Source: Fimbriosthenelais zetlandica
Lineage: Eukaryota
NCBI GenBank assembly: GCA_977030845.1
Contig: OZ365111.1
Span: forward strand, 43,028,001-43,092,000
Reading direction: 5' to 3'
Length of the DNA stretch: 64,000 nucleotides
Shown: positions 1 to 64,000 of the stretch, piece after piece
Numbering within the stretch: the first letter of the stretch is position 1
Layout: every line of letters begins with the position of its first letter
The notes under the pieces: generated by a model
Database searches by the model: none
Seen by the model: only the letters and a program-made list of their open reading frames with translations
Told to the model about the DNA's origin: nothing
Translations under genes and position numbers: made by a program

Positions 1-850
1 CTTTGTAGCCTACTCTGTAAAATTTTCTCATACGTTTTGTCTACATTGTTTCGATTTAATAATTATGAATTTGATTTGTGAGGGATTTTGATTGACAACC
101 TTCACGAGAACAGTGCTGTTCACTTGGTAGTCATAATTTATAAATCATCTCTACATCAGTCATATCCATGTTAGTCTTTCATTAATGGATTCCTACCTGC
201 CAAAGCCATTTACAGGTAATAATTACCCTTTGTACCCCCGCCTCACATCGCCGGAGGGCCAGTCACATGGTGCTTTGCCAATAAACTTGTAAGTCTATCT
301 CCCCATGTTTAGAAGGATACACGTCCTCCTGTCAAAACTCGATCTGCATGCACACCTATAGGCAGGTGGGGAGGGGGACAGGGGGTGGGATGGAGGAAGG
401 TTAGCCTATAAGCCTACAATGAGGAAATTATATGCCATATTTTATTGCAAACGAGTTTTTTTCATTTAGCCACATCCAGAGAACCGGGCCTCCGTTTTCC
501 GGCAATGATTCTATAGTTTTCTGTTAACCTTTTTTTTGTCATAATTCCATTTGCAGTCAGAAATTGTATGGACAAGATTTTCATAGAGGTTATATCAGTT
601 TTCAATCTTGTCTAAATTATTGCATTAGAACAGAAGGACTAATTTGGGGAATCAAATGAAAGCTGATATAAAAACGTTCAGTCCCTTCACACAAATTTGG
701 GAGTGCCCCCTTATATTAGATCCCTGGACCTCCCCCAACACGATAAAAGAACTAAGGCACTGTGCCTTTCTTCAGAACACTCCTGCCCACTATTTTTCTG
801 GGGTGCTAAAAACCCCGAGTCTCATATTGCCGAGGCTACACGCGTTTTGA

Positions 851-1047
851 TGACGTCACAAAGAGTGGGCACTAGAGTCACTAGTGAGCGCATACATGTT
901 GACGTCATGCATGCCCACTGGCCAACCTTTCCAGAGGGGCCAGCGGGTTAGAACTTTGATGGACAAAGCTATACCCTGTGGCAGTAAAATAAAAGAAACC
1001 CGATTGATAAAAACAAAAACACTGAGCCCAAATTTTACACCGGAAGT
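851..1047. promoter_or_regulatory. Promoter-like motif cluster (two CRE, one ETS)
   Basis: TGACGTCA at 851-858 and 900-907; CCGGAAGT at 1040-1047. A palindromic GTCACGTGAC (CLEAR/USF-type) is also at 1610-1619. Target gene not identified. Confidence 0.4.
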
Positions 1048-3668
1048 TGTTCCCTTGTCCCAAATGACCTTGTGACTGTCTCAGAGTGAGACACTGGATA
1101 TAGGCCTAAATGTTTTCTAGAAAGGTGACCAAAACTAATTCTAAAAGGAAATATGGCAACATTGTCTTATGTGTGACAGTGTGATATCAGCAAGTTGAAC
1201 TTCGACCTTTTTAATGGCATCATCAAGATAAGAACTGCACGTAGGTTTATCATTTCCCTCTCCAAAGTGAACATGAAAAGTTCAACTTTGATCAGATTAA
1301 GGCTTGATTTTACTATCGTGTATTTATGTTCTCTACAGGTCTGCTCTGAGCCATGGTATTAAATACAGTCATGTTTTATCGGGTTTTATCCCCCCCTGGG
1401 CATTATTTAATATCTTGGCAGAAGAACACCGCGAACACCTGTCCTTTCTTTACAAAAAAGGTGTACGGTGGGTCATTATGTGATAAGCCTGTGTGTGTTT
1501 GGAGGGAGGGGGATATAGCGTTACATATTGTAAGATGTATTTCCCCCCGAGGCTTCCTCACAAATTTTAGACGGGCGAATAAACCACTGACACAGCCCGA
1601 GGCGTTTGTGTCACGTGACATCTTCTTTAGCCATCAAGTGCCTTTTTTACCATGAGCCATTTTCTCACTTCTAGTAGGTCTATAATGGAGGTTCTTCATC
1701 AATTTCAAGGACGGGGTCAAAAGTCTAAGCAAGTAATCAAATGATGAATGATAAATAGGCCTATAGTATGTGTGCAGGGATATATCTAGGCAATATATTT
1801 GCATGGGCCTTGGATATGGATTTTGATCAGTATTATATATACTTAAAAGTAATTAGTATAGGCTTATGGTGTTTTAAAATGTTTGTATGATCTGAAATCA
1901 TGCAACATTTTTGTTTGGATAAACGTAACAGTCAGACGACAAATTTTCCTCGATATTTTGTTCACCTAAGAATTAGGGGGTTAAAACTACAGGTCTGCTG
2001 TCAGTTTTTCGGAAAGTAAGCCAATACGCTCGTATGGGAAATTGAGCAATAGGCTAAAATACTGTCAGAAATGTGAAAAGCTTCTGGTTTTAGGCTGTAG
2101 TCCAGTACGATTGTCATTAGTATAATGGCTGAGATGTAATGCTATAGCCTGATTACTTTCCACTGCTGGTTTGTATTGTTCAACTCCACCGGGATAAGCT
2201 ACTTAATGTGGGGTTAAGTATAAGATACGGGGACTGTGTAAACCTATATACCACCCACCTAAAGATGTGATACCTTCTAAGATGTATATCAAATCACTAA
2301 GAATTAACTAACACAAATATATCACTGTTGAATACATTTGGACTTTGCATGAGCAAGAATTTCAATTCCAATACATTTGCACATTGGGTGGATTTTTTCT
2401 AAAAGGGATTCTAATGGGATTGAAATTAGTTGATGTTTTATTATTGAAGTCTTTAATCACAAGTCATAAAACTACTTTAGTTTCAATTTGACCCAAGATC
2501 ACAAAAAAGTATATCCCCACCCCGGACCTAGGGCCTACAACTTAACGATTCTTTCCAAAGCAGATCCTTTAATTTATTATAAGGGTTCAGGTATAATCAA
2601 TGAACTTTGTCCTGTAATGTCATTCTAAAATATATCAAGAGTAATTCAAGAGTAGAGTAATTTTATCAAATATGATCCAGGATTTTTTGTATTATTGTAG
2701 CGGACAATCGTCTAGGATCTAAGCCCCTTAAGAATAAGATGACTTAAGGTTCAAAGAAGGGGTCACTTAGGTTCGTATCAAATCACGTATGATCAAAGAT
2801 AGATGGTCGGCATCTCCATATACCATCTTTATACTAATGGGTATATCTACAAAAACTTTGAAAGAAAATCTCTACAATACCTTCCACCGTACTATACCTT
2901 AATCTTAATGGCTGAGTAGAAAACCTATACTGAAATTCTAGTTCAACGTCTTTGGCTCCCTATAAAAGTACTTAGATCGTATCTTATATTGGAGGCCTAT
3001 AGGCCGACCAAAGACTGCTATAGCAGAAGAACTTCTGAGGACGAACCAGTTTCAATGAAAGTTCTTTTGGGAAAGTTTCAATGCAATGAGGTCAGTTTTT
3101 AAAACGTGAGTAAATTAATTTTGAAAATGGCTTTGAGTGTGTGCGTACTCTATCTTTTGGAATGGACAATCTATTAAAGGCAGCCTATAAGCAGTGCCAA
3201 TGTTTAACAGGTCTTTATGAAAGGGCCTCAGATCAAACTAACAAAGCATCCTCGATCGAAAAGAAAATTATAATTAGTAAAACGATCGATCACAACATTG
3301 ATTAGAAGAGAATCCACTCTAAGGCTAATCAGAAGCAAATTTTCGCCCAATTAACTGAATGAAATGTGGAACAATCTGTTCATTTTGATCAAGCCAGAGA
3401 GAATGGTGCCACCCATTTTATTAAAAGCAGATGAAACACCAGACATCCCCTTCCCTGTTTACGACTCTAATTAGCATCATCTCCAGATTGTTGTTTCCGA
3501 AAGTAATGCCTCAAATATCAGGTCTTTATGGACATGCCTTGTTATTTGGCCGGTTCAGCCCTCTCCGCCCGACCATTCATCCCAACCACCGTGTAATATT
3601 ATTGTATCCCTCCAACACCTGAACCACTGCAAACAACATCTATTACGCATTTTTAATTCCACTGACAC

Positions 3669-3825
3669 GTGTGGAGGTTGGACACTGCTTGGTCAACATG
3701 CGGAGGGCCGAGGTAATGATTTGTAAAGGGGCACACGGTCTCGGCAGGTGACCGAGACCATGTAGACCCACCCTCGGTCTACTCCATGCCAACAGGGGGC
3801 GTACAATCCCGACACACCTCCACAC
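3669..3825. ncRNA. Candidate structured RNA of unknown family
   Basis: A 10-bp closing stem (3669-3678 with 3816-3825) encloses two perfect hairpins (3737-3759, 3762-3782). No match to recalled snRNA, SRP, RNase P/MRP or 7SK motifs. Confidence 0.25.
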
Positions 3826-3955
3826 CGGAAGTACTCCCACCGCCATTGTTCCTGGCATAGGTCACGTGCGGATGACAATGATGATATCACTGCGCATGCG
3901 TCGTGCTCCATTAACATCGTTATTGCCAATAGGTGATGCGGAGATGCGCATTGGC
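3825..3955. promoter_or_regulatory. Housekeeping-type promoter cluster (ETS, E-box, NRF1, CCAAT)
   Basis: CCGGAAGT 3825-3832, GGTCACGTG 3860-3868, TGCGCATGCG 3891-3900, CCAAT 3926-3930, ATTGG 3950-3954, within a CpG-rich island. Confidence 0.5.
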
Positions 3956-6900
3956 CATATTAATATAGGCAATCTGTTCTCAGGTGTAAAAGACAAGAAA
4001 GGGTGTGGTACATTCCAACTACACACAGCCCCAAACAATGGAAGTGGGGGGAAATTGATTCACACGGAAATTAAGAATCAATCCCATACAAATCATATAA
4101 GGCCAATTAAAGTCCATTAACAGATTCTACCATCCAGTAGGCTACTTGTTCAACATTCTTTGAAGTTAAAGTTAAAGTGCAACTACGGGCTACACTAATT
4201 TTTACGATCCAAATCCTTTTAATCAGATGGCATCTGGGAAGAAAATGCTCCAATATCACTATTTAATTGATAACAATTCAAAAGGCCTATTTCCAATATG
4301 ACATTAAGTTTTTTTTTGCTTTGGAAGATTTTTCCAATAAAAAGTGTAATAGTAAGCAAGGAGATTGATATGCGACTTGGGGGGAAATACACATAGACTG
4401 TAGCTTCAAATAGTTTTACAAATTAATCCATATTTTCAATAGATACAAAAAGAGGAAACTATATGAATAGGTATATGGTTACACTTCGAAATATTAGGAA
4501 CATTCCTTCATTATAGAATTCCCAATCATCTCTTAATAAATAGAAATCCAGAAACTCAATCTTATGAATAACAAGTAAAAAAGAGCAGAATATCCAATAG
4601 TCATGGCCGGAACAAGTTTCAAGATATGACTTAGTGCCCCCTTTTTCTGCAATCTTTCCTCGAAACTTCGTGAGAAATTGAATGGTTTTGTTTGTGATGG
4701 TTAGGCGCAAAGTAATTGGAAATGCTTTTATCATTGTAATTATTATCCCAATAGTTTAGAGGAAGAGCAGGATGGCCACACCGCTGAACAATTTAATTAT
4801 AAACTCGACACAAAACTGATAGAGATTGGGCAAGTATTTCCAAGGAAAGAGATACGCAAAAGTCATTTCAATTTGAAGGAAAATGCAGGCAATAAACTTA
4901 AGGTGGGAACAATATCCATTTCAGGTATGGAAGGACTGTCGGATATTACTTGCATAAAGATTATTTCCAAAGTGTTTTTCTGGCACACCTTTGTTTACGA
5001 TTTCACATTTCTAGAATAATTAGGATAACGTAGCTGCAGATATTGATATTAAATTGGACAAGTTTTAGACATAAAAATGGCAAACTTTACAAATGATGGA
5101 TGACACAAATTTACACTATCTGCCAACAAGATATTAAAGTTTCCATAAGTTCATATAATGCATTTCTTGCAAATTTTATATTAAAATAATGTGTAATATT
5201 TAAATCGCAAATCAAATGAAAGTCAAAAGAATAAAGACTGGAATGGGACATTAATCATTATATTAGAGCATTATGGAAAAACAAATGTAAGACCAGAACT
5301 TTTGGCTCTTGGTAGGCTAAAAGTACAACCCATTGGAATTAAATTCCCTTGACCAAATCAACAGAGGAACCCAATATTTCACGAAGTCATGAGTGTGAAA
5401 GTTCAGAACCTAATCCACCATAAAATGTACAAAAGACGCCGACGGTGTCGCATCTCATATTCTCCCCACTGAAGTTATCAGCCGAGCCTAACACCATTAC
5501 CTTCACAATCGTGAACCCGCTCTGCTATTTTCCTTGGCTTTCCCCACTCTGTAAATGTTTTCCTAGCACTTTGATGGGTCTATTCAAGGCGTACGTTTGA
5601 TATGGGAGCTGGTGATTTTTTGTTTAATTGAAGTCGCCGCGGGTTGGGTTGGTCACACTAGCTAAGCGCTGTTAATGGCCGTATCATTGGTACATAAGAT
5701 AGGGATATATTATCCCCTGTAATCAGACGATCATTACATTTAACCATCACATCAAAAGTTCAACTTTACCAAGCAAGTATCAAGGACTACTAAAGGTATG
5801 TACTCCCGACATTTCCACACACAATAGACCAACACCCCCGCTTCACATCTTTATCATAGGGTTGTTTAATGTTTAAGGCCTGCCATTTTTTCTTATGTCA
5901 CGATTCAGTGAAATCATTTACATGTAATTAAATCTTTAAAAAATACACTAGTCTTTGATGGGAAGGGTGGGACAAATTGCCTATATACAAAGCAGCTAAA
6001 TTGCAACTTTGGTCTAATGAGACATATATATATAATGGATATTCATTGAAATCCATTGTAGGCCTATTACCCTCGGAATTCATTATATTTCCTTTCATAT
6101 TTCATGTGTTACCATTTGTGGCTTTTTTAGTGTTGTGAATTGGGCTGGCTTCCAATCTATAGGGTAGATCTATCTATAGACCCACTGACAATTTTGCTTA
6201 CATTGCTAATGCATTGTCCAAATATTTGAGCTGTTCCAATTAAACATCAAATGCCATCATTTCACAACCCCATAATATTGATAGGGCAGAAACATCCATG
6301 AAAATCCAATTGACTTTAAGGACCTTGCGTCCCGGCCTGCGCATCAAGTATGACCGACCCTGAACAGGAGCCCAGTCTGCCTCTCAATTAAAGTAGGGAA
6401 TATAATCCCTCTTTGTATAGATGTTTGTTCATTGAGGTGGACGGGACAAGTCCAGAAGGCCTCGACATAGCTCTATTAAGACCCCACAAGCTCTTTGTTT
6501 GCTTTAGATTTGGCCGAGATTACATTCTTTCTTGTCCCGATAGAAAGTTATGCGATCTCACTTGTGATATATGTGAAAAGAAAAAACGGATTCTGTTTGT
6601 ACAAGAATAATGTCTTGAAGATTTCACTTTTGTTCCTTAATGATCCAACTTTGGTGGGAACAGAGGATCTGGTGGATCAAATATTTAAACTTTGTTTAAC
6701 GATGTAGCGGCATGCAAAGCTGTGATTACGGGCATTTCGAATCATTCAGCTCTGCTGCCCTCTAGATTTTCTATCTCGCCGATTCCCTAAGGGCCTAATT
6801 CAGTCAACTTTTACCTAACAGAGAACATCGAATGGGATAAGATATTTGCTTTGTTGCTAGCCTCAAAGGGTATTGAAAACTTTGAAACGTGATCTGAGAC

Positions 6901-8496
6901 CAACTGTGTTAACCGTGAGAAATCTAGCTAAATCTAGCCGTACGAGTTTTCAAAGTTGAGTGATGAATAAAAATAAAAATAAAAACGAATTTCATATTTA
7001 CAAGGGAATGTAATATGAATCAACAAGTTTTTTCAGGGAAAAATTGCGCGAGAACAACACTATAATTTCACATAGAAATATTTGTGTCGCATTAAGTATG
7101 GACCCTTACTTGTTCACAGAAAAATCATGTAGGTCTACTACATGAATGCCCTATATGCAAAGGTTATATATAGATTTATAAATTATGCGCAGTTTCTGAC
7201 TAAAACTGCATAAACTTCTAACAGATTGCACTCAATTGATTTATCCAATCTAACCTAGGTTTTATGGAACTCCATATATCTCAATGCATTATGAAATGAC
7301 CGGGCTTTTGTCATTCGATAGATTAATTTGTAAGAATCTATACTGTACATATATATGCAGCGTTATCCAATGAAGATATCCAAGCATATATATACTTATG
7401 AATGAATAATTAAACTATAACGGATTTTCTTGTCGTATGCAGGCCTAATTCTAACAGTATTTCTGTCGGGACGAAGAAGTAAGTGGGGAAAGATATGGGT
7501 GATTGAGATCAAATTTCTATTTTTATTTCACCCTTTCAGCGAGTAATCAACTTGCCTCTGCTTTGAGATCCCGACTGTCGGGGAAAGATTATTCATTCAA
7601 TGTATGTTTCAATCAATTTCTCGAGTTACTTGACTATCAAGTGGTTCAAGTACAGCGAGTGCATGAACCCTCTCGTAAATTGCGCACAATTTACTCCTCT
7701 TTTCACAAGAGAGAAAATTGAGAACTTGCGTCTACTAAGATGAGACTGTGGCATTTCTGTAACCACTATTTTCTCGAAAGATCGCTTTTAATCTCCCATT
7801 TTAATAAGGTATGATTAGAAAAGCAATTTAATTCATGACAATAGATTAAAAAACACATCAAAACAAAACTTATTCTTTGACAATCTCCAGTAAACTAAAA
7901 CAGACAGTTTGCATAATAAGTTGAACTGTTCTGTAATAAATGCTTAAAATGATCGGATCTTCACAAAGCCGATATTTTAAAAATCTCTATATTAGAACTA
8001 TACAAAAGTGATCGTGCCATGCGCGACTTATTTCTCATTTTCTGTTTGTATTTTATCTCTCAAACTAACGACATAAATGCCTCTTATCATTGACCTCTCT
8101 CTGACGGGACTTGACCTCGGGACGGATTAGTTATTGTGGATAATTTAACTACGGACCTCTACTAAAAAAAACCAGCATCATTTAATATCTCAACAGAGAT
8201 TCAGGCTGATCGAAAGTTACGAAAACTTAGTTTAAATGACTTTAGTGCACAAGGTTTGGCGGCGGATTAATCCGCCAGGATATTAGTCTATGGAGAAGGA
8301 TCCCTCCGAGATTAAATCTAGATCCATGGACAGCTGGAATTATAGTCTATGATCTTAGGGTCCATACATTCTTTAATGTTTTAAAATGTAGCAGAAAATT
8401 CATTATCGGCAGATGTTTGTAAAGGAAAGTAATAAAGTATAAAACAACAAAATAAATATAGCCTACCGATATATATGTACTACTATGATGTACCTA

Positions 8497-8691
8497 GTCC
8501 TGGGAATCAAATGGCTAAGCCTCCTGATTAGAAAACTCAGTCCCTACATCGGTGGCAAAGAAGCCTACGACTCTGTTCTGCCCCCTGTATTTGGGCGGAG
8601 GAACTAAGCTTCGATGTAACAGGGACTGTTCCGCGAGGTTCGATCCGCGATCAGTCCATGGCATTTTCACCGCTAACACCATCAGGGTGTT
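8497..8691 (+). other. tRNA-related structured element (degenerate SINE head or small Pol III RNA)
   Basis: A-box-like TGGCTAAGC (about 8512), B-box GGTTCGATCC 8637-8646, nested stems and TTTT at 8664-8667. It does not fold as a functional tRNA. Confidence 0.3.
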
Positions 8692-9100
8692 GAGGTTGTT
8701 CTAGCTTCTATATAATTATGTTCTAGAGCATTAAATAATATTTTTTTCTGTTACCCCAAAGTCAACACTGAAGTGCACTTAGAAACCCCGAACGGAAAGT
8801 CAAAGTTTTGATATGCTTGCAGGGGCCTATATCAATTCGTGTTTGGATATGGGTGGGTCGGAAAACACTAACTACTGTACCGCCCTCTGGGTGCTCAGCG
8901 CAGAAACCCTATACTCTGGGAACCTTTTAATAAATGGGCATTACTTCTACAGGGTACAGATTTTTTCCCAATGAAACTGGCAAGGAATGTTAGCGTTCAT
9001 ATCACTTTCATCTTGACCCATCATGTAAGCCTATAATAGTAATATTTCACCATCCAGATTCCCATGTAACTCACAAGTATAAATGTCCATGTATAAAAAG

Positions 9101-9106
9101 TTTATT
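9101..9106 (-). terminator. Probable poly(A) signal (AATAAA) of Claspin
   Basis: Plus-strand TTTATT at 9101-9106, about 720 nt after the TGA. Confidence 0.45.
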
Positions 9107-9823
9107 TACAGTATAGAAACATATAAAACAAAAGATTATATTACACCTAGTCAATACTGAATAGCTAGGTCAGACGTGTGTGCTGCCACAGTAGCTAGAC
9201 TCCAAACTCAACGCAAATATCCTAAAATAAGTTAGCAAAAATATTCTAGCTAATTTAAATCAAAATACAAGTAAAACAACCGAATCATATTAACACACCC
9301 AAACTAGTTTCAATAGAGGGATTCCTGCTGCCTGCAGGTCTTTTTAGGGGGAGGCCCCCGCCCCACCACTTTACACCCCCACCCCCACCACACACACAAA
9401 GGGACGGGGTCCATGAAAATCCCAATCTCAACAGTAAAAAATGAATCTCCAGAACACCTTAGAAATAATACCGTACGTTATCCTATCTTGAAACAAAGCC
9501 CAATATTCCTCAGGAGTGCAACATAGATCATAGCAGCTATAAATCTTCAAAAATTAATATTAATTCTTACAGTAGAGCATGCCTTAAATACGATTCAACC
9601 CTTAAAATATAATCTTCCATCGAGTGAATCACTAGAAACCTTACCTGAAATATATATAATTAGAAATAACAAAACAGTAAAAGCTAAATAAATGAGAAAT
9701 ATATATAATTAAAAAAATAATTGAACTTATTTCCTAAGACGGCTATCTCTCTTCTCATCCCATCCAGGCTTTGTACAGAGAACTTAAAGTTAATAAATAG
9801 CTAAATTATATTAATATACATTA

Positions 9824-12800
9824 TCATAAGTGTTTAAATATGCTGTTAGTCTTTTGAGGAACTGTTGCTGACTTCTCCAGGCGAGGTTTTTTACTGGCAG
9901 GTTGGTTGGACGCGGGGGTTGACATAGCTCGGCGGAGTCCCTACAAACAATCATTAAACTCAATCTTAATAACTAAAGTTGATTTATTCAGGGATGCAAC
10001 TGAGTTAAGTTCAAATACCATAAAATTTTAAAAATCAAAAGTCATTATGGGGGCATGCAAAAGTAGGAAATTGCACATATTTTGGGCTTCGTTCTTCTTC
10101 CACTAAAAAACAAAATGTATTAAAAGAAAATTTGGGGAATTTGAATTGGCATAAAATCATGCAACTACCGAAAGTTTGCATCCCTGTTTTGGTGTTTAGT
10201 ATTATGTAACAAACAACATATTCTAGAAGGAGACTTACCGGTTTCTTGTTGGCGTTTTCTGTTTCTGATTTCTTCTCTTCTTCTGAGAGCGCAGCAAAGA
10301 CGAACCCTCGTGAGCTCCGTGCACCGCCCACATTGTTGGAGACAGGTTTTGTAAATTCTGCTATCTTCAACAAACTGTCTCTACCCCGATTCAAAAACGA
10401 CCCATGTGACGCCTTCTACAAGATAAAAATTCACTTTTAATTAATTTATTTTATTTGAATGTAAAATATTTGGACTTCCAGACAAGTGCATTACTATATG
10501 TGTGTTCAAATCAGAAGTAATAAGCATAGATAATTTAGGTGATTTTAAATTAGGAGATTTATAAATATTTAGAGTACTTACAGGTACTTTAAACAAGGAG
10601 GGGCCAGTCTTTGTATTGTCTGTATTAGCGGTCCCAAGCACTTTCCTGGCAGCTGCATCTGAAAATCGAATTTAATAGAATTTATGTCGATTTTCAGAAA
10701 TAGATGACATTTGTTCCGATTATTTTTCTTTTCCAAAAGTTCGCACTATCAGAAATTAATTTTAAATCCAACACCATTTCTGAACTATGAGTACATTTAT
10801 TTTATTACTTGTATATTCTGCATAGGACAAAGAATAAATGTATTAATTAATTGTAATTACCTTTTTTGGATTTGTAGATTACTTTGCCTAACTTGATTGT
10901 CGGAGCTTCTGGTTCCTCCCCGGCCGCCTCCTCGGCTTCTTTCTGTAACAGAAGAAATTATTGAAAAGCGGGAACAGAAGTAAATATAAAATGTAATATT
11001 ATTATCTACACTGTTTGCGCAACAGCCAACGCTTTTTGATTGACCACAATGGCTTTTTCACATGACAGCGAGACACATGGCTGGCCAGTTGCATGCCACC
11101 CACCAGTGGCAAAAATGACTGCTTAGGGCATCGATTATACCTGTTAGCACCTACATGTATATATTTATTATTAAGTTTACCTGCTCTGAGAGGAACTTTT
11201 CCCGCTCGTGTCGCTCTAGTCGCCATTTCTGCGCTTCCAGGTTATCCTCCTCCGCCTCATCGTCAGAAGCCTGGAACATGTCCTGCTGAGAATCGTCATC
11301 TGTAAGCGAAATTGAAATGAGTTTGGAACACTACTGTTACTCAGGCCCATGGTGCAAAACTACCTCTAATATCTCATCACAGATTGGAGCAGAGATTGAA
11401 TGGTGGTGAGAATAAAACAAAAAGGGTTCCCACTATGTTCAGGATAAAGATTTCCTGACAAGTGGAACCCTGTATTGAAGGGCTTGTGATTAAAAATAAT
11501 AATAGACTGACAAGTATAGAATTATATAATCTGAATATAAATATTGTAGCTTATGGCCCGTATCGATATACAAGAAAATAATGCTAATCATATTTACCAA
11601 AGTATTAAGATTTTTGCAATGTGTTCTGATAATTATCTCAACTGGGTTGGGATTTTGACTGCCCTTTACTCTGGGAGGGCTAGGAGAGCGGTTTGCCCAT
11701 AGAGTGCTGGGGTGGCAGTGGGGGTCCATAGTTAATAACGTGAGGTAGTTACCTATATTTTTCCATCTGAAGCGTCTCATACGGCCGCCGCCCTCGGAGT
11801 AGAGATCTCCATCAGGCAGGTACATTTCCTGCATGAGGCGGATATCACGCTTATCTTCATCTATCATGTTCTTACTGTAAACAGATCAATCAATCAGTTA
11901 ATCAATCAATAAATCACTGATCAGTCATTCAATCAATGAGTTAATCAATCGACGAGTTAATCAATCAATGAGTCAATCAATCTCCGAGTCAGACAATCAA
12001 TGAGTCAATAATTCAGAGGAACAATCAATTTCTTCATCAATTAGTCAATCTGAATCATTCATTCAATAAGCTCAATAAAAAAAACCATAGGGTAATCAAG
12101 TAAATCTTGAATCATCAAAGCTAGTCCTGTTTTTTTTCTGTTTTATTTTTTTAATCAAAACCAGATTTCTCAGGCATTTGTCGGATTCTCAGAAAGTTTC
12201 TTCTCTGCAACAGATATATTGAAGAGTCGCTCTCTAGATCGGATCTCTACATGTATAAGAAATCCACGTATTCAATGTTGGACTTGTTTAGTGGCATTAT
12301 TTAGTGTACTTACAGATGGACGCGGCCGACTTGTTCCTGTAGCTGGTCGTTATCAAACTCCTCCTCATCTCCTGAGCATCTCTCCATCACATCATCCTTC
12401 TCATCAATGTCATAGTTCTCATCACTGTCATACTCACTCCCTGTACAAAAAAATATATTAAATTTAAAAAAAATACTATTTCATCCCATAATTACCAAGA
12501 CACTATAATAGTTCACTTGGACTCCATGCTTGGCCTTGCTTTATAGCTTCATATTATTACATCATCAAAGTTCTGGATAGTCCATCATTGGGCCTGTTTA
12601 CAATAATGTACCAAGTGACTATACTAAGTAAAAATATTATAATTCTAAACTTTAGAAATATTGATTTATTATTCATTTCTTGTACCCACCAGAAAGTTCA
12701 GCCTCGGCGTCAACAAAGTTTTTCATGCTCATCCTGCAAAGAAGAAAATGTTTTTGAAACTTCAATTAGAAATCTTTAAAGGCAATCCTCATTGGTATGA

Positions 12801-15800
12801 TGGCAGTTTCCTAAGCAGAAATTTTGCGGCAAAGCTGAAATAATTGACCAAAAATCTGACACTAATACTTCTAGCCTGTCGCCTCAGATCAGACTCATGT
12901 AAGGGAATATTTTGAGTAAGATTAGCTTACTTTTTCTTCTTTTTCTGGAGTTTTTTAGCCATCATCATCTCCTCGTCCTCCTCATCGCTGCTGTCTGATT
13001 CTATCTTACTGACTGGTTCCTCATCACTGTCTAATGTCTCCTACAATCAAACAAGGTCACAAAACAAGATCAATGATTGATGTTCAAATATCTAATGAGT
13101 GGGATAATACTCCAATGTTTATTAAAAACAAATGAGAGAAAGAATATTAGTTTACTTCAAATCAGCAATTTTTTAACTATCTCTGGACGTGAAGGAAACC
13201 AGCTGTTGACACAGCAGTAAATTATGTTCTTATACATGCCTCTCACTATGGGCAGTGGGAGACATGACTGCCAATCACTCCACCACTGGAGCCACGGCAC
13301 CATGGATTTTTATAGCCAATGTCTGTACTATAGCAAGCAAGAAAATATGTCAATATATTATTTGATATAAGTAGAAGTCACGGTCATACCGATTCCATGG
13401 CAGGATCCGTCTCCTTCGCCTCTAAAACTTCAAATTCATCATCATCGTCATCGTCCGTGATCACTCGTCTCTTCTTCTTTTTCTTAATAATATTTTTTGG
13501 TGATGAGCTGGAACCAAAGTAACAAACTTATAGAGCATTTAATGTAAGTGATATATAAATTTAATTCAAATCTAGGACGCGTTTAAAAGTTGTAAAATTC
13601 AATTCAATTCGGTAGGAAGTTTTAATAAATAAAAGTTTAAATACCTTATACTTTGGTCATCGGCTGTGAACTTGCTCGAGCTGGAATCAAATAAAGAAAA
13701 GATGTTTTATATTCTTCATCTGCAAATCTATTCCTACCCTTTGGTCTCAACATAAGTGATATAATTTTTACGGGAAAGTTTCTGTACCTTTGACTTTGAC
13801 TTTGATCATCGCCTGTGAACTTGCCGGAGCAGAGACCCAGTAGTTCTGACATGTTTGTCTGTGTGGGTTGTGTGGATGGTAGACCTAGTGCTGTAGTGAC
13901 ATCACTAGATGACGGGGGTTTGTGTGTAGATGTAAACTGACCGGAGCACAGTCCCAGGATATCGTCTCCGGTACTCTGAGTGTCGTCCAGCAGCCTGTCT
14001 ATACCGCCGATACCAGCGAAATTCTTAGTCTTATCATCCGCTCCTGTAGAAGCAACAGAAAAGCCAGCAATCAATTACAGGGTATTTTTTTTACAAGGGA
14101 AAGTGCTTATAGTTTTTAGTAAATCTCTTTTATTTAATGACTGAAGAAATTTGGAGCTAGCTTTTACATGTCTCTCATTATAGAGAATACAGATAATGGG
14201 AGATATGGTTGGTCTTTTACATGGCTCTCACTACAGACAACGGGAGACATGGTTGGCCTTTTACATGGCTCTCACTACAGACAAATGCAGACATTGCATG
14301 CCTTTAACATGCCTCTCCCTAAACAGCTTTTATAGCCCAGATACCAGCCCTTGGAGAGAAGCAAAATTAGAAGATTGTTTAGTTAAATTAAATAGAGAAT
14401 TAGAAGTATTAGATTTAGATACTGACCTTGACTAAGTGAGAATTTGCCGCTACAGAGCCCGAGTAGCTCGGCCTCGTCCTCCCCGTCACTCTCCCCCTCC
14501 AGTAAGAGCTGTCTGCGGGCCGGCTTCTTAGCGCTACCCTCGTCCTTCAAAAAACTACAGCAAAGAAAAGGTATACCTCAATATGGTGCAACATACATAG
14601 AAAGTACTGAGTAGGCATATGGGTCCACCCCCATTCACTCGAGGTGAATTCAACCACCAATAATTTCATAAATTTCCTTTTGACCATTTGGTGGTTACAT
14701 AGTGAGATGGTCGCTTTAGTGAGTATTTCTTTAAAATTTTGTTCTGACCATTTAGTGGTCGGATAGTGAGATGGTCGCTTTAGTGAGTATTTCTTTAAAT
14801 TTTGTTCTGACCATTTAGTGGTCGGATAGTGAGATGGTCGCTTTAGTGGATATTTCTTTAACATTTGGTTCTGAGCATTTAGTGGTCGGATACTGAGATG
14901 GTCGCTTTAGTGAGTATTTCTTCAACATTTTGTCTGACCATTTAGTGGTCGGATAGTGAGCTGGTCGCTTTAATGAGGTGACTGTTGAGTCAGTGTGTCC
15001 TGTATTTTAACTAGTTATAATGTACCTACCCGTCCTCGTCCAGTAGGTGGGAGTAGGTTGTACTGTCGTTGAGATGGAAGTTGAAGCTTGTCATTGGTTT
15101 ATCTCTGGGTGTAGATTCAGCCTGGGAGCCGCGGGACGGCGAGCCCAGCAGATCCTGAGAGTCTTCAATAGGTAGAGGCATCTTACCCAGGCCCTGTCAA
15201 ACAAACAGCAGATAGTTAAAAAAATTTAAAAAAACATCCAGCAGATAGTAAGTTATAGTAGTAGTCGCATGGGTTTAACCAACAATTTTTCAGTTATATC
15301 ATGACAGTGCCTACTTGAGACAGTGAGTCCAATGCTGCCTTACCGCGATATCAAGTCGCAGGCACATGACATGATACCTAACCCAGTCATACTGACACCG
15401 GGTTGACCAGTCCTAGTAAGTACTGTCGTCTAGTACTGAGTGCCAAGCGAAGGAGCCACTAGTCCCAAACTATTAAACTTGAATCAAAATTGATTCCAAA
15501 TTTTAACTAATGGCTAATCTCAGAAATATCACAGCAAGGAGGGAACACGCTTTTGGTTTTCTGGCCTGCTCTTAACTCCGCCTATCACCTGGATCTTTTA
15601 CATGCCTCTCACCACAAAGAGTAGGAGGCATGGCTGGCCTTTCACAAGCCTCTCACCACAGATGTGACTCTTTACTTACCTTGGAGTATGTACTGTTGGT
15701 AGCCACGGATGACTTGGTAGAGGGGGTGAAGAGGTCGGGGGTGGTACAATTTTTTCTCCGGTGTTTGCGGATCGTGCCCTGACCAGCTGGGATGAGGGTA

Positions 15801-18800
15801 TCGTAGCTACTATCAGCATCACGTAGAAGCGACAGGTTAGGGTTTTCTGGGAAAAAAACCGAGTAATTGATAAAGAAGGTGATTGGTACAGAAGGGCCTG
15901 CTCTGCTAGGGATCTGTTAGTAGCCTCTCATCACGGTCGGAGGTATGGCTGGACTTTCACAGACAGTGGGAGACATAGCTGGATTTCACATGCCTCTCAC
16001 CATAGACACAGGGATTCTGTTTTCTGAATGCCTTTCGCCAGAGAGTGAGAGATATCGCTACCAAAGGGCAAATTTCAAAACCACTTTGGGAATTGAATCC
16101 ATGAACTACTGCCTTTGATTCAAACAAATATTTAACAAATAAATAAATAAAAATTCTAAAAACTTTAGATCAGAGATCTATCAAGGAAGTCCATACCTAG
16201 TTTGGGTGAGGTATCTTCGTTCTCTGTGTCATCTAGGTTCATCATAGATACGTCATCCTCTGTGTCATTTTTAACGTCATCAGCGTCGTTGAGGACATCA
16301 TCTAGTTCATTCCTCTGTTCTGATTTCTGACTCAGTTTCACCGTCTCTCCACTCAGCTGTTCAAACGGACGGTCACTCAACTCTGAAACATACCAGATCA
16401 TTTTTATTTTCCAACTGCAACATAGTTCATCATTTTCGATTTCATTATTTCTTATTACATGTATATGCACGCCTTATCAATTATCAATGTTTTCATTTAT
16501 TTACGATCAGTTTAGTTTTCCGTATCTAGTACTGATACTGATACTGATAGTACTGAGAAGACAATTGAGAGTAAATTGAAGATACAAACAAAAAGGCAAA
16601 TAAGCCGGGATATACAATCTAAACAGAGTTGAAAATGGCAGTAAACGATCAAATCTTTTGCAATCAAAATTACAAGACGACAGTAACAATTCAAATCTTT
16701 GGCAATCATGACAAGAAGAAGAAATTGAATGTAAAGTCTAAGAAAAACCACCCAAACCTTCAAGTATTAGGAAGAGCGTAGTATTGTCTTATAATACAAG
16801 AAATTAAGTGCGACTTATATTTGCCCTGGGCAAAGGTATTGGAAATAGATTTTTGTATTTCCAGGACATTGGCTATGAGAAGGGGCTTGATAAGTACCTA
16901 TACTCTCTTTGTTAGTTGACTGGGAAAGCGTGGGGGATGCACTGATAGCGTCGTCATCAAACAGTTGTAAAGTATTGGATTTCTGTAGCGCGACTTTGAG
17001 GTAGTCTGTGGCGGGCTTACGGGGCGCCTCGTCAGCGGTAGCGGTCTCTTCTGTTAGATGGGCAGCAAAGGGAAGCAACAATGAGGTGAAGAAAACATAT
17101 GTACCCCCACCACCGAGAAGTCGGAAGACTTGACATGCTAGTTCTTAACCGTTAAACACAGGCATTGGGATGAAATTGAGTGAAGCTGGAACGTTCCAAC
17201 GGACACCCACCCCCTTAAGTTAAAAAAGCCATGCAAGAATCTTAAACAAGGAGATTAAGTGAAGTATCATCTTATGTAGTGTACTACTTATCTCCTATAC
17301 ATATTCAGGGTTCCCACAAAAATTTTGAATTCGAACTACAAAACTCTTCCATGACTTTCTAAAACAATCAATATAGACATGAATAATTCCATAACTTATC
17401 CATAACTGCCCTTTTTTCTAGGATTTTTCAAAACTGTGGGAACCCTGATATTGAACTTTAATATGAAGACATTAGCAGGGTTCCAGATTCCCGGTCGCCC
17501 GACGGCCCGTGGCGACCTGAAAAGCCTAAGGGCGACCATCTATATAGAGATACTCGCCCTGCTGGCGACCATAATTTTGGAGTTTAACATTAGAAAACAA
17601 TATTAAAGACGACCAAGTGTTGGAAAGGGCGACCAAGGATTTATAGTAGGTCGCCCTGCTGGCGACCAAGGCATTTCAGGGAGTCTGGACCCCTGCATTA
17701 GGAGTGCGACTTACCGTCATCGTTGAACTGTAGGTGGAGGTTACTTTCTCCATCCTCATCCTCTAAATCTCCGTCCTCATCCTCAGCCTCGTCATTCACG
17801 AAGGGGTTATTCTGTCAAAATCACAAAAATAAAATATGAGGGAAAAAAATTCAAATTTAAAATACGTACTTAGAAATTTAAAAAATACTTATATTTTCTC
17901 GACTAAATTTGTTGCCTTTAACATTGAAGTAACGGACCAAGACAGGAGAAATAAGATGTTGGCTCAACAGCCTGCTCTTCTTCATTGGCAACAATTTTTG
18001 CCATATTTAGTAAGTGGGAGACTTGGCTGGCCTATATACATGCCTCTCAGCATGGTACATTATTTCATTCACACAGAAATAAAACCAATATTTACACAGT
18101 ACATAAACACACCTTCATTTCCCTCTCTTCAGTGGTGTATTCCTGAGCATCCATCTCTTCTTCCAACTCCTCTTCTTCTTCTATCTCTTCCTCCTCTTCC
18201 TCACCATCAGTATCACTCTGATCGGTTAGTTCTGCCTCTTCCTCCTCAAATCCCTCTTCATTGTCTAAAGCGAACATTTCACACCTTGCCTTCCTTGCCT
18301 CTTCTCTCTTCGCCTTCATCTTCTCTGCCAGAGACTCTTTCAAATTCAGCAGTTTGGCGCCTGGGATTGAAAGAGTATAATCGACATAAAAATATATTTA
18401 AAAATTTGATATTTTGTCATATACATGTATAAGTCAGGCAGGCCCTACATACATCAAACTCTTAAAGATGGAAGGAATTATTGTAAAAAAGGTGAAAATA
18501 AAATTAGCAAGAACGAATGTCCTATGGTAGTATAAGTAATAGTATTTAGAATCTTTCAAAGACGCTTAAAAGTTTTAAAAATAACAAGAAAGTTTGTAAA
18601 ATCGTTAAAAATACAAGAAACTTATATCATAATGACTAACAAGCTATAATGTTTACCGGGTTTGTTTAATTTTGGGTCGGCGGGGGCCTCTGCTCCGTCT
18701 AGGTGAACTACAAACTTCTTGAGTTGCAGCTCCTCACCGTCTTTCCCAGTTTTCACCTTTTCTACAGTGCTGCGGAAACAAATTTGAAACATTTTTAACT

Positions 18801-21800
18801 TTAAAGTTTAAACTCCGCTCGGTGATGGGTACAATGTACTATTACTGTTTACATGAGATTAAATCTCAAAATTAAAAAATCTAAATTCTAAAATTGTGAC
18901 CGTGGTCTTTGTTCTAAAATCTTTGATTTATAATAAATGATGAATTTCAACTTTAAAAAAATAAAAATATAAGAATATACATTGTAGATACACACCTTAT
19001 CTCTACATCCTGGGCCGCCTTTTTCTTCCTGTTTGCTGAATGTTTCATGAGTCGATCCATGAGGTCTCGGACTCCCGGTTTTGGTGTATTTTTTGGGACC
19101 TCATCATCATCTAAATCTATAAAAGCGTCGGGGCCTCCACTCAACCTCGGCTTGCCCTTGTCAAAACCTAACGCTGCTAACCGCGGGGTGAGCGCGGTCT
19201 GTCTCAGGGTCCCCACTTTCTGCCCAGTCACCGGCGTTTTCTCCACACTGTTCACTTTTTCTGAATTTATATCATCAGTTAGACTAATTTCCTTGTTTTT
19301 GGGAGTGTTTTCTGAGCTGTTTTCTTCCTCGGAGGTATGGCAGGAGGTGGATATGAAGCCGGAGTCCTGTTCTGGTTTGGGTTCGGCTGATTTTAATTTT
19401 TCATCCAGAGTTAGGGGGATACTGTCTGATTTGATGGCGTCTGTGGATAGGTTTTTAGCCTGGAGCCGCTCGCTGAGGGGGGTGTTAGTAATGTCTGGGA
19501 GGGTGTCCCCCTCTTCTCCCTCCTCCTCCATCATGGTGGAGGGGGTGGGGTGGTCGGTGGAGGTACTGGGGTTAGGACTAGGGTCACTGGTAGGTTTTGC
19601 CAGTAGAGGTGACGCAGAACTGGCTTCAGGTTTGGTTTTGTTCAGGGAAGGAGTGGTGACTAGAGATTGGTGGATGGATGGTGGTGTCTTCCAAGCCCTG
19701 CAAAAAAAATTGGAGAAAGAAAAGTTATTGGAGTGCAAATAAAGGATGATTGTGTGGTTGTTTAACGTTATTTTCAATAATTTCTCAGTTAGGATGGGTT
19801 GGGGGATGGATGGGTGGTTTAACTTACCCTTTGAGTTCCTTCAGACTTTCCTGTTTCTTCTTGGTTCTTTCTAATATGGCTGAGAGACCAAGCGGTGTAG
19901 GTTTGTGGTACGGGAGACGTATATCCGACTCTAAAAAATAAATATTAATTAACTTAATGGACATTTCATGGGCAAAACGACTGTTTTACAACATAGATGA
20001 TGCAAAGAAATCGAGTCTAAAAAGAAAGTAGAAAAGTTTAAACTGACCTCTGATAAGACGCTGAGTTTCAGCATGTATTTCCGTCATGGCGTCAGTTTTA
20101 GATTTTCGAGACTGTCCCTTCCTCACTCCACTCCCTCCTTCTCCGCTTCCCTTACCTCCCTTCTTGGCAGCTCCCTGTGAAAAAAAAAGTTAAATTATGT
20201 AACAGGAAGCCTAAATATATCCAAATTTCCCAACTTTTCCACAAATGTAATATACATTTCCCAAAATACATTCAATTGGCCTATCAGTACTTTGATAATT
20301 AATTAACTATATATACCAGATTAAGTTTTTGAATTTTAAACAAAGTAAAAGTCGTGACAAACCTTGGCTAGTTTTTTCCTGAGTGCTTCACTCAGTTCGC
20401 CTGGTTCATCATCGCTGCTGTCAGTGCCCCAGGCAGGAGTATCTTTGGGTGTCTCTCCCTCACTCTCACTGTCGCTGCTACTACTACTCTCATTCCCCTT
20501 ATTGCTGTCACCTCCTGAGGCCCCTGGTTAAATAGAAAATATTCAAATTTTTTAGAGTTTGCAGGAAAAATATCTGTAAATATATCTATTAAATACTTAA
20601 TGAAATACCCGTAACTAATAATAATGTTAATAATGCTAGTCTGGTCAAATTTTCCTTCTTATTTTTTAAATGAATATTTATAAAAAGACCAATGTTTGCA
20701 AGTCTCACCAGTTTTTTCTGGTGACTTTTTCTCCTCTGTCTCACTTTCTGGTCCACTGTCCAGGTTGTACCTTGTGGTTTGGTTCTTGTCAACCTTTTCA
20801 AATTCTGTATCTGAATCACTGTCCGAATTGATGATAATTTTCTTTTTCTGCAAGAGAAGATTTATCGATTTGTATAAGAGAAATGAGATATTTTAAGTGC
20901 ACGATTTAAGAACAACAGACTTGTTTCAATTGTCCAATTTTTTCTTCTTGTAAAGTGGAAATAATTTACCTTTTGGGAAAGAGGAGTTTTCTCTTTGATT
21001 TCTTCCTCATTTGAATCGTCACTGTCCTGGTCTTCTTTGTCTGAAATGTAATAGAATAATTATACCATACGATAGGTGGTTAAAAGTCTAGGAATCAACA
21101 CAGCTAAAATATGTAATCTGAGGTCCTTGGGAGTCTGGTATTCAAAATGCAAAGGCCTAATTTTTTATAGCTTTGATTACATGTATTTTAGTAAGATTAT
21201 AATATTTTGTAAAACTGACTCTTTTAGTAGAATTTTTTTCAAATAAAAGAAAAATGGGAGGGGAAACCAACCTGAATCTGATTGAGATTTTTTCTCTGGC
21301 TCATCATCTCTTTTCTCGTCCTCCTCGCTGTCCGAATCATCCACTATCTGTTGGCGCTTCTGTAAGTAAGGTCAGTCAGAAGATTACTTTTAAATGTGTT
21401 TTACAAGAATGCATGAAAACTAGAATAATTCTAAGATTAAAGTTAAATGAAACATTCCCAGGCAGAGTGGGGTTTAGATATAACTCACGTCTAGGCCCCC
21501 GCTTGTAGAAGGACCCTAGATCCGCCCTGTCTGTATTGAATGTAAAGTGTATACCTTTCTGTGCGTTTTGGTCCGGATCACCGGCTCATCTTCACTATCA
21601 TCCCCGCTGCCATCATCAGCAGCCATTGTACCCGCTGTCTTTAGTGACGATTCTGAACCTGGCGCCTGGGATAAATGAGATGTCGATTCACCAGATTCAG
21701 AAACCATCTGTCAACAAAAGAAAGTCATTATCAAGTACATGCACCAAGCAGTAAAACTTATTGTCAATATTGGCTTCATAGCCTTATTATTTGCTTTAGA

Positions 21801-22467
21801 AAACATAATTATAGTGGTGGCCTCTGGAAGGCCTCTGACTGTAAATTCTAATAGATTTATGGCAAAATGAAAGTATATTTTAACTAGTAAAGTCAACCCA
21901 ATTTGGCAAATAGTAGGATTGTATTCTATAGAGAGTTATTTGAAAGTAAAATTTAGGGTAATTTTGGTATAGTATATGATATACTATATCTGATTATAAT
22001 GATACATGGTAATCGTGGTAATATTGCATAGATGAATGGTAAATGTGTGCGTGCAAAACTGCCATTACCAAGAGGAAACCCATTGTTGAACTCTTCACTC
22101 TGACTGGAGCGGGAGGACGGGGCCAGTGGAACGAGTGAGGTCAGTCGACCGTCAGACCTCAGTCAGGGTCATGGTCACCCTCTCTGGTTTACACATCATA
22201 GTTTACGTTTATTCCACAATACAGAGCTGGAATACTTCTAATACTTCCCTTCTGCTACACCAAGAAGCTACACAATTCACTAAATTACGCTTACATCATA
22301 TGAACAAAGCTTGGCCTGGGGCTGGGGATCAACAATCTGATCTCGTCCCGCAAGCCAGAACACTGCAAACACCATCACTTTCCAGGCGTATTTCGCCAAC
22401 TACAGACACCAAAACCTCAAATAAAACCTACCTCTGATTCCGCATTGTCCTCCGGTATGCCCAGCAT
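9824..22467 (-). CDS. CLSPN: Claspin (Chk1 adaptor / replication checkpoint mediator), 28 coding exons, about 1394 aa
   Basis: Exons traced manually, all GT-AG with matching phases: 22432-22467, 21555-21707, 21272-21359, 20970-21040, 20709-20847, 20363-20523, 20048-20174, 19828-19930, 18996-19697, 18657-18769, 18113-18360, 17715-17811, 16898-17050, 16197-16382, 15680-15846, 15030-15193, 14427-14554, 13788-14043, 13390-13507, 12931-13040, 12690-12733, 12314-12440, 11753-11874, 11181-11299, 10861-10942, 10582-10658, 10239-10415, 9824-9940 (sum 4185 nt). Recognised Claspin blocks: [21 protein letters not shown]; [32 protein letters not shown]; PIEDSQDL; three LLGLCSGxF-type Chk1-binding motifs; [10 protein letters not shown]; [37 protein letters not shown]; C-terminal SIFKHL*. 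Confidence 0.95.
11423..11471. mobile_element. Miniature palindromic remnant of a CAGGGTTCCCAC-type MITE
   Basis: AGGGTTCCCACT...AGTGGAACCCT with an inner TCAGGA/TCCTGA stem; same terminus as the 17306-17447 element. Confidence 0.45.
11885..12075. repeat. Degenerate (TCAA)n microsatellite in a Claspin intron
   Basis: Runs of tcaatcaat interspersed with variants. Confidence 0.8.
13235..13266 (+). repeat. Hairpin repeat family copy (CATGYCTCTCAC-N8-GTGGGAGACATG)
   Basis: catgcctctcac-tatgggca-gtgggagacatg. Related copies at about 11055-11110, 14161-14320, 15595-15665, 15921-16010, 18010-18055 and 32420-32465. Confidence 0.7.
14161..14320 (+). repeat. Tandem array of about 43-bp hairpin units in a Claspin intron
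   Basis: Three to four copies of ttttacatggctctcactacagaca...gggagacatggttggcc. Confidence 0.75.
14681..14984. mobile_element. Truncated Tc1/mariner(pogo)-type MITE with about five internal 63-bp tandem repeats
   Basis: Unit tgaccatttagtggtcggatagtgagatggtcgctttagtgagtatttc...; ends in the TIR-like GGTCGCTTTAATGAGGTGACTG. Same family as 38856-39167 (inverted) and 54764-54966. Confidence 0.65.
15331..15466 (-). mobile_element. tRNA-derived SINE body fragment
   Basis: gctgcc...gatatca...gacatgatacctaacccagtca..tactgacaccggg..gaccagtcctag...ctgagtgccaagcga...actagt resembles, from memory, the core of SINEs common in mollusc/annelid genomes. Not checked against a database. Confidence 0.45.
17306..17447. 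mobile_element. MITE with 12-bp perfect TIRs (CAGGGTTCCCAC)
   Basis: CAGGGTTCCCAC...GTGGGAACCCTG, 142 bp, flanked by ATATT on both sides. Confidence 0.7.
17476..17695. mobile_element. MITE with CAGGG termini and repeated GGCGACC subterminal motifs
   Basis: TIRs CAGGGTTCCAGATTCCC / GGGAGTCTGGACCCCTG (15/17 match); about seven GGCGACC/GGTCGCC motifs; flanking direct repeat CATTAG (17470-17475, 17696-17701). Confidence 0.8.
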
Positions 22468-22554
22468 ACTGGTCGTCTCGGGATTTAGACTTTATGAGTG
22501 GAAAAAAGCTCCAATTTGGGGTTTCAACAATGCCATGGGCTGTAAACAAACTTG

Positions 22555-22610
22555 ACGGAAGTTGTATTTTCGCGGTAAATGATGACGCATGCGCACTGTG
22601 TACTTCCGGC
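22555..22610 (-). promoter_or_regulatory. Claspin TATA-less core promoter (ETS, E2F-like, NRF1 motifs)
   Basis: CGGAAGT 22556-22562, TTTTCGCGG 22567-22575 (E2F-like), CGCATGCGCA 22586-22595 (NRF1), ACTTCCGG 22602-22609. The cluster is CpG-rich and lies immediately 5' of Claspin exon 1. Confidence 0.65.
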
Positions 22611-22674
22611 TCTAGTTCCGCGTTCTGCCGTTGATAATGGTGGCAGTGGTGTACTGCAGTCTATAGAATGGTAA

Positions 22675-22945
22675 GTCCGGCGGCGCCCTCGGCACCTATA
22701 CGGCAAACGAAGTAACTAAGGTAAGAACTTTCTGTCCCATGCGACTACCCCACCACCGGCAAAAGCTGGAACTAATGCCAAGGATAGTAGAGTTATTGTA
22801 AATAGAGTATCCTTGCTAATGCTCGGAACAAATTAACCGTCCGGTAGCGCCCTCGCCACCTATACGGCAAACGAAGGAACTAAGATAAGAACTTTCAGCA
22901 GCCCCATGCGACTACCCCACCGCCGGCAAAAGCTGGAACTAATGC
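22675..22945. repeat. About 105-bp direct duplication upstream of the Claspin promoter
   Basis: Copies at 22675-22778 and 22839-22945, highly similar (gtccgg...cgccctcg...cacctatacggcaaacgaa...aaaagctggaactaatgc). Confidence 0.9.
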
Positions 22946-23088
22946 TCATTGGAACTTTTAGATGGCGTTTGTAGATCTAGGAAAGCTCCTAAATGGGCCA
23001 AAATTGAAATCAGTCAGGAGATTTACATGGAGAATTTTTCACATCCAAAACAAGAGAGCTACCGGTACGCTGTCTGTAATAACAATAA

Positions 23089-23094
23089 TTTATT
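23089..23094 (-). terminator. Probable poly(A) signal (AATAAA) of the MEIOSIN-like gene
   Basis: Plus-strand TTTATT at 23089-23094, about 720 nt after the stop codon and before the Claspin promoter. Confidence 0.45.
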
Positions 23095-23190
23095 TCAACA
23101 ACTGTACAACCTGTACTAAATTGCTCTAAAAACTTTATATAGGATTAAGAAGAGCAAGATTAGCAACAATGGCCTATGCTTAGCTTGACC

Positions 23191-23226
23191 TAGTCAGTTC
23201 GTGCAGAGTCAGGCACGAACTGACTA
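23191..23226. mobile_element. 36-bp palindromic insertion with 9-bp target-site duplication
   Basis: TAGTCAGTTCGTGC-agagtcag-GCACGAACTGACTA flanked by AGCTTGACC at 23182-23190 and 23227-23235. Confidence 0.7.
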
Positions 23227-23739
23227 AGCTTGACCCTTTCTACAATAATAAATGCTAAAATGTTTAAAAGCTTGATAGATTCTAGCAAAGGGTATGATAG
23301 GCCTAAGCTTTTTCATATCATTAATTAAACATTGCTGATTTAAATAACTTCATTAAAAGTTAAAATTGTTTCATTCAAATAATTCATTCATTATTTCCTA
23401 AGTCATGATCTTTAAAACCCAATAATCAATATAATTTCTGAAATTCTATTTACATTAATAGTCTGATTCATATAATTAATCAGTTAAAATTTGGTTAGTA
23501 ATTGTTTTAAAATCTGATTCACAACAATAATTAATACAATTTAAATTTTCTTAAAATTTCTGGCAATTACATACATGATCAAAACCGACCGTGTAAAATT
23601 CTAATCCAACTGTCTCATACAATACATTTGCTTAAATTGGTCCAAACCATTAGCCTGCCATACGAATAGAATGCATTTTGACTATTCATTATATAATTAT
23701 GCAGATTTCTTATGAGGTAATCGATGTATTTCTTAATAC

Positions 23740-23810
23740 ATTTGGTTCAAAATTCAATTGATTTCTTTTTTAGAATTTGGTTCAAAATTCAATTGATTTC
23801 TTTTTTAGAT
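23740..23810. repeat. About 36-bp tandem duplication just 3' of the MEIOSIN-like stop
   Basis: atttggttcaaaattcaattgatttcttttttag occurs twice. Confidence 0.85.
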
Positions 23811-23814
23811 TCGG

Positions 23815-26800
23815 TTACATTGGTTGTTCATCTGATTGGGGCAGAAGGTAGTCATTTATATAGATCTTGGCTTTGTCCCTGGAAAAGTTGAAAATTAGAA
23901 GAAAAAAGAAGAAGTTATATTGTAAGGTTAGATGAGAAAGTTCCAGGATTAGAAGCCTATAATTAAAAAATGAAAGGAAAAAGCATTAATTACCTGTAAG
24001 TTTGTTGCATATCAGGGTCTAGTTTTCTCCAAGCCTGGCCCATCAGCCGGCTAATGATAGAGGCGTGAGCTCCTGGGTTCTCACTAAAAGAGAGAAAACA
24101 AAGTCAGGGCATAGACATAGATTCTATGTCTATGGTCAGGGTCAGACCATTTATATATGATCGAGTAAATAGTAAGTAGGCCTAGTAGTATATTATAGAG
24201 ATGGACCATTGATCCTGGTATATGTGGGTTTCAAAAAATAGGAAAGTTAGTACGATCGAGGCGTCTGGAAAGTAGATGTGAAGATTTGAATGTAAGGGTA
24301 TATTTCACTAACGCTCTGTATTCTTTACGGTGGATGCGACTGTACATCATGAATCCATTCATCCAGGATATCTTCCTATAATCCACTTTGCCTTTAGATG
24401 TCACACTGAAATGGATAATATTTGAATTCTAAAATTAATTCCATTTCCTATTGGATATACCAATATGTTGGGGATTAAAAGTAACTATTACAAATTCGGA
24501 AAAGGTATGCCATAGTAAATATTGGTAGTTTTCCTGTGACCTGGAATATTTGTAGCTATCATTTAACCTTTTCTCAGCTGAGGGCTTGGGTCGATTCTTT
24601 TTATCGGCTGCTGCCTTCTGTCCACTTCCTATCCACCTATGTGAGGCATTCTCCATCTTTTCTTGCTTGACTGGTGACCGAGTTGTCATTTCCAGGGAGG
24701 AATCAATCAACAACTGAGAGAAGGGGTGGCTCAGGTTGGTACTAGAAGCTACAAAATAAAATATTTATGTAAAAAAAAAACTGTAAGAAAAGAAAACGGG
24801 CACAACTTAGAAGGTCAGATGCAAGAGCAAGAAAACGGATTTTTAAATGTAACTGGTGAATATAAGTTGAAGACAGAACTGTAAAAGAAATATGGTAACA
24901 ACTTATTGGAGTCTTGGATCACGTTTTTCAGCTTGGGACTGGTAGTGTTGGTGCTGATCGTCAGAGGGCGCCTGGGTGGTGGACAGTTGTTTTGCACAGG
25001 GCAGACAGCTCAAGTCCTCATCAACGGTAGGTCGAAATTCCTTATTCTATACACGCACAAATTAAATTTAGATTAAAGTAAAATTCAATTCTTAAAAACA
25101 ATTCTGTAAAGTAAAATCTTAACACGCAGGCCAGTGAATCCAGTGAAAGAATATGCATTATCAAAATATATCAATAGCGGTCAAAAGCATTGAAGTGGGG
25201 ACCTGTCTCTTTACTCATGTTGTCAATATTGAAATATATTAAATAATATAACTCACAGAGGGAGTTGAGGATGGAGTTTTCACATAAGAGTGCATCATTG
25301 ATATATCAGTATAGTTCTGCTCCGGGCTCTCACTCTCTGTCTTGATGGCAAATTCATCAAATGAAAAACCCTGAAATAAAGAGAACATGCAATTATATAC
25401 CATGGGAATTAATGGTTAAAAACCAATTAAAATATGCCTAAACTCAATGTAATTATTGGAATTTTTTTTATTGGAAGTTGACCTTTTGCAATGATGCTCT
25501 AACGATTTTATTTGGAATATTAAGATTCAATAGGATTAGGGTTACCTGGGTGGGGTGGGCAAGGTCATTAAGGACATCCGGTAGAAGGTCAGGCAGGTCA
25601 TACACGTGAGTGCACATGTGATCCAGGTTGAGGTCAGGTAAGATCATGTGATCTAACCAGGTCAAGTCCTCCAAGGGTTCCTCAGGTTCTGGTTCATAGG
25701 AAATAAACATAGAAAACAAAACAAAATGCCAAAATACAAATTAGAGACACAATAAAACCCTAACACAAGAATACCGTACCGTATATCACAAAATGCCGCA
25801 ATAGGCTGAACCCGTAAAAGGGGGAAATTATACACAATCAAAATATAATAGTTAATACCAAATATGCAATCACTACACTTAGGCAATGATCGATTGCAAC
25901 ATTGCCTTCTAAATTTAAGTCTACCATACTGGTATATCAAACTGAATCAGCAGTCAGTCTGGTTCTTTTTTTCACCTAACCTTTCACAATCCATTTCTAG
26001 TAAGACGATCAGAGCCCACCCTGCAACTTATCTATATCCCAGACGTACAAAAAACAGCCATATATATACCTTCAGGAATTAACAGTGAAAAGTTATTTGG
26101 TATGTTACATTGCTATCTAAAATCCAACATTAAAAAAAACATGTCTGGCCAGCTGTTATCGAGCTACAGTCGGCTCTAGGGGCTTTTCTATATTGATGTG
26201 GGACGAACTCGGGAGATTGGCCTGAATGGGAGACATAACCCGTCTAAAAATATGATAAAGCTTTTCAATTCAGAAGTTAGTTGACAGAAGGGTAGGGACA
26301 GGACAGTAAAAAAATAACACTCATCAAAGCTGAACAAACTTTATTTTGGAAGTTTTAAAGCACCAAGCTATTAGAGAATATTTCTGACATTAAATTCCGA
26401 TATCGCATGCTTCTATATTCTCCCAACTAAGAAATAAATACAAAAATACATACAAAAAATATATCACAATCTGTAAAATAAACTAATACTTGTGGTCTCA
26501 AATCTATCAAGGTGATTTCTGTGATATTTTAGTATTTGTAGTATTACAAAGGCAAAGAAAATATCATAACTGCGTTTAGTTATCATGCTTTGTTTCCTGA
26601 GCAGAGCGATACATTTCTCGAACTGGGAAGATGAAAACGTTTCCCATTGAACTTTTTTTTAACTTCAAACATCGGGCAAACATCGATGCTTTAAACACAA
26701 AGATACATCTCAGATATAACTCTCATGCAAACGATGCAAACTCTCATAATTCTCACAATTCTGAAACTGAAAGTAAAGAAAAATCACAGAAAAACTGTCA

Positions 26801-29743
26801 ACTCAAAATCCAGAATGTGAAAGATGCAAAATGCCATTGGCCCAACAAAAAATGCAATTAATCCAAATGTATGGAACATGAGGAAGAACTCCTTTGTTCG
26901 ATCAAGAGTGTACCTTGTAGTTTGACCAGTGGAAACTCTGAAGGAAGAGCTGATGCCTGATCAGGAGATAGGTGGGGTGGAGGGGGAGCAGGCAGGACTG
27001 GTAGAGGTACTGGTAGGTCTGGAGGAGGAGGAGCAGGGAGGATGGGAGTGTAGGATGACAGTAGTGATAGGACTAGATCCTTATCAGGGGGCTTCACAAC
27101 GGAGCTTGGTTTCCTGTAAGAATATAAATTAATTCTTTAATATTAACTATTCTATCACGGATGAGATATAAGTACACTTTATATATATATATACTGAACA
27201 TTCAACACTTGTTTGATAAAAACTTCAATACACACAAGTATTAAAATATGGAAAGTATCAAATCATTGTAGCCATAGATAATTTTGCAAATAGTTTACAT
27301 TAATAATTTATATTAACCCAACTTTTCACTAAACTTTCTCAATACAGAGGTTTAACTGTATTAGGAATTTTTGACAGACAAATATTGAACCGATTCCTTG
27401 TAATTTATCAAGTAATGGTAGTTCTTTCTAAGATGCTACTTCTATGGTGGCATAGTTACCTAGACTTGACCTTGTTTTTAGTGTTAGATTTGGAGGGATG
27501 TGTGACATTTGAATTGTGAGATTTTTCTGCCCACTCATTCTTCTTCTCCAAATGGGGTTTTAAGTATGGAGGTGACGTCTGAAAGAATCGACAAAATTAT
27601 ATTAAAAACATATAATCAGAGCTAAAATTTCAATGGTAAGCGCTTCATTCATTGGGATAAATTTGTCTGATGTCCTATGCAACAATTTACCTTGTGGTGA
27701 GTATCCTGGATCGGTTGGTGGTGGGTGGCCTTGGAGATACATTTCCATTCATCTGAAAAAAAAACCACAAAATAATCATGAATACTGAAAGAGATAAAAT
27801 GTTGACAATGATGGGAAAATACAAGGCAATTATTATAAAGATGGGCCTAAATAAAAATGTCTGCCAAAGCTCTTGACGAATCTCAAAACCTCTGTAAATG
27901 GACTTAGCTTTAGTGATGGCTCATTGCCATACCTACACGTTTCGGCTTACCGGCTTTTAATTAGTTTTTTTCTTAATAACTTACCAGCGTTTTTACAGAT
28001 GTGAGGGGAGAGGAAGAGGTGCTTGTAATCTAGAGTGACGCCGCTCTCATCACAAAGCTTCTTGACATTCTTTTCAAGATGACAGATATAATTTATGATG
28101 CGCTGAAGTTTCACAATCTGAAAATAGGACATTTTAAATTATTTCAATCACTCGCTTATTTTGTTCGTCATATGAAATATAAACATGAACATATCTTTAA
28201 TAGTAATAGTAGTACCCTGGATCTTTTTAATAGTAATTTTCCTGATTCGAGATAATTATAAAATTTAATGAAAATAAGCTGGTGCCTCTCACTTATCGTA
28301 CCTTTGTCTCCCTGTGATCGACGTCAAAACCTGGGATTCTCTGAGAGATTTCTTTGATAGAGGCGTTCAAACCATGGTGGCGATGTCTGGAAAAACATAA
28401 TTTCAAAAAGCAAATTGCTGTGCCGAAATGGAAAGTTTGGACAGAAGTTTCCAATTGGACTGATTTCTAATTTACATCAAAACAGGGGGATATCGAAGGA
28501 TAAAATAACGAAATTTAATGAAACAATCATTCAAAAATTCCATTATAGGCTGGTATTCGATAGTTGATTTAAATTTTTTTTTGGAGGAAGTTGAGATAAT
28601 TTTAGGTACCTTTCACTTTCCCTGTGTTGTTGCATGAGTCTGGTGAGCGTGCGTGGCGTCCTCTTGCGGCCGTGTCCGTACCTCTCCTGTAGAGCGCGGG
28701 AGACAGCAGGCGACCAGCCTAGAGGTGGATCACCTGCCTCATCCACCTCCACCTGAACATAGGAAACATAGTCAAATACATTCAAATCTACCGTATTTGG
28801 CGGACTATAAGCTGCGACTTTTGTATGAACTTTTATACAAAGCAACAGTTTATATATTTTAACATGAGCGGCCAGGGGGTGCGGTTTATAGTCAGGTGCG
28901 GTAGACAAATACGGTACTACCACCAACAATTATAGTAGAGTAGTATACTTAACTATTCTTGCTACAACATTTACAACCACCACCAACGACGAACCCCCAA
29001 TTTTGAAATTAATAAGTAGGGAAAGCGTTTGACAATCTTAACACCTCCTCAGACAACAGATCTTAGACACAATACTTTGCTAATGAACTTAGTAGTGGGG
29101 TCCCACAGGGACTGATCTTAGGCCCATGCATTACTCTGCCTAATTTTACAGACAGTAGGGCTTATATAGCTATTTTTTCCAGATACGCGACTGCGAAATG
29201 TCCATTATAAGGAGGCCTTACTGTAGCATCTTATATATTTCTGTCTATTATTATATAGTACAGTAACAGTGGTTTATTTGGCACCATCTGAAGACTATGA
29301 TTGTTACCGCGCCAGTTGGCTGTCTGCCCTCCCATATCATCCCATACCATATCTTAATGACCTATAGCATATTCATGTCATGCTAGGAAGCGCCTTAAGT
29401 AAAAGTATAGCATAAGATCATAGGTCTTGGGTCTAGTGGGTGCAGCCAGTCATAATCACAACATTTTCAAAATAATATTTTATATAAATTTAATCTAGTT
29501 CAGTTTTACTTAGCAAGATGTCTGAAATATATATTTCAAATCTGTATTTCATCTGTATACCTGTATTTAGAATCTGTATATAGAATGTGGCGATTAAAAT
29601 GCGGATTCTATGAGAAAATGTAATTAAAATGAAAAATTTACGAGTTAGCCCTATGGGTCGTGGGGATGATATAATTTAATTTATATCTGATTGGCAATGG
29701 GAATCAGGATATAACTGGAACGCACCTTAATCCCCACCTCCAT
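23815..29743 (-). CDS. MEIOSIN: MEIOSIN/BHMG1-like bHLH + HMG-box transcription factor, 14 coding exons, about 522-531 aa
   Basis: Phase-consistent GT-AG exons: 29726-29743 (MEVGIK, 5' end uncertain), 28610-28752, 28302-28386, 27985-28117, 27691-27752, 27460-27578, 26914-27113, 25546-25688, 25257-25370, 24923-25046 (weak donor gtgatc), 24568(or 24541)-24748, 24313-24405, 23994-24083, 23815-23878. bHLH: HRESERHRHHGLNASIKEISQRIPGFDVDHRETKIVKLQRIINYICHLEKNV. HMG box: WMNGFMMYSRIHRKEYRAENPGAHASIISRLMGQAWRKLDPDMQQTYRDKAK, which resembles the human MEIOSIN HMG as recalled (NGFIMFCRMNRKQYIR..PG..S....K.LAQLWR..Y..KA). The two-domain architecture is seen directly; orthology is inferred. Confidence 0.85.
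28791..28914. mobile_element. pogo/Tigger-type MITE with TA target-site duplication
   Basis: TA|CCGTATTTG...GACTATAAG...TTATAGTC...CAAATACGG|TA in an intron of the MEIOSIN-like gene. Confidence 0.7.
29022..29126 (+). mobile_element. Degenerate non-LTR (CR1/L2/RTE-like) reverse transcriptase fragment
   Basis: Encodes KAFDNL (29022-29039) and SGVPQGLILGP (29094-29126), both RT signature motifs. The spacing is shortened, implying a deletion. Confidence 0.5.
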
Positions 29744-32661
29744 TTATAATCCCATCCCAGGGGAAGGAAAAACTGACATCATAAAGCACACAGCCAATTA
29801 TCAGTAATAATACCTTTAATATTGAATATTGCTTAGGTTCCATTTTTACACACTGGCGGTGCAGCGAGGGGTGCTGGCGGTATGGGGGATACTCCCAACA
29901 CCCTGCATGCACCCCTCCACTAATTTAAACAGTGGTGGGAGAGGTGGAGGAGAGAGACAGAGAGTAGGTACTGGTCTATAGGTAGAGAACTGAATAGTCC
30001 ACTACTGGAGGTGGAAGGAGCAAGTGGTGTCACCAACCACTATATAGACGCTCACAGTTGGCACAGGTAGGTTCTTTATATATATAAACCCCAGTCTAAT
30101 ATATACACTGGAGGACTCACCTATACAGCCCTGGGTTACATGGGTAGTGCTCACTTATGCTATACACCTGTGCATATCATGGGTACATGGATTTAATATC
30201 AAACAGGTGCTGGACCCTATAGCTAAATAAGGTCCATATAGGGCCTGTTTCAAAATCAATTGGTCATAATAACACCGCCCCAAATAATGGAATTAAATGG
30301 TTTAATATTTTAATTGAATTTCCCAATTTTTCATTATATTGGCAGCCATAAGGTTCAACCCTAACTGTTGAGGGATTTAAGGTGCAGAGATAAGTTGTTG
30401 GAAACTTTGACTGAAGTATGTAAACAGTGTGGGATAGTGTAGTGATAGGCCTAGTAGATACCAATATTATTCATTCACAGATAATGTGAACAGTGATTCA
30501 TTCATTCTTTGATATCTTAACGTCAATTAATGTCATGTTTAGCTATTTATAATAATTAATATGCTTATAGACAGACACATGAGATCTTCAGCTGGTGAAA
30601 ACATTTATCTTTCATTTCAATATAATTTATGAGATAAAGATCTTATCAATTTCAGAAATTGACAGTAATAGGTCATAAATGAAATTATTTATAGCAAAAA
30701 AGAATAGTATGAAAATATTCTATTAACACAGAGACACTGCCTATTATAGTGACATCTTGAAATTTTAATTGAAAGATTCAGAACAAGTTTTATATTATGA
30801 GAAATTTCTGTTAAAATCTTCCCCCGTTTATAACATAATATCGAGACATGTAGACATCCAATTACTTGCGGAGGATTGCCTATTTATTGTCGCTTTCTAT
30901 CGGCTTCTTACCCTCCCCTCCCCACCCCATCTTTTCTTCCTGCCCACGCCCCCAGCCCGGGTATCGGACTACTCGTGTTATGGGGGTAATTCCCCGCCCC
31001 CTCGTGTTATGGGGGTTATCCTCTGACTCCGCGTGTTATTGGGATATTTTGGTTCTAGGTCATTGCTCTACAGTTGCTGATCAATAATAGGATTGTTTTT
31101 ATGGCTTGGATCATGGTTTCGATTGACGGTGCTCACTATATTATTCTACATTCCCAGAAAAAATCACGGCCTTCAACTGTCCAGAATCAGTATAATATTG
31201 ACAGAAAATGCCGCAACGATAGTTTAGAGGGGAATAAAAGGAGGGAGAGGGTGGGGGTACGGGGTTACTGCCTTTAAAGGCCCCAAAAATCATTTTAGCG
31301 ACAAAACAAAAGTTTGCCCCACCCCGGAATCTGACCAAGGCAGACATATTTATGATAGGAATTATTTTTATAGTGTACAGACATATTTGATAGTGTAGAG
31401 ATCTATTGTCGGGGGTATATTAGCTTTGGATCAATGGTTAATTAAGTGAGAGACTATATTTCCCCCACACTGCGTTCTCCATTAGTGTCTGGCTAGATAT
31501 CTGAAAAAATAAAGAGATTTGATGCGGCGACACGTTTAACTGGGATTGGGAATCTCTGATATCAATTTTTAATATCAGAAAAGAGTCAGCCAGATTAAAA
31601 ACTTGATTCCTTTAGGAGGTGTGACTCAATATTATGGATCACCAGTCTTGTCACAGGTGCCCTTTTCGGACATTTTACATGAATTTTTCTTCTTGAATTT
31701 AGATGATCATTTCCATATTTTATCAGTTTTGTTAGCTGAGTACCGTTTCTCCTGTGAAGCATCTTCATCAGATAAATCAGATAACAAAAGAGGCGGGGAA
31801 AGGTGGGTGGGGGTGGAGGGCTGCAGGAAGCCCTTCGTTAAATATTATCCCATATATCCAGGGTTTCGGTATTAATCACCATCCCCAATGACCATAATAA
31901 TATATGGAATAACAAAGATCCACAAAGAATTAAATCTGCAGGGTAGTACACCTGCATGTAATTTGACATGGGGAAATAACAGATAAATCCCCAAAAGTTA
32001 TTCAAAATCTTAAAGGTATACCTTTCACAATGTAAAAGCTTTCTTCTGTCTGTGTTTGTGTCTGGACACGGACCAGTTCCCCCATATGTAACAAACAATA
32101 TAATAGGGATCGAATAGACCTGGGTGAATAGAAGTGAGTCAATTGAAGCCGTCAACAACTGACAACTACAAATGCTTCTCGATTATCCCTCTGTGAAAAA
32201 CGATAGAAAACAGATAGTGGATTCTGTGGTGTGTAAGACAGAGCCCACAGAGGTAATTATACATCCGATTTCCATCAGATTTCTCACTTCGTTTAAAACC
32301 CAATAATGGACTTTGGTGAATATTTGGTTAAAGTCCAGTCAGGCAGCAATGTTTCGGCTATCGCATGCAGGTCGAGAAGGAAACACGCTATCCGCACACA
32401 ACTCGCACATTTCTCTAATGCTTCAGCCTCTCAATATGCCTCACACCACAGACAGTGGGAGGCAAAGGTTGTCTTTGGATATTCCAGTTAGCAGCACTGG
32501 ATATTCAAAACCTAATGCTGGTAATCTTAATAGTGAAAGGCCAAGTGACAAAATGTAAATCATTAGCAAGCGACAATTCTGTCTAAAATAGGTTTAGTGT
32601 AGCAAGTCACTTTATTCATGTAAAAAAAAAATTTAACTTCTAAAATCACCCATAAACTTAC

Positions 32662-32763
32662 CTGAGAGGAGTGGGGATGTTTTGAGTTTGTGTGAGTACC
32701 TGGGGAGACATGGTGTGAAATCCCACCCCTCTCTGTTCCACAATTCGACTCCAAACCATTGAG
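32662..32763 (-). CDS. Candidate upstream/alternative exon of the MEIOSIN-like gene
   Basis: Acceptor cggccttcag, strong donor CAG|gtaagt, 102 nt, open in phase 0-0 (LNGLESNCGTERGGISHHVSPGTHTNSKHPHSSQ), compatible with exon 28610-28752. Confidence 0.3.
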
Positions 32764-33380
32764 CTGAAGGCCGCACATTTTTAATTTCTCAAAATTTATT
32801 GTTCTCATGCTTGTTGAAGCATTTTAAAACGTATGTTTATTCTTAAAATTTAAAAAATAATTGTGTTTGTTAAACAGCAGTACCTTACTAATTTGTATAC
32901 CCATACTAAAATACCACATTTAAAAAATTTAAATTGACAAAAAAATAGTACATGTATTTACTAATGTAAAATATTGAAGTAAACTATCTAGAACCAAGGC
33001 TAAATATAAGATCCTTAAGGTCTAAAAAGGAGACTAGACTTGAGCTGTTGGTGTCCCAATACCCATCCCAGCCAATCCCCTAAGAATGAATTTTAAACAA
33101 GTTCTGGAAACTTAGTTGTATACATGGCCATAAGTATCCCCAACACGTGTCAGGTATAGATCTACCGCAGCATAATATGGATATTTAATGGTGGGAGGGG
33201 AGGGGTACAGGATATAGTCGCTAATATTGATTGGGTCCATTCTCTCAGGCTTGTCCATGGAGCCTGAGGCTAGTAGTCCATGGAGTGCCTGGAGTAAGCT
33301 TCATCAGTATTTCATAGAGCGTCCCTATATTATATCTATGACCCCTCCATGCCCTCTATTGCCTCCCTTTCCCTCTATCT

Positions 33381-33466
33381 TCTCTCTCTCACCCTCCCTC
33401 TCTCTCTCTCTCATTCTCTCTCTCTCTCTCTCTGTAGCTCTCCCTCCCTCTCTCTCTCTCTCTCTA
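33381..33466. repeat. Imperfect (CT)n tract
   Basis: Visible dinucleotide run. Confidence 0.9.
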
Positions 33467-33802
33467 GCTCCCCCTGCCACTGAGATTCCTACATCATTCA
33501 GTGGTGTAATATGGGTATATATAGGTCTAGTGACCACTGTATCTATCCTATTATTTCATAATTTACCACAAGATAGGCTAATCCATCATGATACCCCATT
33601 TTCATAACTTACTACTTATACAGTCCTGCTTAATGTACATGCACATTTCTTTGGCTTCAACTTATTTATTCTGTGATTTTTCGGTAAAATGTGAACGGTT
33701 TTCGGCAAAGGCAGGTCGATTTCATACATATCCAGCTTAATAGAACAGAGAATACAAAAACATATATATAATGGCCAGAGAGTAACATCTATTATAGATA
33801 TA

Positions 33803-33868
<66 letters not shown>
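33803..33868. repeat. (GATA)n microsatellite
   Basis: About 16 perfect TAGA units. Confidence 0.95.
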
Positions 33869-33869
<1 letters not shown>

Positions 33870-34506
33870 TAATTTAGCTTTATAAATTGTAAATAATTTA
33901 AAATTTCATATCGTACGACAATATGAATTTGATATAAATCAACCCCCTTCCTCATATATATATCACACTGCCTGCACACGTGGCAAACTGCCATTGTAAA
34001 AAGGTATTTATTATGCGTGAACAATATTGCCATATCATATAGGCTTGTTCTGGCAAACCTGGCTTAGATTTGACTGAATATTCATTATAAAAATCGAAAA
34101 AATATCTTTAATGAACGAGAGGGAGATTCACTCCTAACCTTGGGTCAGGCGGACCCTAAGTTATTTGAAATATTAGGGTCCGTCCAAAAAATATAACAAA
34201 TTCCATTCATTTTGATTACGATTAGGCCTATCCCGGGCGCCAGTCCGGTTATATGAAGCTACACTCCCTGCAGAACTCGTCAAGGATGACTGTAACCTAG
34301 AATTTATAATGACATATTGTGGTGCAATACTTCTTTTCACAGCTATACGCCGGTGATATATCCGGGTGATATGTCTGAAGAATTGTGCAACATTCCCTCT
34401 GTATATAAACATGTATAAGCATGCTGTACACATGCATATAGGCTATATAGCAGTAAGCTTCGGAACCAGTTGAGAGTTCCTCATTCACAAAAGAGAAACC
34501 ATCGAT

Positions 34507-36117
34507 ATGGCCGAGTGTGGAACAGCTGATAGCATGGAGGGTATCACCCGATCACCTGATGGACTTGTATGTCTTTCCCCACACAGGTGAGCTACCATGT
34601 ATATAGTACTTATATAGGGGATCCACCCCTATACCCAGCAGGGAAGCAGCATGGTCCGATCATAATACATGTAGTCTGTACATTACAGTACAGTGCTGTG
34701 CTCAAATCCAAATTTAGGAGCTGTCCCCAGTCTAATTCGATAAACTATAGAATAAATTGAAATACATGTACATGTCTCAGATGATTTCCTGTGGTTTTTG
34801 CCTTTTAGATACATGTATTTTGATTGTTATTTTGATATTTTGATTTTGATATTTCGATTGTTTATCTAAGCAAAATTATGTCCTAAAACCTTTGCGCATA
34901 AGACCTTGTGCTGTAGGCTATTATTTATCTATAGCTCAAGACAATATGCACAACATTCTATCTCTGTTATCCATTTTATGGATGAAGTAGTATATGAAAA
35001 TGTGAACTAGAAATGACTAAATCTACCATATTGCTACTTTCTAACTTATTTTAAATGTATTGAATTCATATATTATCTTTATTGATAGCTAGATGAGAAT
35101 ATATTGAATACTGTGATGAAAATGACGACAATTAATGTAATTAATTTAATAATTAATTTTAAAATTTGTTTCAGGATTGACAGGTTGAAGAATGAGCTGG
35201 CGGAGCATGGAGTGGCCGTGGTACCGGGGATACTAACAGAATCTCAATGTGACGACTACATCACTGAGGTTCACCAGTGGTTGGCCAGGTTTGGTCAAAA
35301 CAGTTTCCCTGACAATGTGGGTTCCATCATCCACAAGTACAACATCGCCCACCTCACCCCAGCATGGCACGCTCGACTCCACGCAGTTCCTGTTTTCGAA
35401 GCTTTGTGGGGCACCGAAAAACTAGTGAGCAGCATAGATGGCATGGCCATTGGTCAACCTCCAGAGCTCGGGGCGGAACACTTCGACTCAGGGAAGGATC
35501 TAAATCTCAATTTACACCTGGATCAAGGACCCAAAAAGATAGGCCTCCATGCCTACCAAGGTGCGGTGTACCTGGAAGAAGCCCTGGAGGACGATTGGTG
35601 TTTTGTCGTTATGGATAAATCTCATGTTTATCATCCCGACTACTTCGCTCAACGGGGTCCCAAACCGCCCAGATCTGAATTTCTCAAGTTAACGCAGAAG
35701 GAAATTGACTGGTATATCCAACAGGGATGTCCTGTCCGGAGGATCGCTGTTCCCAAAGGTGGAATGGTGCTCTGGGATTCCAGGACCGTTCACTCCGGTG
35801 CGAGGCCTAAGTTGAACAGGGAGAATGCAGGACGGTGGAGGTATGTTGCGTTTGTTTGCATGGCACCTGCTATATGGGCTTCAATAGAAGAAATGGCCAT
35901 CAAAAGAGATGGATACCATCAACTCGGATGTTCAAGGCATTGGCCAGCACTAGGTTTCTCTCTGTTCCGTGAAAGAAATACGCCTGGATATCTAAAAGCT
36001 GTTCATGAACTGCCAGCAATTGCATTGACTGAAAAAGCCAGGCTTCTAGCTGGTGATTTAGAGTATGAAATAGATGGGAAACCTAAAGGTCCAGCAAAAC
36101 CTAAAATTCTTACTTAG
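34507..36117 (+). CDS. Phytanoyl-CoA dioxygenase (PhyH)-family Fe(II)/2-oxoglutarate dioxygenase, 2 coding exons, about 340 aa
   Basis: Exon 1 is 34507-34586 (MAECGTADSMEGITRSPDGLVCLSPH, donor AG|gtgagc, phase 2). Exon 2 is 35175-36117 (acceptor tgtttcag, phase 2). Motifs: N-terminal ELAEHGVAVVPGIL; HxD in LHLDQG; YQGAVYL; KSH (GSH-equivalent); VPKGGMVLWDSRTVH (distal His); RWRYVAFVCM (2OG-binding Arg strand). AATAAA near 36332. Confidence 0.88.
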
Positions 36118-38855
36118 TAAGACACTTGAAAAAGTATTTTTATCATTGACTATAATATATTGTATTTATTCCATGTTGTTGAAGATTATGATCTATATAA
36201 TTTACTCGCGAGGTACATCCCAAAATCCATGGAATGAATTAACCTGGGGTTTGTTACTTGCCTCAAAATAAACTGCTAACCAAAGAAAATGTGATATATC
36301 TATGTAGACATTGATTGTCGATCATTATGAAAATAAAACTATATTATATAAAGTTTGAATGCAATGTTATTGATTCATCTGCAAAAGTATATCTAACTTT
36401 AGTCTGTAGACTTTTGAATTCATAAATTATATAGACGCCTCAAATTTGAATTTAAGAAATAAAGCTGAATTTAATCTATCGATAACACTTAGCTTCTGTG
36501 GGTCACTGCAGAACCATATAAAAGGCTAAAGTATTGTGCAATGATCCCATGGAATAAATGTTTACTTGGGGCCACATTTTATCCTATTTGGGAGGCTTAC
36601 TGCAGGAGTGTTATATAAGATGGCTTGGCTTGAGCTCAGAGCAAGAGCTGAAATTGCGTTCTTTGAGAAATGGCTGAGACCAGGCCATGGACCCAAGGCT
36701 ATGATTCTAAATGAAGATATCAGTTCCGAGGTGGCCATAAGACCTAACCTCAGTCGTCTATAGACCACTGGTGGCGGACCCATTATAGACCAGCATTGCC
36801 CCATTCATCTCCACCAAACAGGGATATATAACATGGGCTGGAGGCATTTTTACACAGTAAATGTCACAATACTTTACATTGTGCTCAGGCCAGGTGCAGT
36901 TAGTACATCAGCACTATATTATTTCTCATAGTATTTGTATTTGTTCACATTTCTAATATGTTTCAGCCACTGGACAGTGTGTTATGTCATTTGGTCAATA
37001 TATAAATAATTTTATATTTCATATTCTCAGTACTAATACTTTTCTACTGATGAATACGTATAAAGTATGATACTTTATGAACCTTTTAATTCTAGGCACC
37101 CATTTAGATTTTAACCATTGATCAGAATTTCAACCTGGGGAGACTTGTGAGTGGAAAAAGTGGGAAAAGAATCTACTGGAATATTTCAGACCACACGCTA
37201 ACATGCAGTCACATAATATACGAACCATTGATATATAGGCCTACATCTATTCATTTTAGTAGTTGGCAATGTTCACAAATCACTAATGTTCATTCAATCC
37301 ATTCACCATCTCCAACAAAAAGTTCAAATGAATCAGCAGAAACATCTCAAATATTTCCCCTTTCTGATTTATTTTTTACCAGCCACCTTGGCGTCAGCTG
37401 AAGCCTCTTTTCAGCATCTCTTTCTCCCATAAAACAGAATTATATGATAAGGTTACATCTGATCTTAAATTGTGGGCTTTGCTGCGCTTTCTAATGCCCC
37501 TGTCACACATATGCGCTTTTAATCTTTCTTACTCATCATGTACTTCAAGTGAATGAAAGGTCTCTGAGAACAATTTGATTTACACTGTGGAAGTTCGAGA
37601 TCAAGAACAGGAGAGTCGCCATGAGTGACCTTGAGAGCCGACCTAGTGCGTTCCAAGTGCGTATCAGGGATTTAGCAATAATGCATAGAGGGTCACCGAA
37701 AGTGGAAACTTACTGAGAGCATATAGTGTATAAATTAAGAATGCAGAGATCGCAGTGTGTGCCCATTGTGAACAAACTGGGTACAACATATAGGATCATG
37801 ACCTGTGTAATATTTATAAGCGAGTCAAGAGTCACTGTCTTCTGGAATGCAGAGCAGAATGCAATATAGTGTGACAGGGGTTTAACGTTGGTGTCTAGGT
37901 TTTGTCATGCCACCCGTCGCCTATTCACTACCATTCACGGTCCGCTCCCCTCAGCTGTCATTACCTATATCTGTAAATAGCAGGCAATTCATGCCAGCAA
38001 AAGCCTCCCGACCGGCACCATGGGGCATTCCCATGTGCTCATCTATTATCAAACTTTCAACGGCTTCAACAGCTCAGATAGAAAAATGGAATAGAAATAT
38101 GGAAGAAAAAATATCCAGGCGTGGGAAAAGTGCAGTGTAATATTTTCGCAGCTTCGAATTATAGTGAAGGGGACAAATAGCTTTTATATATTTAAATATA
38201 AATAAATCAACCTGTAGATGGATCTCTTACTCATTGGAAGTTCTCAGGGGAAATTGGATTTTCATTGATTTCCAGCTGAAATCTGGATGTATACACTACA
38301 TGTATATAAGCAAAAATAAGTGCACCACAAAAATATATTGGTAAAAATAAATGTCACATAAATAGGCCAATCTATCAGAGACATACTGCATAGCAATAAC
38401 AAAAAATGTAAAAGCATGCAAGGCCCGGAGATAATGGGCTGATGGGGAGGAGGGTGTGTGATGGTTGGAGTAGGGAAAATACTGGGCAGGTGTTCTAAAC
38501 AAGATAAGGTATAGTCAGTGGACGGTGAGGTGGGGTGCTGGCGAGCTAGGGGGAGAGTGAGGGAGAGGGAGAAAAAAGGAGGTGGAAAGGGAGGGGAATA
38601 TACAGAAACTGGGGAAAAGGGGAGGATGGCATTTTCAGGGGCAATTTTAAAGAGAGCAATTTGTTTTCCAAATCAATGTTTAATTCATGGATCGGCTGAG
38701 TATTGTGCCTTCACTACACCGGTTTATTTAATTAATGATTTAAGACTTGGGAATAAAGAACATCTCATCTGTATTATCCACTCCAATGTTCCTCCCAATA
38801 CTGCCCCCGCCCCCCACTAAATACCAGTCGGATTTCAGAACAGTGCCGTACAAGA

Positions 38856-39167
38856 CAGTGAAATCTCGCTTAAAGACCACTCACTAAAGCGACTAACTCA
38901 TGGTCAGAAATATTTTAACACCAATATATAAGACATACTCAATAAAGCGACCATCTCATTATACGACCATGGTCAGGAGCAAATATTTTAATGCCACGAA
39001 GTCATACTCACTAAAGTGACCATCTCACTATGTGACAACTAAATCATTGTCAGAACCAAATATTTCACTAACTATGAGACATAAACTCACTTAAGTGACC
39101 ATCTCACAATACGACCACAATCCGTTCATTCCCATGCCTGGGTGGTCGCATTAGTGAGGTTCCACTG
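38856..39167. mobile_element. Tc1/mariner(pogo)-type MITE with internal tandem repeats
   Basis: Left TIR CAGTGAAATCTCGCTTAAAGACCAC, right GTGGTCGCATTAGTGAGGTTCCACTG. Internal tactcactaaagcgaccatctc units are the reverse complement of the 14681-14984 array. Confidence 0.7.
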
Positions 39168-39883
39168 TCGTTCCTTCATAATGCCTGGTATAGGAGTTGC
39201 CGGACTGGAGACACAGACCTGACTAGCCTGCCTCCCGCCAACCCAAGACCAGCCAGTCACATCCATTGTGACAAGCAAGGGAGAAGGAACTGTGGTCTCA
39301 TCTACAACCCCTCCCATACATAGAGCACATGGACGGTTTATAGCCTACAAACACTACTCATTGAATATCATAAACCAAGTGATACACAGGCGTCAGTGAT
39401 ATATATGTAGGACCTGTTCAAATTACCATCTCATTCCATTACACCACTCCCTTTCACTATTCCCACTTTAGTGTCAAGCGCTGGCTGGCCTCGCATCAAA
39501 GCTTTCTTGTAGTTAACTGTGCAGGAATTGATTTTATTAACATTTTGTTTTCTGTTTTTCCAGCTATAGGGTGGAGTACGTTGCGAGGTGTTACGCCTCG
39601 TGTCTATGGGCAACAGTCAACTTAAAGTGTTACATATATTGATATTATTTGATACCTACTTGGATCCGATCCCGACTGGGATCCATTAGGAATTACCTCC
39701 CATATGGATTAAGTGTTACAAAGAAAAAATAAGATCCATACTCAAATCGGATTACAAGATGAGATTTGCGGATTACATCTATATGTGACCTGAGGTCAGC
39801 TTAGGATTAAGTGCATGGATCTCAGTGTGTTGTTCAATGGTGTTAATTAAAACAAACTGAAAAGGAAATCTAGAATTGCAAAC

Positions 39884-40013
39884 ATGATGCGGCAGATGTA
39901 TAACAGTTTCAGTAGCGATGCTGTTAATATGTTAGCTAATAACGCAGGCCTGGGACATATACCAGAGGAGGACGAAGATCACCATCCATTCCAACTACAT
40001 ACCAGCTTCTCCA
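39884..40013 (+). CDS. Putative first coding exon of an unidentified gene (MMRQMYNSFSSDAVNMLANNAGLGHIPEEDEDHHPFQLHTSFS)
   Basis: In-frame stop upstream, 43 open codons, strong donor A|gtaagt (phase 1), strong acceptor ttttgttttctgtttttccag at 39562. No homology recognised. Confidence 0.45.
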
Positions 40014-43000
40014 GTAAGTTACTTTTTAAAATTTCAATTGAAGGCATTGGCCTGTGCTTTTAGCTTGCTGAATGCATGGACTGCATAGTGCATCCCCTAG
40101 ATTGCAGCTCCCATTTCTGTATTTATTTGCGTAACTTTAAAAAATTGACGTTAGGTTATATAATGTCCAAGTGCAAGTCCAGAAAACTTAAAATATTTTG
40201 TCATAATTTGTTCATGGGAGATTTTCTTAAATAGAATCAACGAAATTGCCCTGGTGCAGGTAGGTTATTATTGCCATTATTGCCATTATCACCGAACCTG
40301 TCCTTATACAGAATCATATTTTTAGTTTATCTCTGGTACACCACTTTTGGCAGCACCTAATATTAATACTGTTATAGATGTAAGATCTTATGTGAGACTG
40401 GAACTTAGCAATAGCTAAGACTATTTCCCAAACTTAAACCTTCGTCAAACAGAATGAATCAAGGTGAAATTGGAATGAAGTTTAACCCACATCGATCGGC
40501 GATAGTGCCGCCTTAAAATGTAATGTTTCTTTAATAAGACTGACAAAGAGGTATTGTAAAGGAAAAGATTGAATAAATACATATGAAAGGTTGTGGGAGA
40601 GCCTATAGGGAGGTAAATCTCTTTTAGTTGGGAACGTATTGGCTGTATAGTTCTAAGTTGACAACCTCCTCCGCATTTCCACCAAACAATTATCCATCAC
40701 AAAATCTTTTCAGTCCTCTTTGTCATGAGGCCTTCATTGATGGGATTCACTGGAGCATAGCTTTACTGCTCCCTTGTGGGGGAGGGCGGAGAGGAAAGAA
40801 TAACTACCCTCTCCACGTCCCCCCACCCCCTCTCCCTCCTATAGACTGCCCCCACCCACTATATTGTCTCTCCCCTACCCATTCTTTCTCTGTCTTTCTC
40901 TTGCTCTCTCTCATACTCACTCCTTCTCTCCCCCTAGTCAAATCGGCCCCAGTTAGGCCTCTGTAGGCCTGCAAGGTATACCGAATCCCAAATCAGGGCC
41001 CCACGCTAAGAAGGAAAAAGACTCAAACACGTAGACGTCTTTCCATGCTGATTTCTCAATAATCTCCCCATTGACATTGTATTTTTTCCGCGTGAAATGA
41101 TTTAAACATTGCTTATAATGGATCTTATGCCATTTTTAAGAAATTTATCAGAAGCAAAAGATGACAAATTGACAAAATAAAACTGTTAATATTTTACTAC
41201 TATTTACTACTAGGACGACGGTTCTCGAACACAACCAATATAATCCATGGGGTACTTCCAACTAAACTGGGTGTGATGTTTGTGCTCAATGTTCACCGTC
41301 TTACTGTTCCTCAGCATTTTATGTTCAAAAAGACATCCTTTTAAAGACATTTATTAAACAAGGTGAAGTTACTGTACTAAAAGCAACATTATAAAGCATC
41401 CATAGCCTCGCCTTGTCCTTGACATAGAGCCCGGGTATAGACTATATATTATAGGCATCCACTTTGCTTTCAAGTACCTTGCCCCTACTCCCCTACCGGG
41501 TCTCGTTTTCAAACCGTGACCACTGATCTGTGAAAATTCCATTCAAACAATTATAACTCAGTGATTGGGTATCAACAACTTCCATAGCCTAAAGCTTATT
41601 TTGCCTGGTCAACATAGAGAAAAAACATTGGGTCATTCATTTAGGGTAAAACCACCACAGCATATATACGCCATAGACTTCCCATTCGCACACTGGACTA
41701 CCCTGAACAAGACAAAGTTCTTCACTGAATGATTTATCCCCATTTCTTTTACAAGTGCACTACGGTACGTCTATATTTGCAACAATGATCTACACGATGT
41801 TTTTTTACTGCCATGCATCTTGTAAACCTGCTACTGCTATATCCCTATAATACACATTAAATTAAATTTCAGTCACACACAATTTTCGGCAATGTTATAA
41901 ACAATTAACCATGCCTATACAATCTCTTTTTCCCTTTTCTAGGCCTATTCTAACTCCACTCATTCATTTGACATTGCTCTAATATGCCCTATTTAATTCA
42001 AGATAGTCTTTTTCCTATATATCGTATGGTTTACGAAAAAACAAAATCTAAAGTCTCCGTTGTATGTGAACAATTTAAATCTTCAGTTGCATTTTATTTT
42101 ATAAAGAGGCGGCACTGTAATAATTGTTTTTTTAACTCACTTTCCATGGTCAATATCCACACATTGATTCCCTATATAATTGTCATATTCACTTAACCCA
42201 CAGCAAATCTATTGCCTTTGCGTTTGATGACAATTATGTTACGAGACATTGTTATACATACCAATGTCAGGGCCTGCATTTACAAATACGTTACTGATAT
42301 TTGTACCAGTAACAAGGGTATTTACTTGGCCTAACGGGTGACAGAAAAGATTATAATTGATTGTTTTGCATAAGTACTTTTGATAATTAGCAGATGGAAA
42401 TATAGGAATGAGTTGATTTGGTAGGTTTAATGAAATTCAGAAATGTTTCTCTTTTACCTATCATAATTAGGTTAGAATATACAGCCTATACTCATTGAGG
42501 TTTAATGATGTGTCTTATCTCCTTCTCTTTCCCCCACCCTCTCCCTCTCCCCCCCCCCCCCCCCCACCCCTTCCTCTTCCTCCCCCTTTCCCCTCTCTAC
42601 CTGCACCATCCCTATGTGTTTCACAACTTCTCAGTATGATCTCTGCTTCTTACTTCACATATTCTGTACTACTCTCTTGTCCGCCTATGATGACTATATT
42701 GTATGTGCCTTCAACTACTTACCCTCAGTCTCACAACCTTTTCTATATATTATAAATTTAGTTCTGATATTCATGATCATTATCATACATATAAAATGCC
42801 ATTCATGTTCATAACACATGTTCAGCAGTCATCATTGTACCATTGGAATTGTATTGGCCAGAATTTGATTGCTAACAAATCCCTGGTACATTGCCCATGT
42901 CAGCAATGATTAAAATTAGTTGTCAAAATGTTTCTAAATAAATGTGAAGCGTTTTCACTAAATGAGTATAAAGTTTTCCAGGCCCTTTCAGCGCTACATG

Positions 43001-44223
43001 CCTGAAAGCATTTATTTCTCTTTGCATTTTTGCATTAAAAGCAAGTATACAATTTCTTTACTATTTTTCTGAGTTAAATTGAGAAAGGTTCAACTTTGTG
43101 CGTTTTCTCTTGTTTCATAGTGATTTTTCTTCTAGTTTCTGCTTTCACTACTTGAAATTTCATTGAAATTATCTAACTATTTTTCACATCTCTAAGCGTT
43201 ATTTTGTCATTATATATATCATTATAACACTTGTAATCTCTATAAGAATCTAACAACTAACTCAAAATCAATTTTTGTAACTTTAGATTCATTAATGAGA
43301 ACATGTCACAAATGTCTGCTCACACAAAACCCTACAGGTATGCACATGAGCGATACCGCCAGGTTCGCGTAGCTGTGCATACCGCCAATTCCCCAAAACA
43401 CCACTTCTTTTCACATTTTATTTAAATATGCCTCCATAGACACACACACGAAATAGCCTATGTCAATGGCTTCAGTTTGAAGTTCCACTGGTTAAGGATC
43501 TTGTTTTGTAGATTAAATAAGGTATATTGGCAGGTCTACATTGGTAAATTTTCACATGTGTCACAAGTACACAACAAACTTTACTATTGAAAGATTTTGT
43601 CTGGTGGTTATTCATGTTTGGAAATGGTCATTGCTTGTAGAATATGGAATCCACCATCATTATGCAGCATTATGTACCATGGGACTTCTTGGGTATGCCT
43701 AGTACTATGTTTCTATCAAACTTTTGCCCCACTTTCAAAAATAGACATGTAGAGATTCTAGTAGGCCTACTCAATAGGCCTATATTATACAGGATTTGTA
43801 TAAAACAATTTGAAAATACTTTCTTCAATGGGCCAACAGAGTAGTTATGGTTTTCGATTTCTTTATTTTGCATAATCGGCTGTCAGTTTATTATTCAGAT
43901 CTATACAGATAGATCGACAAGCTCCTGTAAGTGGACTGCCACCCTATTAGGCTTGGCTGCATGCAGTGGGACATTCGTTGTGTCCTGTATTGTTGGGCCA
44001 TTACTTTAAGTGCATGCACCTGTTGCAAAATAATTGGATATAGGCCTAAGATGAGAGTTCATAACTGTATAATAAGAAGATCCCATTATCTCTAGGTACA
44101 GAATCCTTTGTGCATGGGTGTTAACCCCATCCCATGTCCTTCCCCATGCCTGACCAGTCAAAATAAACACCAAGGTATCTATAGGTTCCACAGGCCTATT
44201 ACGCTGGACAGTCTCTCCCCCAG

Positions 44224-44226
<3 letters not shown>

Positions 44227-44283
<57 letters not shown>
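44227..44283. repeat. (CT)n microsatellite within a long pyrimidine tract (to about 44580)
   Basis: Visible run. Confidence 0.95.
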
Positions 44284-45243
44284 TGTGACTCTCTCTCTCT
44301 TGCTCTATCCCACACTCTTTCTCTCCTATAAACTCTCTCTACCCCACCCACTCTCGCACATCCCTTCCTCTCTTATATCTCTCCTTCTCTCTCCGATAGA
44401 CTCTCTCTCCCCCACCCACTCTTTCTCGTGCTCTTCCCCACTCTCTTCTCGGCTCCCATCTCACCCAGACTCTCTTCTCGGCTCTCATGTCAAGCTCCCC
44501 CCCACCCACCCCAACCCATCTCATACTTACCCCCTCTCTGCGCCCCCCCCCCCCTTCTAAGTTGTATCTCTCACTCTCTCCCAGTGACTGTTCCACAGAT
44601 ATTATATTATATATATATGGGACTGAACAGTAAAAAGGGCGGACATAACTGACTCTTACCGCGCTATTGATGTGATTCAATCTGAGCCTGTATAATTGGA
44701 AGGCTGGGACATGAGAATATTACCGGCCACAGATTCTCTCAGGGAATGTAAACATTGATATAATACACTGGTTGTCCATTAGATAAACAGCGCGAGTCAC
44801 TCTGGGAAACTGTCAACAGGTATTTTCCTACAGGATTTTTGGGTTCGGGGGTTGGGGGCTGCTGCATAACACTAGAGATTACATTTGGTGGTCCAAATTT
44901 AAATTTATAAAACTATATATAAACTATTTATAAAACTATAGTGGTCAATCAATACAAATTAAAATTTACTTAGTAAGGAAAATAACGCAGTTTTAAAACT
45001 ACCCAAACGGACCACCCATTTTCTAAATTTGGTGGCGAGAATGGAAAAGTGGTACCGTGGTGTTCAAGCCCTGTATTTGATATCTATCATTTAAATATAT
45101 TTCAAAAAATGATTTGAGGAGGTAAAATGGTACTTATCACGTACCGTATCAGATTTTTAGAAAATCAAACCAAAGATTAGAAATGGAAATAAATAAATCA
45201 TTATTATCCAAATTATTTTATTTAAGTTGAAAATTACACTGAC

Positions 45244-46343
45244 CTTTTTCCTTGAGTCTTTTATCGCTTCTGATCCCATCTCTTCTCCCCCTTTTCCACT
45301 GGAGATTAAGGATGGTTTAGCCTCTTCTACTTTATCTCGCCTATCTTCATTGTCTGGGGGTTCTTTTTCCCACACCACCAGCTCCCCTGTGACTGGGTCT
45401 GGATCAATAAGTCGTGGTCGTTTATGGGGAACATCTTCTTGTTGATGACTTTCTTGGTAGTTAGGCGATTTTGATGTGTTTTCTATCTCTGTCTTGTCGT
45501 CACCCGCATATCTTGTGGCTTGTGTACTTGACTCACCACACTTGCCTCCTGTGTCCATCTGGAAGTTGTGTCTCTTGTCTATAATCTGAAAGTAGTATCG
45601 CATTCATCAGTATCGACTTCGTCGCCAATCATTTGTGACATTCAACTAGGCCTGCAGGGTTCATTCTAAATCCACACAAATTACATTCAAGGGCGGGGGC
45701 ACGCCCCCATCCCCACCTTTCAAAAAAACAACTCACAAGGCCTACTAGTACTACTACTAGTGAGACAATTGAGGTTTGTAAACCCCAATTTAATATTTTT
45801 TTATATGCACCCCTGACCCAGTCGCAGTCAATTTTAAATGTTTATCCGCACCTGCCCTAAACTGTAAAGACTATTTTGATTTAGACCTCGATCTATGACT
45901 ATGTAATATGACTATTTAAAAATTATTACAAAATTTATAGCGAGAATTTTATTCTTTAAAATTCAGCCCACAATCACCTGAGGCTGTGCTGTGGCTGATG
46001 TCATACCTATACAACACCACACCCCCCAACAGGCCCCCTCTAACTTCCATCATCCACTGGCACATAAAATACATGATTAACAGTTGCCTGGCTGTGATCC
46101 CCATCCCTACTGACTACTCCCAGTCTCTGCTGCATGTGTGAGTGTGTCAATACCGGTACACGCATCATCACGCTAAGTGCCAATTTAAAAGTGAGCCATA
46201 CTACGTTATCTTGAATGGTGTCATCACACAACTATACCCACAAATCATCCAAAACACTTTAAGTTTTCAGAAAACCGCATGATGTAAACTTATAATCACA
46301 CCTTTACACGTGTTCCAACTGTTTTTCTTGCTAAAGTCGACAT
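45244..46343 (-). CDS. Putative first two coding exons of an unidentified gene
   Basis: Exon 46302-46343 (MSTLARKTVGTRVK, AAG|gtgtga, phase 0) joins exon 45244-45585 (acceptor tactttcag; IIDKRHNFQMDTGG...HKRPRLIDPDPVTGELVVWEKEPP...DSRKK, AAG|gtcagt). The second exon has 114 open, charged/disordered codons. Later exons were not found. Confidence 0.45.
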
Positions 46344-46399
46344 CTACACCGCCGCCAATCTGAAATCCATTCAGGTTCCACAACGATAAATCAGGCGTG

Positions 46400-46732
46400 A
46401 CACCCCGCCCACGAATGCCATCTCCCGGTTATTTTCCCAACTAAAACATCTCACGATACCCAACCAAGATCAACCAAACATTGAGCACAACGCATTTCTT
46501 GGCTGTCTACTATTCCTCCACATTCGAGCAAACACACCCCAAGCACAGTTCCAAATTTTAGAAAGTGATAACAGGGTGTGAGCGGGACTGTCCTGAAGAC
46601 AGTGTTGTGTTACCCGGTGAGTGACCTAGATTAGTGACCCAGATTCCACTGGTGACGTCACACGGCAGGTGCCCGTATGATGACAACAGGGCCGCAGCCG
46701 GTGGCGCGTCAGTGCATCCAGCTTCCGAGGCT
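46400..46732. promoter_or_regulatory. Probable bidirectional CpG-rich promoter
   Basis: CCCCGCCC near 46403 and TGACGTCA 46653-46660; candidate start exons diverge on both sides (46343 minus, 46733 plus). Confidence 0.4.
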
Positions 46733-46745
46733 ATGGACGGGATAG
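46733..46745 (+). CDS. Putative start exon (MDGI, phase 1) of an unidentified large gene
   Basis: ATGGACGGGATAG|gtaagc downstream of a CRE. Phase-compatible candidates follow at 49323-49354 (DLRQICSGLAK) and 54005-54039 (INKCRIQNDDKP). Confidence 0.3.
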
Positions 46746-49322
46746 GTAAGCCTCTACAATAATTATCCATTTTTCTCCCTCTATCAATCTCTCTCACCAT
46801 TCATATTTCGTACATACCTGAATAAGATAACACTTGTCTGACTGGCTGAGTTTCAGCATTTATCACTCTGTTTTTGAGAAGTGGTGGTTGATTTGACAGC
46901 TGGAGTTGTGTTTTGGTTTGGGATGCAGATGGAAGGAGACTGAGAGCTGTCAGAGATGCTCAAGACATTTGAGGGGTGGTTGGGGTCATACTGTTTCTTC
47001 GTTTCTGACATTGTTTGCAACCTATACATTTCTCAGCTCACTCGTGCTATTGTCTATTGTGATGACAATGGGTTTTGATGTGGAATGGTGAACTTATTTC
47101 ACGGATCATTGCTCGTGCAGAAAATTTTTTATGTGTCGATATGTCAGACAGTCAAGTCAGTCAACAGGGTGCCAATCTACTTACTATAATTCGTGTGTAA
47201 TCTTCGGATGTAACGTAGAAATACCTTCCGTTTAAGTGGTGAAGTTCTAGTTGAGTATTTCCAAGTTAAATACCGATGTAATGGTTGAGGCTTGTTGTCA
47301 CTTTTAAATGAAAACTAATGAGATTATAAAACTGATAATAGACTACTAATAGTAATACTAATAGATACCGGTACCTGACTAGTTTTGTGTATTGGACAGA
47401 AAAGATATTTCATGTTTTTCCTGACAAATCAACCCCATAATATACTGAGAACCTTACAAGATATATGCAATTTGTAATCATTGAATTTAATCATTTAAGT
47501 TCGAAATATATATAACGAAAAGGTAGAGCTAGAATCTACATGGCAGGCTACAATTAGAGGAAAAAATCTACAGCAAAATTAATTAAAGAATGCTAAGATT
47601 TATCCTACAAATAGGCTACATTTTAGAAAGAATGAGATTGGTATTTAAATAGATGTCATTTTATTAGTTGGTGGGTGTTTTCGTCATGTTTCAAATTGTT
47701 GACCTGAATTTCCTGTTCCATGTTAGATATGACAAAATGATTTATAAGTGATATCGACTTTCACAACGGCAGGTGCAAAGTCCATAGATGGGTAGAAAAT
47801 TGGTGTCATGCATCACCTGCCTATCTTCCTATTCTATCGATTGTTGTGTGTGTCTGTTTGTGCATATATATGGACCATATGCCTGATATGGACCTATACC
47901 GTAGCTCCTAAGTCCTCTATTGAGTGTGTATAGCCAAATATTTGTACTTGTAATCTGTATGGAGAGGGGATATAAGTGGGCCTTTTTGTTCCCTCAAAAT
48001 CCACTCATAGTTTCCCTTTCTACTGGAATTTTAAAGCTATCTGATAAGATTAGTAAAGGATTGGTCTACTTCTTGATAAGCCCAGGTGTATAAAAGCTTA
48101 GGATACTTTGATGACAGAGTCCCTGTAGTGACATTATAGTGAACAGATATAATTTACCGGTACTAATAGCTTAGATAGTAAATATCTATCGTTATAAATG
48201 ATATCATTTTATGTCAATGTTACTCCTGTTGTAAAGGATATATCACTTTACTGCATGATGAATTGAATCGATTGTGGAGGTCCTATTTTTTAATAGGGTC
48301 TTTTTTAAGAAACTGATTTCATGATAAATTGATAAGGTAGATCTACCGGTAGCTGAAATAATGCGGACTGGACGTTAAAATACAAATTAATTAATTGGTA
48401 AGCCTATTACATAAGCCTAGGCCTATTACAAAGCCTTGAACACTGAATAGCCTAGAGCTATAGGCTATGAACTATGCTCAAACATGTATATGGTTTTCCG
48501 CTTCAATGGTGTCTACCAATGAAGTTTCATTGACCGTAATTAATGACCAATACAGTGTCATTGACTGACACTAATGGTACTTGGCTTTTAAGTGGGATGG
48601 CACCTTCTATAATAGACACCTCTCACAAAAAGTTAGAGATGCACTGTATTAAAACTATTAAAGTAAGATTTTGTCTATTTATTGAGTATGGAGTAACGGC
48701 ACTCATTTGCCCCTCTAAGTGCATATTTGGAGAATCCAGAAAACTATTATCATTTCTGTATAATATGACTAACTTTTTGTGAGTAGTGTAGGTACATGCC
48801 AATGGTGTTGAAGGTCACACATGTTGTGGAACTTTTACCCATGCTGACAGGACTTTGAAAGGCCTAACTGTTTTGGAGGCATTCCAAATGTGTTGTAGTG
48901 GCCATGTAGTATGTATGGACCATCCCATTTACCACCCTCACGTCTGCATTTATAAGTAACACCAGGGACCATTACTGAGATAATGCCCTAGTACTTAGCC
49001 TCAGGCCAATGAAAATTAACTTTCCTTTCTCTCACTTACTCTTTCCAAGATTAACGACATTTTTAAAGTGTCTACAATAGTACCATTAAGTGAGTAAATC
49101 CTTTGAAAGGACCAATGTTTTTATATGATATAAATATCTGGATAATAATATTAATACCATAAATTTTTCAAATCTAAGCCAATGCGTAATATTATCCAGA
49201 TGATCATTCAAATTAAAAACATAAAGTTTCTACCTTTCTGTGGGACCCATCGTTAACTCTCAATGTATAAAATAACTCCCATTATGACAATTATTTGGAT
49301 TATTTCTTCGCTTCATACTCAG

Positions 49323-49354
49323 ATCTTCGTCAGATATGTAGCGGATTGGCTAAG
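49323..49354 (+). CDS. Candidate 32-nt internal exon (DLRQICSGLAK)
   Basis: Acceptor tttcttcgcttcatactcag, donor AAG|gtcagg, open in phase 1-0. Confidence 0.3.
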
Positions 49355-52300
49355 GTCAGGTCCATGGGTTAAAATCCCTTGATCTTCTTTTTTTTTGTGA
49401 AGGCATACAATAACATCAAAGCATCGTCTTTCGTGACTGTATACAGTTATGTAGTTCCAGTCCCATCACTAAATAAGCCAGTTGAAGGGACCAGAACATG
49501 GCCATATAGAACAAATGGAATCAGGCTGATCATTTTCAGTGGAAGGTCATGCAATACCACTCCCTGCCTTTCATCTGATCCCATACCCCTAATTTACCCA
49601 GCTTTCCTCTCTAATCGCTCCTGACCAGTCCATGAAAGGTTCATGGCCACAATGTTAATGGTTTAATCCCATGTGGCTTAACGGATTTAAATGTGGCAGG
49701 CTTGGAACCACATTGAAACATTCTCTTAGGTTTGAGTGAGAGAAACTGTGGAATGAATGATTGAACAACATTTATATGCTGGTGGTTCAATTATACCTAT
49801 TCTTCACACCTGGATAATTGCCCAGATCCTATTGGAATCATTAAATCTCCCCTATTTTAAGAGGGATCAATCTGGAATGGCTCAATAGGGGTCATTGTAT
49901 TGCCCTTGAATCTGATTTGATATGTTACAAAGTTTGGTACCATGCCTTGCAGTGAATGCAAATTATCTAAATAATTGAGCATTTATAAACCCCATGGATT
50001 ACTATTATTTAAAAGGAATCAATTCAAAATTGAATATGGACAGAGAATGAAAACTTCCCCCTTTCCATTTTCAGAGTATTTAAATTCTTGATCGATTTCA
50101 TTCAATATAAATTTAACCCGACTCATCGGACCCTTTGATAAATTGAACATTCCTTTGGAGATTCCATGGGAGTGCCCAGGCTTTGCGGTTTAGCATTATT
50201 AAATAATGATTCAGTTCTGGGGAGACCTAGTTGGGATGGCGACCCTGAAGGAGTAGGTCATTTCTTGGATTGATTTTTTAAGGATCGTATTCCATGATGA
50301 TAGAGGTCAGTGAATGACCGGCGGATCCTCTCACACTAGACTAGGTCTAGAGGAGGAGACTTTTTACTGGCAATGATTGTCTGGGTAGATTGATGGGTGG
50401 AGCTTACAGTTTCCTTCCTGTCCCGTTTCCTTCCTCCTATCCCCACCCCCTCCCCTCTCCGCCTATATGTACACCCCTCTCTCCCACACCCTCTCTCTCC
50501 CAACCCCTCCTCTCCCTCCCAGCCCCACAACTAACATTTCTATTTTAACTTAATTATTGTTTTATTATCCAGTTCCATTTTCAGCCTCTATTCGGTCTCT
50601 CAAAATCATTTCCTTGTCGTATGAAAACAGCCTCTTCTAGTTCTACTGGAACAATCAGTGGTTTGGGCCAACAAGTTCAGAGGGACAAATGGATGTTTGT
50701 GTCTGCAATTTATACCTTCAGATTAGCTAAATACTTCATTGATTTCAACTAAATGGTCCATCAATTTCCACCTATATTTTCCTTAAATTTGAGATTTAGA
50801 ACTTAGATATTTAGAACTTACATCGTCTTAATATGGATTGTGCAAATTTAAGAAGAATATCATGAGGGAAGAAGTTACATGAAATTCTGAATTATCATTG
50901 ACATTCAATCGGATGAGTTGTGTGCCACTTTTACTATATTGTGCTGTGTGCCAAGTGAGTGTTATAATGGCCGCCAGCAGAGCTCCATGCCCCGGGCTGT
51001 AGTGAGGTACCGACTGATAATTACCAATTAACACTTGTTAATTAGGATCATGGAGTTTAATTGAGCCGCGGTCTGATAGATCATCACTCATTACATCACA
51101 CTCTGACATGATTTATTACACAAGTGTCATATTCTCATAAAAAGTGAAACTTGATATTTTGAGATATATCTCAGTTCTGTTTTTGCTTTGAATGAGTGTG
51201 TCAGCTTAAATGAATACCCATCATATGCTGAGCTATGATTCCCTAATAAAGTGTGAGTTTTTGAGGGACTGACACTATTTTTTTTGCCCATGAAACTCAC
51301 TGAAACATTTAGGACCTTTTTTTGAGTTACCTGACTGGAATCCCTGCAGCTTGTTAGAGATGTACAATGCTGATCAGGCACAGACCTATGATGGAGAATG
51401 ATGGGAGGACGAGGGTCAACCCCAGCGTCTCAATCTCCAGCCTAACGCTACTGAAGCTGAAAGGGTGTGGTTGGGGGGGGGGGGGGGGGGGGGCGGTCAG
51501 TCACGCTTCATTGACCAGCTCACTGGAGGTTTTTCACGCTTTCCACTCACACGTGAAACACATACATGAACAAATCATGTTCAACAAATGCCCTCACTGC
51601 CCCCAGCTACCGTGCCCGGTCCAGTTTGAATTCTCTTTAAATTTACATTAGTAGTTTTCTTTTGTTAGCATATGATTAACGGTGTTCTAAAATGAAATAG
51701 TTTCCCAAAAAAATCAGTCGTGTATTTGACAAACTGAAAATCCCCCCCCCCCCCCCCCCCACCCATCCAATAATAATTATCAGAAACAAAACAATTTATA
51801 TCATGCAAACTATCACGAAAACTAGTACTGTACATGTATTTTAAACTAGACCTACTTTATACTCTTTGAACCTTTTCTTAAATGTACAGGGTTAACTTAT
51901 GTATATAGCCTATATTGGATCCGTTTAGCCTAATTGTTGTAAACTTAAAACCATTTTCTGCTTCAGAAAGCCAAGTTATAAGACTTCCAAGTCACTTTTA
52001 TTGTTCAACACCCACACTTAGTTCCACACCTTATGCCAGAATATAGCGGAACCATTATCCAAAGCCACTGACATGAAACCTTGAATGAAAAGACTGTGGT
52101 GTTTAACCATGTCACTTAAAATGACAAATAATTCAGGGATATTGTGTGGAATCGCCTTTAAAATTCACTTTCTTCTGCACAATTTAATGTTGGGTCATGG
52201 AAGACGGGGGTAAAATTATGAATGTTGCCATTTCAATGGTCAATTTAATGATAATTTGCTAGTCAAAGTATATAATTTGTTTTATTTAAAATTGCATATA

Positions 52301-54763
52301 AATTTCCTTTCACGGAAGTTTTCATTCTTAAAGCATTAGGCCTACATTTAAATTCGTTTCACTTGCTTCTTCCCAATTTAAAATGTCATAAAAGTACCCG
52401 GTAAATGAAAACTGGCTGCGTGCAGGCAGACAGGACCTCAAAATGCTGACAAAAATAGATTTCCAAGTAGGGCAGTAAATAATGTGCAGAATCCGAGAGT
52501 CTAAACGGATAAACACTGTTTTTATTTCCTGACTAAACTTCTTTCATGTAAGTCTAAAATCAGAGGTCGTCAAAGCAAACTCAATGCCTTTATGTCAATA
52601 TGTAAACCAGTGTTCTGTGAAGAAAAAATAATATTCACCATGAACAGACATTTCCCCTGTGCTGGTTTCTTATGTGTGAGGCTCCACGCAGCCCTGTAAA
52701 AAGTGTTTAAAAGTTCATGACTCTTAAAATGTTTGATTACCCTGGGCAAATATGGTGGGGTGAAAGCTTATAAAAAACTATAACATAGTGCCATGGGTGA
52801 GTGAACTTAAATCACACTGGAATTTAGTGGTTTGTATTTGACCTAAACGATATATCAGTTAGTTCAAGCTGGGCGATGAAAGTGTGGTTGCCTTTCTATG
52901 CATTTACTGAAAATTATGATGAATTCAATTGCCGAATTATATATCGTCATAAATTTTTATTTAAAAATTCTTAGTCTTTTCTTTAGAGATTAGTCTTCAT
53001 AACAGAGAAATCAAGTTTTAAATAATAAGATTTTATCAGAATCTCAATCAAATGAATAAATGTTTATAAGTATTTTTAGTATATAAAGGTTTAATTATCT
53101 TTACAGTTTAATGAATCGCGTGAATAATTTCCTAATAAATTGGATCCCTTTGGTTGTTATCATACATAACTTAAATTTGGATTGACTTAATTTCTTTTAA
53201 ATATATTACATGTGGTATCAAGAAGGAGAAGTGTGAAGGTGAGCGCTCTCCCGGCTAAGTGAGGCAGGGTGAATAAGGCGGGGTGCTACACGCCCATTTG
53301 TATTACATTTACCCCCACTAGTACCAACAATCCTCTCTGTGTGGACCCTAGCAGGGCTTAATGCAACCCACGAGGGGCGTGTCTGTGTTTATGTGTATGT
53401 GGGGGTTTGTATTAGTGAGTTTATGTGCCACGAAGTGTGTATTAGTATAATGTGTGAGTCACTGTGTATTTGTGTGTCCAGACATGAACAAATTGTTAGG
53501 TATGAAGATAGGAAAGGGGCACCGATGGGTCATTGGCTCTCTCTGTTATAGAAGTCTTTTGTTGGATCTGGTGTAGCGATAGGTGTGACATGCTTGTGTA
53601 TTGAGGACGATTTCGACGATACTTTTCCCTTGAGGGGATTAGCGATCATGATGAGGCCAAGTCAGAGAATTTGTAAATAATATATAGGCAAAGCCATGGA
53701 AATATGAGGGAATGAGCTAAAAGTCAGGGAAATTGACAATATATTGCCTAGGCAAATCCATGTGAATCAGGGAATTTGGAAATATATTGGCAAAGTTAGT
53801 TAAAAGTGGAATGAGAATGTGAAAACATAAACCCAAGTCATTTTGTGAAAAAAATACCGAGATGAAAAGCCCTGATACTTTGATATGTTATGCCTATCCC
53901 TTTGAAAATATTGGACAAAGTCAGGTAAAAGTCAGGCAATTAATATAAGTCAGCATGATGAATTCTGTGGTTAGTTGATGTCCATCTTGCTTAACTGTTG
54001 ACAGATAAACAAGTGTAGAATCCAGAATGATGACAAGCCGTGAGCGGGCTGACACACGAGCAGATTCACGAGGCTAAAAATAAGCCAGGAGCTGCTCTCA
54101 CAACCAACACGATCCAGCCTGATAGTTTAGATTAGAGAGAGTCGGGGTTGGCTTATGTTTGGGACAAGGATCGAACTGGGAGATCAACAAATATACTTCT
54201 CCTTTACATGATTCAACAAACTCCAGTTTACAAATAGAGCTTTTCACACTCTTACTTGAAAAATTGTTTGTAAATATTCCTTAATTTATCACAATTGCCA
54301 TTAGTAGTCATCTCTAAATAGTGAAAACTTTTATTACAATACTAGGTATACATACAGTTTTGATTAGAGAACACTCTAGTGAACAGTTTTGTTAGTCTCC
54401 AATCCAAAACAAATCACTATAATATTGAGGTTTGAATTGTGGATCTATGTGAATTGCATAAATTAAACTTTAAAGTCAATTCATTCAGGCTTTTTATTTG
54501 ATTGATTATCTCGGGTGTTTGTTGAAGGCTTTATGTAGGATGCCTGTTGCAGCAATGATTATCGTCAGTTCGTATTTGAAACCAGCCAAATGTCACATCG
54601 AGATAGAGTAATTCAATGTAAAACCTGCAGAGGTCATTGGTGAAGGATCCCCAGTGTATAGCCCAGCAGTAGATACTTGCTGATAAATATCATAACGTTT
54701 ACCTTATGTCATTATTTCTCCTAGAACAATATTTTATATGGGTCTGTGGCCCTCCCGTAGAGT

Positions 54764-54966
54764 ACAGTTATACCTCACTATTACGACCCCAGATGCAGAG
54801 GGTTCAGTCACATTATAAGGGTGGTCATTATTGTGAGGTTCTGTAAACGGTATAGTAACGGTTTGGTCATTGCGTAATTAATTATCATGTTTACTATGAA
54901 ATTGACTCCAGATTAGTGGGTCTCTGGTCATGTTAATGAAGTGGTCATTTTAATGTGGTTCACTTG
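54764..54966. mobile_element. Older copy of the CAGTG..GACC MITE family with TA TSD
   Basis: TA|CAGTTTATACCTCACTATTACGACC...GTGGTCATTTTAATGTGGTTCACTTG|TA. Confidence 0.5.
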
Positions 54967-57900
54967 TAGTTTAGATGAAACGGGACTTCCCATCTCATAA
55001 TCACTTACGTTGATTTTTATTATGCAATGGTCCTTACATTTATTTAGCCAACGGAACTTTTTAAAAAAAGATTTTCTATGTAACGAGAAATTTTTAGTAG
55101 CCTTAGCGGAGTGGTCGGGTTAGTGAGTTGGGCTTGAGGTGGGCAAGGTCTACTCGTATTTATAATGATAACACTGCTTTGTAAAATGGTGCTCGTGTAT
55201 CGGGCTGGAGGAGGGAGACCATCCTGGGTTAGTATAAATATGACCACTCCCACCAGATAGCTTACACCAGTGTCTATTATATTAGAAGCCACTGATCCGC
55301 AGGGCTATATAGATCCCCCTGACCCATAAGATATGGCCCAGAATAGGAAGCAATCTTATGGACGAGAGACTGAGGGTTTCCTTTTATTTTTCCCCAAGGA
55401 GTAGATCAAGGTTTGGTTATGACAGTTGAAAAATTGACAATTTTAGTTTAGATATACACTGGACTGGTCATCCAAAAATATCGAAACATGTTCTTATTAT
55501 TTCTATCTGACATTTATCTGAGTTTTAAGTAGATTATTCCCTACAACTTTCAGTGATTCTAATTGTTTCTCAGGGAATAATGCGACATAGTTTTAATACT
55601 GGAATGTATTATATAAGACAATATAAAATTTATTACAGAAAATAGAGAAAGTATATAAGACTTCAGTTAATGAGCTATTATAAGCATTTTGCTCTGTACT
55701 AAGTCTGGGCCAGGCTCAGACTCTGAGAGATTATAATAATATTTTGGAATCTGACTTGGCTCTTGATCCACACTTTCATGGGTCCCTTCATATGGTGATC
55801 TAATATTGTGCATACCAGACCTATTTATGCCGAGATCTCTTTTATGTTAAGAATTAGTTTAAAAACATTCAATGCCTGAAATGTTTTATAAAGGATTTTA
55901 GAATGTATTTATAGAAAAAGTAGTCTTTATAGAGTGAATACGTGGGAGTGTGGAAGACGGTACTATAGTCTGGTTTTAGACTGTATCTGACTGGCCTTTG
56001 AGTTCTCTATAATATCCAGGTGTTCCCTCCACCAAACATTGCATGTGTGTGTGGAGAAAATCAATATAACAACCGACAGAGAACTAGGGTTTGTAGCCTC
56101 TCGCTTCTACTAAAGGTAATAGGTCAGTTTCACATTTTTATGTCTGAATTATTAAGATATTTTAATTATTTCGTCAGGACTTAACTTTCAACTTAAATAT
56201 TTAAGTGCTGGTACCATAGTAGGCATGTATATAATTCATACGCTGAACATTGAACCAAATGGGAATCTGTATTAAATATGCCCCTACACTGTTTAAAATG
56301 CTAACCTATTCTGGCTATTTAGTGAGGTTAATTCATTATTAGTAACCAGGGGAAAGGAGTACAGGGGTCTATCACGATTTACAGTCCTGAGGGGGGGGGG
56401 GGGGGGGGGGGGGGATGCCATGAAAAATGGCTACTAACTCCACCAACCTTCTGGAGGTTAATTGCAGAAGAAATCTTGCTCTGTTCTCATTCAGAATTAA
56501 AATAATTGTTTCGTAGATTATTGGGGTCTAAAAAGGGATAAAAAGATTAAGAAAGAAAATACAAAGTGTACTGAGAATTGCCCCTTTCCCGTCTTGCCCC
56601 AGCATATTCCTTTTTCATAAATGATATAGTAGCCCACTATGAGAATCAATGGACTTGTTAGTGTCTTTTAATGTGTCCACCCATTGTCATTGTCTTATCT
56701 CTCTCTGTGCAGCAATCGATGTGTATGTCAATAGATCTCTATTCTAACCCCCCCCCCCCCCCCCCCCCGCCTCCATGGTCCTAAATGATGGGAATGGTGT
56801 AAGGGATACAATGGGGACATATATATCTTCATGAAGATGAATCCCTGCAGGGATTCATCTAGGGGAATGCGGGGATTGATCTAGGATTTTGTTGACAGGC
56901 CCATGGGCCCATCAGTTAGAGTATAAAATATGAGCCCTAACTAAAGTCATTGTTTTGCCCGTTTTAGAGGCATTCTGGGCCCATCATTTTGCACAAAATG
57001 GGCCCCAGTGTTAGTAATAGAGGAAATCAGTTTAGGGAAACAGAAGAATTGTCCTAGATGAATCTCTGTATACATATTTTAATTCACCCCTCGTATCAGA
57101 CTAACTTTGTCATTAATCTTGGGTTCTCCCCCCACCCCACCCCCAATCCCTGTGGTGCAGCAATCGATGATCGTGTCTGTATCTGTAGGCAGATTTAGAG
57201 AAGACGTCTGGTATAAGAAACCTGGGGGTACATCATATCATCTAGTTATGTTATACACTATCTTATTGTCTTATCATATCTATAATAACCACTACCGTGT
57301 ACACTTGTAATATCACTCAAAATCAGGCCAGGGCTTAACCTCTGATAAACTTATACTGGTTATCTTGTATTGTAATTTTGTAAAAAATCTTTATGAAGAT
57401 ATATATGTTAAAAATGGAAGCCATACAAACCACACTGTTCATTCCTCAAGTTATTTTTCGTGATTTTCAGCTGAGGCTTTAATATCAGAAAATTCTCTGA
57501 TCAATATATTATTAGAAAACTCTCTGTTAACAAAACCTTTCTGAGCGTATTCCAACTGGAAAAAATCTCAATTTCACTCACAAAAATAGTAAAAACGTAT
57601 GGTGTTGCCCTTGAGATGCCTGTCTGTGGTGAGGATGCTGAGGTTTTAGTGTCCAAAGGAAGAGGCTTCCCATCAGGTAATGATGACCATGATGATGATA
57701 TGTAGGAGTATGGATGGGTCAGGGTGGGGGGGGGGCAGTGGTGTGGGTGGACAGCTGTTGACAAGCTTCTCATAGCCTCCAGTCATTCACTTTACCCTCT
57801 AATTAACCCTTACTCTCCTTACTGTCTAATTAACACTTTCTCTACTTGGTCAGGTTTGGGTCATGGGCAGTCAAGGGTTAATAACCGCTCCGGGAATAAT

Positions 57901-58277
57901 ATAAATCCAATATAAATCAAATACCATTTTGGGCCTTCAGTTCAATGTACAAATATGGAAGTCTTTCTGGTATAATTTTTAATACATGTCTTGAAAAATC
58001 ATTCCAAATTTCAAGATTGCAAACTACACCAGTGTTTTGAAGTCCCAAGAGACAAAGTTAGAATATAAATCTGTGGAAATTGATTTCTTTTTCTAAAGAG
58101 CACCGCTTAAAAATACCCCCCCCCCCCCCCCGACCAACCTTCCTCGCAGATCTTCTTGGGTATGGAATATTTCCAGTATCAATCAAAGAGAACGGGAGAG
58201 AGAGAAGAGAATCCGGCGAGGGTTTATCAAATACCGAGCTTGGTGAGAGAAATATTGATCATTCTCCCGTGTGAGGG

Positions 58278-58291
58278 GTTTCTATGGTAAC
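58278..58291. promoter_or_regulatory. RFX X-box motif
   Basis: GTTTCTATGGTAAC fits GTYNCYATRGNAAC; a near match ATTACTATGGCAAC is at 59184-59197. Confidence 0.4.
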
Positions 58292-61051
58292 GGATGTCCT
58301 TCCGCTGACCTTCCCCCTGTTTTTGACACATTGCACCTCACCGTCAAGTTTGTCATACTGCCCCCCCCCCCCCTCCACCCCCCCACCCCCACCGACACAA
58401 TTTCTCATCTTTGACTTTCTAAACTTTTAATTTGGAATATCTTGGATATAGAAAGTTATGATCGAGGGTTCAATTATACTGTATGGAAGGGATTATGTTT
58501 CAAGTCATGTAATTTTAATGACAATATGAAATACTCTTTGAAACTGTCAAGGTTGCCTTTCTTACATAGCCTATAAAAAAAATAAAACCAGCGGAATATT
58601 ATATTTTAAAACCCATCTTTTATATATTTTTAATGCCCATCTAATATATTACCACAACTGTGTGGTTACAACTCCCACCCCTTCCACCCAAAAAACTTGT
58701 ATAATTAAATATAAGTTTATAAAATATGTACAGGGTGAGATACATGTATAAGATAGAGCCAATGAGCTGAAATGTCCTATCGGCTGCCTCAGGGCCTCAG
58801 GTGGAAACCGTGTTAGAATGATGAGAAGTACAGTTTACAAGATGGTATACTAGTGTTTGTAGAAGTAAAAATACAGTATAGAGATCAGATTACCACATTA
58901 TGGGTCGTGTAGGGTGGGATAAAGACAACATTAACATGTTCACATTAAAGATCTATAAAGGATTATGGGATATATTTTATTACCATAAATTCCTCTGTAC
59001 CCCAATCTCCAGTTCTCAGTAACTTCTAAATTATTTTTTTTGTTTAAGAAAAATAAAAATTGGAGCCCATTTCACAATAGATAGGAGCGTTGATAAGTTA
59101 TAATATGGGCCCCAGAATTGATACCATTTCCATGTATAGGGCCAGTGAGGTGAAGCTTATACTAACTTGATCTATATATTCACATTACTATGGCAACCAT
59201 TGCGGTAAATGCCAGGTCCGGCGTCCGGCGCCTCCTCAGACCAGAAATATTTAACCAATTTCAAGCTTGGTATATTTCCCCGTTCCACATGTCACGGTTC
59301 TCACTGTCTGTAATCGATCTCTGTTTAACTTGGCCTTTAACATTCAACTTCCATGTATGTTACCATTCTACACGACTGTTAGGTCCAAACATATAGTTAG
59401 TTAGTCGGAGGATTTGTTAGAAACATGTATGTATAAGTCTTTTTATCAGTTTGAAAGTCTTACTCTTAGATCTGATATTAGAAAATTTGTCCAATCCTTA
59501 ATAATATTAAATATGACCAAAATAATTTTGAAGGTCTAAGTTTCGAACTTTTGTATGTGTATGTATAAAATATAAGTCGTAAGATGAAAGGTCAATGAAA
59601 AATTATCTTTGACACTTTCAGATTTTTTTTGATAATAGTATGCATCCATATTTAGATATGCGCAGCAATAATGCATTTTAACAGGGTTTCTTTTAATATC
59701 TGAGATATCGATTCATTATATATTTTCTACGACGGAATTCTAGCTTATTTTTGTTCAAAATCAATGCATTACGAAGCATGACTATTGTTTATTTGCTGTG
59801 GGTATAATCCATATTGGTTTTGGGTGAAAAAATGGGTGTTTGGAGAGGCAGAGTGTAAGCAGTATTGACAATAGGGACTTTGAATCAGGCTCACTTTGCC
59901 CTGAAAACCCATGTCAGCCTTTGTATTGGAAATCTGCACCTGGTGCACCGGCTCCATGGTACTGTTTTCATACCAGGGGCGTAGGGTATAATTGCAACCC
60001 CCATCTGAACCCTCCACCCCACCAACCCCACAACCACCCCCTCCAACCAACTGAAGAGAAGAAGTGAATCCCTGGAACCCCATCCTTCCCTTCAGCAGCT
60101 GTTCAAAACAAATCTGACAATGAATAGCTGCAAAATAATCACAAATACGTGTCAATCCCGCGAGATAAGACACGTACACTTCTTCCCTTTATTTGGAGCA
60201 AAGTCCCAGCATAGTCCCTTCCCTCCATAGTCCAACTAAGGAAATTTGGTCAATAAAAACCCCGTAGAAATCGGATCTATTTGACAAGATATTCAAGGAA
60301 AGTGGTGTATATGGACTAGAAATGAGAGTACAAAGTCCCCTGAAGCTCTTTTCTATAGTTTATTGCTAACAAAATTTTTAGCCAATAAAGCTGCGGGTGG
60401 CAGGGGGGAATATTGGTGCACCACTCGAGTCTAGTCACGTCTGCCATAGCAGATAATTAGCTAATCATTTCTCTGCCAAATAGGTCTTTGATGTGGGCTG
60501 TAATTTTCATTAAATTATACCCTTCTGACTGTTATATAAAAGATCATTTATCAAGGCATCAAAGATGCATGGAAAATATAATTTTCGTAAATGATTTTCA
60601 TTTGTTTCTGAATGAAAGTTGAAGTGTTAGGTTATCGGTTTGTAAAACTGTAAGTTCACATGGGAAAAACTAAATTGACTTCCTCAATTCTAGTGTAGGA
60701 TCCATTACAGCATTGTCAGGCAGGAGGCAGTTCTTGGCTTCTGCCTTGAAAAGTTAATTAAAGTGAGAAGCCATTTTACTCTCTCCATGAGGGATCCAGT
60801 TTAAAAGTTTGAAAAAGATAACAAATCATCAGCTTTAGCAGATATATAGTCCTAAAAGTTGGATGCTGTGTAATTATTGTCTGCCAGGGGAATTAGTTTA
60901 TTGCCCTATAAGTAGAGGAATTCCATTTTAATTAAAGTCTAGACCATTAAAACAATAAATAATATATTAATATAACCTTCAAAGTGTCCATCTGGAAAAT
61001 TTGAGATAAACTTTTTAAACTGAACCTCTGTTTTTGGTTAGATAGGGCTTA

Positions 61052-61365
61052 TAGTAGTATAGGACGATGGGGGTTAGTAGTATAGGAAGATGGGGGTTAG
61101 TAGTATAGGAAGATGGGAGTTAGTAGTATAGGAAGATGGGAGTTAAACGATACACTACTAACTCCCATTTTCCTATTCTACTAACTCCCATCTTCCTAAA
61201 CATAGATAGTACTAGTATTTAATAAATAGTAGTATAGGAAGTTGGGGGTTAGTAGTATAGGAAGATGGGAGTTAGTAGTATAGGAAGATGATTGAGTTAG
61301 GAGGATAGGAAAATGGGGTTTAGCAGTATAGTAAGATGGGGGTTAGTAGTATAGGAACATGGGGG
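61052..61365. repeat. 23-bp minisatellite (TTAGTAGTATAGGAAGATGGGRG) with an internal inverted block
   Basis: About four forward units (61052-61144), about two inverted (61154-61198) and about six forward (61227-61365). Confidence 0.9.
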
Positions 61366-61417
61366 ATTGCATGAGGCTCACCTTAACCTACTGGGTTCTG
61401 CAGGTTCTAGTACGTAC

Positions 61418-61490
61418 CTGAATCCATGAATAATGCATTAAGGGAGGGTAGAAGATGGTGAGATCGGCCAGTTCGTGCTAGATCTTCAAT
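61418..61490 (-). CDS. Candidate isolated exon (IEDLARTGRSHHLLPSLNALFMDS)
   Basis: Acceptor tattccttatacaccag, donor CAG|gtacgt, open only in phase 0-1. Parent gene unknown. Confidence 0.2.
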
Positions 61491-62151
61491 CTGGTGTATA
61501 AGGAATAGGCCTACTGGACAGTATTCCTTAAGCCCACTTGTAGAGATACCGCCATATCTGGAGCAATTTTATTTTTAAAAATGACCCTCCGAGGCCTTAT
61601 TCTTCGGGAAAATACATTGAAAAAAACATGACTATAAGTATAACCTTAGTTTTATCAGTTTTACCATTTTTATTCAATTCCTCGAACGTACATTTCGAAA
61701 ATATCATGAATTTGCGCTCACTTTACTTCACTGGTGTTGATAACAGATCTCGTATACACCCCCCCCCCCCCCCCTCAGATTAGGGAATACCTTCATACAT
61801 AGACATAAATCATTATGTCTCTGCTTCATATCATGGCAAACACGTTTTCTCAGCCCCAAAGCCTTCACTATACAGATCTTTGCTCTACTGTACATGTATC
61901 CACCTATGTTATTTTTCAACATTATTGGGTCTGACAGGACATTTTTTACTATGATATTTCCATTTTTTCTCAATCCCTCAGTAACCCCCCGCCCCTGTTG
62001 ATTTCCTTCCTCTCTCCATTGTTACCCCTACACCCCCGACCCCCGACCCCCTTATGGGTCTCCAACCTAGCCCCCTGTATGTGGGCCCCTACTGTGTCTA
62101 TTTGACGTGAGTGACTGACGGTTTGTCCACTATGTGTCGCTGTTCTTTTAG

Positions 62152-62223
62152 GAGGAAGTGAAACGGAAGTTAACCATCACGGGGACGATATGTCCCTCAG
62201 CACTATGTCAGAAACTGGCACAG
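62152..62223 (+). CDS. Candidate 72-nt exon (GSETEVNHHGDDMSLSTMSETGT in phase 1)
   Basis: Pyrimidine-rich acceptor (gctgttcttttag), donor CAG|gtaagt, frame-preserving, open in two frames. Parent gene unknown. Confidence 0.4.
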
Positions 62224-64000
62224 GTAAGTGTGCTCCGATGGGAGCCATCCAACCCCCAGGTGATCTCGTCTCTCATACCAATTCATCCCGATATCATTTT
62301 GATCTATTTTCTATCCAATTTTTCATCTATTACATCATATTTTCAATATTATTTCCCACATACTTTTAAGGCATCTAATATAGTCAATTAAAAAAATGTT
62401 TTTTAAAACTATTTTTGTATGGAAATGAAATTTCTTATGGATATTTCGGCGTTTTGACATGAAAATGGACGTAACAAATTGATTGGTTTTGATTATCATG
62501 ATCAATTGGTAACCTTTGACCCCACTGGGGACAGATGTACAGCCCTCCCCCTGCCAACCCTGCCTTTATTTTGCCACCCAGTGTGCCTTGATCTGACATT
62601 TTGAGATTTTCTTTTAATTTTCTTTACTTTGGGGACGAGGTGTTAAAATTGGCTGTTGGTGTCGCATGAATGTTCGCCCTCTGTAAGTTTGGCTGTCTAT
62701 GGGGAATATTTTCCACCACCAGCTTTGTACATTTTGTATCATAAACCGAAGCTTCCAAAATTATTTATTTGGCTTTGCTGTATTTCCTTGCATTCCAAAC
62801 TCACCAAATTATCACTTGAACACATTCAGCAAAGAAAGGGCGATGTTTCTTTCTTCATTTTAGCCCTTCATTCACAAAAATATCTATATTTCTTCCAATT
62901 ATATGAAAGCTCTGAATATTACACTACAGTATAGCAATCCCTGCTATTATGCGTTGAAGAGTCTAAAAATATAGGGAAGGTGCAACAAAGGATTTTGAAG
63001 GTACACAGTGCTGTGATTTGTGACCTCAAAGCGTTTACTAATAATTAGGTATTTTTGGGTAATGCGAGAATGTCCGCCTATTAAGGGGACTTGGCGCCAC
63101 TCGAATAGAAGTGTAGGTGATGTAATTTCAGGCCGTTAAAATGGGCCTGGCCCCCTTTAATTGGTTAATTGGAACTACTCGCTGAAGTCTCCCAATATAT
63201 ATAAGGCATTGTACAACTGCGATATAGCCTATGGTTGTATAATGGGCCCTATGATAGTGCATGTTAGTCTCAGATATTGAGGGCGGTGCATAATCCCGTG
63301 AGCAAATCCTGATTTCAAGTGAACGTTTTGCAGAATCTGGTATTTTGAATGCATTATGCTCGCCAGATACTGCAAGCTGAAAGTTTAAAAACAGGTTTTG
63401 CGAGTACTCGCGAGAATTTGGTTTGTCCCAGTTTTATCCTACTAACAAATTGAGTTCACAGTTTGAAACGAATTTCATAGAAATTAAGCAAGAGCACTGT
63501 AAAAAGGCTTTGATTTGGTTTGAGGTGGTACAATTCATTGAAAACCCCCACAAGACTGATCAATATATTATTTTTTTCAGTATCACTATTGTTTGCCTAA
63601 TATATTTGAGTTTTAAGTTTGTACATTTGAGAATGGTTTGAATATTTGATATATAACTTTGCTTTGCCTTGATATTTTAGTGTAAATTCCTTTTGCAGAT
63701 GGACAACTATGATTTAATGAATATCCTCTTGCAAATATGCCTTTATTACCCAAGCATGTAATTTTGTTCAGAGATGCCATTTTCAATCTGATCTAAGCTT
63801 AGCTCGTTTTGAAATAAGAAATTCCAGAAATTAAAGCTTTTTCATAAATTAAACCTGTATGAAGTTAAGATTTATGATGAATAAATTTTTAAAAAATGAT
63901 ATAGGGCCTATTAATTTTTAAATTTAATACAAACCAATAGTAATTTCGGTATATATATATATCAATTTATCATTCAGCAAAATTTATCGAAAACTTTTAG

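What the first reader, a model, noticed from the sequence alone, without database searches (positions are those of the whole stretch)
23815..29743. Invertebrate MEIOSIN-like gene whose bHLH keeps a DNA-binding basic region
Seen: 14 phase-consistent exons encode bHLH + low-complexity linker + HMG box. Established: this pairing defines MEIOSIN, which works with STRA8 to start meiosis in mammals and is usually discussed as a vertebrate factor. Seen: the basic segment HRESERHRHHGLN aligns with canonical bHLH H5, E9, R10, R12, L16 and N17, the residues that read CANNTG E-boxes. The mammalian protein, as recalled, has a degenerate basic region. Inference: this may be an ancestral meiotic-entry factor that binds E-boxes itself, possibly without STRA8. 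None of the short ORF-track fragments shows the two-domain architecture.
Basis: partly seen in the sequence, partly recalled or inferred. Interest (0 to 1): 0.82.

Follow-up and report, generated by a model that had tools for sequence, protein, structure and literature searches.

The report
Annelid MEIOSIN-like bHLH plus HMG gene
This animal (probably an annelid worm) has an intact gene joining a normal-looking E-box-type bHLH domain to a SOX-like HMG box; it resembles the vertebrate meiosis starter MEIOSIN, so it is a testable candidate for how meiosis was switched on before vertebrates, although similar genes are already annotated in molluscs.

Summary
The 14-exon minus-strand model (29743 to 23815, 522 aa, all AG/GT, phases consistent) was reproduced exactly. 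Exons 2-4 give a seamless bHLH (118 bits) and exons 12-14 a seamless HMG box (103.5 bits) against profiles of relatives. Exon 1 and exons 5-11 rest only on ORF and splice logic.

The gene belongs to a conserved lophotrochozoan family: about 35 annotated proteins from bivalves, gastropods, cephalopods, a chiton, Lingula and the annelids Owenia, Capitella and Lamellibrachia. They share the N-terminal bHLH, the C-terminal HMG box and the same five intron positions inside the domains.

The basic region (H5, R6, E9, R10, R12, H13, L16, N17) is invariant or nearly so across three phyla and aligns in register with Myc and NeuroD1.

Orthology to MEIOSIN is likely but not proven. Supporting it are the shared architecture, a conserved EML neighbour in five relatives (human EML2 lies in the BHMG1 neighbourhood), whole-protein language-model similarity and existing BHMG1 or Meiosin names in a scallop, an argonaut and sea anemones. 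Domain-level similarity does not single out mouse MEIOSIN. No vertebrate full-length sequence or RNA data could be obtained. Function is inferred.

The parts
29726..29743 (-). It is speculative, and the real 5' coding exon(s) are probably elsewhere upstream.
   Evidence: One search shows the ATG and the phase-0 donor. No relative gave a credible match upstream of exon 2, and relatives carry 50-160 aa before the bHLH. An alternative ATG exon with a phase-0 donor near 29846-29817 is visible in the sequence.
28610..28752 (-). Exon 2: N-terminal flank and the first half of the basic region, ending ...HRESE-R(AG|).
   Evidence: The relatives' alignments end at 28609/28606. The intron position is shared with Lingula, Pecten, Patella and Octopus and with Lamellibrachia-like contig L009.
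28302..28386 (-). Exon 3: rest of the basic region, helix 1 and the loop (HRHHGLNASIKEISQRIPGFDVDHRETK).
27985..28117 (-). Exon 4: helix 2 and a conserved tail (IVKLQRIINYICHLE...LDYKHLFLSPH).
   Evidence: Used as a phmmer query, it found the relatives.
28365..28626 (-). Basic region HRESERHRHHGLN (aa 49-61), split by intron 2.
24568..27752 (-). Exons 5-11 (27752-27691, 27578-27460, 27113-26914, 25688-25546, 25370-25257, 25046-24923, 24748-24568). They encode a Pro/Ser/Leu/Lys-rich linker of about 330 aa with an acidic block in exon 8. This is the predicted, least certain part.
   Evidence: open frames, AG/GT, phases; composition. No credible match in relatives. The chance control was not discriminating. 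Linker length matches relatives.
24313..24405 (-). Exon 12: start of the HMG box (KVDYRKISWMNGFMMYSRIHRKEYRA).
23994..24083 (-). Exon 13: HMG helix 2 and the start of helix 3.
   Evidence: Pfam HMG_box, 19.2 bits on this exon alone.
23815..23878 (-). Exon 14: end of HMG helix 3, a short tail and the TAA stop.
   Evidence: The same intron position occurs in Lingula, Pecten, Patella and Octopus.

Best explanation
The locus is an intact protein-coding gene for a transcription factor with two DNA-binding domains. It is the copy, in this probable annelid, of a family conserved across Lophotrochozoa, and that family is most likely the counterpart of vertebrate MEIOSIN (BHMG1).

Proposed mechanism (inferred): the helix-loop-helix dimerises, with itself or with an E-protein. 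The intact basic helix (H5, E9, R10, R12) reads an E-box-like CANNTG half-site in the major groove. The C-terminal SOX-like HMG box keeps the N-x-F-M wedge and binds and bends the minor groove nearby. The long disordered linker carries activation or partner-binding segments. The expected site of action is the gonad or germ line, possibly at entry into meiosis.

Shown here: gene structure, domain identity, family membership, constraint on the basic region, conserved introns, the conserved EML neighbour in relatives, and the degenerate basic region of mouse MEIOSIN.

Inferred: orthology to MEIOSIN (about 0.65), E-box binding (about 0.6) and a meiotic-entry function (about 0.4).
For: - Gene model and seamless domains.
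- Exon borders match relatives and intron positions are conserved.
- About 35 relatives carry a C-terminal HMG box and the N-terminal bHLH motif. Generic Pfam HLH passes its cut-off in only some of the full-length proteins, but all 24 bHLH segments in alignment A2 match it.
- One oyster transcript contig (2349 bp, run SRR14492791) has an uninterrupted 590-aa ORF with both domains, so the two domains are on one mRNA in a relative.
- A close relative's genomic contig encodes the bHLH without the two introns, colinear with my splice product.
- R6, E9, R10, R12, H13 and L16 are invariant, and H5 and N17 are at least 90% conserved, in 24 sequences from three phyla.
- The register with Myc and NeuroD1 is confirmed.
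- The AlphaFold model of the closest relative's bHLH shows one continuous basic-plus-helix-1 helix and helix 2, with mean pLDDT 85.
- The HMG profile is nearest SOX/SRY among solved structures and keeps the N-x-F-M motif.
- Link to MEIOSIN: same domain order and positions as mouse MEIOSIN. For the Lingula member, the best whole-protein language-model hit outside its own cluster is 'meiosis initiator protein' of chordates (0.89, 185 of 256 features), ahead of STRA8, HBP1 and BBX.
- Neighbourhood: an EML gene lies head-to-head immediately upstream in Lingula, Pecten, Patella, Saccostrea and Haliotis. In human, EML2 lies within the same 500-kb interval as FBXO46, SIX5 and DMPK (PMC5897035), and BHMG1 sits between FBXO46 and SIX5 (PMC4863877).
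- A scallop gene named BHMG1 is a male-gonad hub gene (PMC6708199).
Against: - No vertebrate, cnidarian or deuterostome invertebrate sequence was retrieved by any of the three homolog searches, so no tree could be made.
- Domain-level tests do not single out MEIOSIN. The Owenia HMG box is 35% identical to mouse MEIOSIN, against 38-40% to SOX14/21 and 33% to HBP1.
- The bHLH fold search lists neurogenin, NeuroD, USF and Myc, not MEIOSIN.
- The family bHLH profile gives mouse MEIOSIN 12.1 bits and Myc 26.6. For the HLH alone the scores are 11.2 and 17.5.
- Domain-only language-model searches are non-specific, so the whole-protein similarity may only reflect shared architecture.
- No expression data exist for this species.
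- Site 13 is His, not the Arg of CACGTG binders, so the exact target cannot be predicted.
Confidence: 0.6

Rival explanations
1. Convergent architecture. A lophotrochozoan-specific transcription factor family joined a generic E-box bHLH to a SOX-like HMG box independently of vertebrate MEIOSIN. Its role, for example sex differentiation or spermatogenesis, need not be meiotic entry.
For: Neither domain is specifically closest to mouse MEIOSIN. Domain-only feature searches are generic. All sequence searches stayed inside Lophotrochozoa. UniRef names many members 'Sex-determining region Y protein'.
Against: The domain order and positions are the same as in mouse MEIOSIN. MEIOSIN is the best whole-protein look-alike outside the family. 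The tight EML neighbour in five relatives, together with EML2 in the human BHMG1 neighbourhood, would be an unlikely coincidence; I estimate roughly 0.2% for any of six human EML genes to fall within 500 kb. Other annotators place scallop, argonaut and anemone genes with BHMG1/Meiosin.
Confidence: 0.25
2. Pro-orthologue of both MEIOSIN and STRA8. A single ancestral bHLH-HMG gene, working as a homodimer, duplicated in the vertebrate stem into MEIOSIN and STRA8, and both copies then lost E-box reading.
For: STRA8 is described with a bHLH and an HMG-like domain. STRA8 clusters are the next look-alikes after MEIOSIN for the Lingula protein (0.75). Both mouse proteins lack the E-box determinants.
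Against: None of the 24 family bHLH domains matches Pfam bHLH_STRA8, while all match the generic HLH family. Mouse STRA8 scores 0.3 bits against the family bHLH profile. From my own memory (unchecked), human STRA8 on 7q33 has no EML paralogue beside it.
Confidence: 0.1
3. Gene-model artefact. A bHLH gene (28.7-28.0 kb) and a separate HMG gene (24.4-23.8 kb) lie side by side, and the linker exons are chance open frames.
For: Exons 5-11 have no homology or RNA support, and permissive AG/GT chaining finds equally long chains elsewhere in the window. The Capitella and Lamellibrachia database models hold only the bHLH part.
Against: About 30 independent annotations in three phyla join both domains, with a similar linker length. 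An oyster transcript contig carries both domains in one uninterrupted ORF. In the window both parts are on the same strand and in the same order as in relatives, 3.6 kb apart. Most linker exons have good polypyrimidine-YAG acceptors and GTRAG-like donors.
Confidence: 0.04

Closest known systems
Vertebrate MEIOSIN (BHMG1; mouse Gm4969, 589 aa)
   Same: Both have an N-terminal bHLH, a long disordered middle and an HMG box close to the C terminus. Both have an EML-family gene in the neighbourhood. Human BHMG1 and the scallop gene given this name are testis or male-gonad expressed.
   Different: The basic region here is canonical (H5, E9, R10, R12). The mouse one reads HRARSPSPTDRKDKK, with two prolines and no E-R-x-R. 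Sequence similarity is low: the HMG box is 35% identical and the bHLH scores 12 bits. In mouse the bHLH mainly mediates binding to STRA8, and MEIOSIN keeps activity without it. No STRA8 partner is known for this family.
Annotated lophotrochozoan bHLH-HMG genes (Lingula LOC106162714, Pecten LOC117323468, Argonauta 'BHMG1-1', Owenia, Capitella CAPTEDRAFT_193552, Lamellibrachia LSAT2_001658; by name also scallop LOC110441893)
   Same: This is the same family. The domains, the invariant basic-region residues and five intron positions are shared.
   Different: The window protein and other annelids lack the K-x-SSPTIDSTTD and VPYIWKFH linker motifs of molluscs and Lingula. Its HMG box has Thr where nearly all others have Pro in Q-x-P-Y. 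The EML gene is not an immediate neighbour inside the window.
STRA8
   Same: It is a germ-line factor described with an HLH and an HMG-like region, and it is the partner of MEIOSIN.
   Different: The family has no match to Pfam bHLH_STRA8. Mouse STRA8 scores 0.3 bits against the family profile. STRA8 has no canonical HMG box and lacks the E-box determinants.
SOX/SRY HMG boxes and Myc/NeuroD-type bHLH domains
   Same: The HMG profile's best solved matches are SRY, SOX5 and SOX2 (E 1e-18 to 1e-14). The bHLH aligns in register with NeuroD1 (ERNRMHGLN) and Myc.
   Different: No SOX protein has a bHLH, and no Myc or NeuroD protein has an HMG box. HMG identity to SOX is only 38-40%, and the signature is SWMNGFMMF rather than RPMNAFMVW.

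Membership tests
MEIOSIN / BHMG1 | One polypeptide with an N-terminal bHLH and a C-terminal HMG box | tested here: met
   for the window. for relatives. Mouse layout from PMC13637641.
MEIOSIN / BHMG1 | HMG box groups with the MEIOSIN HMG box rather than with SOX, TCF, HBP1 or BBX | tested here: inconclusive
   Foldseek gives mouse MEIOSIN 35% identity (rank 24), SOX14/21 38-40% and HBP1 33%, all at E about 1e-3. No vertebrate sequence was available for a tree.
MEIOSIN / BHMG1 | bHLH groups with the MEIOSIN bHLH | tested here: inconclusive
   Only the mouse fragment from a published figure was available. Against the family profile it scores 12.1 bits, Myc 26.6, MyoD 9.0 and STRA8 0.3. For the HLH alone the scores are 11.2 and 17.5. 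MEIOSIN is not in the top 30 fold matches.
MEIOSIN / BHMG1 | Conserved neighbourhood (human: EML2 ... FBXO46 - BHMG1 - SIX5 - DMPK) | tested here: inconclusive
   EML is head-to-head upstream in 5 of 7 relatives examined. For this genome there is only an unchecked note of an EML exon 15.6 kb past the window. No EML exon lies inside the window.
MEIOSIN / BHMG1 | Germ-cell expression at the mitosis-to-meiosis switch | not testable with these tools
   No sequencing run was listed. The only indirect evidence is the male-gonad hub gene named BHMG1 in a scallop.
MEIOSIN / BHMG1 | bHLH-dependent complex with STRA8 | not testable with these tools
   The rest of the genome cannot be searched, and there is no interaction data.
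E-box-binding bHLH (Pfam PF00010 with an intact basic region) | Glu9 and Arg10/Arg12 (plus His5 or Arg8) on a helix continuous with helix 1 | tested here: met
   register; continuous helix, residues 7-36 of the modelled segment. All 24 family members match PF00010.
E-box-binding bHLH (Pfam PF00010 with an intact basic region) | Measured binding to CANNTG | not testable with these tools
   This needs EMSA, SELEX or DAP-seq.
STRA8 | STRA8-type bHLH (Pfam PF23175) | tested here: not met
   0 of 24 family bHLH domains match, even at E up to 10. Mouse STRA8 scores 0.3 bits against the family profile.
SOX | HMG box at least about 50% identical to SRY/SOX, with the RPMNAFMVW signature and no bHLH | tested here: not met
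   Identity to SOX14/21 is 38-40%. The signature is SWMNGFMMF. A bHLH is present.

The most novel reading that the evidence does not exclude
The last common ancestor of bilaterians already had a MEIOSIN gene, paired head-to-head with EML. It encoded a self-sufficient factor with two working DNA-reading domains: an E-box-type bHLH and a sequence-specific HMG box. In vertebrates the basic region decayed once the bHLH was taken over for binding STRA8. Lophotrochozoans would then preserve the ancestral, STRA8-independent way of switching on meiosis.
Probability: 0.35. Interest if true: 0.78.

Novelty: new member of a known kind. Interest (0 to 1): 0.55.

Why it matters
How animals outside the vertebrates decide to enter meiosis is largely unknown. 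The MEIOSIN-STRA8 switch has been analysed only within vertebrates. [quoted passage not shown]

A conserved invertebrate family would give that question a concrete, testable candidate in tractable animals such as oysters, scallops, Platynereis, Capitella and Owenia. The family has the same architecture, a possibly conserved genomic neighbour and gonad expression in at least one species.

The intact basic region gives a sharp prediction. The invertebrate protein should bind E-box-like sites through its own bHLH, whereas mouse MEIOSIN should not.

The value is tempered. These genes are already present, mostly unnamed, in public annotation, and orthology and function are not yet shown.

Tried and rejected
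- RNA evidence: two searches for sequencing runs, one on an 0.8-kb stretch covering exons 2-4 and one on the whole gene, listed none. Read laying was therefore never used.
- Pfam on single exons: too short. Only exon 13 gave a sub-threshold HMG_box hit.
The queries were Lingula full length, the Argopecten HMG region and a 42-row family profile. The single exhaustive phmmer job had to use one exon and found only close relatives.
- Fold searches against Swiss-Prot models: not discriminating. Every HMG box matched at E about 1e-3, and the bHLH model matched generic bHLHs at E of 0.1 or more.
- Domain-only language-model searches: generic hits only.
- EML exons inside the window: tblastx with the upstream 9-10 kb of three relatives gave only low-complexity matches.
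- Linker exons in two annelid-like contigs: only the bHLH exons fell within the fetched DNA.
- Chance test of phase-consistent exon chaining: the real region (2011 nt) beat 199 of 200 Markov shuffles but not other window chunks (mean 1771, maximum 2308). Phase consistency alone was therefore rejected as evidence.
- The idea that the bHLH is STRA8-type was rejected.
- The idea that the protein is a SOX family member was rejected.
- A literature search for invertebrate MEIOSIN studies found no dedicated paper. BHMG1 and EML2 never co-occur in one paper, so the human linkage was pieced together from two papers.

Full report
**1. What is in the sequence.**
Reading the minus strand of 23500-30100, I rebuilt the gene. 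It has 14 exons from an ATG at 29743 to a TAA ending at 23815, giving 1569 nt and 522 aa. Every intron is GT..AG and the phases are consistent.

Exons 2-4 encode a bHLH whose basic segment HRESERHRHHGLN (aa 49-61) is split by a phase-2 intron after Arg10. Exons 12-14 encode an HMG box. Exons 5-11 encode a linker of about 330 aa rich in Pro, Ser, Leu and Lys.

Single exons are too short for Pfam. Only exon 13 gave a sub-threshold HMG_box hit.

**2. Relatives.**
A phmmer search of 1.84 billion representatives with exon 4 found these relatives:
- a Lamellibrachia satsuma protein;
- a Capitella teleta protein;
- several unnamed contig ORFs;
- Lingula anatina LOC106162714, a 762-aa protein carrying both a bHLH and an HMG box.

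Three further searches gathered about 35 proteins. They come from bivalves, gastropods, cephalopods, a chiton, Lingula and the annelid Owenia.
- All have the bHLH motif near the N terminus. Nearly all have an HMG box near the C terminus, 340-760 residues further on; two models lack it.
- Pfam confirms HMG_box in the Lingula and scallop proteins scanned. Generic HLH passes its cut-off in some members and is just under it in others.
- Most are called 'uncharacterized'. UniRef calls many 'Sex-determining region Y protein'. [quoted passage not shown]

The best matches to the window are annelid sequences, so the organism is probably an annelid. This is an inference.

**3. Support for the gene model.**
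- Profiles built from the relatives' domains score the spliced window protein at 118.4 bits (bHLH, aa 35-112) and 103.5 bits (HMG, aa 445-510). Neither alignment has a gap at an exon junction.
- tblastn of ten relatives onto the window stops exactly at my borders for exons 2, 3, 4, 12 and 13.
- Lingula, Pecten, Patella and Octopus genes have introns at the same five places inside the two domains.
- A close relative's genomic contig (L006) encodes the bHLH from Arg6 onward in one exon, colinear with my splice product.
- An oyster contig of 2349 bp from run SRR14492791 carries an uninterrupted 590-aa ORF with both domains, so in a relative one mRNA holds both.

Weak points:
- Exon 1 has no support, and the N terminus is probably incomplete.
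- Exons 5-11 have no homology support.
- A control showed that phase-consistent AG/GT chains of similar length can be found elsewhere in the window.
- The exon 10 acceptor and donor and the exon 11 donor are poor.
- No sequencing run was listed for this DNA.

**4. The basic region.**
In an alignment of 24 family members from Annelida, Brachiopoda and Mollusca, R6, E9, R10, R12, H13 and L16 are invariant. H5 and N17 are present in at least 90%.

A profile search of PDB sequences aligns this stretch in register with NeuroD1 (ERNRMHGLN) and Myc (H-N-V-L-E-R-Q-R-R). The family's H5, E9, R10 and R12 fall on the residues that, from established structural work on Max, Myc, MyoD and E47, contact the E-box bases and backbone. 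Site 13 is His where Myc/Max-type proteins have Arg.

An AlphaFold model of the closest relative's domain shows the basic region as one helix with helix 1, followed by helix 2. Mean pLDDT is 85. All 24 domains match Pfam HLH and none matches bHLH_STRA8.

**5. The mammalian comparison.**
Fig S1 of PMC7810945, held as text, prints mouse MEIOSIN residues 14-68 aligned with other bHLH proteins. Before helix 1 it reads HRARSPSPTDRKDKK. There is no Glu-Arg-x-Arg, and there are two prolines.

The family profile aligns mouse MEIOSIN only from helix 1 onward, at 12.1 bits.

The same paper states that STRA8 lacks the E-box determinants. In mouse the bHLH of MEIOSIN mediates binding to STRA8, and MEIOSIN lacking it keeps partial activity.

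**6. Is it MEIOSIN?**
Evidence for:
- Mouse MEIOSIN has the same layout: bHLH at aa 10-70 and HMG at about 484-543 of 589 aa.
- For the Lingula protein, the best whole-protein language-model look-alike outside its own cluster is the chordate 'meiosis initiator protein' cluster (0.89, 185 of 256 features). It ranks ahead of STRA8 (0.75), HBP1 and BBX.
- Others have already named scallop, argonaut and anemone genes BHMG1 or Meiosin.
- There is a neighbourhood signal, which I did not expect. An EML gene (HELP plus EML beta-propeller, 836-879 aa) lies head-to-head upstream of the bHLH-HMG gene, about 0.3-0.8 kb away in Lingula, Pecten, Patella and Haliotis and 5.7 kb away in Saccostrea. It is not seen in Octopus or Owenia.
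- In human, EML2, FBXO46, SIX5 and DMPK all lie within 250 kb of one SNP in QPCTL (PMC5897035). BHMG1 lies between FBXO46 and SIX5 (PMC4863877).
- An earlier unchecked note of this scan places an EML exon 15.6 kb beyond this window's end, which is on the 5' side of the gene.

Evidence against, or neutral:
- The Owenia HMG model is 35% identical to mouse MEIOSIN but 38-40% to SOX14/21.
- The bHLH fold search returns generic bHLH proteins.
- The bHLH profile scores Myc above mouse MEIOSIN, also for the HLH alone.
- Domain-only language-model searches are generic.
- No vertebrate full-length sequence could be fetched, so no trees were made.

I put orthology, or pro-orthology, at about 0.65.

**7. 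Function.**
Nothing here measures function. The scallop gene named BHMG1 is a hub of a module far more highly expressed in male than in female gonads. Human BHMG1 is testis-specific.

The most likely mechanism is a dimeric factor that reads an E-box-like site with its basic helix and a nearby site with its SOX-like HMG box, acting in the germ line. Independence from STRA8 is plausible but untested, because the rest of the genome could not be searched.

**8. Novelty.**
The gene is a new (annelid) member of a family already present in public annotation, which is probably the invertebrate counterpart of MEIOSIN. I found no paper that analyses invertebrate MEIOSIN or notes the intact basic region or the EML pairing. 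The 2026 Genes & Development study explicitly did not look beyond vertebrates.

The finding is therefore moderately interesting. The architecture itself is ordinary, but the family offers a clear, testable handle on an open question.

Noticed in passing
L001:1-9284, L002:1-9561, L003:1-9203, L010:1-4252, L011:1-9670 (all minus strand): An EML-family gene (HELP plus EML beta-propeller, 836-879 aa) is the divergent, head-to-head upstream neighbour of the bHLH-HMG gene in Lingula, Pecten, Patella, Saccostrea and Haliotis. This suggests an old gene pair, perhaps with a shared promoter. Human EML2 lies in the BHMG1 neighbourhood.
   Followed up: partly
L002:26137-30857 and L003:22209-28521 (minus strand): In Pecten and Patella the downstream neighbour is the same kind of gene (ZNF380_CC domain, with weak zf-C2H2_jaz hits in Pecten), so the microsynteny extends to three genes in molluscs.
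   Followed up: no
L006:1-649: A close relative's genomic contig has an identical RTPRTLTRLMQQHR. It has an intron between His5 and Arg6 of the basic region and lacks the two bHLH introns of the window gene. This is intron gain, loss or sliding within a short evolutionary distance.
   Followed up: partly
window 23740-23816: A 35-bp unit is repeated 2.2 times (95% match) directly after the stop codon, in the presumed 3' UTR.
   Followed up: no
window ~10000-20000, minus strand (e.g. 13646-14074, 18092-18343, 18953-19777): The downstream neighbour has large acidic exons and two copies of a motif like L-C-S-G-Q/K-F. From memory this resembles the Chk1-binding repeats of Claspin. Pfam gave no hit, so this is only a lead.
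   Followed up: partly
window 35104-36117, plus strand: An intronless 337-codon ORF has a PhyH (phytanoyl-CoA dioxygenase) domain (E 5.5e-6). It lies between the bHLH-HMG gene and the reported EML gene. Its origin was not examined.
   Followed up: partly
window 28790-28915 (intron 1 of the model): A short element is bounded by an inverted repeat (accgtatttg ... caaatacggt). It looks like a small transposon or SINE-like insertion.
   Followed up: no
Relatives P0010, P0012, P0014, P0017, P0026, P0037 (linker): Two short linker motifs, K-x-SSPTIDSTTD and VPYIWKFH, are conserved between molluscs and Lingula but are not detectable in the window protein or other annelids. They may be docking or phosphorylation sites.
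   Followed up: no
window 33227-33607 and 44108-44560: Long CT-rich simple repeats translate as runs of SLSLSL and create spurious ORFs.
   Followed up: no
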